Assembly: GCA_030679895.1 (NCBI GenBank)
Contig: JAUXSN010000003.1
Coordinates: 5,517-69,516 of the forward strand
DNA length: 64,000 nucleotides
Direction: 5' to 3'
Source of the DNA: Candidatus Moraniibacteriota bacterium
GTDB lineage: Bacteria; Patescibacteriota; Minisyncoccia; Moranbacterales; UBA11712
Shown here: positions 1 to 64,000 of the stretch, piece by piece
How the letters are laid out: every line of letters begins with the position of its first letter
How positions within the stretch are numbered: position 1 is the stretch's first letter
Made by a program: the position numbers and the translations under genes
The notes under the pieces: model-generated
Database searches by the model: none
What the model saw: only the letters and a program-made list of their open reading frames with translations
Told to the model about the DNA's origin: nothing

Positions 1-896
1 ACAAAGACCGGGGAAAGTTCTTTGGAGCTGTAGTATTCGTCCATGGCGCAAAGGCCGGCACAAATTTCGTCCAAAAAACAAGCTTCGCATTTTTTCGGCT
101 TGTCGCGATAAAAATTCTCCTGCACGACCAATCCCCTGCCGTCCAAAAAATACAGGGGACGCAGTTCGTTTTTTACGATTTTTCTCGTCTCCGTCGAAAC
201 GTGCTCGAACCCGGGCATATAGCAAAGCGGCACCCTTTCAATTCGGAAAGTTTTTTTGTTTTTTTCCAGGATTTTGGCCATCCTGACAAGTTCGATTTCA
301 AAATCGGAAAATTTGGGAATTGTGTCCGTGTTTTCCCTGGCTCGCTCCGAAGTCGGGTCAAGATTATTGCAGCTAAAATGGCCGACAAAAGGATAATTCC
401 GGATGATGAATTCCACCAATGAGCTGAGATGGTCGGCGTTATACTTATTGAAAGTGATGTTTATGTCAACTCTCACCTCTTTCATCCCCGACAAATGGCC
501 GAGTGTTTTTTTGATGTTTTCGAGCGAATCTTCTTTTTTGGAAAGAAAGGCCTGGATCTTCGGACGATGGGAATAGATGGAAACATGGACGTGCCTGAGT
601 CCCGCTTTCGCCAAAGACCGGAGATATTTCTTGTCCGCTGTTTTCTGGGCGTTGGTTATCATCTTTGTCTCAATTTTTTTCTTTGAGCAATATCGGATCA
701 GATCGCGAAGGTGTGGATATTTGGTCGGCTCCCCTCCCGTCAGAATCAAGCCGTCATAACCTTTTTTTTGATAAGTATCCACCAGCTTTTTCGCGCTCGC
801 CAAAGACATATCCTTCCACCCCGACGGAGGATTCGAACAAAAACGGCATTCCTGGTCGCATTCTCTGGTTATTTGGATGTAAGCAAAGTTGGCCAT
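1..896 (-). CDS. radical SAM domain protein (partial; C-terminus runs off window start)
   Basis: Manual translation of minus strand gives uninterrupted frame from ATG at 894-896 to window edge: MANFAYIQITRECDQECRFCSN...GLILTGGEPT...C-terminal CEACFLDEICAGLC; CxxxCxxC rSAM motif + GGEPT glycine-rich motif, same architecture as downstream ~300 aa rSAMs. Not in ORF track because no stop inside window. Confidence 0.6.
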   Translation of the reverse strand, partial: MANFAYIQITRECDQECRFCSNPPSGWKDMSLASAKKLVDTYQKKGYDGLILTGGEPTKYPHLRDLIRYCSKKKIETKMITNAQKTADKKYLRSLAKAGLRHVHVSIYSHRPKIQAFLSKKEDSLENIKKTLGHLSGMKEVRVDINITFNKYNADHLSSLVEFIIRNYPFVGHFSCNNLDPTSERARENTDTIPKFSDFEIELVRMAKILEKNKKTFRIERVPLCYMPGFEHVSTETRKIVKNELRPLYFLDGRGLVVQENFYRDKPKKCEACFLDEICAGLCAMDEYYSSKELSPVF

Positions 897-903
897 AATA
901 TTT

Positions 904-1842
904 TTAGCGATGGTTTTTTTTCAAATACTTCCGAATGTCCCCGAAAAATCGGCGGTAAGGCGAGGGCAGAACTTCTTTCACCGGCTTATATCTCAGCCTC
1001 AAAGCCGTGTAAAAAAACAGGAACGAATCAAGCTGCTCCATGTCTTTCCGAGAAAAACGGAGGGAGGGCAGCAACTTGCGGTTGATGCTGTTCATATATC
1101 TTATAAGATTCGCGACATCTCTTGTGTTGTCGTGGGCCGTCCGAAAAATTTCGAAACGGAGATCGTCAAGCCCGACGCTGTCGAAATCAATCATTAAGAG
1201 CTTTTTTTTGTGATAAACCAGATTCTTGTCAGTGCAATCTCCATGGCAGACTTTCAGATCCTTGTATACTGCAAAGTATTCATTCGCTTTTTTTTCCAAT
1301 TCGTCAAAATCATTGAAAAAAATTTTAAGCTTTTTCCTATGTTCATTGTCGCCCAAAACTTCCCTAAATTCAACTTCGTGTCTTTTGAATTTTTCGGCGT
1401 TTAGTTTTTTTGCAAGGCGTTTGTCGGAATTGACAATGTTATAAAAAGAAGAAAACAAGCTGATTTCTTTCCCTCTTTTGTTCTTTACTTTGGAAAGATC
1501 GCTTTTGACAAAAGGGAAGAGCTGGACCGCGGAATCGTTTTTATGTGTGACAAAACCGCCGCGTTTGTTTCTTGCCGGATAAAGAGCGGGAAATTTTTTT
1601 TTCAAAAGAAGATCATAAAGATCGTTTAGTAATGCCATATTTCCAAAATCGCTGGCTCCCACTTTCAAAAACCATTCCCGCCCCTCTTCGTCTTTTAGGA
1701 TAAAGTGGTTTGGCCTCACTCTGTTTTTGTAGTAAAACGGGCTCAGGTCTGAAATTTTTATGCCGGAATAATCTTCGGACACTGTTTGTTTTATGAATTT
1801 TTCCATTTTCATTGGCATATTATTTTTGTTAAATAGTGGCAA
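904..1842 (-). CDS. protein-kinase-like phosphotransferase (APH/choline-kinase fold)
   Basis: 312 aa ORF; motifs VCHGDCTDKNLV (cf. HGDxxxxN catalytic loop) and LMIDFDSVG (cf. IDFD/DxG Mg-binding) typical of aminoglycoside/homoserine-kinase-type phosphotransferases; embedded between rSAM genes on same strand. Confidence 0.5.
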   Translation of the reverse strand: MPLFNKNNMPMKMEKFIKQTVSEDYSGIKISDLSPFYYKNRVRPNHFILKDEEGREWFLKVGASDFGNMALLNDLYDLLLKKKFPALYPARNKRGGFVTHKNDSAVQLFPFVKSDLSKVKNKRGKEISLFSSFYNIVNSDKRLAKKLNAEKFKRHEVEFREVLGDNEHRKKLKIFFNDFDELEKKANEYFAVYKDLKVCHGDCTDKNLVYHKKKLLMIDFDSVGLDDLRFEIFRTAHDNTRDVANLIRYMNSINRKLLPSLRFSRKDMEQLDSFLFFYTALRLRYKPVKEVLPSPYRRFFGDIRKYLKKNHR

Positions 1843-1853
1843 ATTTTGGCGTC

Positions 1854-4055
1854 TTATTTTTTGGATAATTCCCCGTAGCGCCGATGCAAGAAAGTTTTCA
1901 AAGCGGGAGAAATTGACTTAAAAGGTTTTATCTCCTTATCCCCGTAAAGATCCAGGTATAATTTAGGAACACCTCTGCAAAAATAAGATAATTTGCAATT
2001 TTCACATTTCGATGATTTCGAAAGACGGCCTCTAGCTGTATCACTATAACGATTATAAGTCGAGTCTTCAATAGCTACACCATTTGATGAAATCTTAACG
2101 ACCGCGCTTCTAAGAGCAGGTAAAAAAAGTTCATTAAATTTTTTATTGTCTTTAGCGAACAAAATTTTCAAATATGAATCAGGGAGAACGCAAAAGGGAA
2201 TGTCGAACTTCGCCCTTGGCATGAAAGCTTCCTTATTCAATATCATTCTTATGTCAGCATACCGAGGGCAGACCCGGCCATAATCGGTCGCGTCGGAGTT
2301 CACCGGCCTGACTTTTCTGAAGTCAATCCTGCGAAGTTTTAGTTTTTTTACAATAAATTTATAGATGTCCGGAACAACTGAATAATTTTGTTTCAGCAAA
2401 AGGGAGTGCAGAACTATTTCGACATTCGGATTTTTTTTCAAGTTTTTGATCGCGTTCATCAGTTTATTGAAGCTCCCTTTCGTTCTTGTTATCTGATCAT
2501 GTATTTTTTGGTTTTGGCCATAAATAGGCAATTCAAATCTACCAACGCCCGAGCGCACAATCAAATTTGTGAAAGATCCAGACGCCAGTTCCATCCCCGT
2601 TGTTTCCAAAGATATCTTTTTAAATCCGATTTTTTTCGCGTGCCTGATAATCTGCAAAATTCCGTCGCATTTTAAGGGTTCATTTCCTCCTATGCACAAC
2701 CGCACAGCATCGGGATAACACTCCCTGATGAGCAAGAGATAGAATTTCAAATCGTCGAGATCAAAAACAACTTTTTCATTTTTCATCTTGGAAATTTTGT
2801 CCCGGGAAGAAACAGCTCCCGAGCAAAAAACGCAATTGAGGTCACAATGGGAAACGCCGCTCAGACTCAGCAAGATGCTTGAGTTTTCAGCTATCTCAGC
2901 TGAGAAGGGTCTTAGCATTTTCAAGCCGTTCTCTTTTGCGAAATCGGCCGGCACGCCGTCACATTTTTTGTCGAATTTGCATATATTGCATTTTTGCCCT
3001 TTGGCAAAAAATCTGAAATTTATAAAAAAATAAAAAAAATCAAATATACCGCCTCCTGACAGCTCGCGAATTTTTTTGGAATCGTAGCGACCCGGATTTT
3101 TTTTTGGATAGCAGAAACTATTTTTGAAATTAAGCTTTTTGTCTTGCACCAATTCGCGCAAATCGCGGCAAAATTCATCGGCCGGACAGTGCCGGCACCT
3201 TTCCTCGAAGCAGGGAATTTTTCCTTTTCCGAAAATAAATTCATTAAACATTCCTTCCCAGCATCCCAATACCGTATAGGGATCGAAGGGATAGTGGAAA
3301 AATTTTTCCAAATGATCTAGATACTTTGACGGATATCCATCCAGCTCAACGGTTATGTTCTTTTCGACAGAAAATTTGAGGACTTTTCTTATATAGGACA
3401 TATCCTCATTCGGCCTTGTTATTAGACTGTCACGATTTTTCCAGGCTCTCCCAAGAGGTAAAATTCTGTGCAAATATAATTTATTTATTCCTAATTTTTC
3501 AAAATATTCGACCATTTCAAGCAAATGAAAGAAATTGAGTTTGTTGACTACGACAGAGATATTGACTTTCAAATTTTTCATCTTTATGGCATTTTGCAGT
3601 CCCGCGAACGTTTGCTTGAATGATCCCTTTATTTGAGATTGGGATTCATGCAGTTCTTTGGAATGTCCGTGAATCGAGAAAGTTATTTCGTCCATTCCGT
3701 TGTTGGCCGCCGACATCAAAAAATCGTGATAGGCAAACATTCTTCCATTGGTAACAACTTGAACATGCGAGTAGCCCATTTTTTTAGCCGCACCGATAAT
3801 TTCTATAAAATCCGGATGGATGGTCGGCTCGCCTCCGGAAAAAATGACTTCCTTGATCTTTTTTCCTCTGCCTTCCAGTAATTTATTTTTAATTTCCTGC
3901 TTGGATATTATGGATCCATCCTGATTATCGCTATCCAAACAAAAAAGGCACTTGTTATTGCAAGTTTTTGTCAGCCGGATCCAATGCTTTCGTCCTATCG
4001 AATCCTTCTCTCGACTGGCAATACTGCGGTGTTTCAATATTTTTTTTCTCTCCAT
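1854..4055 (-). CDS. fused tandem double radical SAM protein
   Basis: 733 aa; N-terminal rSAM domain (CNNKCLFCLD, GGEPTIHPDF, C-terminal CRHCPADEFC) plus second rSAM domain (CDLNCVFCSG, GGNEPLKCDG, C-terminal CENCKLSYFCRGVP); paralog of 4066..6141. Confidence 0.75.
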   Translation of the reverse strand: MERKKILKHRSIASREKDSIGRKHWIRLTKTCNNKCLFCLDSDNQDGSIISKQEIKNKLLEGRGKKIKEVIFSGGEPTIHPDFIEIIGAAKKMGYSHVQVVTNGRMFAYHDFLMSAANNGMDEITFSIHGHSKELHESQSQIKGSFKQTFAGLQNAIKMKNLKVNISVVVNKLNFFHLLEMVEYFEKLGINKLYLHRILPLGRAWKNRDSLITRPNEDMSYIRKVLKFSVEKNITVELDGYPSKYLDHLEKFFHYPFDPYTVLGCWEGMFNEFIFGKGKIPCFEERCRHCPADEFCRDLRELVQDKKLNFKNSFCYPKKNPGRYDSKKIRELSGGGIFDFFYFFINFRFFAKGQKCNICKFDKKCDGVPADFAKENGLKMLRPFSAEIAENSSILLSLSGVSHCDLNCVFCSGAVSSRDKISKMKNEKVVFDLDDLKFYLLLIRECYPDAVRLCIGGNEPLKCDGILQIIRHAKKIGFKKISLETTGMELASGSFTNLIVRSGVGRFELPIYGQNQKIHDQITRTKGSFNKLMNAIKNLKKNPNVEIVLHSLLLKQNYSVVPDIYKFIVKKLKLRRIDFRKVRPVNSDATDYGRVCPRYADIRMILNKEAFMPRAKFDIPFCVLPDSYLKILFAKDNKKFNELFLPALRSAVVKISSNGVAIEDSTYNRYSDTARGRLSKSSKCENCKLSYFCRGVPKLYLDLYGDKEIKPFKSISPALKTFLHRRYGELSKK

Positions 4056-4065
4056 CGAATAATAC

Positions 4066-6141
4066 TCACCGCTTAGAATGATTTTTTATGGGCGTGAATT
4101 CGGAATCACCGTATAAATTGAGGTAGGCTTCAGGGACTCCCTGGCAATAGCTGTCTAATTCACATTTTTCACATTTTTCGCATTTGGAAAAACCGGCTGG
4201 TTTCGTCTCTTGATCGCCAAAGTCATTTACTTTTATACCCGCCGCGGAAATTCTCACCATCTTGATAGAATTGTCGAAAAGATCGCGCCTTCTGTCGGCC
4301 GGCAAAAGGCAAAAGGGCAGCTCGATTCTGGCCCCGGGTGCCAGCTTGGCACCGCTGAATGCTTTTTTGATTTCAGAATAACGGGGACAATTTCGCGCAT
4401 AATCCGCCAAATCGCTGCTTCGAGGCAATAGTTTTCTGAAACTCAATTTTCCGACGCCTAGATTCCTAGTGACATAATCATGGATCTCAAGAACAAACGA
4501 ATAATTTTTTTTCAGAAGCAATGTGCGCATCTCTATTTCAACTCCCGGATAATCTTTTAGGATTTTCACCGCCTTAATCAGACGGGAAAAACTTCCCTTT
4601 CTGCCCGTTATTGAATCGTGCAATTTGGCGTTATGGCCGTAAATAGGCAACCTGAAACTCCTCACGCCCGCACCGATCAACTCTTTGACTTTTTTTTCGT
4701 CGACCAGCCCAAAGCCGGTGCTGGACAAGGCAATTTCCCGAAAACCCAATTTTTTCGCGTATCCGACCAGTTCGACCAAGTCGGGACAATTGAGAGGTTC
4801 GTCTCCGGTGACAATCAATTTCCCCGCCGAAAAAAATTTTCGGGCTTCGGCCAAATTTCGTTTTATTTTTTCCAAACCGGGATGATGTTCTTCATTTTTC
4901 TTGGGACGCAAAGTCCGGAAACAAAATATGCAGCGCAAATCGCATTTCGTTATTTCCTTGAGATCAAGGAAAAACTCCGTATTTTTTCCCCTTCCCGAAA
5001 CCAAGGGTTTCAGAATTTTCAATCCTTTTTCTATGACATAATCGCAAGGGGCGCCGTCGCATTTTTTTTTCAGATCGCAAAATTCGCATTTTTCGCTTTT
5101 GATGAAATATCTGTTGTCGATGAAGAAGTCCAACAGACGGAAGAGGCTGGCTTGGAGATTTTTTTTGTTTATTTTGATTGTCTTTTCTTCCATTTTATCC
5201 GGAACACAAATAGGCATTTTTTTGGAAACCAGCTTTCCTTCTTTTTTGAAACGGATCAGGTCGTCGCAAAAATCGCCAAGGAAGCAATGGACGCATCTTT
5301 CTCCACGGCAGGACATTTTTCGCCCGTTCTTCAAAAAATCTTCGAACATTCTTTGTCTTCCCTTTACTTCATCATGCATCTTTTTCGGATTTTGAATCAG
5401 ATCCTCAAAGCCTTCAAGATACCGGGGAGGAAACCTATTGGTCCAGATGAATATTTCCCGATTTTTTGAAAATTGAAAGGCCTCTTTCAAGTTTGGCAGG
5501 GCTTTTTCGATGTCATAAAACAATTTATTTCTGTTTTCCCAGGCTCTGCCAAAAGGAATGATTTGGAGAAGATCAAACTCTCGCACGCCAAAATTGATGA
5601 AATATTTGAGGATATCCGCCAAATTTTCAACATTCATTCCGTTTATAACAATATCCTGATTGACAATCAGGCCGTCAACGACAAGCGCGTTTTTGAGACC
5701 GATTAGCGCTTGTTTGAATGACCCTTTGATTTGCGTGAGGCTGTCATGAAGTTCTTCCGTATGGCCATGGATGGAAAAAGTTATTTCATTAACACCCGCT
5801 CTGATGGAAGAAATAAGAAAATCCCGATAAGCAAACATTCGGCCGTTTGTTATGACTTGAATATGCTTGTATCCCATATCTTTCGCCATTTTGACAATTT
5901 CAATGAATTCCGGATGAATGGTTGCTTCTCCGCCACTCAGAACAACCTGATCGATTTTTTTCTTTCTGCCTTCTCGAAATTTTTCCCTGATTTCATCTTG
6001 AGTCAAAACAGTTCCGTTCTGTGCTTCTTTGTCCAGACAAAAAATACAGTTGTTGTTGCAAACTCTAGTCAAACGAACCCAATGCTTTTTTTTCGCGGCC
6101 GCCTGCTCTTTTTTTTCGATTTTCAGGAAGTTTTTTTTCAT
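4066..6141 (-). CDS. fused tandem double radical SAM protein (paralog of 1854..4055)
   Basis: 691 aa; CNNNCIFCLD + GGEATIHPEF and second domain CDLRCIFCFR + C-terminal CEKCEKCELDSYCQGVP; collinear with neighbour. Confidence 0.75.
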   Translation of the reverse strand: MKKNFLKIEKKEQAAAKKKHWVRLTRVCNNNCIFCLDKEAQNGTVLTQDEIREKFREGRKKKIDQVVLSGGEATIHPEFIEIVKMAKDMGYKHIQVITNGRMFAYRDFLISSIRAGVNEITFSIHGHTEELHDSLTQIKGSFKQALIGLKNALVVDGLIVNQDIVINGMNVENLADILKYFINFGVREFDLLQIIPFGRAWENRNKLFYDIEKALPNLKEAFQFSKNREIFIWTNRFPPRYLEGFEDLIQNPKKMHDEVKGRQRMFEDFLKNGRKMSCRGERCVHCFLGDFCDDLIRFKKEGKLVSKKMPICVPDKMEEKTIKINKKNLQASLFRLLDFFIDNRYFIKSEKCEFCDLKKKCDGAPCDYVIEKGLKILKPLVSGRGKNTEFFLDLKEITKCDLRCIFCFRTLRPKKNEEHHPGLEKIKRNLAEARKFFSAGKLIVTGDEPLNCPDLVELVGYAKKLGFREIALSSTGFGLVDEKKVKELIGAGVRSFRLPIYGHNAKLHDSITGRKGSFSRLIKAVKILKDYPGVEIEMRTLLLKKNYSFVLEIHDYVTRNLGVGKLSFRKLLPRSSDLADYARNCPRYSEIKKAFSGAKLAPGARIELPFCLLPADRRRDLFDNSIKMVRISAAGIKVNDFGDQETKPAGFSKCEKCEKCELDSYCQGVPEAYLNLYGDSEFTPIKNHSKR

Positions 6142-6158
6142 ATCAGCGTGGGAAAAAT

Positions 6159-7577
6159 TTATTTTTTCGCCATCGATTCATAAGCGAAAAAGGAAGCAAA
6201 AATGAATTTTTCTCCGGAATCTTTGAAGAAAAGTTCAAAGACGCCCTTTTTTTCTCTCATTTTTTTCTTTTTTTTCAAGGCGTTCATCGCATAAGGGAAA
6301 ACATCGATGATCTCCTTGTCGAATATTCCGGCGAATTCTCTCGGGCGCAGAATATTTCCGTGTTCCATGGAGCTGATGACGAACCTTAGCATTTCATCGT
6401 TCGCCGAAAGTTTTCTCCCGGAGTATATTTTTATTTCCGGATCGAACCTTGATTGGGAAGCACTCTGCTGGTATTCCAGTGTGCCGCGCAGATATGACCT
6501 TGAAAAAGGGCCCAGCCCGAAAGTGGAGGATGGAGAGCTGGATGAAAATTCTCCGCCGTATTCCCTGCCTCGGCTTTTTCGGGGATTGAATTTTTTCAGT
6601 TGCCTTATGTCGTTGAACTGCCAAAAAAAATCCATGGAGCCGAAAGGCCTGGCATCATATCCGTTCTTTCCCGCTATATCATACGCTTTTTTCAACAATT
6701 TCGGAATTTTTTTCGGATAATAGGTTTTGAAATATTGCGGATAATTCATCTTGAAATGGCTGGCCAGATATTTATCACTGGGCGGATAAAGACCATAAAC
6801 TGTTATCGTCGTTGGCCGCATTGCAGTCAATTTTTGAAAGCTATCCGCAAAGGTATCCGGCGTATCAGTGGAAAATCCCGCGATCAGATCAGCGTTGACA
6901 ATATCAAATTTGTTTTTTTTCGCCGTTTCGATGGCCTTCTTGACGGTTTCATATTTTTGAGAATCTCGACGGTTGAACAAAAGGATTTTCTCGCTGAAAG
7001 ACTGCACGCCGAAACTGATTCGATTGAAGCCAAATTTTCTCAAAAGGGATATTTTTGACAATTCGCCGACGCTCGAGTTGAATTCATACGTCCAGATCCG
7101 TTCTTTCGGGTCGTCGGCAAAATTGAAATTTCTGAAAAGGGCGGAAAACAGCTTTTCTATTTGCGCGGAACTCAAGATATTGGGAGTTCCGCCGCCGAAG
7201 TATATGTTTCTGAATTTTATTTTTGAGAAAGTTTTTCGGAAAAAACGGAAATTTTCGATCAAATATTCAACGTATTCATCCAATTTCTTTTCGTCTTTCA
7301 GCTCCCAGGAAGGAAAACTGCAATATTCGCACCGGGAACGGCAAAAGGGCGTGTGAACATAGAAGTTGATATTTCCAAGGACTTCCTGACCCTTGTTCGC
7401 CCGAATAAAATTCTCCCAATATTTTTTGATTTCGGAAGCGGCATACTTTTCATCATATTTTGGAAGCGTATAAAGCCGGCTGATGTTATAGTAGTAGCCG
7501 TTTTTCTCAAGAAAGTCCTTGAAAAAGGAAATCTGTTTTTCCAAATCCCTATTTGATATTTTTGGCGCGTCGGTCAT
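6159..7577 (-). CDS. HemN-like (oxygen-independent coproporphyrinogen oxidase family / class C) radical SAM protein
   Basis: 472 aa; CRSRCEYCSF motif ~70 aa from N-term, GGGTP motif, HemN-like length and C-terminal domain; 4-nt overlap with upstream gene. Confidence 0.7.
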   Translation of the reverse strand: MTDAPKISNRDLEKQISFFKDFLEKNGYYYNISRLYTLPKYDEKYAASEIKKYWENFIRANKGQEVLGNINFYVHTPFCRSRCEYCSFPSWELKDEKKLDEYVEYLIENFRFFRKTFSKIKFRNIYFGGGTPNILSSAQIEKLFSALFRNFNFADDPKERIWTYEFNSSVGELSKISLLRKFGFNRISFGVQSFSEKILLFNRRDSQKYETVKKAIETAKKNKFDIVNADLIAGFSTDTPDTFADSFQKLTAMRPTTITVYGLYPPSDKYLASHFKMNYPQYFKTYYPKKIPKLLKKAYDIAGKNGYDARPFGSMDFFWQFNDIRQLKKFNPRKSRGREYGGEFSSSSPSSTFGLGPFSRSYLRGTLEYQQSASQSRFDPEIKIYSGRKLSANDEMLRFVISSMEHGNILRPREFAGIFDKEIIDVFPYAMNALKKKKKMREKKGVFELFFKDSGEKFIFASFFAYESMAKK

Positions 7578-8515
7578 ATTTTTTTGACTGGCTTAAATTC
7601 TTTCCACCCTCTTCTTCGGACGTAGGCTTCCCAGACTCCGCTGCAGGAGTCAAAAAATCGGCATTCCGCGCACTCCGACCCCTTGATTTTTTTCGGCCAC
7701 TTGACGGAAGTCGGCTTGATCGCTTCTGACTTCGCGTTCTTTCTTCTCACGGCCGATTCATACTCGATAATGTTGCGTTCGGCTCCGGGAAGGACGCAGG
7801 GAGGAAGTCCGAGGACAAGTATTTCCGGACGACGGTTTTTCAGCCGCTTTTCAAACTTTTTCAAAACTCTCGCCACTTCTTTTCCGACTTTGAAATAACG
7901 TGGCACGATCTGCTCAAAGTATCTGTCGGCTCTTCCTTCCGGCAGCACCGTGTTGAATACGATCCCCTCAACGCCGTCGAAAGTCAGCATGAGCCGAAGA
8001 TAATTTTCCATGTCGCGATAATTTATTTTATTCAGCAAAAAATTGACAAAGAATCGGAAAGGGTATTTTTTGGCGAAAAAAGACAAATTGCACAGACCAA
8101 AAAAAGTTTCCTCAAAACTTCCCGGCACTCTCGTAATCGCATCATGCACTTCTTTTTTGCTCCCGTGAAGGGAAACGCTGATCTCGTTGAGGCCGGCTTT
8201 GAGCAAATTCTCGCAGAATTTTTTGTCCGCCAGCTTTCGACCGTTCGTGATGAGATCGACTTTCTTGTAGCCATATTTCATGGCCAGCTTAATAAGATCC
8301 GGAAGGGCGGGATTCAGCGTCGGTTCTCCGGAAGAGAACAAAACCCGGTCAATTTTTCCCCGCATCGCCTTGAGATCATTTTCCGCATATTTCTTCAAAT
8401 TTTTGAATTCGGCCCGATTCTGCTTGTGAAGATCCGAGCAAAACAAGCACCCGTTGTTGCAGTGGGAATTCGTCAAAATATGCAGTCTTTTTTCTTTTAT
8501 CTCTTTGACAGACAT
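7574..8515 (-). CDS. radical SAM protein with C-terminal Cys cluster (partial SPASM/twitch-like)
   Basis: 313 aa; CNNGCLFCSD, SSGEPTLNP, C-terminal CAECRFFDSCSGVWEAY. Confidence 0.75.
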   Translation of the reverse strand: MSVKEIKEKRLHILTNSHCNNGCLFCSDLHKQNRAEFKNLKKYAENDLKAMRGKIDRVLFSSGEPTLNPALPDLIKLAMKYGYKKVDLITNGRKLADKKFCENLLKAGLNEISVSLHGSKKEVHDAITRVPGSFEETFFGLCNLSFFAKKYPFRFFVNFLLNKINYRDMENYLRLMLTFDGVEGIVFNTVLPEGRADRYFEQIVPRYFKVGKEVARVLKKFEKRLKNRRPEILVLGLPPCVLPGAERNIIEYESAVRRKNAKSEAIKPTSVKWPKKIKGSECAECRFFDSCSGVWEAYVRRRGWKEFKPVKKI

Positions 8516-8524
8516 ACTGGTTTT

Positions 8525-9481
8525 TTATTGGACGATTAGTTCCCCGTCCCCAAACTCTTGATAATATTTTTCGAAAATGCCCGGACAAAAATCTTTTTTC
8601 GAGCACCTCAGGCATTTGTCCGGTTTCATGACTCCTTTCAGGGGCTTGAACCCTTCGGTCTCGGCCAAAACGGTCCTTTTGTCCCTTCTAATTTTTTTGA
8701 GGGTGATTTGAAAATGCCATTTAGTGTCACTGGAGCGATCTTTAAGCTCTCCTAGGACACAAACCGGCAAACCGAAAAATTTTATTTTTCGGGATTTTTT
8801 TGCAACCAGTCTCGCGAGTAATGGAATTTTTTTTCTTATTTCGCCCAAAGGCACGACCAGATTCCGATAATTTTCCAGCGCCCGGCCTTCCGGAGCCAGA
8901 CCGGAAAACAATATTTTTTTCACTCTCTTATATCGACTGATAAAATCAATTATTCGGGTGAGTTTGGAAAAGTTATGTTTCGTTATCAAAATCCTCGCTG
9001 AAATTTTTGTTTCTGCCGGAATTTTTTCGACATTTTCCAAAGACTTTTTCAGTATGGAGAAACTTTTTCCGTTTCGAGTATGAAGGTTGTGCAGCCTGTC
9101 GATATGTCCGTAGATTGAGAAAGACAAATAGTCGATATGCGGCATAATTTTTCGGCAAAAATTTTCCTCGGAAAATCTTCCGCCGTCAGAATTGACGAAA
9201 ACCTGATAGCGCAATCTCTTGGCAAGTTTTGCTATTTCCACAATGTCGGGATGCAAAGTCGGCTCCCCGCCGGTGAGAACCAAAAAATTGAAACCCGCTT
9301 TCGCCCGTTTTTTTATCTCCCTTTCCACTTCCGCTTTCGCGACAAACTGGCCCTTGAAGTCTTCCAGCAGATCCTTTTCTCCGCAAAAAATGCAATTGTT
9401 GCGGCAAGAAGAGGAAATATAAAATTCCAGGCGTTTGATTTCGCTGTTTCTTTCTTCAATATTTCGTATATTTTTTTTCAT
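8525..9481 (-). CDS. radical SAM protein with C-terminal Cys cluster
   Basis: 318 aa; CRNNCIFCGE, TGGEPTLHP, C-terminal CLRCSKKDFCPG. Confidence 0.75.
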   Translation of the reverse strand: MKKNIRNIEERNSEIKRLEFYISSSCRNNCIFCGEKDLLEDFKGQFVAKAEVEREIKKRAKAGFNFLVLTGGEPTLHPDIVEIAKLAKRLRYQVFVNSDGGRFSEENFCRKIMPHIDYLSFSIYGHIDRLHNLHTRNGKSFSILKKSLENVEKIPAETKISARILITKHNFSKLTRIIDFISRYKRVKKILFSGLAPEGRALENYRNLVVPLGEIRKKIPLLARLVAKKSRKIKFFGLPVCVLGELKDRSSDTKWHFQITLKKIRRDKRTVLAETEGFKPLKGVMKPDKCLRCSKKDFCPGIFEKYYQEFGDGELIVQ

Positions 9482-10878
9482 TTCTTTCTTTCGTTATTTT
9501 TTTCGATCATTTTTTTCCTAATATCATTTTCACTAAAAAAGAACATGCAAGCGGCAAAGCGATCAATCGGTTCCTCCGGGAAAAAAACCCGATCTCCTTG
9601 GAATCTTATCTTCCCTATTTTTTTCAAGCCGTTTATTCCGTCGGCAAAAATTTCTTTGAAATCCGCTCCGAAATGCTTCGCGAAACCTTTTCGAGAAAAG
9701 CACCGCTCATGAGATAGTTTTTGCAGGATAAAGTTTCTCATCTCCCCCCGCTCGCCCAGCCTGACAGCTTTGTAGTCAAGACTATTTGAGTTGAAATTGA
9801 AATTGTCTCTCCCGTCTTTTGTGTAGTAATATTGCAAATCCTTGAAAATATAGGCGTTTGCCCGGCTACCGAGCGCGAAAAGGGACTGAGAACTTGAAGG
9901 GGAAGGCGAGAAATTATACACGTTTCCCAAAATTTTTTTATTCTTGAGCAAAAATTTATATCCGATAGAGTCATAGACCACGAATTTTGACTCAATCATT
10001 TCATAATTATGCTTATCCGCTTCGGCCTTAAACTGTTTTTTAATTTTCCTGAACTTTTCGCTTATTTTTTTTCTCTCCCGGCTCTGAAAACTTTCCGAGC
10101 GGAGCCCAAAATAGCCATTCGGGGGACGAAAACGATAGACGATTATCGAATCCGGCCGTAAGTCGGCCAGGCCGGAAAAACTGCTCAGAATCGAACTAGC
10201 ATCGTCTCCTCGCAAGCCGACCATCAAATCAACGTTTATTTCAAATTTCAATTTTCGGGCGCTTTGGATCACCTCTTTTATCTTGGAAAACTCTTGATAT
10301 CCGCGCAAAGCGGAGTTTAGCACATTTTTGTCCAAACTTTGAACGCCGAAGCTGATTCTGTTGAAGCCGAAATCTTTTATTATTTTCAGCTTTTTTTTAT
10401 CAATGCTTTCTGGGTTTCCTTCAAAAGTTTTTTCTCCCCGTTTCTCGAAACTGAAATACTTTTTCAGATTTCCCACGAGTTCCATGAGTTGTTTTTCCGA
10501 CAAAATAGACGGAGTTCCTCCGCCGATATATAGATTGTCTATTTTTTTACTCTTAAAAACTTCTCGGAAAAAAGAAATTTGTTTTTTTAAATTTTTCAAA
10601 TAACTTTCAATCTCCCTGTCGACCGGAACTTTCGAAAAATACGGGCAATAATTGCATTTGGATCGGCAAAATGGAATATGAACATAAAAATTCAAGATTT
10701 CTTTCGAACTCTCTTTTGAATCCAGATGGATATTCCAATGATTCCTTATCTGTCCGGCGCTCAGGACGCATTCTTCTCCGAACCAGCGGATAAGATCCGT
10801 CAGAAAAAAATTGTCATAAAAAGACTTATGATTCGATAAAAAAAATTTGTATGAATTGTATCTTTCCTGAGAGTTCAT
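9478..10878 (-). CDS. HemN-like radical SAM protein (paralog of 6159..7577)
   Basis: 466 aa; CRSKCNYCPY, GGGTPS; 4-nt overlap with downstream gene. Confidence 0.7.
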   Translation of the reverse strand: MNSQERYNSYKFFLSNHKSFYDNFFLTDLIRWFGEECVLSAGQIRNHWNIHLDSKESSKEILNFYVHIPFCRSKCNYCPYFSKVPVDREIESYLKNLKKQISFFREVFKSKKIDNLYIGGGTPSILSEKQLMELVGNLKKYFSFEKRGEKTFEGNPESIDKKKLKIIKDFGFNRISFGVQSLDKNVLNSALRGYQEFSKIKEVIQSARKLKFEINVDLMVGLRGDDASSILSSFSGLADLRPDSIIVYRFRPPNGYFGLRSESFQSRERKKISEKFRKIKKQFKAEADKHNYEMIESKFVVYDSIGYKFLLKNKKILGNVYNFSPSPSSSQSLFALGSRANAYIFKDLQYYYTKDGRDNFNFNSNSLDYKAVRLGERGEMRNFILQKLSHERCFSRKGFAKHFGADFKEIFADGINGLKKIGKIRFQGDRVFFPEEPIDRFAACMFFFSENDIRKKMIEKNNERKK

Positions 10879-10895
10879 GCTGGCAACTTTTTATG

Positions 10896-11792
10896 TCATT
10901 TGAGTCCGACAGCCCTAAATTCTTTCCAGCCAAATTTTTCCGGATATTCCCGCCACGGACCTTCACATATCGCGTTGTGACGGCATTTGGCGCACTGCGG
11001 ACCTTTCATCTTCCCTTCTTTCCGACGAGCTTCGGCGAAATCTTCAACCACCGATTTGAAGTCGTATATTTTGGTCGGCGGAATATATTTTTCTGCCACG
11101 TAGTCTTCATAGCCTTTCATAAAACAAAATGGAATGGCTTCGGTCATCACGACTTTTTTCTTTTTTATGCCGATGTCCAATCCCGCTTTCACATAGGGTT
11201 CCGTCAGAGCCATCCTCGGCACAATGGATTCAAAATTTTCCCCTGCGTTTCCGGTCGCGTGAACAAAAGCGAATTGATATTGATCAACGTCTAAAGAGAC
11301 CAGAAGTTCTGCTATTTCCGGCAAATGCCGGTAATTAGACCTGGTTATCACTGTGTTGGTAATAACTTCCTGACCGAGCAATTTCAGGTTCCTTATCCCC
11401 TGCACCGTTTGCGCGAAACTTCCCCGAGCGGTGGTCAGATAATCATGGAGTTCTCCAATGTGCCCATGCAGAGCTGGTGAAAATTCGGTCGCTCCCGCCC
11501 TGATGGTTTTTTTGCAAAAGTCCGGATAGGAAAACATCCTGCCGTTGCTTTGAATTTGAATTAGTTTAAAACCGATATTTTTCGCAAAGCTTACAAGGCT
11601 GAGAAAGTCAGGTCTTATTGTCGGCTCTCCTCCCGTAAACACAATTCCGTCGCACTCGGCTACGGCTTCTTTCATTTCTTTTTTTATTTGCTTAATATCC
11701 TTATCTTTGAATTGGATCCTTTTTCTCCCCTGCACGCAAAAAAGGCAATGGTTGTTGCAAGAAAATCCAACTTTTAGATCCGCTTTTTTCAT
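10896..11792 (-). CDS. radical SAM protein with C-terminal Cys cluster
   Basis: 298 aa; CNNHCLFCVQ, TGGEPTIRP, C-terminal CAKCRHNAICEGPW. Confidence 0.75.
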   Translation of the reverse strand: MKKADLKVGFSCNNHCLFCVQGRKRIQFKDKDIKQIKKEMKEAVAECDGIVFTGGEPTIRPDFLSLVSFAKNIGFKLIQIQSNGRMFSYPDFCKKTIRAGATEFSPALHGHIGELHDYLTTARGSFAQTVQGIRNLKLLGQEVITNTVITRSNYRHLPEIAELLVSLDVDQYQFAFVHATGNAGENFESIVPRMALTEPYVKAGLDIGIKKKKVVMTEAIPFCFMKGYEDYVAEKYIPPTKIYDFKSVVEDFAEARRKEGKMKGPQCAKCRHNAICEGPWREYPEKFGWKEFRAVGLK

Positions 11793-12700
11793 AAAGATGA
11801 AATTTTATCCACAAAATCGCTAAGAGCCCTGTCGACTTTCCTCGTGGAATCCAAAATCTGCCTAGAAAAGGTTCTTTTGAAAAGAAAATCGAAATCGAAC
11901 TCCAGGGGAAACTGAACAATGCTTTTCCAGTCATTCGTGTTTTGAATATTACCTAATTTCAATTCTTTCCGCCAGCCCGAAAAGCGCTTGTCCAGAAAAA
12001 AATTTCCGAAATACACATCCCCTTCGGGATCAATAACCGGGGACATATTAAACAAAGGCACGGGCGAAAATGATTTAATATTTTTTACCTGGATGCCGTC
12101 TGGATGGGATTTTATTTCCTTCTCAATGACTTTGAAATTGTCACGGAGAGAACTTATGCTTTTTTCGGACCAATCCGTATAATAAGCCGGCAAAAAATTG
12201 AATCGCCTAAATCCTTTTTTTCTTAGTTCCGAAAAAAGATCTTTTGACTGCCTCATGTTGTCCGGCAAAAGATTGATATTGACCGTCATGAGCGGAAGGC
12301 GTGATATGTTTTTTATGAATTCATCGTCATCGAATATTTTTGAGTAACTGGAACTTATGATAATTTCAAAATTTGGAAATTTTTTGAGATAGTCTGCGAT
12401 TTTTTTGTCGAGAAGCAATCCATTCGTCGTGAGATTGAAATCCGCTTTTTTCGCTTTTTTTCCTAATCGCGCCACGAGTCCCTTTACCAAACCGAAATTG
12501 AGAAGCGGCTCCCCCCCAAAAAAACGAATAAGAGGCCTCACGGAACGATTATTTTTCCCCTCTAAAAACAAAGAAGCAGCCCTTGAAGCCGTTTCTAAGT
12601 TCATGCTTCTATTTGTTTTTCTTACCTGGCAATGACTGCAATTCAGATTGCACTTTAGGGTTGTCACCAAAACCAAACTTTGATCATCGAGTTTCGACAT
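11789..12700 (-). CDS. radical SAM protein
   Basis: 303 aa; CNLNCSHCQV, FGGEPLLN; resembles second domain of the fused double rSAMs; 4-nt overlap (ATGA) with downstream gene. Confidence 0.7.
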   Translation of the reverse strand: MSKLDDQSLVLVTTLKCNLNCSHCQVRKTNRSMNLETASRAASLFLEGKNNRSVRPLIRFFGGEPLLNFGLVKGLVARLGKKAKKADFNLTTNGLLLDKKIADYLKKFPNFEIIISSSYSKIFDDDEFIKNISRLPLMTVNINLLPDNMRQSKDLFSELRKKGFRRFNFLPAYYTDWSEKSISSLRDNFKVIEKEIKSHPDGIQVKNIKSFSPVPLFNMSPVIDPEGDVYFGNFFLDKRFSGWRKELKLGNIQNTNDWKSIVQFPLEFDFDFLFKRTFSRQILDSTRKVDRALSDFVDKISSL

Positions 12701-12781
12701 TGATAGCTGAAAAATAATTGATGCAGAATTTTTTTTCTTATTTTTTTATTTTCGGAAATTATTCAGCCAAGGATCTGGATA

Positions 12782-13063
12782 TTACCAGCTGCCGTGAGAA
12801 CCATGCGATCCGTGAGCTCCGTGCGATCCGTGCGATCCGTGCGATCCGTGAGATCCGTGAGATCCGTGAGAAGCATGGGCACAAGTCGCATTGGCCAGTT
12901 TCTCATTCGGCTTCATTATCCCTGCCAGAACTGCGGCGCTGGCGACCACCACCATTCCGATTTTCATCACGCTTTCCTTGCTAATATTCCCTTCTTCGCT
13001 GGTCAAGAAGGCCTGGATGTTCTTTTTTATCTTAGGTATCCTTGTTTTTTTTGATTCACTCAT
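12782..13063 (-). CDS. His-Gly-Ser (His-Xaa-Ser-type) repeat precursor peptide; probable true start at internal ATG (12967) with signal-peptide-like N-terminus
   Basis: ORF ends ...ANATCAHASHGSHGSHGSHGSHGSHGAHGSHGSHGSW; internal ATG (MKIGMVVVASAAVLAGIM..., 61 aa) is preceded by AAGGAAAG 5 nt upstream, the 13063 start has no SD; sits in middle of rSAM operon. HxsA (His-Xaa-Ser repeat protein) analogy from recollection of TIGRFAMs Hxs system. Confidence 0.6.
   Translation of the reverse strand: MSESKKTRIPKIKKNIQAFLTSEEGNISKESVMKIGMVVVASAAVLAGIMKPNEKLANATCAHASHGSHGSHGSHGSHGSHGAHGSHGSHGSW
12803..12872. repeat. 9-bp tandem repeat (cgtgcgatc/cgtgagatc, ~8 units) encoding the HGS repeats
   Basis: Direct reading: catgcgatccgtgagctccgtgcgatccgtgcgatccgtgcgatccgtgagatccgtgagatccgtgagaagc. 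Confidence 0.9.
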
Positions 13064-13088
13064 AAATTAAGATTAGATCTTAAAAATT

Positions 13089-14099
13089 TTATTTTGCTCC
13101 GGTAGCTTCGAAAAGCAGTTGGAGACGGTCTAGATTATAATAATCGTCGCATTTTTCCTCGCTGAAGTTCAACATTTTCCGACAGTCGAAATTAGGATCA
13201 AAATATAGCTTATAAACGCTATAATAGTCGCGGTGGGAAATTTCTTCCAGTATCGCCGGATTATTGTCTCTCACAGTTCTCGCAAAATAAGCAAGCTGAA
13301 AACATTTATACCAAAGGTCTTCTCCCACTCCACCCTGCTCGACCGATCCCCCTTGCGAAGCCCTGGGAAGATTTTTCATGACGTCGCAGGCCGCATAATC
13401 TCTCTTGTTTATGGCAAGGCACAATGCCTGAGTCAAGGAACCTTTGGGAAAACTCGCGCAATCGCTCTCTGATTTACTCATGACCAACGATTGGCACAGA
13501 TTTTGGCAATCATCCTCTCCTGAATTTTTGCAAGCCTGGACAAATTCGACCGAGCAATTTCCTGCTTTCATGCTTGGTAATATACTTTCGAGATACAGCT
13601 TGACCCTGTATTCACAATGCGACAATACCATCGGATCCGGAATACTTTTGCAGTATCCGATATTCTTTTCCTTTATGGCAGAGCAAATTAGAAAATTTTC
13701 TGTTTTGAACGGATTTATTCTAAACATTTCGGAGGCCAGGAGAATAATATCTTTTGTTTCTTTTCCGGAAAGACCTTCAAGCCTTTTCTTGCAAGCGTCT
13801 CTCTCCGCCCAAAAATAGGTTTCCACTTCCTGCCGGCTTTTCCCCTTCAATTTTTCTGTTTCGAAAGAAACATCTGCCTGACTTTTTTGCTCATATGGCG
13901 AAGGTTCCATGATCTCGGCGGGAACAGCCAAGAGCGCTTTTTTATTTTGAGAAGGAATATCCTCTATTGTTTTATGCGGAATATTTTGAGAGTCGTTGCT
14001 AAAAAATAAATATTTTACTCCCAAAAACAACCCGGCCAAAACCAGCAAGACAACGAATGCGATTAATACTTCCTTTAGTTTTTTATTTTCGATTACCAT
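13089..14099 (-). CDS. membrane-anchored Cys-rich protein of unknown function (cluster-associated)
   Basis: 336 aa; N-terminal TM helix (LIAFVVLLVLAGLFLGV), >20 Cys in extracytoplasmic part; between precursor and rSAM/SPASM gene. Confidence 0.5.
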   Translation of the reverse strand: MVIENKKLKEVLIAFVVLLVLAGLFLGVKYLFFSNDSQNIPHKTIEDIPSQNKKALLAVPAEIMEPSPYEQKSQADVSFETEKLKGKSRQEVETYFWAERDACKKRLEGLSGKETKDIILLASEMFRINPFKTENFLICSAIKEKNIGYCKSIPDPMVLSHCEYRVKLYLESILPSMKAGNCSVEFVQACKNSGEDDCQNLCQSLVMSKSESDCASFPKGSLTQALCLAINKRDYAACDVMKNLPRASQGGSVEQGGVGEDLWYKCFQLAYFARTVRDNNPAILEEISHRDYYSVYKLYFDPNFDCRKMLNFSEEKCDDYYNLDRLQLLFEATGAK

Positions 14100-14185
14100 T
14101 TTGATTATTTATATCATAAATTACAAACCTAGAAAAGACAATAAACAGCAAAGTGCTTCGGCGTTCGTATTTTTTGAAAAAGGTA

Positions 14186-15688
14186 TCAGTCCGGTATTTT
14201 CTGATAATTTTTTTTACTGCACTCTATTTCTTTTTTTGCCCATTTTTCAAGGATCTTTTTCTTCTTTTTGTCTTTCAAGTAGCTGAAAATCAGGTCAAAA
14301 ATAGATTTGTTTATTATGCATCTCAGGCTGTTGGGCTGTTGGCAAAAAACATTTCCGGTTTCAGCAAAGTTGTGGATGGGACAAATTCCGCAATAAGGCT
14401 GATAAACGCAGTGCGAACAGCCCGCCTGGCAACTTGTCTCCGAGGCTACACACATGCTCTTCAGGGCCGGGCTGTCGATGATTTCCGAATAAACGTTTTG
14501 GGCGACGGTTCCCAGTCTAAACATTTCTTGCCCTGAGTAGCCCATCATTCTGCCTTCATCGCAAGTATAAATATCACCATTGAAATCATAGGCAAGTTGT
14601 CCGATCCCGGCTCCGCAAGGAGAACGGAGCTCCAGATAATTCGGATCGTCATCCGTCAAAATCTTTGAAACAACAATTGAGGCCGTCCTTTCATAAAATC
14701 TTTTTCCCGACTGGTTGATTTCCAAAATATAATCCAGAGCTTTTTTATAGAAATCAAGATATTCTTGAGGCTTATATCCCATCTTTGACCAAGCTTTTCC
14801 GGCTGTTCCCAACGGGCTCAAGGGACGGAGAAATATAGTATCAAAACCCCATTTTAAATATTCATCCACTATTTCTTTCGGGTGCTCAAGAGAGAATCGA
14901 CTCACCGTAACGAGTGCTCCGGGCTGAAAAAAATAATATTTCCCTCTAATTTTCTTCCGCTCAATCCTCCGGTATTCATCCATGGCTTGCTTCAGCCATT
15001 TTGTCGTTTCCTCATAGCTGTTTTTGCGGGGAAGCGGGCGATTTCTGTTATGAATAGCTTCCGGACCGTCGAGCGAGGTGCAAAGCGCCACGTGATTTCT
15101 GAAGAAAAAACGCAGTTTCTCCTTGTCCATCAGGGAAAAATTGGAAACGAGTCGGAGCTCCAGGCTTTTTTTCTCGATTTTATTTTTTTCTTTGGCATAT
15201 TCAACAATAAACTTGACTATCGGCCAATTAAGAAGAGGCTCCCCTCCCTGAAACTCAATGGCGACGTTGTTATTCGGCGTGCTGAAAATAAAATCGACTA
15301 CTTGCTTAGCCGTTCCAAGGCTCATGTCAAATTGGGAGCTAGTCACTCCTTTCGCACTAGCCTGGCAGTAAACACAGCTGTAATTGCAGCGCAGCGTCAC
15401 AACAACGATATGAAGACTCGGCCCTCCAAAAAGATTCTGGTGTTTTTTTTGGTATTTTTCAATGTATTTGTCAAAATTTATTTTGTCGCGGATGAAATTT
15501 TTTTTCGCCAATTCTTTGTAGGACGCACTTTTTGAGCTGATTTTTCCCTCGATGAATTTTCCAAAATTATTTTCGTCCAAAAAAGCGTATTCTCCCGCAT
15601 CATTCGTGAGAAGATATTCTTTTCCCAACTTTCTATAACGGAAAAAGCCTACTGTTGAGTGATCTATCTTATCCGGATTGAATTTCAT
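14186..15688 (-). CDS. radical SAM/SPASM-domain peptide maturase (HxsB/HxsC-like)
   Basis: 500 aa; CNYSCVYCQA rSAM motif, FQGGEPLLN, SPASM-type C-terminal clusters CGAGIGQLAYDFNGDIYTCDEG and CQAGCSHCVYQPYCGICP; ~90 aa N-terminal extension. Confidence 0.8.
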   Translation of the reverse strand: MKFNPDKIDHSTVGFFRYRKLGKEYLLTNDAGEYAFLDENNFGKFIEGKISSKSASYKELAKKNFIRDKINFDKYIEKYQKKHQNLFGGPSLHIVVVTLRCNYSCVYCQASAKGVTSSQFDMSLGTAKQVVDFIFSTPNNNVAIEFQGGEPLLNWPIVKFIVEYAKEKNKIEKKSLELRLVSNFSLMDKEKLRFFFRNHVALCTSLDGPEAIHNRNRPLPRKNSYEETTKWLKQAMDEYRRIERKKIRGKYYFFQPGALVTVSRFSLEHPKEIVDEYLKWGFDTIFLRPLSPLGTAGKAWSKMGYKPQEYLDFYKKALDYILEINQSGKRFYERTASIVVSKILTDDDPNYLELRSPCGAGIGQLAYDFNGDIYTCDEGRMMGYSGQEMFRLGTVAQNVYSEIIDSPALKSMCVASETSCQAGCSHCVYQPYCGICPIHNFAETGNVFCQQPNSLRCIINKSIFDLIFSYLKDKKKKKILEKWAKKEIECSKKNYQKIPD

Positions 15689-15711
15689 AAGTCGTCAATT
15701 TTCAAAAAGAC

Positions 15712-15915
15712 TTAGCGCGCTCCTTTTCTCAGTCCCAAAACATAATTTCCAAATTCATCTTCCAGAAAATTATTATGCTCGGACTTTTTTGGCTTTATTT
15801 TGACTAAATAATACTTATTTTTTTCAGCCATCTGAAGATCCGCAATCTTTTTATATCTCTTGACGGCTTCTTTTATGGCTTCTTGGCTGTAAAGACTTTT
15901 GCTAAACTTTTTCAT
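15712..15915 (-). CDS. small hypothetical protein
   Basis: 67 aa Lys-rich ORF, same strand, tightly spaced in operon. Confidence 0.35.
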   Translation of the reverse strand: MKKFSKSLYSQEAIKEAVKRYKKIADLQMAEKNKYYLVKIKPKKSEHNNFLEDEFGNYVLGLRKGAR

Positions 15916-15924
15916 TGCATTTTG

Positions 15925-16383
15925 TTACTTATTCTTTTTTTGTTTTTCTTTGGCTTTTTTAGCATGCTTTTCTTCCCAAGGGACAGCGATTTCCAAAGGA
16001 TCTTCTCGCCAATCAACCGTCTCTTCTTCAGACCTTGAAGATTGGGCGATGACATTGCTTGGCAGACTTGACACCAGAGAAGCGGCTACTATATATTCTC
16101 TTATTTTCTGGTTATTTTTCGCAACTTCTATCCGAAGAAGATAATTCAAAAGTTCATTGAGAAACTCTCCTTTGAGCGCTTCCAGCTGCTTTTTGTCCAA
16201 TCTTTCTTTTCCTTTCAGCGAAATGAGTATTTCTTTTTCCGGATCGCCGTCGAGATGAACATAGACCCTATCTATAAACACATAGGCCGCATTGAGTATC
16301 GCCTCCAGCGGATAGTTTTTACTATTTAGCCGAAAAACGATTTGATTTTCCTTTATATTGATTTTACTTTTTGGATTTTGCAT
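15925..16383 (-). CDS. hypothetical protein (first gene of rSAM operon; possible HxsD-like accessory)
   Basis: 152 aa ORF, no recognisable motif; position only. Confidence 0.45.
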   Translation of the reverse strand: MQNPKSKINIKENQIVFRLNSKNYPLEAILNAAYVFIDRVYVHLDGDPEKEILISLKGKERLDKKQLEALKGEFLNELLNYLLRIEVAKNNQKIREYIVAASLVSSLPSNVIAQSSRSEEETVDWREDPLEIAVPWEEKHAKKAKEKQKKNK

Positions 16384-16464
16384 AAAATTTAACTGCTAAA
16401 GAAATTTATCTACGATTAACTCTATCACAGCGCCATAGAAACGACAATACCTCAAAAAAAGAGT

Positions 16465-17520
16465 TTAATTTGTTTCTACCCATCCGCAGGAACGGCTATT
16501 GCCGGCATGGCATACGGTCGTGCTGGTTGGACAAATGCCGTTGCAATTCCACGTCCATTCCGTGTAGTTATTTTCTAAACTTCCGGCCTGGTATAGGGAG
16601 TTTGGAGAACACAAATTGTCCGAATCGGGCTGGGTTTCTTTGTAGCAATAATTTTGTCCGCTCGCGTCGCCACATGTGGGGGCAATTATTTCCGTAAAAC
16701 TTCTAGAGCATGCTTTGTCTAGAGCCGTCTGGTTGCACTTTGCCGAGCAAGTCCAATTCCATCCAGTTGTTCCGTCTCCAGTGACGACGGGAGGTCTAGT
16801 TGGATCGTAAATGGTGCATAGCCTGGATGGGTCCAGTGTGATGCTGCTGCCCGAACAAATTGTGTCGCTCATGACGCTTCCGCAGTTGGGCGCCTCGATG
16901 ATTGGAGCCTGTGCCGTGCAAGAAGCCGACACACCGCCGCCTGAGCCGGAACATATCCATGACCACGTTGTTCCAGCGGCCCCGGATCCGGAAACTGCCG
17001 GCGGATTAAGCAGGCTATATTTCAAGCAAAGTTCCGGATATTGCAGGCTAGGTAAGCTGTAAGGACAATATGAGTTTCCGTTTGAAGTTCCACATTCGCC
17101 ATCTCTCCTATTGATAACAAAGGTTCCAACAGCCTGCGGCGTCCAGTCGCCATAATATCCGTAAACACTGACCCGCGCGGCATAAAATGGGCTGATATTC
17201 ATAGGCAAAATCCCAGGCGGTATATAATGAGTGTAATTTCCCGGATTTGTACTTGGCGGTACGACTGCTCCTGAATTGTATACCTGAGTATATGTTTTTG
17301 TTCTAAGGTTCCATTTATCCACCTGAACCTGATAGTAGTAAAAAGGATTGCCCGATACGCCAAAATTAATATCGGGCCAAGCGGGATCAAAAATATTTAG
17401 ATTATCAGCAACGCATACAGTAATATTTGTTCCCGGATTCAAGGCATGAACATTATCAGGACAATAAAATAACAATACGAGACAAACAAAAAATAATATC
17501 GATCCGATTTTCTTTATCAT
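16465..17520 (-). CDS. secreted Cys-rich protein with TG(T/W)xWxC repeats
   Basis: 351 aa; signal peptide MIKKIGSILFFVCLVLLFYCPDNVHA; repeats GTTWSWICSG / GTTGWNWTCS / YTEWTWNCNG; N-terminus paralogous to 37632..38225. Confidence 0.55.
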   Translation of the reverse strand: MIKKIGSILFFVCLVLLFYCPDNVHALNPGTNITVCVADNLNIFDPAWPDINFGVSGNPFYYYQVQVDKWNLRTKTYTQVYNSGAVVPPSTNPGNYTHYIPPGILPMNISPFYAARVSVYGYYGDWTPQAVGTFVINRRDGECGTSNGNSYCPYSLPSLQYPELCLKYSLLNPPAVSGSGAAGTTWSWICSGSGGGVSASCTAQAPIIEAPNCGSVMSDTICSGSSITLDPSRLCTIYDPTRPPVVTGDGTTGWNWTCSAKCNQTALDKACSRSFTEIIAPTCGDASGQNYCYKETQPDSDNLCSPNSLYQAGSLENNYTEWTWNCNGICPTSTTVCHAGNSRSCGWVETN

Positions 17521-17734
17521 TTTTTTGTATTACTTTTACCTCTTGCAATTATTATACCATATCCAAAAACAAGCACAATGCTCCCGATGAGCCCTTTCAA
17601 AAATCGGGGAATGTGATATTATGAAACAAGCGCAAAGTGTAAAATGCAAAGCTAAAAACCACAGCGAAAAACCAAAAGTTTTTAGCTTTAAGTTTTGGTT
17701 TTGCACTTTGAGCTTTTAGTTTTGAATTCGACAT

Positions 17735-18241
17735 ATGCCACACAAAAAAATCATAATTTCCATCAGTATCTTGCTATCTTCGTTGATCGCCAAGTCAGCG
17801 CTTGCCGTCTGTCCCGTCTGCACCATTGCCGTTGGTGCGGGATTGGGTCTGGCTCAATGGTTGGGAATCGACGACTCTGTCTCCGGCCTTTGGATCGGCG
17901 CTTTGATCGTTTCGATGTCAATTTGGACAGTCAACTGGCTAAATGGCAAAAATATCAAGTTTAAAGGCCGAAAGATCCTCATTTTTGCGGCGTATTATAT
18001 CATCGTTGTCATCCCTCTTTATTGGAAAGGCATGATAGGACATCCACTCAACAGACTTTGCGGAATTGATAAATTGCTTTTTGGAATAATTTTGGGAACT
18101 ATTCTGTTTTCTGCGGGAGTTTTGTTTCACAACTATATTCGAAAAAGAAACGGCGATATTTCATATTTCAAAGGTCAGAAAATAGTTTTTGGCATCGCGC
18201 CACTCGTGATTGCCAGTATAATTTTATATTTCACTTGTTAA
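17735..18241 (+). CDS. integral membrane protein, unknown function
   Basis: 168 aa with 4 predicted hydrophobic helices. Confidence 0.5.
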   Translation: MPHKKIIISISILLSSLIAKSALAVCPVCTIAVGAGLGLAQWLGIDDSVSGLWIGALIVSMSIWTVNWLNGKNIKFKGRKILIFAAYYIIVVIPLYWKGMIGHPLNRLCGIDKLLFGIILGTILFSAGVLFHNYIRKRNGDISYFKGQKIVFGIAPLVIASIILYFTC

Positions 18242-18247
18242 CAAAAA

Positions 18248-18290
18248 CCTAAGATCCGATCTTGGGAGCGTCCCAAGATCGGATCTTAGG
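18248..18290. repeat. CCTAA..TTAGG-type perfect palindromic hairpin (20-bp arms, gcg loop)
   Basis: cctaagatccgatcttggga-gcg-tcccaagatcggatcttagg between two plus-strand genes. Confidence 0.85.
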
Positions 18291-18302
18291 TGACTAAACA
18301 TA

Positions 18303-18839
18303 ATGCCCGACCAAGAAAAACTCCAAAAAATCAACGACCTCATCCAAAAAGTGGACGAGATGAAAAAACAGGACAAAATGGATCTTTCATCCGATCAGGA
18401 TCTCTCGATCGCGATTATGAATCTCGTCTCGATCGAAGAGCACTTCTTTTTCACGGGAGCCAAGACCGGAAAACCGGAATATTACGACCTACTCCAAGAA
18501 GTTCGTAAGATGAGAGGCGATTTACTAAGAAAAATTGTTAAAAATCCGGAAGGGGAAGTGTGGTGTATTTCAAAACACTTACTCGCCGCTTCGATGCGCC
18601 TCATGGAAGTCGGGACAAAACAGCAGGGAATGGGAAATAAAAAAGAAGCTTCGGAGCTTTTTGAAAAATCTTTTGATTGCTATTCACTCTTTTGGGGGTT
18701 GAATATGAATTTAGTAAAAACTGACGACATAAAAAAAATAGACGCCGATGCCGTCAATATTCACGACACCGAGAAGAAAGGTTTTTTGGGAAAACTGGGA
18801 GAACTGGTCCGGAAAGCGGTGGATTGCTGTTTGGAATAA
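18303..18839 (+). CDS. hypothetical protein
   Basis: 178 aa ORF followed by intrinsic terminator. Confidence 0.5.
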   Translation: MPDQEKLQKINDLIQKVDEMKKQDKMDLSSDQDLSIAIMNLVSIEEHFFFTGAKTGKPEYYDLLQEVRKMRGDLLRKIVKNPEGEVWCISKHLLAASMRLMEVGTKQQGMGNKKEASELFEKSFDCYSLFWGLNMNLVKTDDIKKIDADAVNIHDTEKKGFLGKLGELVRKAVDCCLE

Positions 18840-18868
18840 AAAAAGATTTTGGATATTTGCGCAATAAA

Positions 18869-18897
18869 CCCCGAAGCTAAGCTTCGGGGTTTTTCTT
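18869..18897 (+). terminator. rho-independent terminator (possibly bidirectional)
   Basis: ccccgaagc-taa-gcttcgggg followed by ttttcttatt. Confidence 0.7.
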
Positions 18898-18921
18898 ATT
18901 TCCGATTTCCAAGAAATGGAT

Positions 18922-19635
18922 TTATTGGTCGATGCCTTTTCTCCAAGGCCGGATCTCCCGCGCCCAAAAAATTCCTTCCTCTTTTTCTTCACCGATCACT
19001 TTTACTTCTTTCCCTATTCTGATAATAGCCGGTTCTTGCTCTATTGTTTCGCCATCCGCCTCAACCTGCCAAAAAGTCCCCTTGAAATCCTCAAGGCCGA
19101 AATTTTGCTCGTCCTTGATTTCAATAATTTTTCCACCCAGGAGCCCGATTGTCGGCTGATCCCAGATATCTTTGCGATGGCTGCAGCAGGCCGCCTTTTC
19201 GTAAAGAGGAACGCTTGAGATTGCAAAATCTTCAATTTTCTCTCCCACTCCCAATGTGTGAAGAAAGGTGCCCAAAATGACGCTCCCGGCTATGCTTAGA
19301 AGCAAAATTATATAGGTTTCATGGCGATAACCGTCCTTGGTATGCTTATAATTATAAAAGGCCAGCGCCAGAAATAAGATCAGAAATAAGATCCAAAGAT
19401 ACGGGATCGAAAGCATAATGTGCCCGACAACACTGGTATGAAGATATTTATAAAGATCCCAATCATTATTGAAGAAAACGTAGAGCATCGTGCAGAAGGC
19501 CAGGGATCCAATAAAAATTGAAACAATGAACATAGCCCAGGTAAAATAATTTTTCATAAGAAAACGCCAGCGGGGTTTCGGCGCGATTTTCTCTTCCTTG
19601 ATCTTCTCGATGACTTTTTTCCCGATCTCTCCCAT
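18922..19635 (-). CDS. membrane protein, putative anti-sigma factor partner
   Basis: 237 aa, TM segments after a short N-terminal region, immediately downstream of ECF sigma gene; function inferred from context only. Confidence 0.45.
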   Translation of the reverse strand: MGEIGKKVIEKIKEEKIAPKPRWRFLMKNYFTWAMFIVSIFIGSLAFCTMLYVFFNNDWDLYKYLHTSVVGHIMLSIPYLWILFLILFLALAFYNYKHTKDGYRHETYIILLLSIAGSVILGTFLHTLGVGEKIEDFAISSVPLYEKAACCSHRKDIWDQPTIGLLGGKIIEIKDEQNFGLEDFKGTFWQVEADGETIEQEPAIIRIGKEVKVIGEEKEEGIFWAREIRPWRKGIDQ

Positions 19636-19645
19636 ATATTTTTGG

Positions 19646-20230
19646 CTAGAAATTAAATTCTTTTCCGGCGCTGATGTCTTTGAATTGCTTTTTGGCGCGG
19701 TTGATCAGCGTTGCCACTGTTCCCAGCGGCTTTTCTAAAATGTCCGATATTTCTTTATAGTCTTTTCCTTCCAAAAATTTGAGAACGATGACTTCCCTAT
19801 ATTTTTCGTCCAGCTGGCTGATGATGCCTCTTACTTCTTCGCCCGTAAACTTCCGCTCCGTGTCCCTGGCTAGATCCTCATCGGTCGCGATAAACTTCAA
19901 AAAGTCCTCATCGGCCTCAAACTTTAGTACCTGTGGGCGAGTCTTAGACTTTCGCCAGTGGCTGATCACCTGGTTGTGCGAAATCCGATATATCCAGGAA
20001 GAAAACTTGAGTTTTTGATCAAAAGCATTGAGATTACGATATACTTTGACAAAGATCTCCTGGAGGAGGTCTTCGGCATCTTCCCGAGTCACGGCCGAGA
20101 TCCGCATTATATAGCGCAAAAGTTTTTCTTCATAGCGATCCACCAGGCACGAAAAAAAATCCTGATTTTTGAGGGTCAGGGCGACCAATTCTTCGTCGGT
20201 TTTTTCATCGCAGTTGTTTTTGTCGAGCAT
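19646..20230 (-). CDS. RNA polymerase sigma-70 factor, ECF subfamily
   Basis: 194 aa; region 2 (LLQEIFVKVYRNLNAFD...FSSWIYRISHNQVISHWRK) and region 4 (REVIVLKFLEGKDYKEISDILEKPLGTVATLINRAKKQF). Confidence 0.8.
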   Translation of the reverse strand: MLDKNNCDEKTDEELVALTLKNQDFFSCLVDRYEEKLLRYIMRISAVTREDAEDLLQEIFVKVYRNLNAFDQKLKFSSWIYRISHNQVISHWRKSKTRPQVLKFEADEDFLKFIATDEDLARDTERKFTGEEVRGIISQLDEKYREVIVLKFLEGKDYKEISDILEKPLGTVATLINRAKKQFKDISAGKEFNF

Positions 20231-20238
20231 CCATTTTT

Positions 20239-20281
20239 CCTAACATCGAATGTTAGGAGCGTCCTAACATTCGATGTTAGG
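20239..20281. repeat. CCTAA..TTAGG-type perfect palindromic hairpin (20-bp arms, gcg loop)
   Basis: cctaacatcgaatgttagga-gcg-tcctaacattcgatgttagg between beta-propeller gene and ECF sigma gene. Confidence 0.85.
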
Positions 20282-20295
20282 AAGTGCTCCGAACT

Positions 20296-22368
20296 TTATA
20301 ATTCCAGCTCCCCCACCCTTTCCCAATTATTTTCATCCAGAACGATTATTTTATCCTCTCCAATTACGTACAAGAGATCATTGATATATAACGCTCTTTT
20401 GGCTTGGATATCGGCGACGGTCTTCACAAGTTTTAATTGGTTGTTCGCGTAAGAGAAAATATATCCGCCTTTTGATCCCGGCAGGAAGAAAACCTGGTGT
20501 TTTTTGTCCAAGAGAAAAGCGTGATGAGTCGCGGAAATTTCGGAATAGTATTCATCGAGATTATATTTTGAAATTTCCCTCGGATTTTCGGGAGAGCTGA
20601 CGTCAAACAAGCTGACTTTCACTTGATTATTTTCCTCGCCGATACCGAGAATTTTGTCTTTTGTGATCGGATGAAGATACGATGAATATCCGGGAATCTT
20701 GAGTTCGCCTGATTTTTTCGGATTTTGCGGATCAGAGAGATCCAAAACAAAAAACGGATCAATCTGCCGGAAAGTGACAAGATACCCCTTGTCTTCGATA
20801 AAGCGAGCCGAATAAATTTTTTCCTCAAGGCCCAGATCCGTTACGGCTCCTGCCAGGCGCAATTCCTTGTCGAGAACATAAACATCGTTGGCGCTGTCCC
20901 GCGTTCCGCCGAAACCAAAACCCCACCAGCCTTGCCCGACTGTGGTTGCGATTCGCAAATGATTCTCATATTCATCGAGTGAAAACTGATTCAAGGGCTT
21001 CCCGGCTACCGCGCCACTCGCTTCGATATTCAAATTATCCACCGCTATTTTCACTATTCCCGTCCGCTCCAAATCCCTTTTATGCCCGGAAAAATATTTT
21101 TCCATGCGGTTCCTCAATTCATTTTCCATTTTCATTTTTTCATCATTGCTCAAAGAATTTTGGTAATGCTCCAGTATTTCCGAAAACTCCGTCATCTTGG
21201 CGCTGGCTCCAATGTCATAATTTTTCAGTTTTTCAATCTTATCGAGCACACTTCCGGGAATCAGATCGTTGTTTTCCTTAAAAAAATCAAAGGAAAATTT
21301 AATGAAATCACCCGGATAATAATAAGTGAGAAAAATAGAATCCGGCGACATATAAACCACCGACTCGCTGGACGATCCCAGGAATGTGGTCGTATCTTTG
21401 GCTTCCCCGGTTGCGGCGTCTAATGCTGTAACTGTATAAGTCACATCTGCTGGAACGAGCGTTGCCGGGTGATAAACTTCAATGCAGCCGATCGACAAGC
21501 TCTTTCCGTTGATGGACATCGGCTCAATCGGACAGGGACGATTTTCATCGATTGTTTTTTTGGTAACGATATAAATCTTGTCGCCGGTCAGCCTGGCCGC
21601 GACCAGCTCGTTATTTTCCTTGAGATCCGCGTTCCATTTTTCTTTGGGAGATTTCGGATCGCTTACGTCATAACCGATGATTTTCCTTGGCTGATTCCCG
21701 TAATAATTATTCTCCGGAAGTATCGCCAGAATATTGTCCTTGAGCAAAAGATTGCCGCTTTTTTCAATTTTTCCTTCGATTTCCAGATCCTTGAGCGGAA
21801 AGGCCCTTATATTTTTCGTGGCTCCTGATTGTTGCGGCGGAATTGCACATCCCCCTTTTTCATCAGGAATGCACCGTGCGGTGTCTCTCATCAGCGGCAT
21901 TATTCCTGATCTCGGCGAAGAATAATAAATTTCCTTGCCGTCCGTTTTCACAATATCCGGTTCGTCGATACCCGCCACCTGAACATTGGTTTCGGAAACC
22001 CGTTCTGGTCCTCCGCCGCCGCGGCCATCAGCTGTTTTTTGGCTCAATCCTGTCGCCGCGGGCAAATTTATTTCCGCCATTGGCGCGAGTTGCGTCCCGC
22101 TCATTCCGCCCAGCATCCGGGAAGCGCTGAAGTCTGAAAGATCCCGGCTTTTTTCCAGATAATTTTTGAAATCCGATTCGGAAGAAAAATGCTGGATGCT
22201 CGTCAGTCCGCCAAATTGAGAAGGTGAAGATTGAGAAGAAATATTCGGTTTGAATCCGTCCGGAAGCGGAAATTGAAAATTGCTAAGGCCAATGAGAACC
22301 AGGGTCGCGATTATTCCCACCGCCGCGATGATCGCGACAGCGTGATTGAAGCGAATTTCTTTGTTCAT
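20296..22368 (-). CDS. membrane-anchored beta-propeller-domain protein (PF09826-like) co-transcribed with ECF sigma
   Basis: 690 aa; N-terminal TM (AVAIIAAVGIIATLVLIGL); C-terminal repeated blade-like segments; family recalled as commonly linked to ECF sigma/anti-sigma pairs. Confidence 0.5.
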   Translation of the reverse strand: MNKEIRFNHAVAIIAAVGIIATLVLIGLSNFQFPLPDGFKPNISSQSSPSQFGGLTSIQHFSSESDFKNYLEKSRDLSDFSASRMLGGMSGTQLAPMAEINLPAATGLSQKTADGRGGGGPERVSETNVQVAGIDEPDIVKTDGKEIYYSSPRSGIMPLMRDTARCIPDEKGGCAIPPQQSGATKNIRAFPLKDLEIEGKIEKSGNLLLKDNILAILPENNYYGNQPRKIIGYDVSDPKSPKEKWNADLKENNELVAARLTGDKIYIVTKKTIDENRPCPIEPMSINGKSLSIGCIEVYHPATLVPADVTYTVTALDAATGEAKDTTTFLGSSSESVVYMSPDSIFLTYYYPGDFIKFSFDFFKENNDLIPGSVLDKIEKLKNYDIGASAKMTEFSEILEHYQNSLSNDEKMKMENELRNRMEKYFSGHKRDLERTGIVKIAVDNLNIEASGAVAGKPLNQFSLDEYENHLRIATTVGQGWWGFGFGGTRDSANDVYVLDKELRLAGAVTDLGLEEKIYSARFIEDKGYLVTFRQIDPFFVLDLSDPQNPKKSGELKIPGYSSYLHPITKDKILGIGEENNQVKVSLFDVSSPENPREISKYNLDEYYSEISATHHAFLLDKKHQVFFLPGSKGGYIFSYANNQLKLVKTVADIQAKRALYINDLLYVIGEDKIIVLDENNWERVGELEL

Positions 22369-22460
22369 TTTTTTAGTTTAAAATTCAATCATTTAGTCAT
22401 TGAAAATTCTGCTCATATTATCTCACAAAATCCCTTTCCTCGCCAGCAGAAATTTTGTAT

Positions 22461-22691
22461 TTAGTTACAAGCATAAAGACACGGATCGAGCCAACCCGAA
22501 AGTTCCGCTTTTGACTGGACGTAGCCCAGAATATTGACGCCGGCGCCTTTATGGATTCCCAGATGCAAGTGTTTGCGTTCTCCGTCCGTTTCCGCGCCAT
22601 AGGCTTTGCCCAAAATTCCAATCGCTTCTCCTTGCGTCAGAGTGTCGCCCGTACTTTTCTTAATGCCGGCTAATTTGAGATGGCCGTTTAT
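22461..22691 (-). pseudogene. remnant of M23 family peptidase (C-terminal ~75 aa only)
   Basis: Stop-to-stop frame without start: INGHLKLAGIKKSTGDTLTQGEAIGILGKAYGAETDGERKHLHLGIHKGAGVNILGYVQ... matches M23 signature (GxxVxxGxxIGxxGxTG...HLHfei). Confidence 0.35.
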
Positions 22692-22703
22692 TTACCCGAG
22701 AGC

Positions 22704-23786
22704 TTAGCTCTTGGGTTCTTGCAAACTTTCCTTTATTTCTTGCGCCAAATTCTGGTTCCACATCGCGCCGGTCGCGCTCATCACTGCGTCCGCTCCGGCT
22801 TCGCGGTATTTTTTGAAATCATCCGCGCTCGAAACTCCGCCTACACCGACAATCGCGAATTTCATTCCAAGTTCCTCGCGCAGCTCCGCAAGCCGTCCTG
22901 TCATATCAAGTCCCGCCCATTTGATCGCCTCTCCGCAAACGCCGCTCACCAACCGGCCTTCTCCCGGCAAAGCTTGCTCGCCATTCTTATCCCGCACCGC
23001 TGAGCCGATTGTATTAATGGCCGAAATTCCGTCAACTATATTCCCAACGTCTTGAAGCAGTTTTTTAAGCGCCTCTTGATTTTCATAATAGGCCATCTTG
23101 ATGACGAGCGGAGTGTTTCCAATCTCATTTTTGATCGCTTCGCTCACTCTTTGCACCATCGCCATATCGAAACACATAAGATGCGCCGTACCCTCGTTCG
23201 GACAGGAAAAATTCACTTCGAGAATTTTCGCGCCGGTTTCTTTGACCAGCCGCGCCGCCAAAACAAAATCGGAAACGAAAGCGTCAACATTTCCGTCCCC
23301 TTTTTTTGTTCCCTGAAAACTGCCGACAACGACTTGGCCGTTTCCAGCGTAAGCTACCGCATCCGCGAGATCCTTTTGCCAGATTTCCACGTCAAAAGAA
23401 GGAACACCAAAAGAATTGGTGATTGAAAGCGGCGTTTCGTAATTGTCTTTTGATATTATCCCTTTTTGGGCTTGCTCAAGGGTCAAATCGCCCTTGAGAT
23501 CCACTGCCACAACATTCGGAAAATCGTTGCAGGGATGGGCTTGGGTGCGAACGGTTTTATACACCGCGATGTCAAAGCCGCTGTCAAGCGCCGCTTTCAC
23601 GAATTTTCCATTGAGCAGCGGACCGGCCGGAATGCCAAACGGGAAAAATACTTTATTCCCCAAAAAACTATATTTCGGCTCACTCTGATTTTGATATTTT
23701 TCCGGCTTCTGAAAATCACCGAACGGCCCTTTTTCATAATTTTCCTCGTACGATTTTTTCGGATCATAAAACGGTTCGCGAATCAT
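22704..23786 (-). CDS. dihydroorotate dehydrogenase family (class 1 PyrD-like) TIM-barrel flavoprotein
   Basis: 360 aa; ...LVIKMAYYENQ..., GISAINTIGS, AIVGVGGVSSADDFKKYREAGADAVMSATG. Confidence 0.65.
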   Translation of the reverse strand: MIREPFYDPKKSYEENYEKGPFGDFQKPEKYQNQSEPKYSFLGNKVFFPFGIPAGPLLNGKFVKAALDSGFDIAVYKTVRTQAHPCNDFPNVVAVDLKGDLTLEQAQKGIISKDNYETPLSITNSFGVPSFDVEIWQKDLADAVAYAGNGQVVVGSFQGTKKGDGNVDAFVSDFVLAARLVKETGAKILEVNFSCPNEGTAHLMCFDMAMVQRVSEAIKNEIGNTPLVIKMAYYENQEALKKLLQDVGNIVDGISAINTIGSAVRDKNGEQALPGEGRLVSGVCGEAIKWAGLDMTGRLAELREELGMKFAIVGVGGVSSADDFKKYREAGADAVMSATGAMWNQNLAQEIKESLQEPKS

Positions 23787-23812
23787 AAGTTTTTTGTTAT
23801 AAATTATTTTTC

Positions 23813-24376
23813 CTAAAAATCATAAACATAAATTTTTCGGACAAGAAATAATTTGGACCGTCCCAGTTCTATTATGCCGGAGGGCTCCTTTATTTTCAAG
23901 GGAAAAGAACAGGTGACCAGGCGCGTTCCCGGAGAAAGCTCCCTTTCGAATTTCTCTTCAAGCTTCTCCATTTGCCTGGGCATCAGATAGGTGAAAACGT
24001 GCGTGGCTTTTGAAAAATCCGCGCCAAAAAAATTTTTCCTGAAAATTTTTATGGAACGATATTTTTTCGTCTTCAACATTCTGATCCAGGCCAGAAGAAA
24101 AATTGATAAATTTATCTCATATCCGACATATTTTGCTTTCGGCTGTGTCCTCAAGCAAGCCATCAGCACCTTCCCGTCTCCACAGCCGAGATCATACACT
24201 ACACTGTTTTCCCCAATTTCCAGCGCTTTTGTTATTTCGGACATAACCACCGATGGAACCGGAACAAAAGGAGCGTCTCCCCGGAGTAGCCTGTAATAAG
24301 AAAAAAAGAAGGAATAAATCAAGAAAAAGACTACCAAGAAAATGAAGAACATGAATAACAAAAGGAAAAATTCCAT
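23813..24376 (-). CDS. class I SAM-dependent methyltransferase
   Basis: 187 aa; N-terminal TM; motif I VVYDLGCGDGKVL. Confidence 0.6.
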   Translation of the reverse strand: MEFFLLLFMFFIFLVVFFLIYSFFFSYYRLLRGDAPFVPVPSVVMSEITKALEIGENSVVYDLGCGDGKVLMACLRTQPKAKYVGYEINLSIFLLAWIRMLKTKKYRSIKIFRKNFFGADFSKATHVFTYLMPRQMEKLEEKFERELSPGTRLVTCSFPLKIKEPSGIIELGRSKLFLVRKIYVYDF

Positions 24377-24408
24377 TTTTATTTGTAAATAGAGATTATT
24401 TTTATTTT

Positions 24409-24479
24409 TCGGGCTGCTGGGAATCGAACCCAGCCTACAAGACCCCCAGCCTTGCGTACTACCAATATACTACAGCCCG
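24409..24479 (-). tRNA. tRNA-Pro (anticodon GGG)
   Basis: Manual fold of CGGGCTGTAGTATATTGGTAGTACGCAAGGCTGGGGGTCTTGTAGGCTGGGTTCGATTCCCAGCAGCCCGA: 7-bp acceptor, D-arm GTAT/GTAC with GG, anticodon stem CAAGG/TCTTG, loop CTGGGGG (GGG, G37), T-arm CTGGG-TTCGATT-CCCAG; CCA not encoded. Confidence 0.85.
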
Positions 24480-24512
24480 ATATCTGCAGACGTCGGACGT
24501 CTACAAAAAATT

Positions 24513-24704
24513 CTACGATTTGGATTTCAAATTTTTATTTTCTTCTTCCAATTCGTGAACTTTATCAGCGAATGCATCCAGTATCTGCGCGCGAGAATGA
24601 ATTTTTTCTGCAATATCTTCCAATTCTCTTGATTTTATTCTGATATCCTCCCTGTAGTCGTCGATATCCTTTGCAATTTGTTTTACCGAGTCTCTAAAGC
24701 TCAT
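24513..24704 (-). CDS. small coiled-coil protein (hypothetical)
   Basis: 63 aa from internal ATG (MSFRDSVKQIAKDIDDYRED...EEENKNLKSKS); longer 126 aa ORF has implausible N-terminus. Confidence 0.25.
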   Translation of the reverse strand: MSFRDSVKQIAKDIDDYREDIRIKSRELEDIAEKIHSRAQILDAFADKVHELEEENKNLKSKS

Positions 24705-24798
24705 ATTTTTTCTTTTAATTATTATTAAAACTAAATAAAATTTAGCATAGCGAAAAGAAAAAGGAAAGACACCGCGTTGGGTGGCTTCCCTCTTCTCA

Positions 24799-25047
24799 TC
24801 AGCAAAGTTTGCAGCGCCCGCTGGACGCTGATCGCAAATGATATTGCTTCTTAGGCTTTTCCTCCTGGCATCTTTCGGAATGCGGACATTCAAGGCAATT
24901 TGTCGTCAATTCACGACCCGGTAAATCTTTGGAAATCTTTAGAAAAACATTAGCCAGGGCTCCCGACAATCCAATCCCGAAGCCGCTAAACACATCCATA
25001 AAATATTCTTTCAACAGTCTGCAATCTTTCGGCGGTATTTCTTTCAT
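24799..25047 (-). CDS. hypothetical Cys-containing small protein
   Basis: 82 aa from ATG preceded by AAGGGAG SD (track ORF uses upstream GTG); CLECPHSERC...CKLC. Confidence 0.35.
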   Translation of the reverse strand: MKEIPPKDCRLLKEYFMDVFSGFGIGLSGALANVFLKISKDLPGRELTTNCLECPHSERCQEEKPKKQYHLRSASSGRCKLC

Positions 25048-25271
25048 TGCGGCTCCCTTTGATTTTTTCACGTTGTGAAAAATAAAAAAACCGACTCAAT
25101 GTTGCCGAGCCGGTTTTGGATTCAAGGTTGATTCACTTAAACGCAAAACTGACGCGACAACTTCAGTCGGATAATAATGCTAATAATGGTTATAAAGATA
25201 TTTTTGCGGTTCATTGTTGTCTATTATACGTATTATCGAAAATTGGTCAAGTCTTAAGATTTATACGCAAT

Positions 25272-25296
25272 AAAAAAAGAGGAGTTTCTACTCCTC
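25272..25296 (-). terminator. rho-independent terminator (minus strand)
   Basis: minus-strand reading: gaggag-tagaaa-ctcctc followed by ttttttt. Confidence 0.6.
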
Positions 25297-25392
25297 AGGA
25301 AAGGTTGGCGCCACCGCGCCTGGTTGCCTTCCCCTCGAATTCATAGCGATTGGCTATGTCCGAAAAATTTTTAGGCCTTGCGATTGTTACGC

Positions 25393-25578
25393 TTAGACCT
25401 GTTCTAACTCTTGAAGCCAGGAAAGGTGTTCTTCACCCACCGACTCGCCTCCCCCAACCGGCCCGACTAACGGCCGCCCAAATCTTGAATATGAAGCTCC
25501 TCCTGCTCCGCCATCCGTTTGGCCGCCGCATACGTCAGCCTCGCCCGCTTCCACGCCTTCCTGTTCCGTTCCTGTCAT
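25393..25578 (-). CDS. small acidic Gly-rich protein (hypothetical) within GC-rich island
   Basis: 61 aa MTGTEQEGVEAGEADVCGGQTDGGAGGASYSRFGRPLVGPVGGGESVGEEHLSWLQELEQV; perfect SD AAGGAGG 5 nt upstream of ATG; hairpin upstream, intrinsic terminator downstream; GC-richness explained by GGN/GCN/GAR codons; alternatively region is a structured RNA. Confidence 0.3.
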   Translation of the reverse strand: MTGTEQEGVEAGEADVCGGQTDGGAGGASYSRFGRPLVGPVGGGESVGEEHLSWLQELEQV

Positions 25579-25981
25579 CAGTTCCTCCTTCGCGCCGTTG
25601 CGCGGTTAAATTTATAAACAGTTAGCCGCCGCCGGAAAAAGACTCCAGGTTCCTTCCAAATCCAGGGAATTCCAGACTCTGCCCCTGCAAAATCTACAGT
25701 AGGCGTCCAGCTTATCTTCGGCTTGAAAATGAACTATTTTCCCTTTTTGGGACACAAATCTTCCCTCCCCTGAAAATAAAAATCTCGGCTTTTTCGCCGA
25801 GCAGAGGATTCTATCTTTATATCTGAACTTACTTAATTGGCGATCTTATCAAATACTCTGCTTAGCGAAAAACTGGCTCCCACTAGGAGGAGGGTAAACA
25901 CCAGCACCAGCTGAATCAGCATATTTTTCGTTAAGCTTATTTCCATACCATTTTCTAAGGTAGTTTATTTGCCAATATTCG

Positions 25982-26923
25982 TCAAGGGCGGTTGTGGAAA
26001 ACCGATGCCGCCGCGCCCAAAAGCGGCGCATTTTCGCCTAAAGCGGTGATTTCTAGCTTTGGCAATCGCAAGAATTTATCTATATTTTTTTTCGCATATT
26101 TAAGCGCTAAATCACCGTTATTCAGCGCCACCGCCCCACCCAAAACAATGATTTCCGGATCATAGGCCGCGACGACATTTGATATCCCCCGCCCGTTGAT
26201 TTTTCCCAGTTCTTCCATGAATTGCAGGGCAACTTTATCTTTTTTCCGCGCCGCGTCGAAAATATCTTTCGCCGCACTTGGAAACTTAGTTTCCAAGTGA
26301 TTTTTTTTCGTCCAAATTCTGAAAAATTTCGGGATATTGTTTCCCGAAGCGTAAGCTTCCCAGTGGCCGCGTCCTTTTCCGCAGGTGCAGGGCAGATTAT
26401 ATTCGGTATCAACTGTCATATGTCCGATTTCCGCCGCATTCCCGTTTTTTCCAAGAAGTAAATTTCCATTGACAATCGCTCCCCCGCCAATTCCGGAAGA
26501 AATTGTGATATAAACCAAATTGGAAAATTTCTTTCCCGCGCCAAAATATTTTTCTCCCAGCGCGCCCGCATTGCAATCATTTATGAAAAGAATTGGCAAT
26601 CCAAATGCTTTTTTAAGCGGCTCTATGATCGGAATAAACTTATACTTAATATTCGGCGTATTCACAATAGCGCCTTTTTTAAAGTCAATTGGACCAACTG
26701 CGCTCACTCCGATTCCTTTGAATTTTTTGATGCCATATCCGCTGATTAATTTCTTTATCTCATCGATCACTTGAATAGTGACAGTATTTCCGCTTTCCCC
26801 TTTTTGAATAGTCTTTGCGGAATTTTTCGCGATTATTTTTCCTTTTTCATCAACAATCGCCGTCCGCATATTCGTCCCGCCGATGTCAATCGCAATCGCC
26901 AAATTATTTGCTTTTTTTGCCAT
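25982..26923 (-). CDS. ROK family glucokinase/sugar kinase
   Basis: Start taken at MAKKANNLAIAIDIGGTNMR (DxGGT); CTCGKGRGHWEAYASG zinc motif; AAEIGHMTVD; upstream part of 362 aa track ORF lacks homology. Confidence 0.8.
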   Translation of the reverse strand: MAKKANNLAIAIDIGGTNMRTAIVDEKGKIIAKNSAKTIQKGESGNTVTIQVIDEIKKLISGYGIKKFKGIGVSAVGPIDFKKGAIVNTPNIKYKFIPIIEPLKKAFGLPILFINDCNAGALGEKYFGAGKKFSNLVYITISSGIGGGAIVNGNLLLGKNGNAAEIGHMTVDTEYNLPCTCGKGRGHWEAYASGNNIPKFFRIWTKKNHLETKFPSAAKDIFDAARKKDKVALQFMEELGKINGRGISNVVAAYDPEIIVLGGAVALNNGDLALKYAKKNIDKFLRLPKLEITALGENAPLLGAAASVFHNRP

Positions 26924-27029
26924 ATCTTTAATTTTATTTATCTGCCAACATTCTACCACAAAAAGAAAAGTCCTCCCAAGGTCGGTTAACCCCGGAAGAA
27001 CTTCGCGAAATTTTGGGCGCGCGTTGGCG

Positions 27030-27197
27030 CTATGGGTTTTTCCTGGCGATGATGATAATATCGTCGCCATCGTATCTGATTTCCTTTACCCGCTCGCCAA
27101 TTCCTTGCAGAGCAGCAAGGTTATCATAAGGAATGTCGAGAATTTGAGCTACTCTTCCGCCTTTTCGTCTTTCTTCAATGATGTCAACCAAAGCCAT
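27030..27197 (-). CDS. small hypothetical protein (55 aa)
   Basis: MALVDIIEERRKGGRVAQILDIPYDNLAALQGIGERVKEIRYDGDDIIIIARKNP; AGGAGA immediately upstream of ATG; hairpin+T-run further upstream on same strand. Confidence 0.3.
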   Translation of the reverse strand: MALVDIIEERRKGGRVAQILDIPYDNLAALQGIGERVKEIRYDGDDIIIIARKNP

Positions 27198-27492
27198 TCT
27201 CCTTTTTTTTCGAATTTTCGAAAATAAAAAACCGCGCCTTGGAAGGCCGGTCTTTGGTTTGCTTATAATTCTTCGGAAGCTTTATCTTTTTGCTAAAATT
27301 CTATTCAAACCAAAACCGACCTGGCGCGTAAACCAGAAAAAATAATAGCTGGAAGAAAAAGTTTTGGATTGCTTAGAATTCATTACGATATTATATTAGC
27401 AAACTTGAAATTTATGTCAAGTATTTGCAATTAATATCTCTTGATGGATCAGGTATAATTTTGTATTATCAATATATAAAAATCTCTAATTT

Positions 27493-28674
27493 ATGGCATC
27501 GAAAGTCATTTTCGCCTCCACTCAAGACTCCGATATGCGCTACGCGGTGAAAACCCCCATCACCAGCTCTTTTTTCTATGTCGAAACTAAAGGAAAAAAA
27601 TACGCTTTTCTCGACAAGGTTGATTTTGGCACTATTTGCCCTTCAAAAGGTTTGACCTTGGGGAATTCCCCGACGAGTAGTCGGGGAAGGAAAAGGTCGA
27701 ACCTTGAAACGATTCCACTTGAACCTCTCGCAAAAGAGGCTAGAAAGCTAAAATTCCAGACTTCCAACCGCAATAAGCTGGCTTATTATATTTTTAAAAA
27801 ATACAAACTTTTGGGCCGCGAAGTCGAAGTGCCCATCCACTTTCCGCTCGATATGGCTGATTTTCTGCGAAAGAAAGGCGCGAAACTCGTTCCCACTTTT
27901 CCATTTTTTCCGGAAAGAGCCGTGAAAACCGAAGAAGAAATCGAATATATCAAAGAGTGCCTTGCTCACACAAGGCTGGCTTTTCGGATAATAGAAAATA
28001 TCTTGAGAACATCGGAAATTTCCGCCCGAGGCAGATTCGCCTTTGGCGAAAAAATTTATTACAAGAATAAAGTTCTTACATCGGAATTTTTGAAGCAGGA
28101 AGCCGAAAAAGCGCTCATCGAAAAAGGCATGTTTGACCTATTGGGAATGATTATCTCCACCGGCGAGCAGACCGCCGTTCCCCATCACGATGGAACCGGA
28201 CCAATCCATCCGCACCGACCCGTTGTCTGCGATATTTTCCCCCGCCACCGGAAATCCGGCTATTTCGCTGACATGACCCGAACTTTCGTCAAAGGAAAAC
28301 CCTCGCCGGAAATTCAAAAAATGTACGCCGCCGTTCTCAAGGCCCAGCTCGCCGCCATGAAAAAAATCCGCGCCGGAATGAGCGCGAAAGAAATCTATGA
28401 CGTCGCAACGGATATTATATCAAAAGAAGGCTATGATGTTGGCGAAAAAGGTTTTATTCATGGTCTCGGCCACGGCGTCGGACTCGACATCCACGAAAAA
28501 CCCAGCCTCAAGCCCCATTCGGAAGATGTTTTGGAAGCGGGGAACGTCATCACTATCGAGCCGGGATTATATTATCCGAAAGTTGGGGGCATTCGAATCG
28601 AGGATATGGTTCTCGTCACCAAAACCGGTTGCAAAAATCTGACCAATTATCCGAAAAAGCTGATTATTCCTTAA
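27493..28674 (+). CDS. M24 family metallopeptidase (Xaa-Pro aminopeptidase/dipeptidase)
   Basis: 393 aa; HGLGHGVGLDIHEKP and GIRIEDMVLVT metal-binding motifs. Confidence 0.8.
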   Translation: MASKVIFASTQDSDMRYAVKTPITSSFFYVETKGKKYAFLDKVDFGTICPSKGLTLGNSPTSSRGRKRSNLETIPLEPLAKEARKLKFQTSNRNKLAYYIFKKYKLLGREVEVPIHFPLDMADFLRKKGAKLVPTFPFFPERAVKTEEEIEYIKECLAHTRLAFRIIENILRTSEISARGRFAFGEKIYYKNKVLTSEFLKQEAEKALIEKGMFDLLGMIISTGEQTAVPHHDGTGPIHPHRPVVCDIFPRHRKSGYFADMTRTFVKGKPSPEIQKMYAAVLKAQLAAMKKIRAGMSAKEIYDVATDIISKEGYDVGEKGFIHGLGHGVGLDIHEKPSLKPHSEDVLEAGNVITIEPGLYYPKVGGIRIEDMVLVTKTGCKNLTNYPKKLIIP

Positions 28675-28723
28675 GCATTTGCCTCGATCAGCATAGGACA
28701 TCGACAACTCTTTCAAAAAAATA

Positions 28724-28758
28724 AGGCCGGCTCCCTTGGGGGCCGGCGCTTTTTATTT
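28724..28758 (+). terminator. rho-independent terminator
   Basis: aggccggc-tcccttgg-gggccggcg followed by ctttttattt. Confidence 0.65.
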
Positions 28759-28787
28759 CTGATAACGACGTTGCGCATGACTTGCCG

Positions 28788-29099
28788 CTAATGAAAAGAC
28801 GCGTGCTGGTCGAGTGCATACTCAACCTTCTTTTCTATCACCTCCTCGGATACGATATCCAAGAGGTGGGCATTTTGATTTATCACCTCCCGAATTATGA
28901 TGGGTCTGGCAACTGACAATCTGCAAGAATCGCAGATATCGAAGTTGATATTCGTGTTCACCTCCTCCAGATAAAGGCTGTTGTTGCAGGCAACGCTTTC
29001 TTCGCAGCATGTCCCGCAAATCCATTTCGCCAATTGACCAACTTCATGGCTGGCGACAGATGGAACAGCGCCTCCTTGACCTGAACCGTTCATGGACAC
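28788..29099 (-). CDS. small Cys-rich protein (possible metal/FeS-binding)
   Basis: 103 aa; WICGTCCEESVACNNS...CDSC. Confidence 0.4.
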   Translation of the reverse strand: MSMNGSGQGGAVPSVASHEVGQLAKWICGTCCEESVACNNSLYLEEVNTNINFDICDSCRLSVARPIIIREVINQNAHLLDIVSEEVIEKKVEYALDQHASFH

Positions 29100-29230
29100 C
29101 TCCGTTGAGAATTTGATGCAAACTATATTTCTTTAATCTACTTATTTTATAACAAATGTCAACTAAAACAAGAAAATCCGCCATAAAAACGCGGAACTTT
29201 ATACATTACTAACGAGATCCGGCTTAATCA

Positions 29231-29734
29231 TTATTTTTTCAAAACTTCATATTTCACAACCGCCGTATTTTCATTAATTTCGGAAACATCAATCATTTTC
29301 AGATCAATATCAAAGTCCCCGCCGAAAACTCCAAGACCGTCGCCGAATATTTTCGGCTCGATCGTGAGCCAGATTTCGTCGATGAGTTTTCGCTCGAGAA
29401 ATTGGGAGTTCATATATGTCCCGCCGCCCAAAATTGCGGATTTATATCCCATTTTTTCCAGTTCTTCCAAAACTTTTTCCGGCTCTCCCGTTACCCATTT
29501 CACGTTTTCCGTTTCCGGTGGATTTTCAAGCAGCGTAAAAACCACATTGAGCCGATCCGGTAAAGGTTTTGGGAATGTGAAAAAGGTTTTGTCTCCCATA
29601 ATCACCACTCCATGTTCTTTGGAAGTTTTCGCAAACAGCTTCTTGTCTTCTTTCGATGTCCAATCGGGAAAATGATCGCTGTTTTTGGCGATTTTCCCGT
29701 CAGCGGTCATGGCCATCATCAAAATTATTTTCAT
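29231..29734 (-). CDS. dihydrofolate reductase family protein (RibD C-terminal-like)
   Basis: 167 aa; MKIILMMAMTADGKIA..., adjacent to thyA. Confidence 0.7.
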   Translation of the reverse strand: MKIILMMAMTADGKIAKNSDHFPDWTSKEDKKLFAKTSKEHGVVIMGDKTFFTFPKPLPDRLNVVFTLLENPPETENVKWVTGEPEKVLEELEKMGYKSAILGGGTYMNSQFLERKLIDEIWLTIEPKIFGDGLGVFGGDFDIDLKMIDVSEINENTAVVKYEVLKK

Positions 29735-29744
29735 ATTGAAATTT

Positions 29745-29787
29745 CCTAAAGTTAAGCTTTCGGATTTTCCTAAAGCTTAACTTTAGG
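29745..29787. repeat. CCTAA..TTAGG-type palindromic hairpin
   Basis: cctaaagttaagcttt-cggattttcc-taaagcttaactttagg between thyA and DHFR-like gene. Confidence 0.8.
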
Positions 29788-30787
29788 AACCGCCGACGTT
29801 GACGATTTCCGCTTTGATCGCCGGATGGGGATCATAGCCTTCAAGCGTGAAGTCTTCGTAGACAAAGTCGTCGATATCTTTTTTGTCCGGATTCAGCTTT
29901 AATGTCGGAAAAGACCTCGGCTCGCGCGCCAATTGCTCTTTCACCTGCTCGAAATGATTGGAATAGATGTGGACATCGCCAAAAAAATGGACGAACTCGC
30001 CGGCCGGAATTCCCGTCACTTGCGAAACCATTTGAAGAAGAAGCGCGTAGCTCGCTATATTGAACGGCACGCCCAGAAAAAGATCGGCGCTTCTTTGATA
30101 CATTCCCAAATTCAATTTGTCGTTCACCACCGCGAACTGAAAAGTGGTGTGGCAAAAAGGAGGAACTTCGTTTTTGTTTTGCGGGGAGGCCATAGCGTAG
30201 ATGAAGTCCGGATTCCAGGCCGAAACGCAATATGATTTTCGGTACGGCTTGTCTTTGAGGCCTTTGATGCAATAACCCAGTTGGTCGATAAGATGTCCGT
30301 CACTTCCCGGCCATTTGCGCCACATCCGGCCGTAGATTGTGACTAGATCGCCCCATTTTTTCACAAAATCGCTGTCCGCCGGTTCCGATTTCAGCTTCGC
30401 TATGAAATCTTTTTGTTCCAAATCTTGCTCCGGCGCGTTCTCAAGGCAGTGTTTGTGATATTTTTTCCAGGCCCACTCATCCCAAATGTGGACATCGCGA
30501 TCGACAAGATATTTGATGTTCGAATCCCCGGTCAGAAACCAAAGGAGTTCTTCAAAAACCCCCCGATAGAAAACTTTTTTCGTCGTAAGGAGGGGGAATC
30601 CCTGCGCGAGATCAAAGCGAATCACCCTCCCGAAAACCGAACGGATGAAAGGCAGATCTTCGCCTTTTTTCCGATACTGCTCCTGAACTTCCGGCGTGAG
30701 GAATAGCGGCTTATCCGCGCCATTTTCGAGAATATCCTTGATAAGATTGAGATATTGATATTCGGGATGGGTTTGGTTTTTATTCAT
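29783..30787 (-). CDS. thyA: thymidylate synthase
   Basis: 334 aa; ...PFCHTTFQFAV..., SADLFLGVPFNIASYALLLQMV, conserved ThyA core throughout. Confidence 0.9.
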   Translation of the reverse strand: MNKNQTHPEYQYLNLIKDILENGADKPLFLTPEVQEQYRKKGEDLPFIRSVFGRVIRFDLAQGFPLLTTKKVFYRGVFEELLWFLTGDSNIKYLVDRDVHIWDEWAWKKYHKHCLENAPEQDLEQKDFIAKLKSEPADSDFVKKWGDLVTIYGRMWRKWPGSDGHLIDQLGYCIKGLKDKPYRKSYCVSAWNPDFIYAMASPQNKNEVPPFCHTTFQFAVVNDKLNLGMYQRSADLFLGVPFNIASYALLLQMVSQVTGIPAGEFVHFFGDVHIYSNHFEQVKEQLAREPRSFPTLKLNPDKKDIDDFVYEDFTLEGYDPHPAIKAEIVNVGGS

Positions 30788-30812
30788 TTTCCTAAAGTCA
30801 AACTTTTTAAAA

Positions 30813-31892
30813 TTATAATCCGAGCAATTCCACTAGTTGCCGCACGAGCGAAAGCGCCACCGGCGGAGCAAGAAGGCTATACACTTCCATACCCTCGTCA
30901 TCTTTCACAATAAAAGGCTTTTCAATCGTTTTCACTTTCTTGGTCGCATCGTCAAATTCATATGAATAGGCTGGAGTTATTTCATAATCGTCAACATATT
31001 CTTTTGACTTTTCAACCGAAACGGCATTGCGAATGAGTCCTTTCTTGATACCATGCAGAGAGAAAATTTTCTCAATCAACTGATCATCCAGTTCCAGCCT
31101 GTCCCGGATGGATTCGATTCCCATCTCATCTCCTTCTTTACCGTACATCCTGGAACGTTTGTGATCGGGATTATCGCAAATCAAATAGAACTGCTTTTCT
31201 TTTTCGTCGTATTCAACTTCTTGGGTAGTGAAAAGCTTCAAATTGCGCGGCGTGTGGCAGATCGGACAAACGCGGCGCCACCTCATACGCTCATCAATGA
31301 CAGCCTCAGGAATATCGATTGCAATGAAGATGTCAGGATCCTGTCGGTAATCAACCAATTGCTTGAAAAACAAGGAATAGGAAACCTGATCTAAATTTCT
31401 CGGAAAACCGTCGACAAAGATTATTTTCTTTCCAATTTTGTCGATTTCCCTCTTTACCATGGCCATTATAAATTCATTCGGAAGCAAAGTTTTCTGGTCT
31501 CGTCCCAAAAGTGCGTCAATTGCTTGTTCGGGAGAAATATAACCTCGATAATTCTCATGAAGGTAGTCAAGGAGTTCCTTTTTCTGATTCTCGTCTTCCA
31601 TCGCCGTGTGAACATCCCGAACGATGTCTCCCACTGAAAGGTGGGCAATTTTGTCACGGCCGAAAATCTCCATCAAAAGTTTGGTATAGGTTCCCTTTCC
31701 GGCATTCTTTTTGCCGAGAAGATAGACGATAAAAGTTTTTCCTTCATCGATATATTTTTTCAGTTTTGCTATATCCTCGCCAGCTTTGGCCTCAAAGTAT
31801 TCTTTTCTTTTATTTATGTCCGATAGATTATATTTCTTCGTCATACCCTCAGCTTTTGTCGAGAACAGCGGAAATTCTTTTTCGTATTTCAT
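30813..31892 (-). CDS. adenylate kinase family nucleotide kinase (extended)
   Basis: 359 aa; P-loop LLGKKNAGKGTYT, NMP-site IIFVDGFPRNLDQ, Zn-lid-like CPICHTPRN...CDNPDH. Confidence 0.6.
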   Translation of the reverse strand: MKYEKEFPLFSTKAEGMTKKYNLSDINKRKEYFEAKAGEDIAKLKKYIDEGKTFIVYLLGKKNAGKGTYTKLLMEIFGRDKIAHLSVGDIVRDVHTAMEDENQKKELLDYLHENYRGYISPEQAIDALLGRDQKTLLPNEFIMAMVKREIDKIGKKIIFVDGFPRNLDQVSYSLFFKQLVDYRQDPDIFIAIDIPEAVIDERMRWRRVCPICHTPRNLKLFTTQEVEYDEKEKQFYLICDNPDHKRSRMYGKEGDEMGIESIRDRLELDDQLIEKIFSLHGIKKGLIRNAVSVEKSKEYVDDYEITPAYSYEFDDATKKVKTIEKPFIVKDDEGMEVYSLLAPPVALSLVRQLVELLGL

Positions 31893-32041
31893 GGTTTATT
31901 TAGATAGTTAAGGGATTTATAAAAAATTAGCTTTCCCCAGCTAACATTCTGATTTTAGCAGAGAAAAAAAATTGAGGCAAGAAAAAAGGGAGCCCGAAGA
32001 CCCCCGATAAACGCATAGAATGAAGAATTGAAAGCCGGAAG

Positions 32042-32533
32042 TCAGCGCTGGCCTTTCGCGAGGCTGGATCTGTCAACCTCCAGATAGTATATTTCTGTGT
32101 CGCCGCCGCCATACATTTTCTTTCGCCATTCCCCCTGAACCCTGGCCGGAGATAAGATATTGTCAGTTTTGCACCGAATCAATATGGCACAGCAACCGCC
32201 TTCTTTTCCCCTCAAATAAAAGAGGTGGCCGGAATCAAACGCTTCCGTCCATTCAAGATTGTCTCTGTGGCCGAAAGGGTTTCTTGTTATTTTTTCCGGA
32301 AAACCAATCACCTCCAGTTTCGCTCCTACGGGAAATTCCTTTGGGCTTATCGCCAATTCCCCGATTGGTACGTATTGGTAGTGGTATTCTTCATCACTCT
32401 TACCCCCTCCGCATCCCATCACCACGGCCAAAATGAAAATGAGCAATAAGTTTCTCAAAGCCTGCATGAGGCATACCCCCTTTTTTTTATGAGAATTTTT
32501 CTTTTTCATAGCAGGAAAAGAGATTTTTTGCAA
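32042..32533 (-). CDS. lipoprotein (hypothetical); likely start at internal Met 32467
   Basis: MQALRNLLLIFILAVVMGCGGG lipobox. Confidence 0.45.
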   Translation of the reverse strand: MQKISFPAMKKKNSHKKKGVCLMQALRNLLLIFILAVVMGCGGGKSDEEYHYQYVPIGELAISPKEFPVGAKLEVIGFPEKITRNPFGHRDNLEWTEAFDSGHLFYLRGKEGGCCAILIRCKTDNILSPARVQGEWRKKMYGGGDTEIYYLEVDRSSLAKGQR

Positions 32534-32748
32534 GAAAAAAGGCCGAGTCGTTTGACTGGCCTCTTCGGTTGAATCCCGAGGGAAAGAAGTTTTTTAACTT
32601 CACTCGGGCCTCCTTTTGCGTATTGTGTTTAGGACGCCTCCCCGCCGCGATGTTCCGCGACGTTTTAGATTTTTGTCAAACTGCGCTCCGGGAAATTCAC
32701 GGAGCAACTCAGTTGAACTTGGGCATCACCTCCTTGGTCGTAAATGGA

Positions 32749-32847
32749 TTAGATTAAGACCGAATCCAGTAAACCAACAAGGCAGAGCCAAATTATAATA
32801 TGTATAACTATACACCGCGCCGGCTCAAGCGCTTCCCATAGTTTCAT
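32749..32847 (-). CDS. possible small hydrophobic peptide (32 aa)
   Basis: MKLWEALEPARCIVIHIIIWLCLVGLLDSVLI with AGGGGTGA SD 4 nt upstream; within otherwise non-coding 340-nt spacer. Confidence 0.2.
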   Translation of the reverse strand: MKLWEALEPARCIVIHIIIWLCLVGLLDSVLI

Positions 32848-32875
32848 GGCATCACCCCTTCTTGGTAATAACTGT

Positions 32876-33271
32876 TTATTCCGTTCGGAGATATTTCGGG
32901 TCCGGGACCGCATTGTCGGAAGCGATGTACAGAATAACGGAACCAGCACCTCCGATAAATGATTTCAAAATCGCATCTCCAGGATAACCGTTTTTGGCTG
33001 AATGATCTTTCAAATACGCGGTAATCTCCGGGTTGCGAAACCTTTCACCGTTAGTTGATGTATAAATGTAACGATAAGTATAGTTTCGTTTTTCAGATGG
33101 CATAAAATCCACCGCTGTCCCGAATTTTTTCTTTAAGGTGCTGTTGAACTGGTCCACGTTTACTACGGGACGATAATCGACCTTTGGAAGAACCGGGATT
33201 AATACCAGAAATAGAATGAGCCCCACAAAAATAATGCCCACGATGTAAGCAATAATTCTTCCCAAATTCAT
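32876..33271 (-). CDS. membrane-anchored hypothetical protein
   Basis: Start at internal Met (MNLGRIIAYIVGIIFVGLILFLVLIPV) with AGGAAGGGGA SD; upstream ORF part low-complexity. Confidence 0.45.
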   Translation of the reverse strand: MNLGRIIAYIVGIIFVGLILFLVLIPVLPKVDYRPVVNVDQFNSTLKKKFGTAVDFMPSEKRNYTYRYIYTSTNGERFRNPEITAYLKDHSAKNGYPGDAILKSFIGGAGSVILYIASDNAVPDPKYLRTE

Positions 33272-33473
33272 ATCTTTCCCCTTCCTCGAGAAATTTTTTT
33301 TAATCTCATACGCGCACTTTCGTGCAGCGTAATGTATCATTTTATCACAAAAAAACAGCCGTGTCAATCGGTTGTGAAACATTCGATAAAAGAGGCTTAT
33401 AAAAGCCTTGGAAAAGGCGGATAAAAAATTGAATAAATCAATACTGACTCGACAATCATAATTGCTTCTCAAT

Positions 33474-33617
33474 TGTCATCCCGGGCTTGACCCGGGATCC
33501 AGAAAATAAAATTTTGTGCAAAGAAACTGGATTCCCGCTTTCGCGGGAATGACACTGCATTTATATTTTTGAGTTTTGCGCTGTGGCTTTGCGCTTTGCA
33601 TTTTGAGTTTTGCGTTT
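33474..33617. repeat. intergenic palindromic element, family B (TGTCATCCCGC cruciform core + gttttgc-repeat arm)
   Basis: tgtcatcccgggcttgacccgggatccag...ctggattcccgctttcgcgggaatgaca then gagttttgcgctgtggctttgcgctttgcattttgagttttgcg; copies also at 44003-44148, 55010-55119, 59041-59262. Confidence 0.8.
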
Positions 33618-34650
33618 ATTTTAATTTAGTTTGCCCTCTCTTCGTCATTTCAAATTTCAATTCGCCAAATTCCATTGTGCGATCGGGATTGATTGTCACT
33701 TCCACTCCCAGACCTTCCATCGTTTCTTTTTGAAAATACTGGTCGAAGACGAAATTTCCAAGAGAATAATATATTTTTTTGCTGTTGTATTCCTCGCTGT
33801 TTTGAACAACGTGCGGGTGTGTGCCGATGATTGCGTCCGCGCCGGCATCGATGAACCGGTAGGCGAGAGCGCGAACCGCTTCTCCCGGATCGCCCGTTTT
33901 GTATTCCGTCCCCCAATGCGGGCAGACGATAACGATATCCGACTGCTCTTTCGCCGATTTGATGTCTTCGATCGCCGCTTCAATCGAATCCGTGACGGAA
34001 TAGTTATAACTCACAAACTCAATTCTCATTCCTTCAATTTCTTTCTCCCTACTTGGAAACTTAGTTTCCAAGTCGCCTATATTTCCGAAGTACTCCACTC
34101 CCGCTTCATCCAGATATTTTTTCGTCTGCTCGACACCCTTCGCGCCTTGATTGAGAATATGATTGTTGCCCAAATTAATTAGTTTTATATTATTCTCCGC
34201 GAGAGTCTTTGCCACTGCTGGATCAAAAGTGAAAACAAAATTCTTGCTTTCGCCAATTTTTGTATTTACACTGATTGACTTGTTTTCCGTTATCGGCCCT
34301 TCGAGGTTGCCCACGACAAGATCATATTCGGACAATTTTTCTTTCAGCGACTCGAGAGCGTAGTTGTAGTCGCCGCTGCCATATTTCCCCACCGCCTCCC
34401 GAATATGCCGGTCAAACATCATATCCCCGATGAATAGAATTTTGATGGGTTTGTTATCGTTTATGTTATTTTCCGGCGCTGGCTTGTTTTCGCTTCTTAA
34501 ATCAACCGCGCTTTGCATCGAGGAAATGCTTTTTTGCTCCTGCGCTTTCTCTTCTTTTGCTTGCTTTCTCAAATCAACATTTTGCGCACAACCCGCTAAA
34601 AATAGCACGCTAAGAAATAAAAAAGTAATTTTAAATTTTACATTTTGCAT
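33616..34650 (-). CDS. CapA/PgsA family metallophosphatase-like protein (poly-gamma-glutamate capsule synthesis family), lipoprotein
   Basis: 344 aa; signal FLAGC; ILFIGDMMFDR, GNHILNQG, VCPHWGTEY, IIGTHPHVVQ; contains in-frame palindromic insert encoding LETKFPS. Confidence 0.75.
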   Translation of the reverse strand: MQNVKFKITFLFLSVLFLAGCAQNVDLRKQAKEEKAQEQKSISSMQSAVDLRSENKPAPENNINDNKPIKILFIGDMMFDRHIREAVGKYGSGDYNYALESLKEKLSEYDLVVGNLEGPITENKSISVNTKIGESKNFVFTFDPAVAKTLAENNIKLINLGNNHILNQGAKGVEQTKKYLDEAGVEYFGNIGDLETKFPSREKEIEGMRIEFVSYNYSVTDSIEAAIEDIKSAKEQSDIVIVCPHWGTEYKTGDPGEAVRALAYRFIDAGADAIIGTHPHVVQNSEEYNSKKIYYSLGNFVFDQYFQKETMEGLGVEVTINPDRTMEFGELKFEMTKRGQTKLK

Positions 34651-35479
34651 TTTGACTTTTACACTTATATATTATGTCTCCCTTTTCATCCGTCCTCAAA
34701 ATTTCGACGCCTTTATTCTTGAATTCTTCCAGAATAATTTCCGTCGGATGTCCGTAGGAATTGTTTTTGCCGACGGAAATTACGGCATCTTTCGGCGTCA
34801 CCTTATCAAGAAACGCGTCCGTTGTCGAATATTTCGAGCCATGATGGGCCACTTTCAGGATATCCGCGTCGATGTTTTCGCCGCTTTCAAGAATTTCATT
34901 TTCAGCGGAGGATTCGATATCGCCCGTGAAAAGAAAAGAGCTCTCTCCAAAATCCAGCCGCGTTACGACCGATTTGTTGTTCGCTTCGCCGATCGCGGGA
35001 TCAACTAGCGCTTGGGGATGAATAATTTTTATTTCGGCGTCATCGAAGCTTATCTTGTCGCCCCGCATAGCTTCGATTGTCTCAACTTTGTTATAGTCCA
35101 AAATCTCTTTCCATTCCTTATAGACCTCGGTATTCTTTCCCGCGCCAGTCGTCAAAACTTTCCCGATCTTATAATTCCTCGCCGCTTCCACGAGCCCCGC
35201 GATATGATCCTTGTCCGGATGAGTCGCGATCACGACATCAATCTCGTTGTCAAAATAGGGCATATATTTTCCCAGTTTCGCCATTTCCACTTTCCCGCTC
35301 GGCCCGCCGTCAATCAAAATCTGCTTTGTCCCTTTTTGAATCAAAATTGAATCCCCCTGCCCGACATCGAGAAAAATAATCTGTAGGTGTCCGACACCTA
35401 CAGAAATTTGGTAGGAGAGATAGGCAAATATGGCCGCTAAAGCCGCGAGCGTTATTAAATAAAGTTTTCTATTCTGCAT
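34631..35479 (-). CDS. ComEC-type metallo-beta-lactamase domain protein
   Basis: Start at internal Met MQNRKLYLITLAALAAIF; HPDKDHIAGL and VAHHGSKYS MBL motifs. Confidence 0.65.
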   Translation of the reverse strand: MQNRKLYLITLAALAAIFAYLSYQISVGVGHLQIIFLDVGQGDSILIQKGTKQILIDGGPSGKVEMAKLGKYMPYFDNEIDVVIATHPDKDHIAGLVEAARNYKIGKVLTTGAGKNTEVYKEWKEILDYNKVETIEAMRGDKISFDDAEIKIIHPQALVDPAIGEANNKSVVTRLDFGESSFLFTGDIESSAENEILESGENIDADILKVAHHGSKYSTTDAFLDKVTPKDAVISVGKNNSYGHPTEIILEEFKNKGVEILRTDEKGDIIYKCKSQNAKCKI

Positions 35480-36932
35480 TGTTTGAGATTTCTTTGCAAT
35501 TTTTAATCTTCCAAAAATATAAAATAACAAACAGTCCCGCGTAATAAATTGTTGCATAAACCCACCCGAAATTTTTTATTTCTACCGACGCCCAGGATAG
35601 ATCGCCCAATCCCTGGACGATGGCTAATTCCAATTTCAGGAGAAGATACGGAATGAACCCGACAAGCTTCCCCAGCGGAACAAAAATAAAACCGGCTATC
35701 CCCGCCGCGAAGCCCGTCCCCATTATATAAGGTATCGCCGGCAAAATCAGTAAATTCGCAAGAGGGGAGACCAAAGAAAGTTTTTCAAAGGAATTGAGAA
35801 GGATCGGCAAAACGAAAATTTGAGCCGCCATCGTCATCAAAATTGTTTCCTTCAAAATGTTCGGACTCCCCTTTTGAAAAAATTTTTCAAACAGGGGATA
35901 GAGCCAGACGATTCCGAGCGTGGCAAAAAACGAAAGCTGAAAACCGGCGTCGTATCTCAACAATAACGGATTTATGAGAAGCATAACAGCGGCCGCCAAA
36001 ATAATCGCGTTTGTGGAGTTCGCGAGCCTCCCCTCTTTCATCGCCCAAATGACCAGCGCGCCCATAATCCCCGCTCTTACGGCAGAGCTCGGCGCGCCAG
36101 TCATGAGAACAAAGATCACAATTCCCAAAACCGCAAAAGAAAACACTTGCTGGCGCCAAAGGCCCAAAAAGATCCCGAGCCACATCAGAAACGCGGCCAC
36201 AATCGTCACGTTGTATCCCGAAACGGCCACCGTGTGCGTCGTTCCCGTTCTTGAAAATGCGTCGTTCAAATCCTTCGTCATTCGTTTGCTGCCTCCCAAA
36301 AGCAGTCCTTTGAGATACGCGCCTTCCGGATCGGGAAAAATCGCCGAAAGTTTTTCTTCAAACTTGTTTTTGACTGCCAAAACTGCTGAATAAAATATGC
36401 TTCCTTTGTTTTTTGCGACCGCTGTGATTTGCGCCCTGTTGCAAACGCGATGAATCCCGTCCTTCGCGAGATACATTTGATAATCAAAGTTCGAATCTTC
36501 AAAGTTCTTGGGTTCCTGCAAAATACATTTTGTTTTCAGCTCATCGCCATAATTATATGCCGGGTATATTTCTGTGTTTATGAGTATCTTGTTTTTCTCA
36601 CCGTCCTCGACTATAACCTTTTGATATTTTTCGTCTGTTTCCGGTTCCTTGATGACCGCCGCTGAAAATTCGACCGAACCGAGTTTCTCGCCGGCTAAAT
36701 TATTTTTTGCGCTATCAAGCGAAATATTCGTTCGCCAAATTCCAATGGCCAAAAACAAAATAGCCGCACTCGCGACTATAGCTTTTTTGTTTTTATAATT
36801 GATGATAAATATAACTATTCCCGAAGCAACAAAAACCAAGAGAGAAAATTTTTCAAACCGAAAAAACGACGCCAAAAAAACACCGAGCAAAAAACAAAGG
36901 GATAATATCAAAAATATTCTGGATTTGGTCAC
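35469..36932 (-). CDS. ComEC/Rec2 competence membrane channel domain protein
   Basis: 487 aa polytopic membrane protein with N-terminal domain + competence-type TM bundle; GTG start; overlaps 11 nt with downstream MBL ORF. Confidence 0.65.
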   Translation of the reverse strand: MTKSRIFLILSLCFLLGVFLASFFRFEKFSLLVFVASGIVIFIINYKNKKAIVASAAILFLAIGIWRTNISLDSAKNNLAGEKLGSVEFSAAVIKEPETDEKYQKVIVEDGEKNKILINTEIYPAYNYGDELKTKCILQEPKNFEDSNFDYQMYLAKDGIHRVCNRAQITAVAKNKGSIFYSAVLAVKNKFEEKLSAIFPDPEGAYLKGLLLGGSKRMTKDLNDAFSRTGTTHTVAVSGYNVTIVAAFLMWLGIFLGLWRQQVFSFAVLGIVIFVLMTGAPSSAVRAGIMGALVIWAMKEGRLANSTNAIILAAAVMLLINPLLLRYDAGFQLSFFATLGIVWLYPLFEKFFQKGSPNILKETILMTMAAQIFVLPILLNSFEKLSLVSPLANLLILPAIPYIMGTGFAAGIAGFIFVPLGKLVGFIPYLLLKLELAIVQGLGDLSWASVEIKNFGWVYATIYYAGLFVILYFWKIKNCKEISNNAE

Positions 36933-36946
36933 AAGATCATTATATC

Positions 36947-36976
36947 AAAAAAAGCGGGCCGAAACCCGCTTTTTAT
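36947..36976. terminator. bidirectional rho-independent terminator
   Basis: aaaaaaa-gcggg-ccgaaa-cccgc-tttttat. Confidence 0.7.
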
Positions 36977-37012
36977 CATCTTTCAATTCCTAAAGTTGAT
37001 CTTCAGGAGCGG

Positions 37013-37597
37013 TCAATTTGATAAGTTTAGATTATTTTGGCTCATTATCATAATCTTTTTCGCTTCAAAATTGTCTTTGCTTTTAATATCTTCAAAAGCC
37101 TCGACCGCGACGTTGTAGTTTTCTTTAATGTCATCCAGGCTGGCCGGATTTTCCTGCTCTTTTTCTCTTTTAATTATTACGGTATTTTTCGTCACAAGCA
37201 TTTTATAGGTCTTGTGGCCCTCTCCGCAACTAAACATATCCACAGTTATCGTATTTCTCTCGACTCCGACAACCGTTCCGGAAAAGGCATAGGTCGCGCC
37301 GGAAGAAACAATTTTAGGAACAGCGGTAGGATCAGCGGGAACAAGAGCAGGAGGGGGAATGGGAGCGGGAGCGGACGGCGGCAAATTGATACTTTTTTCA
37401 CTGCTCATTTTTTTGGCCGGACTTTCTGAATATTTCGCCATCCAGAAGAAATAAACGCTGATAATGACAAAATTCAACAGAAAACCGACAAAAAAACCTA
37501 TCAGAACCGGTAGGATTTTTTTGCACCGTTTTTTTTCCGGCAATTTATCCTCGGCCTTTTCACTTTTCTTTTTGGTGATTTTTTTTATGTTTTTCAT
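37013..37597 (-). CDS. membrane-anchored hypothetical protein (paralog of 40348..41001)
   Basis: 194 aa; TM LPVLIGFFVGFLLNFVIISVYFF; shared blocks FSGTVVGVERNTITVD / KTYKMLVTKNTVIIKRE with paralog. Confidence 0.5.
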   Translation of the reverse strand: MKNIKKITKKKSEKAEDKLPEKKRCKKILPVLIGFFVGFLLNFVIISVYFFWMAKYSESPAKKMSSEKSINLPPSAPAPIPPPALVPADPTAVPKIVSSGATYAFSGTVVGVERNTITVDMFSCGEGHKTYKMLVTKNTVIIKREKEQENPASLDDIKENYNVAVEAFEDIKSKDNFEAKKIMIMSQNNLNLSN

Positions 37598-37631
37598 TTT
37601 TGATTATAAAGCTTTGAGACCGATGACCTTT

Positions 37632-38225
37632 CTAAAAGGGAATTGCTCCGCAGGACCCGAGCGGAACTGAACGGAATGATTTGCAAACCGGAGAAATTGG
37701 CGCGCCAGAACATTGCCAATACCACCCGCAGTTTACCGCTGTCATACCGACGACACTTCCGAAAGCGCACAGCGTCCCCCCTCGGTCGCCTGCAGTACTG
37801 CACGACACCCCGCCATTGGCCGTTCCACAGACACCAGGCGCTCCGAGAATAAAATTTCCCCAGTTCCAGCCCGACCATACATAACCGTTCCAAACCACGA
37901 CTTGAGCCTGATAATAACTGCCATCCACTTCCAAAGTTCCTGGCGGTATATAATAGACGTTATTTCCCGGATACCAAGCTGCATTAACTAACCCTGTGAA
38001 GTATTTCAAAGTCCAAGTGGCACCTGTCCATTTAAACACCGCGACTTCATAGTAGCTAACAGCATCGCCCGATAAGCCGACATTGATATCGGGATAATAG
38101 GGATTAGCTACAATAAAAAAATCAGCTAGGCACACAGTGGTGCTGGCGGCATGCACAGTATCCGGACAATAAAATAACAGCAAAAGACAAACGGAAGCGA
38201 ATATCAATCCGATTTTCTTCATCAT
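37632..38225 (-). CDS. secreted Cys/Trp-rich protein (paralog of 16465..17520)
   Basis: 197 aa; signal peptide MMKKIGLIFASVCLLLLFYCPDTVHA near-identical at DNA level to 16465..17520 start; GCGWYWQCSG motif. Confidence 0.5.
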   Translation of the reverse strand: MMKKIGLIFASVCLLLLFYCPDTVHAASTTVCLADFFIVANPYYPDINVGLSGDAVSYYEVAVFKWTGATWTLKYFTGLVNAAWYPGNNVYYIPPGTLEVDGSYYQAQVVVWNGYVWSGWNWGNFILGAPGVCGTANGGVSCSTAGDRGGTLCAFGSVVGMTAVNCGWYWQCSGAPISPVCKSFRSVPLGSCGAIPF

Positions 38226-38277
38226 TTTTTATTTTCAATTCCTAAGGTTGAACTTTAGGAGCGGCAAATTTTCCAGG

Positions 38278-40311
38278 TTATTTTGACTCCAGCGCTTCGA
38301 TTCTTCTTTTCAAATCGTTTATTATTTCTTCCCTTACTCTTTCATTCGCTTCAAGATTGTCGATTTTTTCGCGAAGGATTTCGACATCCTGATCTTTTTC
38401 TATCTTCAGATCTTTTATTGATTCGATAATCAGAGGCGTCAACTTGGAATAATCAACAGCTTTGAGACCCTGCTCATTCGTGGTCACGACTTCAGGAAGA
38501 ACCTTTTCCACATCTTGGGCGATAACACCAACTTGGTTTCCGGTTCCCATCTCTTCATCCTTCCAGGTGAAACTGACGCCTTTTATCGAGAGAACTTTAT
38601 TGAGCGCATCATTAATAGGCTTGATATCTTTTTTGAGATTGATATCCGACATACAATTATACTGATTGGCATAGACGACGTTCAAAACGGTTGTTGACGC
38701 CGGATCGACATAGTAGCCGGTATTGTTCGCGTCATAGAAGATAGGGGCTTGTATCCAGCTGTAGGAATAGATATTATCAAAGACTCCATAGTTCATACGC
38801 GAAGTGGAAGCCGGATCGACATAGTATCCGGTATTTTGCCGGTCATAGAGAATGTTGACGCGCAAATCATTGAGGATCGAAACATTATTGAGATCCATAT
38901 AATAAGTAGTATCGTTCCAGTCATATTCCGTCCAATTCCAGCCGTAATTTCTGCCCAAATAGTTGACCCTCGAAGTGTTGTTGAAATCCATGTAATAATT
39001 CCCGTCGTTCCAGTCATACATATATTGGGGACGGAGATCGACTATGTAGGCACTGTCGACGTAATAGAGCTGATTCATTCGGCTGGAGCCGTTGGGATCG
39101 ACATAATAGCCATTATTTTGCTGGTCATAGTATATCGGGGCTTGCATCCAGCCATAGGAATAAACATTGTCGTTGACGGTGTAATTGAAACGGGAGGTTC
39201 CATTGGGGTCTATGTAATAGCCCCCGTTGTTCCAATCATAAACAGGCCCGTTGAAAGAATAGACCGGCTGCATGCCATAGACATTTGAATAGTAATTAGG
39301 GTCAAGATAATATCCCGTGTTGTTTCCGTCATATATAATGGCAGCGTAGAGAGGTTTGGTTCCGCCGGGGCCGATGGTTACGGCATTACCGCCGTAATAG
39401 TTGAGTTCAAGCGTGCCTCCGCCTCCGTATCCTCCGTCTGTCTCAACGGTATCAACGGCGATAGAACCAGGGTTATAGTAAGCAGCGCCGTTTCCGATGC
39501 CATAAGCGCTCCCGGTTGTGATGCCAGAGCCATTGAATCCTATGCGCACACCCGAGCGCAGATAGTCATTCACATCCTTTCTCAAAAAATTGCCCCCCAT
39601 TTGGCTCATCCACATGCCGGCCGCGTTGGAATAAAAGTCTTGGGCATAGACAGGCGGACCATATCCGCCGCTTCGGTTTAGAAATTGAAAATATTGATCG
39701 GAGCCAAAATACATCGGGGAGCCGCCATTTCCCGCCAAGAGACCCGTATATCCCCACAGCGAACCCAGCTGGAGATCCGCTCGGCTGTTTTCGTCGTAAA
39801 GTCTAAAAACTCCACTGCCCATATATCCCTCGTATTTTCCAGCTGTGGAAAAATAAAGGTAAGATCCGTTGGTTTTGAGAGTGGGATATACGTTGGCTGA
39901 ATAACCCGGCAGGTCGCCAGTCAGACCTATCCATCCTTGAGAGGGAGCGCTGTTCACGATATTTCCGGCGGCCTGCGAATAGCTGTCGGTATACACCGGT
40001 CCGTGAAAATACCCGCCATATCCCGCGTATCCCAAAAGCCCGTAGGCTCCGTTGCTAGTGTTGACGCCATAGACCCCATAACTTGCTCCCTGGGCATATA
40101 TACCGTAGCCTCCGGCTCCGCTGATGGATAAAGATCCTTGTTTGATTTGAGAAGTTGTTCCCGTATGAAGAGGCGCGGCGATGTTTCCTCCGGGCGGGGT
40201 AGCGCTTGGTTCCACCCAGGCATTGGCAAAGGAATAGATCGAGAAGCCAAGCGAAAAAAGTATCAGGATTATGGCTGACGCGCGGACGGGATGAAGTTGG
40301 AATTTCGACAT
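38278..40311 (-). CDS. tail-fibre-like surface protein with C-terminal intramolecular chaperone (peptidase S74-like) domain
   Basis: 677 aa; N-terminal hydrophobic anchor; Gly/Tyr-rich region, 5x YY(V/M)DPxxxSRxN repeats; C-terminal DINLKKDIKPINDALNKVLSIKGVSFTWKDE...VGVIAQDVEKVLPEVV...AVDYSKLTPLIIESIKDL resembling endosialidase/tail-fibre chaperone domain, then coiled coil. Confidence 0.55.
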   Translation of the reverse strand: MSKFQLHPVRASAIILILFSLGFSIYSFANAWVEPSATPPGGNIAAPLHTGTTSQIKQGSLSISGAGGYGIYAQGASYGVYGVNTSNGAYGLLGYAGYGGYFHGPVYTDSYSQAAGNIVNSAPSQGWIGLTGDLPGYSANVYPTLKTNGSYLYFSTAGKYEGYMGSGVFRLYDENSRADLQLGSLWGYTGLLAGNGGSPMYFGSDQYFQFLNRSGGYGPPVYAQDFYSNAAGMWMSQMGGNFLRKDVNDYLRSGVRIGFNGSGITTGSAYGIGNGAAYYNPGSIAVDTVETDGGYGGGGTLELNYYGGNAVTIGPGGTKPLYAAIIYDGNNTGYYLDPNYYSNVYGMQPVYSFNGPVYDWNNGGYYIDPNGTSRFNYTVNDNVYSYGWMQAPIYYDQQNNGYYVDPNGSSRMNQLYYVDSAYIVDLRPQYMYDWNDGNYYMDFNNTSRVNYLGRNYGWNWTEYDWNDTTYYMDLNNVSILNDLRVNILYDRQNTGYYVDPASTSRMNYGVFDNIYSYSWIQAPIFYDANNTGYYVDPASTTVLNVVYANQYNCMSDINLKKDIKPINDALNKVLSIKGVSFTWKDEEMGTGNQVGVIAQDVEKVLPEVVTTNEQGLKAVDYSKLTPLIIESIKDLKIEKDQDVEILREKIDNLEANERVREEIINDLKRRIEALESK

Positions 40312-40347
40312 AGAATTAGGGACTAGATTATTTATTTTTGTCGGATA

Positions 40348-41001
40348 CTATTTTTGAGCAGAAGGCGCAGCCGGAGGAGCCGGGAGATCGGTAGGAGCGG
40401 GAAAATTGTCCGCTTTCAAAGGAGCGGCAGGCACAGGCGGCGGAGTTGGAATTGAATTCATATCCGATGTTGCGGAAGGAGCGGGAAGATTGGATATCTC
40501 AATGTAAACAGTTTTAGCTTCGAATTCAGTTTTATCTTTGATATTTTCATCGGATTCAACGGTGATGCTGTCGTTTTGGCGGATATCCTCCAGCTTGGCA
40601 TCAGTAGTAGTGAAAGGCTCAAAAGACTTTCCTTCCTCCGGTTTGGGGATTTCTTTTTTTATTTCTCTTTTCTGGATTTTGGTATTGTCGCCGATTTTGA
40701 CCTTATACGACTTCTCTTGCCCGAAGAAAAACGACTTTACCGTCAATGTTCCATCCTGGATTTCAGTGACTGTTCCGCCTATACTGAAGACTTCGTTTGG
40801 AACGGGAACAGTAGGAGCTTCGGGAATGGCGCTTGCTTTTTTCTCGGCCACTTTTTGAGCTTCAGCGCATTCATTTTCCACTTTGGTAACTTTTTTCTGT
40901 ATCCAGAGGCCGGAAACGAGAGCTCCGAGAATGAAAACCAGCACAAACCCGCCCGCCATAATGGCTATTTTGCGGCCTTTGTTTTCGATTGGCATGTCCA
41001 T
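40348..41001 (-). CDS. membrane-anchored hypothetical protein (paralog of 37013..37597), Pro-rich C-terminus
   Basis: 217 aa; TM IAIMAGGFVLVFILGALVSGLWI; FSIGGTVTEIQDGTLTVK block. Confidence 0.5.
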   Translation of the reverse strand: MDMPIENKGRKIAIMAGGFVLVFILGALVSGLWIQKKVTKVENECAEAQKVAEKKASAIPEAPTVPVPNEVFSIGGTVTEIQDGTLTVKSFFFGQEKSYKVKIGDNTKIQKREIKKEIPKPEEGKSFEPFTTTDAKLEDIRQNDSITVESDENIKDKTEFEAKTVYIEISNLPAPSATSDMNSIPTPPPVPAAPLKADNFPAPTDLPAPPAAPSAQK

Positions 41002-41083
41002 ATTTTTGTTTTAAGGATTATTTAAACATATTTTAGCATAACGGTCATATATCTTCAATGGCAAGTTATCCGCATTCTTGCTG

Positions 41084-42358
41084 CTAGGGAGCTGCCTCAA
41101 TCCAACCCGGCCGGCTTACGAAAAGTTCACAGCTCCCGCTCCCGCAAGACGCGCAACTGGACGCCGCCGTAACCTGAAAATTTTTCATGGCGCAATATTT
41201 TCCTCCGGGAGTGGTCGTGTATATTTCCACGGAATAGGTCGAGCCGCTCGCCGTCGCGCTTTTCACGCAGTCCGAGTCGCTCCCTGAATAGCTCCAGTTT
41301 ACTGACGGATCGGAATATCCTGTTATATCGGCCGTGAATGTTGCAGTTTCTCCGGGTATTATGGTCGTCTCTTCCGGAGAACACTTCGTTGAACAGCTTT
41401 GCAAAATAGTCAGAGCGGCACTGCTTTGCCCGCAAATGGATTGTTCCGTAACCGTCGCGGAGTCGGAGCATATATTTTCCGGAATATTAGTAATGAAAAT
41501 ATCAAAATTATATGATGTCTGTCCGGCCGGAAAAACGACAGGATTTGTCGGAAAAGAAAGCCGGGAGGGATTACTACTTGAAAGATTCACCGAAACAGGA
41601 AAGCTGGCCGCCCGATTGCGAACCAAAGAAAGGCTGCTCGCGGTTTCGTAAATTGTCTGGCTTGCCGAAGGAAAAGCAATGCTGCAAATTTCAGCGTTCG
41701 CAAATTTTATCCATCCCAAGCCGGAATTGTTGCTAACATTCGCACCTTGGTTTCCGGAATTCCAGCCGTAGCTATTGCTGCCGGCCAAACCGTCTTGCTG
41801 CAAACTCAATCCATAAGTGGAGCCTTTGAGCCTGATCCACCCGTCGTCTCCCATAGAGACAATCTTCGCCCATCCGTCAACATATCCCTGATAATCATTT
41901 CCGGTCTTATGCCACTCGGCCGAATGGCATTCGCCGGGACAAAAAGGAGGAGAACCGGCCTGAAAATTGACCCAGCCTATTGATTCAGCGTCATTTTGGC
42001 AAGTCAAACCGGAAAGATTGGCGCTATAGGGATCCGAAGTAGAACCGATCCCAAACCAGGCGTATCCGTTGACCGACCGGGTATTGTCTCCCTGACTTCC
42101 TCCAAGGGTGACGGCATAAGCCGATCCCGAGCAGCTTGTCTGCCCGGAGGAAAAACTCAACCAGCCGCCCACCGGCTCGCCGGTGTTCACTCCGTTTACC
42201 AAATCATTTCCAATCCATCCAAACCCGCTTAAATTGAGATCAGCCAAAGAGAAACGAGAAAAATAGAAAAGGCCTGCCGCTAATATAACTAGCAGTAATG
42301 GCAAAAGAAACTTTTTTTTCACTTTAGTCTTTTTTTGTTTTTTGACCGTCATCGTCAT
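41084..42358 (-). CDS. secreted repeat protein (GWI/GW aromatic repeats), unknown function
   Basis: 424 aa; signal/TM FLLPLLLVILAAGLFYF; repeats GWLSFSS, GWVNFQ, GWIRLKG, GWIKFANA; Cys-rich C-terminus. Confidence 0.5.
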   Translation of the reverse strand: MTMTVKKQKKTKVKKKFLLPLLLVILAAGLFYFSRFSLADLNLSGFGWIGNDLVNGVNTGEPVGGWLSFSSGQTSCSGSAYAVTLGGSQGDNTRSVNGYAWFGIGSTSDPYSANLSGLTCQNDAESIGWVNFQAGSPPFCPGECHSAEWHKTGNDYQGYVDGWAKIVSMGDDGWIRLKGSTYGLSLQQDGLAGSNSYGWNSGNQGANVSNNSGLGWIKFANAEICSIAFPSASQTIYETASSLSLVRNRAASFPVSVNLSSSNPSRLSFPTNPVVFPAGQTSYNFDIFITNIPENICSDSATVTEQSICGQSSAALTILQSCSTKCSPEETTIIPGETATFTADITGYSDPSVNWSYSGSDSDCVKSATASGSTYSVEIYTTTPGGKYCAMKNFQVTAASSCASCGSGSCELFVSRPGWIEAAP

Positions 42359-42505
42359 AAAAGAAGATTTTTTATACGAAGAAGAAAAATATCCTAAAGT
42401 AATGCAAAAAAACGCTTCCAGTGGCGATATTTTTAAAAGAGATCCTTTATTGGTTATATTATATCACAATAAAGGAAGGGTAGCTATCCACACCCTCAAA
42501 TCCGG

Positions 42506-42724
42506 TTAGCTTATTTCAATAAGCTTCACTCGAGTAGATTTTCCGCCGATTATTGTAATTGAGCTTTTCGGCGCGTCAAAATATTCGGCCAGTATTTTGA
42601 TCACGGCGTCATTGGCTTTCCCTTTTTCCGGCGGCGCTGTGACTTTCACTTTATATTCGCCTTCGGAAATTTTCACGACTTCGTTTTTCCCCGCGCGCGG
42701 GGTCACTTTGACGTAGATTCTCAT
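42506..42724 (-). CDS. DUF167/YggU family protein
   Basis: 72 aa from internal Met: MRIYVKVTPRAGKNEV...GKAN... Confidence 0.6.
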   Translation of the reverse strand: MRIYVKVTPRAGKNEVVKISEGEYKVKVTAPPEKGKANDAVIKILAEYFDAPKSSITIIGGKSTRVKLIEIS

Positions 42725-42767
42725 ATATTTCCTACTAATCCCTTTCCTAATCAACGAGATTAGGAAA

Positions 42768-43691
42768 TTAGTTAATGTATTTTTTCGCTTCGGGAGTAAG
42801 AAAAATATTTCTTTTGTAATCCAAAAAAATTGCGGCGGTTTTGTTTTTTTTTGCAAATTCCAGTCCCCTTTCTTTTCCCATGAGCATCAGCACCTTGGCT
42901 CGGCCGTCGGCATATTCCGTTTTTTCGGAAATCACGGAAACGGTTCGGAGCTCGTAGGAAAAATGATTCGGATTTTTCGGATTCACAAGATGATGGAATT
43001 TCTTTCCTTTTATTTCCCATTTCTTTCGGCTGATGCCGGAAGTGGCAATGCCCCTGTCCGTTATCTCGAGCATCAATTTTTCTTCCGGCACGCCTTCGAT
43101 GGAAATTTTCCAATCCGCGCCGTCTTTGTTTTTTCCGACTATCCGCATGTCCCCGCCGGAATCAATCAGAAAGTTTTTCCAGCCTCTCTTTTTCAAAAAT
43201 TCAGCGGCGCAATCGGTGATGTATCCCTTGGCGATGCCGGAAAAATCCATCCTCTTTTTGAACAATATTGTGTCTCCGCTCACTCCTAAATCACGAGACA
43301 AATCGCCCTCAATTTTTGAAAATTTTTCCGGAAGATCCAGCTTTCTAAAATCAGTTTTCTGAAAATCCAGGCCATAGCCGATTTTTTCCAAAACTCCGAT
43401 GATTCTGGGATCATAAAGTCCCCCGCTGATTTCGTTATAGTGAAGCGCGCGACCGGCCAGATACAAAATATCCGGCGACGCTTTTTGAAAGACACCTGAA
43501 TTTTGATTCAGCCGGCTAAGCTCGCTTTCCGCGCTGAAACGGCAGAAAATTTTTTGCTTGGCGCGATAAATATTTTCGATTTCTTCTATATCTTTTTTCG
43601 CCTTTTTTCTTTCTGCCTCATCATTAATAACAATACAAACATTTATATCAGTGCCCAGAGCGCGAAAATTTGATTTTACTTCAGATTTCAT
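42768..43691 (-). CDS. apbE: FAD:protein FMN transferase (ApbE family)
   Basis: 307 aa; ALGTDINV, ...GIAKGYITD..., SGGDM motifs. Confidence 0.75.
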   Translation of the reverse strand: MKSEVKSNFRALGTDINVCIVINDEAERKKAKKDIEEIENIYRAKQKIFCRFSAESELSRLNQNSGVFQKASPDILYLAGRALHYNEISGGLYDPRIIGVLEKIGYGLDFQKTDFRKLDLPEKFSKIEGDLSRDLGVSGDTILFKKRMDFSGIAKGYITDCAAEFLKKRGWKNFLIDSGGDMRIVGKNKDGADWKISIEGVPEEKLMLEITDRGIATSGISRKKWEIKGKKFHHLVNPKNPNHFSYELRTVSVISEKTEYADGRAKVLMLMGKERGLEFAKKNKTAAIFLDYKRNIFLTPEAKKYIN

Positions 43692-43701
43692 AAGAGCCTA
43701 A

Positions 43702-43738
43702 AAATCTCTATCCTGAGATCGGATCTTAGGATAGAGAT
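43702..43738. repeat. palindromic hairpin sharing gatcggatcttagg core with 18248..18290
   Basis: aatctctatcctgagatcggatcttaggatagagatt. Confidence 0.75.
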
Positions 43739-43992
43739 TAATTTACTATTTTTTTGATCTCTCCTTTCACTTGATCGTCAATTTGATCCGGAAGCATATC
43801 GCCCGCCGGATTGTGAATAGTGGCTTCATGGTAGACAAACCCCTCAACCTTTCTCACGACTTTTTTCAGAAAATCTTTTTCCGGTTTGTTGATTGTGAGA
43901 GAAAACGGAGAAAAACTCACGGAAAAAATACCGCCGAGCCAGGCAAGGAGGACAACTAAAATTACAAGTAAGAAAATAATTTTTTTTATCAT
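43738..43992 (-). CDS. small membrane protein, hypothetical
   Basis: 84 aa with N-terminal TM IIFLLVILVVLLAWLGGIF. Confidence 0.4.
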   Translation of the reverse strand: MIKKIIFLLVILVVLLAWLGGIFSVSFSPFSLTINKPEKDFLKKVVRKVEGFVYHEATIHNPAGDMLPDQIDDQVKGEIKKIVN

Positions 43993-44002
43993 AATTTAGT
44001 TC

Positions 44003-44148
44003 AAAGCGCAAAACCATATTTTGTCATCCCGCGCTTGATGCGGGATCCAGTTTCTGCAAGTAGAATTATATTTTCTGGATCCCCGCTGGAGTTTATCCTC
44101 GTGAAAACGGGGACGGGGATGACACTCAAAAAAATGTGAGTTTTGCAT
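44003..44148. repeat. intergenic palindromic element, family B
   Basis: caaagcgcaaaacc...tgtcatcccgcgcttgatgcgggatccag...ctggatccccgctggagtttatcctcgtgaaaacggggacggggatgaca...gtgagttttgcat; right half identical to copy at 59153-59202. Confidence 0.8.
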
Positions 44149-44149
44149 A

Positions 44150-44869
44150 TCATCTTATTTCTATCTTCTCAAAATATTTCTCGATATTTTTCGCTATTTT
44201 TTCGAGATCCAGCCTTTTCCCTTTTGTTTTTTTCTTGAGATTCGGATCGAGTATTTTCCCCTTGTCTTCAAAAGCTTGCAGGACATATTTTTTCGCGCCT
44301 TCGAGCCACTTCCCGATTTTGGAAAAATCGCCTTCGGAATGCAAACCGGGCACGGCAGTTGTGCGAAATTCATAGTCAACACCGCTGTTTCGTATCAAAT
44401 CCACGCTCAACTTAATACGCTCTACATCCACTTCGCTATTCGTCGTGGAATTGTATCTTTCCGGGCTGTTTTTGATGTCCATCGCTACAAAATCAAGCAG
44501 CTTGCCTGCCGATGAGGCAGGTTTCTCCGAAAATAGCCGCCTCAATATGTCCGGGCGGGCGCCGTTTGTGTCAAGCTTCACTTTATAGCCTATGCTTTTT
44601 ATTTTCTTTATAAAATCAACAATATCCGGCTGAAGAGTCGGCTCACCCCCGGTGATGCAAACTCCTTCGATTTTTCCTTTTCTCGTTTCTAAAAATTTAA
44701 AAAAATCTTCTTCCAATATATTGGAAATTGGAAATTGGAAATTGGAAATTGCCAACTCGGGGTTGTGGCAAAACGGGCAGCGGAAATTACATCCCACCGT
44801 GAAAACAGTCGCGGCAATATGGCCGGGATAGTCAATGAGCGTCAGTTTTTGTAAACCGCCGAGAATCAT
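44150..44869 (-). CDS. nrdG: anaerobic ribonucleoside-triphosphate reductase activating protein
   Basis: 239 aa; CNFRCPFCHNPEL rSAM motif, ITGGEPTLQPD; adjacent to nrdD; contains 4x ggaaatt tandem 7-mer (ISNFQFPISN). Confidence 0.8.
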   Translation of the reverse strand: MILGGLQKLTLIDYPGHIAATVFTVGCNFRCPFCHNPELAISNFQFPISNILEEDFFKFLETRKGKIEGVCITGGEPTLQPDIVDFIKKIKSIGYKVKLDTNGARPDILRRLFSEKPASSAGKLLDFVAMDIKNSPERYNSTTNSEVDVERIKLSVDLIRNSGVDYEFRTTAVPGLHSEGDFSKIGKWLEGAKKYVLQAFEDKGKILDPNLKKKTKGKRLDLEKIAKNIEKYFEKIEIR

Positions 44870-45058
44870 AAAATATAAAATACTAAATCGCCGAAGAATT
44901 GAAATTTTTGCAGAAAATTTTGTTTGAGAATATGATTTATGTCGAAAAAATACGTGATAGATTTGCGTATGAAGTATTTTTTCGCTACAGAAATCATATT
45001 CGAGTTAATTTTCAAGAAAATTTCGGTTCTTTCGGCGATTCTAATATGTCGTACGTAA

Positions 45059-47236
45059 TTAGCCAATTACAAACTCTTTCCGATCCCCATATTCCGTCGC
45101 TTTGCCTTTGTTCCATTGTTCAACCGGGCGGATGTAGCCGACGATGCGGGAATAAACCTCGCATTTTTGCTCCACGACGCATTTGGGGCAAAGCTGATGC
45201 TCTCCGATAAGGTACCCGTGCGAAGGGCAGATGCTGAAAGTCGGAGACAAAGTAAAGTAAGGAAGCGCGTATTTTTCAGAAATGGTTTTTACCAGTTTTT
45301 TCGTCGTTTCGATGTCCTGGATCCGCTCGCCCATAAATCCGTGGAGAACCGTCCCGCCGGTATATTTTGTCTGCAGCGGTTCTTGAAGATCCAGCGCTTC
45401 AAAGAAATCTTCGGTATGGCCGACGGGAAGCTGGGTGGAATTCGTGTAATAAGGTTCGATGGATTTCGTTTCATCAACTTGGCCGTTCGCGAAGATCATA
45501 TCGGGATATTTTTGGCGGTCTTTCAAAGCCAGCCTATAGGAAGTTCCTTCGCCCGGCGTCGCTTCAAGATTGTATAGATTTTCGGTTTCTTCCTGATATT
45601 TTATAAGCCTATGGCGCATATGAACCAAAACGTCTTCGGCAAATTTCACTCCTTTTTCCGTCGCCGTAGTTTCGCCCATGAAATTTTTTAGAGCCTCGTT
45701 CATCCCGATAATGCCGATAGTCGAGAAATGATTCGACCAATAGTTTCCCCGGCGCTTATAGATACTGTCCAGATAAAATCTCGCGTAGGGGTAAAGCCCT
45801 TTTTTCATAAAACTGTCGATGATTTTCCTTTTTGTTTCTAGGCTCTCTTTGGCAAGATCCATTATTTTTTCCAGCCGCGCGTAAAAATCTTTTTTGCTCT
45901 TTGACAGATACCCGATCCGGGCCAGATTGATCGTCACCACCCCGATCGAACCGGTGAGAGGATTGGCTCCGAAAAGTCCTCCGCCGCGCTTATGAAGCTC
46001 GCGATTATCGATCCGCAGCCGGCAGCACATCGAACGCGCGTCGTCCGGATCCATATCCGAGTTGATAAAATTGGCAAAATAGGGAATGCCGTACTTTGCC
46101 GTCATTTCCCAGACCGGTTTCAGATTTTCATCGTTCCAATCAAAATTTTTCGTGATGTTATAGGTCGGAATGGGAAAAGTAAAAACGCGACCGGTGGCAT
46201 CTCCCTCGGCCATCACTTCGGCAAAGGCCCGATTGATCATATTCATCTCCTCCTGGAATTCTCCGTAATTTTCCTTTTGCGGCGCTCCGCCGATAATCAC
46301 TGACTCCTCCGCCATATTTTTCGGAGGAACGATATCTAGGGTTATATTCGTAAAAGGCGTTTGAAATCCGACCCGGGTGGGAACGTTGACATTGAAAACA
46401 AATTCCTGCATACACTGTTTGACCTCCTTCAATGAAAGTCCGTCATATCTGACAAATGGAGCCAAAAGCGTATCAAAATTGGAAAAAGCTTCCGCTCCCG
46501 CCACTTCCCCCTGGAGAGTGTAAAAAAAGTTGACCATCTGTCCGAGAGCCGTTCGTAAGTGTTTCGGGGGTTTGCAGGCAATTTTTCCGGGAACTCCCGT
46601 GAATCCGCGCCGGAGAAGATCCTGAAGATCCCAGCCACAGCAATAAACGGCGATTTTATCAAGATCATGGATATGAAAATCGCCCTCGTCGTGCGCGTCT
46701 CGGATAGCTTTGGAATAAACACGATTGAGCCAATATTTGGAACTGACAATGGAAGAAATATAATTGTTGAGGCCTTGCAGGGAATAAGCCATATTGGCGT
46801 TTTCTTTCACCTGCCAGTCGATTTCCTGGATGTATTTGTCCACCAGATCCACCGCTTCCTTGAGCGCTTCTTCGGATTCGCGGATTTTGCGGTGCTGTTC
46901 GCGATAGAGAATATAAGCTTTGGCCGTTTCTTCAAAATCCAAAATCATGAGGACCCGCTCCACGAGGTCCTGAATTTCTTCTATTTCGGGAACGTTTCCT
47001 TTCTTGTAATTTTTATTGAGAAGCTGGACGACTTTGGATGAAACTTTTTTTGCGTCTGCTTCTTTGCCTTCCCCCGTCTCCGCGAAAGATTTCATCACCG
47101 CTTTCGTGATTTTGTCCTGCTCGAATTCGACAACCCGTCCGTCGCGCTTTACCACTCGATCAACGCGATTTTGTCCGCTCGAGGCGGACCTCTCCTTTTT
47201 GCTGACCATTTTTTGGCCTTTTTTTACGGCAATCAT
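45059..47236 (-). CDS. nrdD: anaerobic ribonucleoside-triphosphate reductase
   Basis: 725 aa; N-terminal ATP-cone (VKRDGRVVEFEQDKITKAV), C-terminal Zn ribbon CPSHG...CPKC and glycyl-radical-like SRIVGYIRP. Confidence 0.85.
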   Translation of the reverse strand: MIAVKKGQKMVSKKERSASSGQNRVDRVVKRDGRVVEFEQDKITKAVMKSFAETGEGKEADAKKVSSKVVQLLNKNYKKGNVPEIEEIQDLVERVLMILDFEETAKAYILYREQHRKIRESEEALKEAVDLVDKYIQEIDWQVKENANMAYSLQGLNNYISSIVSSKYWLNRVYSKAIRDAHDEGDFHIHDLDKIAVYCCGWDLQDLLRRGFTGVPGKIACKPPKHLRTALGQMVNFFYTLQGEVAGAEAFSNFDTLLAPFVRYDGLSLKEVKQCMQEFVFNVNVPTRVGFQTPFTNITLDIVPPKNMAEESVIIGGAPQKENYGEFQEEMNMINRAFAEVMAEGDATGRVFTFPIPTYNITKNFDWNDENLKPVWEMTAKYGIPYFANFINSDMDPDDARSMCCRLRIDNRELHKRGGGLFGANPLTGSIGVVTINLARIGYLSKSKKDFYARLEKIMDLAKESLETKRKIIDSFMKKGLYPYARFYLDSIYKRRGNYWSNHFSTIGIIGMNEALKNFMGETTATEKGVKFAEDVLVHMRHRLIKYQEETENLYNLEATPGEGTSYRLALKDRQKYPDMIFANGQVDETKSIEPYYTNSTQLPVGHTEDFFEALDLQEPLQTKYTGGTVLHGFMGERIQDIETTKKLVKTISEKYALPYFTLSPTFSICPSHGYLIGEHQLCPKCVVEQKCEVYSRIVGYIRPVEQWNKGKATEYGDRKEFVIG

Positions 47237-47271
47237 TTTGTTTTCGCCCCCGAAATTTATTAATTATGATT

Positions 47272-47724
47272 TTAGGTTGTCATCAGCTTTTCTGCTTCTT
47301 TTTTGAAGCTGTCCGCGCTGCCGAATCCTTTATACACCGACGCGAACCGCAGATACGCCACGTCATCCAGTTCTCGCAACTTATCCAGGACCAGTTTGCC
47401 TATATCCTTGCTCAAAATTTCACAATTTCCCTTAAGATGCAGGTTGTATTCTATTTCATCAACCGCTTCTTCAATTTTTTTATCTTCAATCGGCCGCTTT
47501 TCAAGCGCTTTTCTGATTCCGCTTTCCAATTTTTCCCGCTTGTATTCTTCCTTGTTTCCATTTTTCTTGATGACTGTGAAATTCAAAAGCTCCAGTTGCT
47601 CATAAGTGCTGAACCTTTTTTGGCACTGTAAACATTCCCGCCGGCGGCGAATAACTTTTCCGTCTCCGGATTCGCGCGAATCAATCACTTTGGTTTCCTT
47701 GTGGGAACAAAAAGGGCAAAGCAT
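47272..47724 (-). CDS. nrdR: transcriptional repressor NrdR
   Basis: 150 aa; MLCPFCSHKETKVIDSRE...CLQCQKRF zinc ribbon + ATP-cone. Confidence 0.85.
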   Translation of the reverse strand: MLCPFCSHKETKVIDSRESGDGKVIRRRRECLQCQKRFSTYEQLELLNFTVIKKNGNKEEYKREKLESGIRKALEKRPIEDKKIEEAVDEIEYNLHLKGNCEILSKDIGKLVLDKLRELDDVAYLRFASVYKGFGSADSFKKEAEKLMTT

Positions 47725-47933
47725 ATGCGAAAATTAAAAATGAAAAAGTAAAAAGTAAAAATTATAGTGTCCCGCAAACGGGATGATCTTTTTTTATTTT
47801 GGGGAATTAATAAGGGCGATTCATAGAATCCCCTTTTCACACTATATCTTGTGTCCGTAATGGTTATTTTACCACAATTGAAAAAAGCCTGTCAAACAGG
47901 CTTTTTTATCGAATAATTTTGAGTTATCCACAG

Positions 47934-49178
47934 CTATTTTTTCATCTTTCGCCGGATGAAGGCCGGGATTTCCAATTCGTCGTCTTCGTCCTCGCCGACG
48001 GAGCTGACTTTTGATTCAAAGCTGATGTTTCTCTTGGGCTTCGGGGCAACTTTTTCTTCGATGATATATTTCGGTTTTTCTTCAATCTTGGGAGATCCGG
48101 CTGATGATGACGATGGCATCGCCGAAAACTTATTTTCCTCATCGTCAAAAAGACTTTTTTTGGCTTCCTGAAAGGCCGCCGACTGGCTGGCTGGCGAAGA
48201 AATGGAAGGCTCGTTGATGACATCGGAATCGAAACCGGCCGCCACCACAGTCAGAGTAATCTCGCCCTTCTTGGCAGAATCATCAATTGTGGCTCCGAAA
48301 ATGACTTTAGCGTTTGAATCGATGCTTTCCGTGATAATATTGGCCGCTTCGTTGATTTCAAGCATAGCAATATCGGGTCCGCCGCTCACGTTGAAGAGGA
48401 TGCCTTTGGCTCCATCAATTGAGAATTCAAGAAGCGGACTGTTGATGGCCATCTTGGCCGCTTGAGATGCTCTGTTCTCACCCGTCGCCGTTCCGATTCC
48501 CATAAGAGCCGATCCGGAATCCTGCAAGATTGCCCTTACGTCGGCAAAGTCAACGTTAACGATGCCCGGTTTGGTTATCAAATCGGAAATCCCTTGCACG
48601 CCTTGCCGCAGTATATCATCCACCACCCGAAAGGCATTCATCAAAGTTGTTTTTCTGTCAATAATTTGAAGCAACCGGTCATTGGGGACGATAATAAGCG
48701 CGTCCACTCTGTCTTTCAAATTTTCAATGCCTTCCATGGCAATAGCTTTTCTTTGAGCGCCCTCAAAACTAAAAGGCTTGGTGACAACAGCGATGGTCAG
48801 GGCGCCGGCTTCTTTGGCCGCTTCAGCAACCACCGGTGAGGCCCCGGTTCCTGTTCCGCCTCCGAGTCCGCAGGTGACAAAGACCATATCCGCGCCCTTC
48901 AAAACCTCGTGAATTTCATCCCGATTTTCTTCGGCGGCCTGGCGGCCGATTTCCGGATTCATTCCGGCTCCGAGACCCTTAGTCAAGTTTTTTCCAATGT
49001 GAATTTTTTCCGTAGCCTTGGAATGATGAAGCGCCTGCGCGTCGGTGTTGATCGCCACGAACTCAACGCCTTTCAGTTTGCACTCAATCATCCGGCTTAT
49101 GGCGTTTACGCCTGATCCGCCCACTCCAACCACTTTTATCCGGGCAAATGTTTCAATATCGGGTTTTATCTCGGCCAT
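47934..49178 (-). CDS. ftsZ: cell division GTPase FtsZ
   Basis: 414 aa; [41 protein letters not shown] tubulin signature. Confidence 0.9.
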
Positions 49179-49252
49179 AAAGTTTTTATAAAGTCTAAAT
49201 AAGTTGTATTAAGTCAGTAGAATACTGTAGCACAAGGGAGTTTTTTGTGTCA

Positions 49253-49378
49253 AGCAAAGAAAAAATCTCTACGGATTACCAATCAATTACGAATATACGA
49301 ATGAATTATTTTTCGCGTATTTGCAAGAATTTTCATTGATTCGTATATTCGTACGAAATTCGTAATTCGTAGAGATTC
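49253..49378. repeat. long imperfect inverted repeat in ftsA-ftsZ intergenic region
   Basis: aatctctacggattaccaatcaattacgaatatacgaatgaa ... ttcattgattcgtatattcgtacgaaattcgtaattcgtagagatt. Confidence 0.6.
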
Positions 49379-50633
49379 ATGGCAGAAACTTTCTTAGCCA
49401 TCCCTTCATCTTATCCACCGTCTGCCCCATTTTTGGCAAATTGTCTATCCCCGCTGAAATTCTTCCTTTTCCGGATCCGGCGGACAACTCCTCCATGCCC
49501 CAGAGCGCCAGCCCCACGGCTGTCACAAACCCGGGTTCGTCAACCTTGTCCACGATCCCGCCAAGCTCCAAAGGAAAACCGGTTTGGGCCGGAAGCCGCA
49601 AAATTTTCTTGGCCAGATCCACTACGCCGTGGAGCTTGGCTCCGCCGCCGACAATGAGCGCTCCGGCGGGAAGCATTCCGGACCGTCCGGTTTTTCGAAG
49701 CTCTTTGTCAATCATGGTAAAAATTTCCTCGAGCCGGGCTTCGATTATTTCCGCCACATGGTGCCGGGAAATTTCTCCTTCCTCATTTTGATCAATTTCC
49801 GCCAGATTTATCTGATCTTTTTTGCTTATATCGCCGGGAAGCGCCGATCCGTAGTTTATTTTTACTTTTTCCGCCACATCGATTGATGTCCGAAGGCCTA
49901 TGGCCACGTCATTGGTAATATGCCCTCCGCCAATCGGCACGACGCCCACCTGGACCAGTTCTCCTTCTTCATAAACCACGAAATTGGTGGTGCCGCCGCC
50001 CATATCGACAAGAACAACCCCCAGTTCTTTTTGCCGCTTGTTTAGGGCCGCTTTCCCCGCCGCAAGGGCCGAAAAAGCCATATCTTCCACTTCAACTCCC
50101 GATTGATACACGCACTTGGAAAGGTTTTTGATAACCGGCGTTGATCCGAGAACCAAGAGAGCGTTAACTTCAAGCCTTATGCCGTTCATCCCGATCGGAT
50201 CTTTTATATTTTTCTGGTCATCCACAGAGAAATTGCGGGGAATGACATGCAGAATCTCTACGTTAGAAGGAAGAGAAATCGTTTCGGCCGCCGTAAGCGA
50301 ACGCATTACGTCATCGCTCGTTATTTCCCCGTCAGCCTTTCCGATGGCCACTACTCCCTGGCTTTCCTGATATCTGATGTGATTTCCGCCAACGCTAACT
50401 ACCGCTTTCGAAACGGGAATGCCCGAAGTGCGTTCGGCATTTTTCGCCGCTTCTCCAATTGATCTTATTGTTTCCTCAACGTCGGACACCACCCCCCGGC
50501 GGACGCCAAGAGAAGGAGCCAAACCCACTCCCATCACTCTGGGCCTTTCTTCTTCGTCAAATTTTTGCAGAATCACCGCTCTGACATTGGACGAGCCGAC
50601 ATCAAGACCGACGACTATATCTCCTTTTCCCAT
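49377..50633 (-). CDS. ftsA: cell division protein FtsA
   Basis: 418 aa; VVGLDVGSSNVRAVI actin-fold N-term, ...LVDMGGGTTNFVVY..., position upstream of ftsZ. Confidence 0.85.
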   Translation of the reverse strand: MGKGDIVVGLDVGSSNVRAVILQKFDEEERPRVMGVGLAPSLGVRRGVVSDVEETIRSIGEAAKNAERTSGIPVSKAVVSVGGNHIRYQESQGVVAIGKADGEITSDDVMRSLTAAETISLPSNVEILHVIPRNFSVDDQKNIKDPIGMNGIRLEVNALLVLGSTPVIKNLSKCVYQSGVEVEDMAFSALAAGKAALNKRQKELGVVLVDMGGGTTNFVVYEEGELVQVGVVPIGGGHITNDVAIGLRTSIDVAEKVKINYGSALPGDISKKDQINLAEIDQNEEGEISRHHVAEIIEARLEEIFTMIDKELRKTGRSGMLPAGALIVGGGAKLHGVVDLAKKILRLPAQTGFPLELGGIVDKVDEPGFVTAVGLALWGMEELSAGSGKGRISAGIDNLPKMGQTVDKMKGWLRKFLP

Positions 50634-50652
50634 TTTTTTTCAGCGAATTACC

Positions 50653-51048
50653 CTAATTATACAAAAAAACTAGATTGTTTGCAAAAAATAATTCCTTAAA
50701 GTAAGGATAAAATATCGTAATTCCAACCACAATCGCCCCAATCGAGGAAATCAATACGGCGGCGGCCATTATGTCTTTTATCAATCGGGCGTAAGGATGG
50801 ACTCTCGGCTTCAGAATATCAACCACCCTCTCGAAGATGGTGTTTATGAGCTCCATCACCAGCACCAAAAAGATCACCAGAAATAAGGCGACCTTTTCCC
50901 ACCCCCGGATGGAAAAAATAAACATCAGTATTATTACAAATAATCCGACCAGCATTTGAATTTGAAAACTCTGCTCATTCTTGAGCATATGCTTAAGCCC
51001 GCGAAAAGCGTATCGGAAGCTTTTGAAAAATTTGTGAATGTTATCCAT
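50653..51048 (-). CDS. dgkA: diacylglycerol kinase family protein
   Basis: 131 aa; three TM helices; ...FRGLKHM..., ELINTIFERVVD. Confidence 0.7.
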   Translation of the reverse strand: MDNIHKFFKSFRYAFRGLKHMLKNEQSFQIQMLVGLFVIILMFIFSIRGWEKVALFLVIFLVLVMELINTIFERVVDILKPRVHPYARLIKDIMAAAVLISSIGAIVVGITIFYPYFKELFFANNLVFLYN

Positions 51049-51052
51049 TTTT

Positions 51053-51475
51053 TTATTTTATGAGACTTACAACTTCGTCTTGCAACTCATACATTTTCTT
51101 TCCGTGTCTCATCCCCAGAAGATGCAAAACGCCGTGCGAGAGAACGAAAGCCAGCTCCCGATCGAAATTTATCTTGTTTTTTTTCGCCTGTTCCGCGATT
51201 ATTCCGGAGCAGAGAAAAATCTCTCCTTCGATATTTTTTTCGTTTTTTCCATTATACTCTGCTTCGTAGTTAAATGAAAGAACGTCGGTCGCTTCATTTT
51301 TCCGGCGATACGCGCGGTTAAGAGAACGAATTTTGGCCCGGCTGGCAAAAATAACGGAAAAGCTCGCCTTTTTTATCCTTATTCCCGATAAACGAATGGT
51401 TTTTTGGACAACCCCACTGATAAAAACCTTGTTTATTCTTCTCGCGGTTTCATTAATAATTTCAATTTCTGCCAT
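51053..51475 (-). CDS. ybeY: rRNA maturation RNase YbeY
   Basis: 140 aa; ATDVLSF, HGVLHLLGMRHG zinc motif. Confidence 0.8.
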   Translation of the reverse strand: MAEIEIINETARRINKVFISGVVQKTIRLSGIRIKKASFSVIFASRAKIRSLNRAYRRKNEATDVLSFNYEAEYNGKNEKNIEGEIFLCSGIIAEQAKKNKINFDRELAFVLSHGVLHLLGMRHGKKMYELQDEVVSLIK

Positions 51476-51497
51476 CGATAAAAAAATTACGCGAATC

Positions 51498-51980
51498 CTA
51501 GCCGGCCCGCCTAGATTCGGCGAGACTGGCCAGCTCCTCTTCCGCGATTTTTCGCGCCGCGTTTCCGTCTGCCTGGCCTTTTGCTTCTTTCATGACCGCG
51601 CCCATCAATTTGCCGAATTCGGGTTTTCCGCTTATGGACAGTTCTTTGATTTTTTCTTTCACAATTTGCCGCAATTTTTCTCCATCCATTTGGGCGGGCG
51701 CGTATTTTTCGAGAATAGCCAGCTCTTTTTCTTCCTTTTCCGCCAAGTCCGCCCGTCCGCCTTTCTGATATTCAGCGATTGAATCTTTTCTTTGATTGAC
51801 TTGCCGGCGAATGACCGCGGTTGTTTCCTCGTCGGCCAGATATTCCTTGTCTTTGGCCTTCACTTCAATCTGATGATTTTTTACCGCCGCGATGAGAAAA
51901 CGCAAAACACCGGCCCGTTCTTTATCGCCGGCTTTGAGCGCGGTCTTGAGATCGGATTCGATACTTTGGTGTAAACTCAT
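51498..51980 (-). CDS. GatB/YqeY domain protein
   Basis: 160 aa; ...ESDLKTALKAGDKERAGVLRFLIAAVKN... Confidence 0.7.
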   Translation of the reverse strand: MSLHQSIESDLKTALKAGDKERAGVLRFLIAAVKNHQIEVKAKDKEYLADEETTAVIRRQVNQRKDSIAEYQKGGRADLAEKEEKELAILEKYAPAQMDGEKLRQIVKEKIKELSISGKPEFGKLMGAVMKEAKGQADGNAARKIAEEELASLAESRRAG

Positions 51981-52003
51981 AATATTTTCATTAAGTATCT
52001 GCT

Positions 52004-52261
52004 TTATTTGTCGCTGATTTTCTTTTTCACTCTCTTGAGCGCTTCTTCGTCGAATTTTCCTATTTTCTTGAGTTTATCCACTTCTTTCTTGACCTTGGAC
52101 CGGTACATAGCGGATTCTCTCACTTGCCGGCGGCTTTTGGGCTTCGCGTAAAATCGGCCTTTGCGAGCCGACAGCAAAACACCGCTCTGCTGGACTCTCC
52201 GGCTGAAGCGCTTGATCAAGCTATCCGAACTTTCCCGATCCTTTTTTTTGACTTCTACCAT
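52004..52261 (-). CDS. rpsU: 30S ribosomal protein S21
   Basis: Start at MVEVKKKD...; basic 85 aa; SLIKRFSRRVQQSGVL. Confidence 0.8.
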   Translation of the reverse strand: MVEVKKKDRESSDSLIKRFSRRVQQSGVLLSARKGRFYAKPKSRRQVRESAMYRSKVKKEVDKLKKIGKFDEEALKRVKKKISDK

Positions 52262-52291
52262 AGGTAACCTCCCTTCTAAAAAAAATTTCAA

Positions 52292-52425
52292 TTTCTAATT
52301 TTCAATTTCTAAACAATGTTTTAATTTCTCAATTTTTCAATGACAAATTGTTTGAAAATTCGGTCATTGAAGCATTGAAAATTGTTTGAAAATTGAAAAT
52401 TGAAAATTATAATCTAAAAAACATC
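52292..52425. repeat. intergenic palindromic element, family C (aattttc/gaaaatt 7-mer arms with caatgac/gtcattg boxes)
   Basis: tttcaatttctaattttcaatttctaaacaatg...caatgacaaa...ggtcattgaag...gaaaattgaaaattgaaaatt. Confidence 0.8.
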
Positions 52426-52429
52426 GCGA

Positions 52430-52777
52430 TCATACAGGCCTTATATCTTCCCTTAATTTCGCTCCTCCTATCAAATGCAGATGCAAATGCCCCACTTCCT
52501 GTCCGCCGTGCTCTCCGACCCGAATGAGAAGTTTATATCCTTTTTTGGAAATCCGCAAATCTTCGGCTAATTTTTTCGCTGTTGTTATCAGCTTTCCCAT
52601 CAATAACTCATCTCCGCCGCTGATTTCCGCGACGCTTTCGATGTGTTTTTTTGGAATAACCAGAACATGAACCGGCGCGATCGGATGCAAATCGCGAAAA
52701 GCCGCAACAAAATCATCTTCATATAGAAACTCCGTCGGGATTTCTTTCCTGGCAATTTTGCAGAAAACGCAATCCAT
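52430..52777 (-). CDS. HIT family hydrolase
   Basis: 115 aa; histidine triad HLHLHLIGG. Confidence 0.8.
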   Translation of the reverse strand: MDCVFCKIARKEIPTEFLYEDDFVAAFRDLHPIAPVHVLVIPKKHIESVAEISGGDELLMGKLITTAKKLAEDLRISKKGYKLLIRVGEHGGQEVGHLHLHLIGGAKLREDIRPV

Positions 52778-52861
52778 TTACACAACGATTAATGAACAAA
52801 GATCAAAGATCCATATTCACCAAATATAAATTCTAAAAAAATATTGTTCACTGTTCACTGG

Positions 52862-54238
52862 TCATTGATTTCTTACCACCGTTCCTCCCATCTTCAGCCT
52901 TTTTTTCACTTCGTCAATCAGCTTATCGCCATTAATAATTTCCTGGTTGCCGCTGGCCATATCTTTTATTATCACCGTTCCGTCCAAAGCTTCCTTTTGG
53001 CCCAGAATCAGGGTGATTTCCACCCTTAGGCGGTCAGCCACTTTGAGCTGCGACTTGAGGCTCCCCCGTCCGAAACTTTCAGCTACCATTATGCCCGCCC
53101 GTTCAAGAGATTCAAACATGCGCAGGCTTTTTTTCTTGGCAAAAATTCCGAGTTGCGCGAGAAAAACCCGGGGCTTTTGCTGTTTATATTGTCTTGCCCC
53201 TATTTTTTTCATTTCGAGAACAAGCCGATCCAATCCCAGGCTGAAACCGACCGCCGGCGTATCTTCGCCTCCCATAAGCTTCACGAGGCCGTCATATCTC
53301 CCGCCTCCGCCCAAGGCGCTCTTCTTTTTTTCTTCCGCTCCGGCTTGAGGAAAAAATTCAAAGACCGTCCGGGTATAATAATCCAGGCCTCTCACCAGCG
53401 TCGGATCAAGCTCAAAGGGAATTTCCAGCTCCTCGAGATATTCCAAAAGTTCCTTGAAATGAACCCGGCACTCGTCGCAAAGATGGTCGATCGATTGAGG
53501 AGCGTTCATTCTGACTTGCACGCACTTGTCTTCCTTGCAATCAAGAATGCGAAGCGGATTTTTTTCCAACCGCCGCTTGCAGTCAATGCAAAGTTTTTGC
53601 TTTTTCGATTCGAAATAGGAAACCAGAAGATTCCGATAGCTTTTTCGGCAGGACGGGCAGCCGATGCTGTTGACATTGACGGAAACGTTTCTTATGCCCA
53701 GCTGATGGATGATCCGCCAGCCCATTTGAATGATCTGAACATCGATTATCGGATCATCTTCTCCCAGCGCTTCGCAGCCGAACTGAAAAAATTCCCTAAA
53801 TCTTCCCTCTTGGGGACGATCATAGCGATAGCAGGGGCCGGTATAGTATAGTTTTACCGGTTTGGGAGCGACGTGAAGGCCATGCTGAATATAGGCCCGG
53901 GCGATGCCGGCCGTGAATTCCGGCCGCAGGGAAACTTTTTCCCCGCCCTTGGTATTGAAAGAGTACATTTCCTTTTCTATAATATCCGTGCCGGAGCCGA
54001 TACCGCGCGCGAACAGATTTGAAAATTCAACCAAGGGAAGATCAATCCGCCGATAGCCGAAATCAGCCGCCGCCTTTTCGGAAATTTTGCGGACTTGCTG
54101 CCAATAGGGCTGATCCGCAGGCAAAATATCGCGCATCCCGCGCGGAGGCTGGAGAACAAGCTCCTCGACTGGCTCGACGCTTTTTGGCTTCTTAGCTTTT
54201 TTCAAAGTTTTTTTATTAAGCATAAATTTAATTTTCAA
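52862..54238 (-). CDS. hisS: histidine--tRNA ligase
   Basis: 458 aa class II aaRS; MRDILP..., LRPEFTAGIARAY, GGGRYDGL. Confidence 0.85.
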   Translation of the reverse strand: MKIKFMLNKKTLKKAKKPKSVEPVEELVLQPPRGMRDILPADQPYWQQVRKISEKAAADFGYRRIDLPLVEFSNLFARGIGSGTDIIEKEMYSFNTKGGEKVSLRPEFTAGIARAYIQHGLHVAPKPVKLYYTGPCYRYDRPQEGRFREFFQFGCEALGEDDPIIDVQIIQMGWRIIHQLGIRNVSVNVNSIGCPSCRKSYRNLLVSYFESKKQKLCIDCKRRLEKNPLRILDCKEDKCVQVRMNAPQSIDHLCDECRVHFKELLEYLEELEIPFELDPTLVRGLDYYTRTVFEFFPQAGAEEKKKSALGGGGRYDGLVKLMGGEDTPAVGFSLGLDRLVLEMKKIGARQYKQQKPRVFLAQLGIFAKKKSLRMFESLERAGIMVAESFGRGSLKSQLKVADRLRVEITLILGQKEALDGTVIIKDMASGNQEIINGDKLIDEVKKRLKMGGTVVRNQ

Positions 54239-54239
54239 T

Positions 54240-54360
54240 TTCTAATTTTCAATTTTCAAACAATGACTCAATTTCCCAATGTCTAAATGAATTTGTTTTA
54301 AAAATTGAATCATTTGGTCATTGGAAATTGTTTAGAAATTAAAAATTGGAAATTAAAAAT
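54240..54360. repeat. intergenic palindromic element, family C
   Basis: aattttcaatttctaattttcaattttcaaacaatgac...ggtcattggaaattgtttagaaattaaaaattggaaattaaaaatt. Confidence 0.8.
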
Positions 54361-54361
54361 T

Positions 54362-54997
54362 CTAAAAAATCGCAGCTTTCCCAAACGGCCACGCCCGGAG
54401 CATCACTCTTCCCATAATATCATTCACGGGAACCGGGCCCCAGGAGCGGGAATCGGAACTATACTTCCGGTTGTCGCCCATCACGAAATATTGTTCGCTC
54501 GTGAGCTGGATGATTTGATCTCCGGAAGTAGTCTCTGCCGGGGGCAGATACGCGCTTTCATCCAAAATAAATCCATTTGGATTTTCGGAATTATATATTT
54601 TCACCTCGTTGTCCTTTATCTCAATTTTTTCTCCCTGAAGGCCGACTATTCTTTTTATGTAATACACCGATGGATTTTTGGGATAGCGGAAAACCACCAC
54701 CTCGCCTCTTTTCATTTCTTTGAAAGGATTCACGGTAAAAAAATTGATCTCTTTCTCGCCGTAATCGAATCCGACATCCGTTGTCTTGTATCCCAGCTCG
54801 CTGATGATGAGATACTCTTTGTCCTCAAAATTGGGCTCCATCGAAGCGCCCTGAACAAAAAACGGCTGGACAAGAAAAACCCGCAAAGGGACGATGATCA
54901 AGACCACCCAAAGCACGATCTTTATCATTTCCCAAAATATCCCGCCCGCTCCGTATGTTTCCTCTTGTTTTTCCTCGATTTGTTCGTTTTCGGTCAT
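54362..54997 (-). CDS. lepB: signal peptidase I
   Basis: 211 aa; TM then VQGASMEPNF (Ser box), GDNRKYSSDSR, GPVP. Confidence 0.8.
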   Translation of the reverse strand: MTENEQIEEKQEETYGAGGIFWEMIKIVLWVVLIIVPLRVFLVQPFFVQGASMEPNFEDKEYLIISELGYKTTDVGFDYGEKEINFFTVNPFKEMKRGEVVVFRYPKNPSVYYIKRIVGLQGEKIEIKDNEVKIYNSENPNGFILDESAYLPPAETTSGDQIIQLTSEQYFVMGDNRKYSSDSRSWGPVPVNDIMGRVMLRAWPFGKAAIF

Positions 54998-55009
54998 AAA
55001 AAAAATAAG

Positions 55010-55119
55010 CTCACTAAATTGTCATCCCGCACTTGCCTGTCCGCCTCTGGAGGAATGCGGGATCCAGAAAATCTACATTGTTCATACGCACTAAAAAAAC
55101 GCTAGATTCCCGCTTCCGC
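55010..55119. repeat. intergenic palindromic element, family B core
   Basis: tgtcatcccgcacttgcc...ggaggaatgcgggatccag...ctagattcccgcttccgcgggaatgaca. Confidence 0.8.
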
Positions 55120-55178
55120 GGGAATGACAAAAAGGATATTCCGCGATTCCGTTTGCATAATAGCAGAAAAAAAGGCAT

Positions 55179-56873
55179 ATGACAAGTTTGAGATTCAACC
55201 CTATAAATTGCCCAAGTTCGAGCCTCGGAACAGTTCAGCTTTTTAGAAAATCCTTATTAAGCTATACTGAAAATATGCCCAGCCTTTTTTTCTCGCCCAA
55301 GGGCGATAATTTTCAGCATCATAGCGAAAGCCGAACGCAAAATCGCGCGTCCGGAAAAAGAAGATTTTTCTTTTGGCTCGTTATCGCTTTTTTGATCTTT
55401 GGCATTGTTTTTTTGGCTTCAATCGCGTTTGCCTATAAATTCTATTCCACAAGCCAAAAAGTGATCGATAACGGGCAGAATACTTCATTTATTCAAAGCC
55501 TGAAAGACATTGCCTTTTCGGACCGCAAGGCTTTGCGCGGCGAGAAATACGGGAGGATCAATATTTTGCTCGTGGGACTCGCCGGGAAAAATTATCCCGG
55601 CGCGAACCTCACCGACTCGATCATTATCGCGAGTGTCGACCCGAAAACTTATCAGACTGCCCTGCTTTCGGTTCCTCGAGATCTTTATGTCCCGATCCCG
55701 GGCACAAATTCCTCGACGAAAATCAACGCGCTCTATGCCCGCTCCGAGGATGCGGACGCAAACGGAAAATCCGGCATTGAAAATCTGAAATATGCGCTTG
55801 CGGATATCACCGGCCAGCCCATTGACTACTACATCGCTCTCGACTTCGACGGCTTCGAGCAGATCATCAATGAACTCGGCGGCATCAAAGTCCAGGTTCC
55901 CAAGGATTTGCACGACGAACGCTATCCGGGGCCGAATTACAGTTACGAGACTTTCGATATCAAAAAAGGACTTCAAACTCTCGACGGCGAGACAGCCTTG
56001 AAGTTCGCCCGCACTCGGCATAACGAAGACGGCGATTTCGGCCGGGCCTATCGGCAGCAGCTCATTCTTGAATCCGCCCGCTCGAAAGCATTTTCCCTGG
56101 GAACAATTCTCAACATTCCCGAGCTCAACAATATGCTTGATACGCTTGGCGAGCATTTGCGCACGGACATTCCGCTCGATGAATTCAACTCATTCATCGA
56201 TCTCGTCAAAAAAATCGACACGCACACAACGACCAACAAAGTTCTCGATGCCGGAAAACCGGATAGCCTCACAGCGGTTTCTCATGTTATGCTGGGGAAT
56301 GTCCGGGCTTTCATACTCATACCCCGGACCGGAAATTATGACGAAATTCAGGATCTCGCCAAAAATATTTTCGATCTTGATCTCATAGCGCGCAAGAAAC
56401 AGGAAATTAAAAACGAAAATGCGACCGTTGCAATCGTGAACGAAAGCGGCGTGAACGGTTTTGACGGAAAATTGAAAAATCTGCTGGATAAATTTGACTA
56501 TCAGGCGGAAATTGCCGTTTGTAGAGACGCATCGAATGCGTCTGCATGCCAACAGAGATGGATTCAATCCGTCTCTACGGATACAACCGTTTATGACCTC
56601 ACCGGTGGCCTCAAACCATTTTCCCTTGAAGACCTTTCGAAAAAATTGGGCGCGAAGATCGAAAATGGAAGTTTAGCTTCCACCGTGGAAGCTAAACTTC
56701 CACCGTCCGCCAATAAACCCGATTTCATTCTCGTCGCCGGATCGGATATCACAGACAAACTGAACTACGAAGAAAATTCCGTGCAGGATCTCGAGAACGG
56801 ATACGACCATCAGCAAGTGGACGAAAAAACATATATTGATTTGCTGAAAAAAGGAAGTAGTCAGAGATTTTAG
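55179..56873 (+). CDS. LytR-CpsA-Psr (LCP) family cell-envelope phosphotransferase
   Basis: 564 aa; TM anchor; INILLVGLAGKNYPGANLTDSIIIASVD, LLSVPRDLYV LCP core; long C-terminal extension containing palindromic insert. Confidence 0.75.
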   Translation: MTSLRFNPINCPSSSLGTVQLFRKSLLSYTENMPSLFFSPKGDNFQHHSESRTQNRASGKRRFFFWLVIAFLIFGIVFLASIAFAYKFYSTSQKVIDNGQNTSFIQSLKDIAFSDRKALRGEKYGRINILLVGLAGKNYPGANLTDSIIIASVDPKTYQTALLSVPRDLYVPIPGTNSSTKINALYARSEDADANGKSGIENLKYALADITGQPIDYYIALDFDGFEQIINELGGIKVQVPKDLHDERYPGPNYSYETFDIKKGLQTLDGETALKFARTRHNEDGDFGRAYRQQLILESARSKAFSLGTILNIPELNNMLDTLGEHLRTDIPLDEFNSFIDLVKKIDTHTTTNKVLDAGKPDSLTAVSHVMLGNVRAFILIPRTGNYDEIQDLAKNIFDLDLIARKKQEIKNENATVAIVNESGVNGFDGKLKNLLDKFDYQAEIAVCRDASNASACQQRWIQSVSTDTTVYDLTGGLKPFSLEDLSKKLGAKIENGSLASTVEAKLPPSANKPDFILVAGSDITDKLNYEENSVQDLENGYDHQQVDEKTYIDLLKKGSSQRF

Positions 56874-56938
56874 ATTTATGTGATAAAATAACCGTAGTCC
56901 CGAAAAAAGGCCGCATATATGCGGCCACTACATAATTT

Positions 56939-57499
56939 ATGAAAACAATGTTAATCGCCGGGCTCGGCAATCCGGGAAAAGAATATGCGCGTACCCGCCA
57001 CAACGCCGGGTTTATGTTTGTGGATTATTTTTGGGAAGAAAATCGGGAAAATTTTTCCGAGTGGGAGTTCAGCAAAAAATTGAATTCAGAAATTTGTTTT
57101 GGAAAATTCGAAGGAAAAAAAATAATTCTCCTGAAGCCGCAAACTTTTATGAATCTCTCGGGCGAGGCGATCGCGGCGGCACTCAAATATTACAAAATCC
57201 CCTGTCGAGGTGAAACCTCGACAAACTTGATTGTCGCACATGACGAGATTGATTTGCCGCTTGGGACATTTCGCGTTTCCCAAAACGCTTCTTCCGCCGG
57301 CCACCAGGGCGTCCAGAATATAATCGACCTCTTGGGAACGAAAGATTTTACGCGGCTTCGGATTGGGGTTGATAGCAGAAAAGGCAAAAAGATCGCAACG
57401 GAAAAATATGTGCTGGGGAAATTTACAATTATTGAACTGCGCACTATTAAAGATGTTTTAAAAAAATCCACTGATGAACTAATTAAAGATCTTTCTTAA
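56939..57499 (+). CDS. pth: peptidyl-tRNA hydrolase
   Basis: 186 aa; MLIAGLGNPGKEYARTRHNAGF, LIVAHDEIDLPLG. Confidence 0.85.
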   Translation: MKTMLIAGLGNPGKEYARTRHNAGFMFVDYFWEENRENFSEWEFSKKLNSEICFGKFEGKKIILLKPQTFMNLSGEAIAAALKYYKIPCRGETSTNLIVAHDEIDLPLGTFRVSQNASSAGHQGVQNIIDLLGTKDFTRLRIGVDSRKGKKIATEKYVLGKFTIIELRTIKDVLKKSTDELIKDLS

Positions 57500-57524
57500 T
57501 TTTCAATTATCAATTTCTAATTTC

Positions 57525-57629
57525 CAAACAATTTTCAATGTCACAATGACAAAATTTTCAAACTTTATTTCATTGAAAATTGAAGAATTGGAGCATTAAT
57601 TGAAAATTGAAAATTAGAAATTGAAAATT
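57525..57629. repeat. family C palindromic element; near-identical inverted copy of 61595..61700
   Basis: caaacaattttcaatgtcacaatgacaaaattttcaaactttatttcattgaaaattgaagaattggagcattaattgaaaattgaaaattagaaattgaaaatt vs reverse complement of 61595-61700 (about 100/105 identical). Confidence 0.85.
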
Positions 57630-57917
57630 ATTTAGCGCATAGATTTAGAAAAAACAAAAAAGCCGTAAAAGGCTTTTCGCTTGAATTATCGCTAAAGTTA
57701 ACACAACATGTCCTCTGTCCCACCTAAAAGTGCTGGAATCGCCTACATTTGCAGGCTATCCAAACTTATCGACGATGTTTAAGGAGGGGTCACACCGCCA
57801 GACTTCCAGGCGGGACAAAAGACACGAAAAATGGCTATTTATTTGTTAATACGCTGGAAAACAGCGAATATTGCCTTATATTAAAGCCGATTATACATTA
57901 TAGCAGAATATAAAGAT

Positions 57918-59039
57918 TTGTCAATGTCCAATATGCGAGATAACGAACTGATCTATTGGAACGCTTTTGCCGGAGTCGGCGGATTTGGGCCGCAGAGTTT
58001 CAAAAAACTGCTGGCATTCTTTGGCGACCTGGAAACAGCCTGGAAAGCCGGACGGGAGGAATTGATCGGAACCGGCATCGGCGAAAAAAAAGTTGAAAAT
58101 TTGTTGTCCGAGCGCGGGAAAATTTCTCCCGAAAAATTTTTTGAAGATGTTTTGAAAGAACAGATTGAGATCATCACTATCAATAGCGCCGTTTATTCGC
58201 CCCGGCTCAAAGAAATTCCCTCCGCCCCGGCGGTTCTCTATGGCCGGGGAGATCTCAAAATCTTGAACAATAAATCGCTCGCCGTGGTTGGTTCGCGAAA
58301 ATTCACGTCATACGGCGAACGCTCGACCCAAAGCCTTTGCCGCGATCTGGTCCGGGCGGGACTCACCATCACGAGCGGTTTGGCTCTCGGCATTGACGCC
58401 ATCGCCCACCGAGCGACTTTGGAAGCCGGCGGGAAAACCATTGCAGTTCTGGGAACCGGCATCGATGACGCGACCATTTATCCCCGGGAGAATTTCAATT
58501 TGGCAAAAAATATTATTGAAAGCGGCGGGGCGCTCCTGACGGAATATCCTCCGAAAACCCCCTCTCTCAAGCAAAATTTTCCCGCCCGCAACCGGATTAT
58601 GGCCGGACTCTCTCTCGGAACGCTTGTTATCGAAGCCGCCGAGGGAAGCGGATCGCTCATCACCGCCGGATACGCCCTTGAATTCGACCGCGAAGTTTTG
58701 GCCGTCCCCGGAGATATTTTTTCTCCCCAGTCCACCGGCGCCAACGCGCTCATCAAAAACGGAGCCAAGCTCGTCCAGTCGGCCAACGACATTCTGGAAG
58801 AATTGAACGTAAAAACAAGCGGACGGCAAACGCTTCTTTTTGAAGAGCAAAAAAATTACGATCCGAAAACAAGCGAAGAAAAAATTCTCTGGAAAATTCT
58901 TTCCCACGAGCCCCTTCACATTGACAGGATCTCAAAAATGACTAAACTGGACGCAGCAGCCGTGAACGGAACGCTTTCCCTGATGGAAGTCGAAGGCGCG
59001 GTAAAAAACGTGGGAGGGCAGAACTATATCAAGTTATAA
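57918..59039 (+). CDS. dprA: DNA processing protein DprA (Smf)
   Basis: 373 aa; SLAVVGSRKFTSYG, GLALGIDAIAHRATLEAGGKTIAVLGTGID Rossmann-like core. Confidence 0.85.
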   Translation: MSMSNMRDNELIYWNAFAGVGGFGPQSFKKLLAFFGDLETAWKAGREELIGTGIGEKKVENLLSERGKISPEKFFEDVLKEQIEIITINSAVYSPRLKEIPSAPAVLYGRGDLKILNNKSLAVVGSRKFTSYGERSTQSLCRDLVRAGLTITSGLALGIDAIAHRATLEAGGKTIAVLGTGIDDATIYPRENFNLAKNIIESGGALLTEYPPKTPSLKQNFPARNRIMAGLSLGTLVIEAAEGSGSLITAGYALEFDREVLAVPGDIFSPQSTGANALIKNGAKLVQSANDILEELNVKTSGRQTLLFEEQKNYDPKTSEEKILWKILSHEPLHIDRISKMTKLDAAAVNGTLSLMEVEGAVKNVGGQNYIKL

Positions 59040-59040
59040 G

Positions 59041-59262
59041 CGCAAAACTCAAAGCTAAAAACGCAAAACCACAACTCAAAACTAAAAACTTTATTTTGTC
59101 ATCCCGCACTTGATGCGGGATCCAGAAAAAATACAACATTATCGCGCAGAAACTGGATCCCCGCTGGAGTTTATCCTCGTGAAAACGGGGACGGGGATGA
59201 CAGTATCGTGAGTTTTGAGCTTTACGCTGTGGTTTTGCACTTTGCACTTTGCGCTTTGAACT
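59041..59262. repeat. composite palindromic element: caaaac-type arm + family B core + gttttg-type arm
   Basis: caaaactcaaagctaaaaacgcaaaaccacaactcaaaac...tgtcatcccgcacttgatgcgggatccag...ctggatccccgctggagtttatcctcgtgaaaacggggacggggatgaca...gagttttgagctttacgctgtggttttgcactttgcactttgcgctttg. Confidence 0.85.
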
Positions 59263-59268
59263 AAATTT

Positions 59269-61596
59269 ATGAATCTAATAATAGTAGAGTCTCCCACCAA
59301 AGCCAAAACCATTTCCAAATTCTTAGGCCCTAAGTATAAGGTGCTGTCTTCCTATGGGCATATGCGCGATCTTCCGGAAAAGAAAATGGGCATTGATATT
59401 GAAAAAAATTTCGCTCCTCAATATGTCATCAATCCTAAATCCGAAGAAAAGGTTGAAATTCTCAAAAAAGAAGCCAAAAAATCCGAGAAAGTTATCCTCG
59501 CGACTGATGAAGACCGCGAGGGAGAAGCTATCGCCTGGCATCTTTCGGAAATTTTGAATCTCGATCCCCGAGAAAAAAGCCGGATTGTTTTTCACGAAAT
59601 TACCAAAAAAGCCATTGAAAAAGCTCTCGACAGCCCCCGGGAAATAAATTTCGATCTGGTTGACGCCCAGCAGGCCCGCCGGGTGCTGGATAGGCTGGTC
59701 GGCTTCGAGCTCTCCCCTTTTCTCTGGGAAAAAATCAGGCGCGGACTTTCAGCCGGACGCGTGCAGTCCATCGCCTTGCGTCTCATTGCTGAGCGCGAGC
59801 GGGAAATCGAGAAATTTAATAAGGAAGAATATTGGACAATCTCCGCTGACTTGGAAACTAAGTTTCCAAGTGGAAACTTAGTTTCCAAGTTTAACGCAAA
59901 TCTCACCGAACAAAACGAGAAAAAAATTGAAGAGGTCATCACTCTCAAGCTTTTCGCCGGAGACTACAAGACCAGAAAATCAATCATTGCCGATGAAAAA
60001 ACGGCCAAAGTTATAAAAGCGGAACTGGAAAAAGCGGCTTTTGGCGTCCGGGAAATCGTCAGAAAGGAAACGAAGCGCACTCCGCCGCCTCCCTTCACCA
60101 CCTCAACTCTCCAGCAAGCCGCCATCAATTCTTTGGGATATTCGGCGAAACTGACGATGATGCTGGCGCAGAAACTTTATGAACAGGGCTTCATCACCTA
60201 TATGCGAACGGACAGCATGAACTTGTCTCTCGAATCCATGCTGGCCGCCCGAAAAACCATTGAAAAAATTTTTGGAAAAGATTACGCGCTTCCCGATCCG
60301 CGATTCTTCAAGACCAAATCCAAAGGCGCCCAGGAGGCCCACGAAGCTATCCGGCCGACCGATACGGGCAAAACTCCGGACGAACTCGCCGGCTCCCTGG
60401 ATGAAAAACAGCTTCGCCTTTATCGGCTGATCTGGAGAAGGATGATGGCCTGCCAAATGCAACCGGCCGCGCTGAACTCGGTAAAGGTGACCATTGACGC
60501 AAAGGGCGGGGAAAATAATTATACATTCCAGGCCAACGGATCGACCGTGAAATTCGACGGATATTTGAAAGTATATGGGGATTCACCCCTCACCACTTCT
60601 CCAAATAAAAATGATGAAAATGATAATAATTCAAAATCCAACAAACCGAGTGAAGTGGTGAGGGGCAAGCTGCCGGTCAGCGAAAATATTTTGCCGCCGC
60701 TCGAGGAAAAAGAAGTTTTGGATCTGGCGGAAATCAACACCAGCCAGAAGTTCACCGCTCCCCCGCCCCGCTACAGCGAAGCGGCTCTGGTCAAAGTGAT
60801 GGAAGAAAACGGGATCGGACGCCCGTCGACATACGCGCCGACGATTTCGACCATCATTGACCGTAAATACGTTGACAAAAACGAGGAGAAAAAACTTTTT
60901 CCTCTCGAGATCGGCCTGTTGGTAAATGATTTGCTGGTGGAGCATTTTCCGAAAATCGTCGATTCGCAATTCACGGCCGGGATGGAAAAAGATCTGGACG
61001 AAATCGCCGAAGGAAACAAAAAATGGGTACCGGTGATAAAAGCATTCTACGAACCGTTCCACAAAAATTTGAAAAATAAATCCAAGGAAGTGAAGAAGGA
61101 AGACCTAATGGAAAAAATCGGCCGCCAATGTCCGGAGTGCGGCGGGGATCTCGTCATGAAATTCGGCCGCTTTGGAAAATTTATCGCCTGCATGAAATAT
61201 CCCGAGTGCAAATATACCGAAAAAACCGCGGAAGAGAAAAAGGAAGAAGCGGAAAACAGCGGACATATTTGCGAGAAATGCGGCGCTCCAATGGTAGTGA
61301 AAAGGGGCCGCTTCGGCGCTTTTCTTGGCTGTTCCAGATACCCGGAATGCAAGACTATCCAAAAAATTGAGAACAAAACGGGCGTAAAATGCCCGAAATG
61401 CAAAGTTGGCGATATTCTGGAGCGTAAATCAAAACGGGGAAGGATTTTTTACGGCTGCAGCAAATATCCCGCCTGCGATTTTTCTTTGTGGAACAAGCCC
61501 ACCGGCGAACTTTGCCCAAAGTGCCAAAATCCGATGGTATATCAAACGAAAGGAAAAGAAAAGTGTTCGAACAAAGAATGCGGATATGAAAAATAA
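59269..61596 (+). CDS. topA: DNA topoisomerase I
   Basis: 775 aa; Toprim MNLIIVESPTKAKTI..., type IA core, multiple C-terminal C4 zinc ribbons; contains tandem in-frame palindromic insert (LETKFPSGNLVSKF). Confidence 0.9.
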   Translation: MNLIIVESPTKAKTISKFLGPKYKVLSSYGHMRDLPEKKMGIDIEKNFAPQYVINPKSEEKVEILKKEAKKSEKVILATDEDREGEAIAWHLSEILNLDPREKSRIVFHEITKKAIEKALDSPREINFDLVDAQQARRVLDRLVGFELSPFLWEKIRRGLSAGRVQSIALRLIAEREREIEKFNKEEYWTISADLETKFPSGNLVSKFNANLTEQNEKKIEEVITLKLFAGDYKTRKSIIADEKTAKVIKAELEKAAFGVREIVRKETKRTPPPPFTTSTLQQAAINSLGYSAKLTMMLAQKLYEQGFITYMRTDSMNLSLESMLAARKTIEKIFGKDYALPDPRFFKTKSKGAQEAHEAIRPTDTGKTPDELAGSLDEKQLRLYRLIWRRMMACQMQPAALNSVKVTIDAKGGENNYTFQANGSTVKFDGYLKVYGDSPLTTSPNKNDENDNNSKSNKPSEVVRGKLPVSENILPPLEEKEVLDLAEINTSQKFTAPPPRYSEAALVKVMEENGIGRPSTYAPTISTIIDRKYVDKNEEKKLFPLEIGLLVNDLLVEHFPKIVDSQFTAGMEKDLDEIAEGNKKWVPVIKAFYEPFHKNLKNKSKEVKKEDLMEKIGRQCPECGGDLVMKFGRFGKFIACMKYPECKYTEKTAEEKKEEAENSGHICEKCGAPMVVKRGRFGAFLGCSRYPECKTIQKIENKTGVKCPKCKVGDILERKSKRGRIFYGCSKYPACDFSLWNKPTGELCPKCQNPMVYQTKGKEKCSNKECGYEK

Positions 61597-61700
61597 TTTT
61601 CAATTTCTAATTTTCAATTTTCAAAAAATGCTCCAATTCTTCAATTTTCAATGAAACAAAGTTTGAAAATTTTGTCATTGTGACATTGAAAATTGTTTGT
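61595..61700. repeat. family C palindromic element (inverted partner of 57525..57629) followed by (taaattg)x4
   Basis: aattttcaatttctaattttcaattttcaaaaaatgctccaattcttcaattttcaatgaaacaaagtttgaaaattttgtcattgtgacattgaaaattgtttg. Confidence 0.85.
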
Positions 61701-61731
61701 AAATTGTAAATTGTAAATTGTAAATTTCCGC

Positions 61732-63231
61732 ATGACTCTTCAAGAACTCCTCACCCATTATAAAAATCCTCTCGATCAAAAACAGCGGGCTCTGGTCACC
61801 GAGGCTTTTGAATTTGCCGAGCATGCGCACAAGGGACAGAAAAGAAAATCCGGAGAGGATTATTTCGAACACTCCGTTGCCACGACCGCGATCCTGGCCG
61901 AAATCGGAATGCGTTCCAAGACTACCGCCGCCGCGCTTTTGCACGACGTTCCCGAAGACACGGAAGTGACGCTGGAAGAAATTCAAAAAAAATTCGGACC
62001 GGAGATCACGAAACTCGTGGACGGGATCACGAAACTGGGAAAATTCAAGTTGCGCGGCGATAAAAAAGAGCTTCAGCTTGAAAACCTGCGCAAAATTTTC
62101 CTGGCCATGGCCGAGGACATCCGGGTGGTGCTGATCAAACTGGCCGACCGCTTGCATAATATGCGGACTCTCGATGCCCTCCCTCCCGAAAAACAAGAGC
62201 GAATTGCCAGGGAAACAATGGAAATTTATGCTCCCATCGCCAACCGGCTCGGCATCGGAGAGATCAAAGGAGAACTGGAGGACTTGTCGTTCAAATTTCT
62301 TGATCCGAAAAACTATGAATTTTCGAGAGATCTGATGGATAAGGTATTCAAGGAACGAAAAAAATATGTCGACCTGGCCATCAAAGAGCTTCGCGAAGAA
62401 CTGGTAAGCAGCAAAATAAAAGTCATTGACGTCCATGGGCGGGCCAAGCATATTTACCGCTTTTTTCTGAAGCTCAAAAAGTACGACATGAATATGCAGC
62501 AGGTCCATGACGTGATGGCCGTGCGGGTGATCGTGCCGGGCATTCCCGATTGCTACGAGGCCTTGGGAATCGTCCATAAAAAATACCGCCCGCTGGTCGG
62601 ACGAATCAAGGATTATATTTCCCTGCCCAAGCCCAACGGGTACCGGTCTCTCCATACCACCGTTTTCGGGCCTTCGGGAAAAATACTCGAAATCCAGATC
62701 CGCACTCCCCGTATGCACGACGAATCAGAGTTCGGTATCGCCGCCCATTGGATATATTCCTCGCCCCAAAGCTGGCGCGATTATATTTTCGGCCGGCGGG
62801 CTCCGGTTGATATTCCCGAAAAAGAATTGGAATGGGTCAAGCAGCTGCGCGAATGGCAAAAAGAATTCGGCCAGGACAGCCTGGAATATCTGCAGGGACT
62901 CCGGATTGATTTTTTTCAGAATCACATTTTCGCTTTCACTCCCAAAGGGGACATCATTGATCTTCCCGAAGAAGCCACGCCGATTGATTTTGCCTACGCG
63001 GTCCACAGCGAAATCGGAAGCCGGACCACCGGCGCGAAAGCGGACGGCAAGCTGGTGCCGCTCGATTATAAGATCAGAAACGGACAAGTGGTGGAAATTC
63101 TCACTTCGAAAGACCCCAAGACCCCCAATCAGGATTGGATCCGCATCGCCCGGACCTCATACGCCAAAACCCGCATCCGCCAGCAGCTGCGAAAAGCGGG
63201 GATTATGGTGGGGCTGGTGAGGAAAGAATGA
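61732..63231 (+). CDS. RelA/SpoT family (p)ppGpp synthetase/hydrolase (short form lacking TGS/ACT)
   Basis: 499 aa; HD domain HDVPEDT, synthetase motifs RAKHIYRFFLK...DVMAVRVIV, RSLHTTVFGPSGK. Confidence 0.8.
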   Translation: MTLQELLTHYKNPLDQKQRALVTEAFEFAEHAHKGQKRKSGEDYFEHSVATTAILAEIGMRSKTTAAALLHDVPEDTEVTLEEIQKKFGPEITKLVDGITKLGKFKLRGDKKELQLENLRKIFLAMAEDIRVVLIKLADRLHNMRTLDALPPEKQERIARETMEIYAPIANRLGIGEIKGELEDLSFKFLDPKNYEFSRDLMDKVFKERKKYVDLAIKELREELVSSKIKVIDVHGRAKHIYRFFLKLKKYDMNMQQVHDVMAVRVIVPGIPDCYEALGIVHKKYRPLVGRIKDYISLPKPNGYRSLHTTVFGPSGKILEIQIRTPRMHDESEFGIAAHWIYSSPQSWRDYIFGRRAPVDIPEKELEWVKQLREWQKEFGQDSLEYLQGLRIDFFQNHIFAFTPKGDIIDLPEEATPIDFAYAVHSEIGSRTTGAKADGKLVPLDYKIRNGQVVEILTSKDPKTPNQDWIRIARTSYAKTRIRQQLRKAGIMVGLVRKE

Positions 63232-63317
63232 TATCTTTTAATTTCGAATTTCCAATTTTCCTTTTTTAGCTCAAAACTCAAAGCTCAAAACGCAAAACCA
63301 CAGAGCAAAATTCAAAA

Positions 63318-63716
63318 TTATCTTTTGTTTTTTAATGTTAAGGCGCTTGCTCCGAGTATTCTTGATATTTCGTCCGCTTCTTTCAATAAGTCATCGGTTT
63401 CAGTTGGTTTGGCCTTGGTCGCGTCTCGCAACAATCCCAGCCAGTATTTGGTTTCATTGGCGGATTTGAGGGCTATTTCAAAAAACTTTATAAAATCTCT
63501 TTTTGAACTTCCGGCTTGGGCTTCAATGATATTTGCTCCAATTGATGTCGCGCTTCGCAGAAGCTGGTCGGAAATTATCCAGTATATTTTTTCGTTGGGT
63601 AATTTTTCCAGCAGCTTGATTATCTTTATTGAGAAATAGTAACATCTGTATTTCAGATCTGTTTTGCATTTTGAGTTTTGGTTTTGCGCTTTGAACTTTG
63701 CGCTTTGCGTTTTCAT
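63318..63716 (-). CDS. four-helix-bundle protein (TIGR02436-like); start codon uncertain
   Basis: ...IYWIISDQLLRSATSIGANIIEAQAG...ETKYWLGLLRD; first ~20 codons of the ORF are encoded by the gttttgc repeat arm, so the real start is probably downstream. Confidence 0.55.
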   Translation of the reverse strand: MKTQSAKFKAQNQNSKCKTDLKYRCYYFSIKIIKLLEKLPNEKIYWIISDQLLRSATSIGANIIEAQAGSSKRDFIKFFEIALKSANETKYWLGLLRDATKAKPTETDDLLKEADEISRILGASALTLKNKR

Positions 63717-63771
63717 ATTGAAAATTCAGTCATTTGAAATTGTTTGAAAATTAGAAATTGAAAATTGAAAA

Positions 63772-64000
63772 TTATAAAAACCGTCCAGCTATGTTTTCGA
63801 GCTCTTCTTCGGAATAATAGTCGACGATGATCTTTCCGCCTCCGCCTGATTTTTTGATCGTCACTTTCGTGCCGAGCGCTTGGGCGATTTGGCCTTCTTT
63901 TTCTTTGAGATACGGATCAGCATCAGCGCTGATTCGGCGTTGGTGGGTATTGACCGTCACTTCTCTCACTTTATCTTCGGCTTGGCGGACAGTGAGATTG
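63772..64000 (-). CDS. ParB-like partition protein, C-terminal end (partial, continues beyond window)
   Basis: ...ISADADPYLKEKEGQIAQALGTKVTIKKSGGGGKIIVDYYSEEELENI resembles ParB/Spo0J C-terminal dimerisation segment; frame open to window end. Confidence 0.45.
   Translation of the reverse strand, partial: NLTVRQAEDKVREVTVNTHQRRISADADPYLKEKEGQIAQALGTKVTIKKSGGGGKIIVDYYSEEELENIAGRFL

Follow-up and report, generated by a model that had tools for sequence, protein, structure and literature searches.

Introduction

What are the four GC-rich palindromic elements that lie between the genes of a 64,000-nucleotide stretch of DNA from a Moranbacteria lineage (this whole stretch, as analysed here, is referred to as the window), and how might they have come to be there? 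The initial annotation described them as a family of paired hairpins bracketed by degenerate 'gttttgc' arms, compared them with REP/BIME and Correia elements, and offered terminators, small RNAs and mobile MITE-like units as possible roles. Their host is a member of the candidate phyla radiation (CPR), bacteria with small genomes that are thought to depend on DNA uptake.

A possible precedent comes from Neisseria, where the 28-nt Neisseria Transformation Sequence or NTS (CGTCATTCCCGCGMAVGCGGGAATCYRG) encloses the 20-bp dRS3 repeat and has been generalised as the Ssn-related motif or SRM, with the search pattern HGTCWYN(0-2)YYVSBRHN(0-5)WNVSBRGN(0-2)RNCYNB (Chenal et al., Nat Commun 2025, PMC11893778). 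The motif is recognised by SsnA, a 94-amino acid GIY-YIG protein (cd10448) that binds the NTS solely as single-stranded DNA and in one orientation, does not bind the RNA form of the motif, cleaves a few nucleotides upstream of it and reduces transformation by DNA that carries the NTS; copies of the motif typically flank the ssnA gene itself, in the arrangement NTS-ssnA-NTS (PMC11893778). Cutting of single-stranded DNA only, and of the forward strand only, has been shown for the enzymes of N. meningitidis, N. elongata, N. wadsworthii and Wolbachia, and mutagenesis identified the GTC 5′ of the palindrome and the C just 3′ of it as critical residues (PMC11893778).

We propose that each of the four elements has as its core a convergent SRM doublet that is probably a gene-less derivative of an SRM-ssn-SRM unit, cut by an Ssn protein encoded elsewhere in the genome and spread within the lineage. 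Judged by sequence, the four cores are paired inverted hairpins of the published NTS/dRS3-type SRM kind, so that the host is new and the element is a known one. The new points are modest, namely the CPR host, the lineage-specific gain, a conserved expanded subtype of the hairpin and the placement of doublets at the apex of other palindromes.

Anatomy of the Four Cores

The cores, read from the window sequence, occupy positions 33474-33554 (c1, 81 nt), 44022-44124 (c2, 103 nt), 55020-55129 (c3, 110 nt) and 59097-59202 (c4, 106 nt). The four copies initially reported are thus real, but the third, which had been placed at 55010-55119, lies 10 nt higher. Each of the cores lies between genes, as had been stated, with c1, c2 and c4 downstream of genes and c3 between divergent gene starts. 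In a pattern search the number of chance matches expected for the core pattern was 0.00, and covariance models built from the hairpins of other genomes match all the standard hairpins of the window with E values of 4e-13 to 3e-10, which places the existence of a four-copy family far beyond chance. The same foreign-hairpin models (R1 and R2, for the two hairpin types) found no solo SRM copies elsewhere in the 64 kb.

Each core consists of two mutually inverse hairpins, as originally described. The left hairpin has the layout TGTCAT-CCCGC..GCGGG-ATCCAG and the right hairpin is its inverse, CTGGAT-(Y)CCCGC..GCGGG(R)-ATGACA, with an A/T-rich spacer of 24-34 nt separating the two in all four cores. 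In c1 the left hairpin (33474..33502, plus strand, TGTCATCCCGGGCTTGACCCGGGATCCAG) is an SRM of a CTTGA-loop type by pattern match and scores 50.6 bits (E = 7e-13) with model R1, while the right hairpin (33527..33554, minus strand, TGTCATTCCCGCGAAAGCGGGAATCCAG) is an SRM of a GNRA-tetraloop type that matches both the SRM pattern and, with one mismatch, the NTS, and scores 50.4 bits with model R2. The spacer between them (33503..33526, AAAATAAAATTTTGTGCAAAGAAA) shows homology with the spacer of c4 and, in inverted form, with that of c2. Core c2 has a CTTGA-loop left hairpin (44022..44050, plus strand; SRM pattern match, 49.5 bits with R1) and a spacer (44051..44074) that repeat and alignment comparison shows to be inverted relative to those of c1 and c4, with 33494-33535 and 44042-44083 being 79% complementary across the c1 and c2 spacers (inverted repeat I16). 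Its right hairpin (44075..44124, minus strand) is of an expanded subtype with a nested inner hairpin, GTCATCCCCG-TCCCCGTTTTCACGAGGA-TAAACTCCAG-CGGGGATCCAG.

Core c3 begins with a CTTGA-type stem that carries an expanded loop of 24 nt (55020..55067, plus strand; partial match to R1, E = 0.004), followed by its spacer (55068..55101) and a GNRA-tetraloop right hairpin (55102..55129, minus strand, TGTCATTCCCGCGGAAGCGGGAATCTAG; NTS with two mismatches, 46.7 bits with R2). Core c4 combines a left hairpin that matches the SRM pattern (59097..59125, plus strand, TGTCATCCCGCACTTGATGCGGGATCCAG) with a spacer (59126..59152), both this and the c3 spacer being read from the window sequence, and a right hairpin (59153..59202, minus strand) assigned to the expanded subtype by its identity to that of c2. 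These two expanded hairpins have a loop of 27 nt each; the expanded loop that had been noted in them is real, and the c3 left hairpin has one as well. Overall the c2 and c4 cores are 81% identical, rising to 100% over 50 nt (44075-44124 = 59153-59202). The identity of the right halves had been given as 51 nt and is one position shorter, as 44074 and 59152 differ. Folding, which had been proposed as a check, gave a consistent answer: as single-stranded DNA all four doublets fold better than shuffled sequences, with z values of -2.9 to -5.9.

The Hairpins Resemble the Neisseria Transformation Sequence

Compared with the Neisseria NTS consensus, the hairpin at 33527-33554 (minus strand) agrees at 27 of 28 positions, the mismatch being the first base, and that at 55102-55129 (minus strand) has two mismatches. 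The published SRM pattern is matched exactly by four of the eight window hairpins against 0.16 expected; 55102-55129 is outside these four despite its closeness to the NTS, and the three expanded-loop hairpins miss the pattern solely on loop length (more than 5 nt). The residues identified as critical by mutagenesis, GTC 5′ of the palindrome and C just 3′ of it, are conserved in the window, and little or no variation is seen in GTCAT and in the C that follows the palindrome. Exact dRS3 sequences (ATTCCC-N8-GGGAAT) are found at 33531-33550 and 55106-55125, inside the right hairpins of c1 and c3; in the remaining six hairpins the stem reads ATCCCG or ATCCCC and departs from the strict dRS3 pattern.

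Base pairing in the stems is conserved beyond what the search demanded. The foreign partner hairpins, on which the search pattern had placed no constraint, have stems that are 100% and 98.8% paired in the two hairpin types, with compensatory changes across genomes at 4/8 and 3/8 stem pairs, respectively, and pairing falls to 50% or less in a control in which the partner is slid by one column. The SRM stems are kept through compensatory changes.

Distribution across Genomes

A scan of species-representative genomes with TGTCATCCCGC-N(3-33)-GCGGGATCCAG returned at least 119 stretches. The matches listed include Rickettsia, Coxiellaceae, Kangiella, Chloroflexi, Rhodothermales, Mediterranea, Nitrospinales and many Patescibacteria, the last comprising three other Moraniibacteriota MAGs together with Uhr-, Buchanan-, Davies-, Harrison-, Peri- and Saccharibacteria. 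Among the matches listed, the exact 29-mer of the c4 left hairpin is present in 37 loci from many phyla, and 49 doublets are convergent with GTCAT outermost, as in the window; the same hairpins and an outward-facing doublet layout also occur in other Moraniibacteriota. In a viral collection, 25 contigs carry versions with CCCGG stems, often paired. When 53 window proteins were searched by tblastn against the pattern-derived loci, no close Moranbacteria relatives were found among them.

The description therefore holds as far as it concerns paired hairpins that are dispersed and resemble REP/BIME and MITE elements, the same hairpins being present in more than 100 genome stretches across many phyla. 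This distribution rules out a reading of the four copies as a local duplication.

The 8-mer Arms and the Tips of Palindromes

The 'gcaaaac/gttttgc' 8-mer arms had been described as part of the element. They form a distinct palindromic family with its own consensus, which includes CCACAG/CTGTGG, and fall in repeat families D4/D6/D10 and I5-I18. Arms flank c4 on its left (59034..59093; D10, I14; not part of the SRM doublet) and right (59211..59265; D4, I14), and a single arm lies beside c1 (33562..33621; D4, I6, I8, I9). If arms and core were one composite element, the 8-mer arms would be the true terminal repeats and the GC core their cargo. Three of the four cores (c1, c2 and c4) do abut arm repeats, at the arm apex, c4 sits symmetrically between two 55-nt arms, and a Moraniibacteriota doublet elsewhere (L136) has an arm on one side. 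However, c3 has no arms, and arms occur without any core, as the initial annotation had itself observed: repeat search finds a bare arm palindrome at 17624..17737, and the arms at 63263-63317 and 63661-63720 flank a small gene (63318-63716, minus strand) of the PF05635/TIGR02436 family. Moreover, whereas the c2 and c4 cores are near-identical, their flanks align poorly and the arms are not near-identical, and doublets in other phyla lack such arms and yet are enriched at the apex of unrelated palindromes. We consider the composite reading improbable. The arms are separable from the cores, and it is therefore the core, not arms plus core, that is the conserved unit.

Enrichment at palindrome tips was seen in a set of 95 distinct doublets from many genomes, of which 11 have complementary flanks (score of at least 9) against 1.3 expected from permuted pairs, the mean flank complementarity lying 6.6 standard deviations above the permutations. 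We infer, as a statistical tendency, that doublets favour the tips of palindromes already present, where extrusion leaves the DNA single-stranded.

The PF05635/TIGR02436 gene, of the type annotated 'four helix bundle / 23S rRNA intervening-sequence protein', lies between relA and the next gene. The whole of 63263-63720 is absent from a relative (L001, 88%), which has just a plain GC hairpin terminator there, and it has the look of an inserted cassette with an IVS-like stem.

Other palindromes share these intergenic regions. A second long A/T-rich family, built of 7-mer TTGAAAA repeats, is intergenic at 52277-52414, 54224-54361, 57499-57636, 61589-61726, 63724-63780 and 44721-44764. The spacer between dprA and topA holds the TTGAAAA family in L001, 8-mer arms with an SRM doublet in the window and a third kind in L149; thus different palindrome families occupy the same spacer in related genomes. 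Between ftsZ and ftsA, a 43-nt inverted repeat (49264-49377, I13) has arms that are 84% complementary and 28 nt apart.

Absence of the Elements from Relatives

Copy positions were compared between related genomes. The closest relative with data, GCA_003154175.1, is syntenic with the window and has DprA and ComEC proteins that are 88% and 78% identical, respectively. All four window sites lack the element there: lepB-lytR and dprA-topA (both in L001), the space from the radical-SAM activase to the next gene, 12 nt apart, and that from PGA_cap to the next gene (both in L280). The element is likewise missing from more distant relatives, namely L149, L281 and a JGI contig in which the dprA-topA spacer measures 52 nt, and a covariance model found no SRM in 42.7 kb of the relatives' DNA. 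The lack of the element at every one of the four sites in the closest relative points to lineage-specific insertions. From a separate run, a contig assembled from short reads of the same strain breaks off within c1, as a repeat would lead one to expect. The intergenic flanks have diverged too far for exact empty-site junctions or a target duplication to be defined at the window sites, and the doublets have no upstream target motif beyond an enrichment of T at positions -1 to -3.

These comparisons also bear on the suggestion that the hairpins act mainly as RNA, that is, as intrinsic terminators, attenuators or small RNAs. The intergenic position, the stable GC stems and the location of c1, c2 and c4 downstream of genes would suit such a role, and one hairpin (33550-33531, minus strand) was flagged as terminator-like, with a weak T tail. 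However, seven of the eight hairpins have no T tail and an invariant CCAG follows the stem, c3 lies between divergent gene starts, and the relatives do without hairpins at all four sites, some of their spacers being just 12 nt. At gathering thresholds, Rfam recognised tRNA-Pro alone in the 64-kb window, with no match to the elements, and SsnA did not bind the RNA form of the motif (PMC11893778). A terminator or small-RNA role is accordingly disfavoured, and we regard an RNA-level function of the hairpins as unlikely.

A Conserved, Nested Subtype of the Hairpin

For the expanded hairpins of c2 and c4, metagenomes were scanned with GTCATYCCCRC-N(10-30)-TAAACTCCRGCGGG, which gave at least 120 stretches; the expanded SRM subtype is abundant in CPR metagenomes, with copies in L136, L088, L071 and L154-159. 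Among the matches listed, 33 of 101 expanded copies are in doublets and only four adjoin ssn. The inner hairpin covaries and is often a reverse form of the CTTGA-type hairpin, in other words a hairpin nested in the loop of another, and a TAAACTCCRGC segment is conserved. Since the subtype is widespread and conserved, the 50-nt identity between c2 and c4 is best read as that of a conserved functional variant and not as the chance product of a single recent duplication. The spacers of these two cores, diverged and mutually inverted, are consistent with this, and on such sequence comparison constraint or conversion would fit identical hairpins with diverged, inverted spacers at least as well as recent copying of the whole element.

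Insertions into doublets were also observed. The population variants at one Roizmanbacteria locus differ: in some the SRM doublet is plain (L155, 7072-7159), and in others (L154, 8327-8666; L156, 6835-7159) its spacer is interrupted by about 250 nt of non-coding sequence that has hairpin ends of its own (CCACCGCCTCTGGCGGTG). The loop of the c3 left hairpin contains TCCGCCTCTGGAGGA, which is similar to these hairpin ends.

The Associated ssn Gene

In the fetched loci, open reading frames inside convergent hairpin pairs 300-400 nt apart encode Ssn-like GIY-YIG proteins of 96-98 amino acids, which carry motifs typical of their family. SRM-flanked ssn genes in Patescibacteria are found in a Candidatus Uhrbacteria MAG (L142), in the CPR-type loci L071, L151 and L252 and in Roizmanbacteria (L154-159); the L071 protein has its closest database relatives, with PF01541, annotated as Roizmanbacteria and Patescibacteria. 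The CPR GIY-YIG proteins are homologous to products of SRM-flanked genes in Kangiella and Rickettsia, and their link to N. meningitidis SsnA is through this homology and by family (PF01541, about 95 amino acids, SRM-flanked). Searches for solved Ssn structures returned none, the sole PDB match being a weak one to BH0048, and NCBIfam has no Ssn-specific model.

In L071 and L151 a CTTGA-loop hairpin lies upstream of ssn, followed by a TATAAT box, and a GNRA-tetraloop hairpin lies downstream, whereas the Roizmanbacteria gene has at its 3′ end an expanded hairpin (GTCATTCCCGC, inner hairpin, TAAACTCCGGCGGG). The hairpin types at the two ends of ssn match those that compose the window doublets, the c4 left hairpin being identical to the hairpin at the ssn 5′ end in L071, and the spacer of a Roizmanbacteria doublet (L154) equals an ssn leader fused to an ssn trailer. 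Because of these shared hairpin types and this spacer, we read the window doublets as gene-less SRM-ssn-SRM derivatives. For the Moranbacteria lineage, we infer from this resemblance that they would be MITE-like or REPIN-like forms of such units, to which they may stand, by analogy, as MITEs stand to IS elements or REPINs to RAYT genes.

The window itself contains no ssn or other GIY-YIG gene by a GIY-YIG regular expression, by tblastn with six Ssn proteins or by Pfam. Its roughly 60 genes include, by Pfam, housekeeping genes, ten radical-SAM genes, ComEC, DprA and TopA, and the same scans found no transposase, Y1/RAYT, IS110 or GIY-YIG gene.

The nature of the enclosed gene weighs on the resemblance to REP/BIME-type elements (REPINs), which would be mobilised by a RAYT, an IS200/IS605-like Y1 transposase. 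Paired inverted hairpins that are intergenic and multi-copy fit this architecture. However, REP hairpins are said to carry a GTAG motif, and those of the window, a near-exact match to the NTS, carry GTCAT; no Y1 transposase appeared in the Pfam scans of the window, and in 250 loci every gene that sits inside a short convergent hairpin pair codes for a GIY-YIG Ssn homolog and none for a RAYT. Mobilisation by a RAYT is thus very unlikely, although a parallel with REP elements has been raised in published discussion (PMC11893778). A Correia-like or other MITE, in which a DDE transposase would recognise 29-nt terminal inverted repeats with TG...CA ends, is very improbable: the size of 80-110 nt, the terminal inverted repeats from TG to CA and the presence or absence among relatives would suit it, but the Correia terminal inverted repeat TATAGTGGATTAACAAAAATCAGGACAA is absent from the window even at three mismatches, target-site duplication, including TA, is not seen at the window flanks, none of the fetched loci has a DDE transposase gene between such ends, and each 'terminal repeat' is itself a conserved, covarying hairpin. 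What remains of the initial comparison with REP/BIME or Correia elements is therefore a paired-hairpin, MITE-like family, without the GTAG motif, Y1 transposase or Correia terminal repeat.

The Roizmanbacteria ssn gene (P0125; 10001-10294 in L154) is a single-copy gene at a fixed site beside the triose-phosphate isomerase gene in L154-L159, across many samples, which suggests a resident rather than a hopping gene. Some L154-L159 variants have an IS3-type transposase inserted just upstream of ssn. A GIY-YIG gene of a different, YhbQ-like subfamily lies within a PF05635-like four-helix-bundle gene, the halves of which flank it, at about 1830-2380 of L164.

Proposed Mechanism

Taking the doublets as gene-less SRM-ssn-SRM derivatives, we propose that each hairpin would fold when the DNA is single-stranded, either during replication or during uptake by the ComEC/DprA pathway, ComEC and DprA being encoded in the same window (Pfam). 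A GIY-YIG nuclease of the Ssn family, the gene for which would lie elsewhere in the genome, would then bind the folded hairpin and cut a few nucleotides 5′ of TGTCAT, on that strand only, as does SsnA of N. meningitidis. As a doublet offers one forward motif per strand, each strand would receive a single cut, directly outside the element. Such cutting of opposite strands at the two ends by Ssn does not alone explain excision. Doublets may have spread within the lineage with a preference for the apex of palindromes already in place, the 8-mer arms among them.

A bolder possibility, which we put forward only tentatively and hold to be rather doubtful, is that an Ssn-type nuclease copies the doublets in trans, which would make them non-autonomous mobile elements. 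The nuclease would in that case be a single-strand 'transposase' or homing enzyme of a new kind, with the loops of extruded hairpins as its sites of insertion. The nested subtype (with its inner hairpin and the conserved TAAACTCCRGCGGG), the placement at palindrome apices and the insertions into doublet spacers would then be possible footprints of loop-targeted insertion, and CPR genomes would, if this is true, be a rich natural test bed.

The Ssn/SRM system is extended to CPR bacteria, with four elements in 64 kb gained specifically by this lineage when it is set against a close relative. The conserved, expanded and nested subtype and the doublets at the tips of larger palindromes are missed by the published pattern, and the subtype together with the apex tendency provides clues to how SRM hairpins multiply. 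For annotation, a repeat that would otherwise be labelled REP-like receives a name and a testable partner protein.

Other Features of the Window

A perfect palindrome of 21 nt, CTTGGAAACT(T/A)AGTTTCCAAG, occurs at 26277-26297, 34052-34072, 59850-59870 and 59869-59889 against a chance expectation of 0, inside three protein-coding genes (ROK family, PGA_cap and topA). In TopA and PGA_cap its translation is DLETKFPS, in place of which relatives carry a similar number of unrelated residues, and among 282 loci it was found only in L282, which is of the same strain. A run of ten radical-SAM genes extends over 904-15688, and a small open reading frame (12782-13063) within it contains seven tandem repeats of 9 nt (CCGTGAGAT-like) at 12792-12881; together these are possibly a peptide-modification cluster.

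Comparison with Known Systems

Correia elements resemble the window doublets in being intergenic, about 100 nt long and bounded by terminal inverted repeats, but the two share no sequence similarity, the TA duplication is missing, and the ends of the doublets fold into hairpins by themselves. REP/BIME elements and the REPIN-RAYT system share with them the hairpin doublets, the single-copy gene flanked by the same hairpins, the recognition of hairpins in single-stranded DNA and the many non-autonomous copies. They differ in that an HUH/Y1 transposase and GTAG operate there, whereas a GIY-YIG nuclease and GTCAT belong to Ssn, and Ssn has been shown to cut, not to transpose.

In the NIME organisation of Neisseria, segments are reportedly bracketed by inverted dRS3-type repeats. 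The window doublets likewise hold short variable segments between inverted repeats of dRS3 type, and two of their hairpins contain the exact dRS3, as defined for Neisseria (PMC11893778). In contrast, the other six hairpins fail the strict dRS3 pattern, the spacers of 24-34 nt are much shorter, and no IS110/Piv-type recombinase or filamentous prophage is seen in the window.

The closest counterpart is the NTS/SRM-SsnA system. It differs from the present case in its hosts, the main text of the published study making no mention of CPR bacteria or Patescibacteria (PMC11893778), whereas the host here is a CPR bacterium; in addition, no ssn gene lies within these 64 kb, three window hairpins are expanded or nested and unmatched by the published loop of at most 5 nt, and every window hairpin belongs to a tight heterotypic doublet. 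Common to both are a near-identical hairpin sequence (27 of 28 positions for 33527-33554), the flanks (T/C)GTCAT and ATC-CAG that give the motif its orientation, covarying stems, an intergenic and multi-copy distribution and, in other Patescibacteria, ssn genes encoding proteins of about 95 amino acids in the SRM-ssn-SRM layout.
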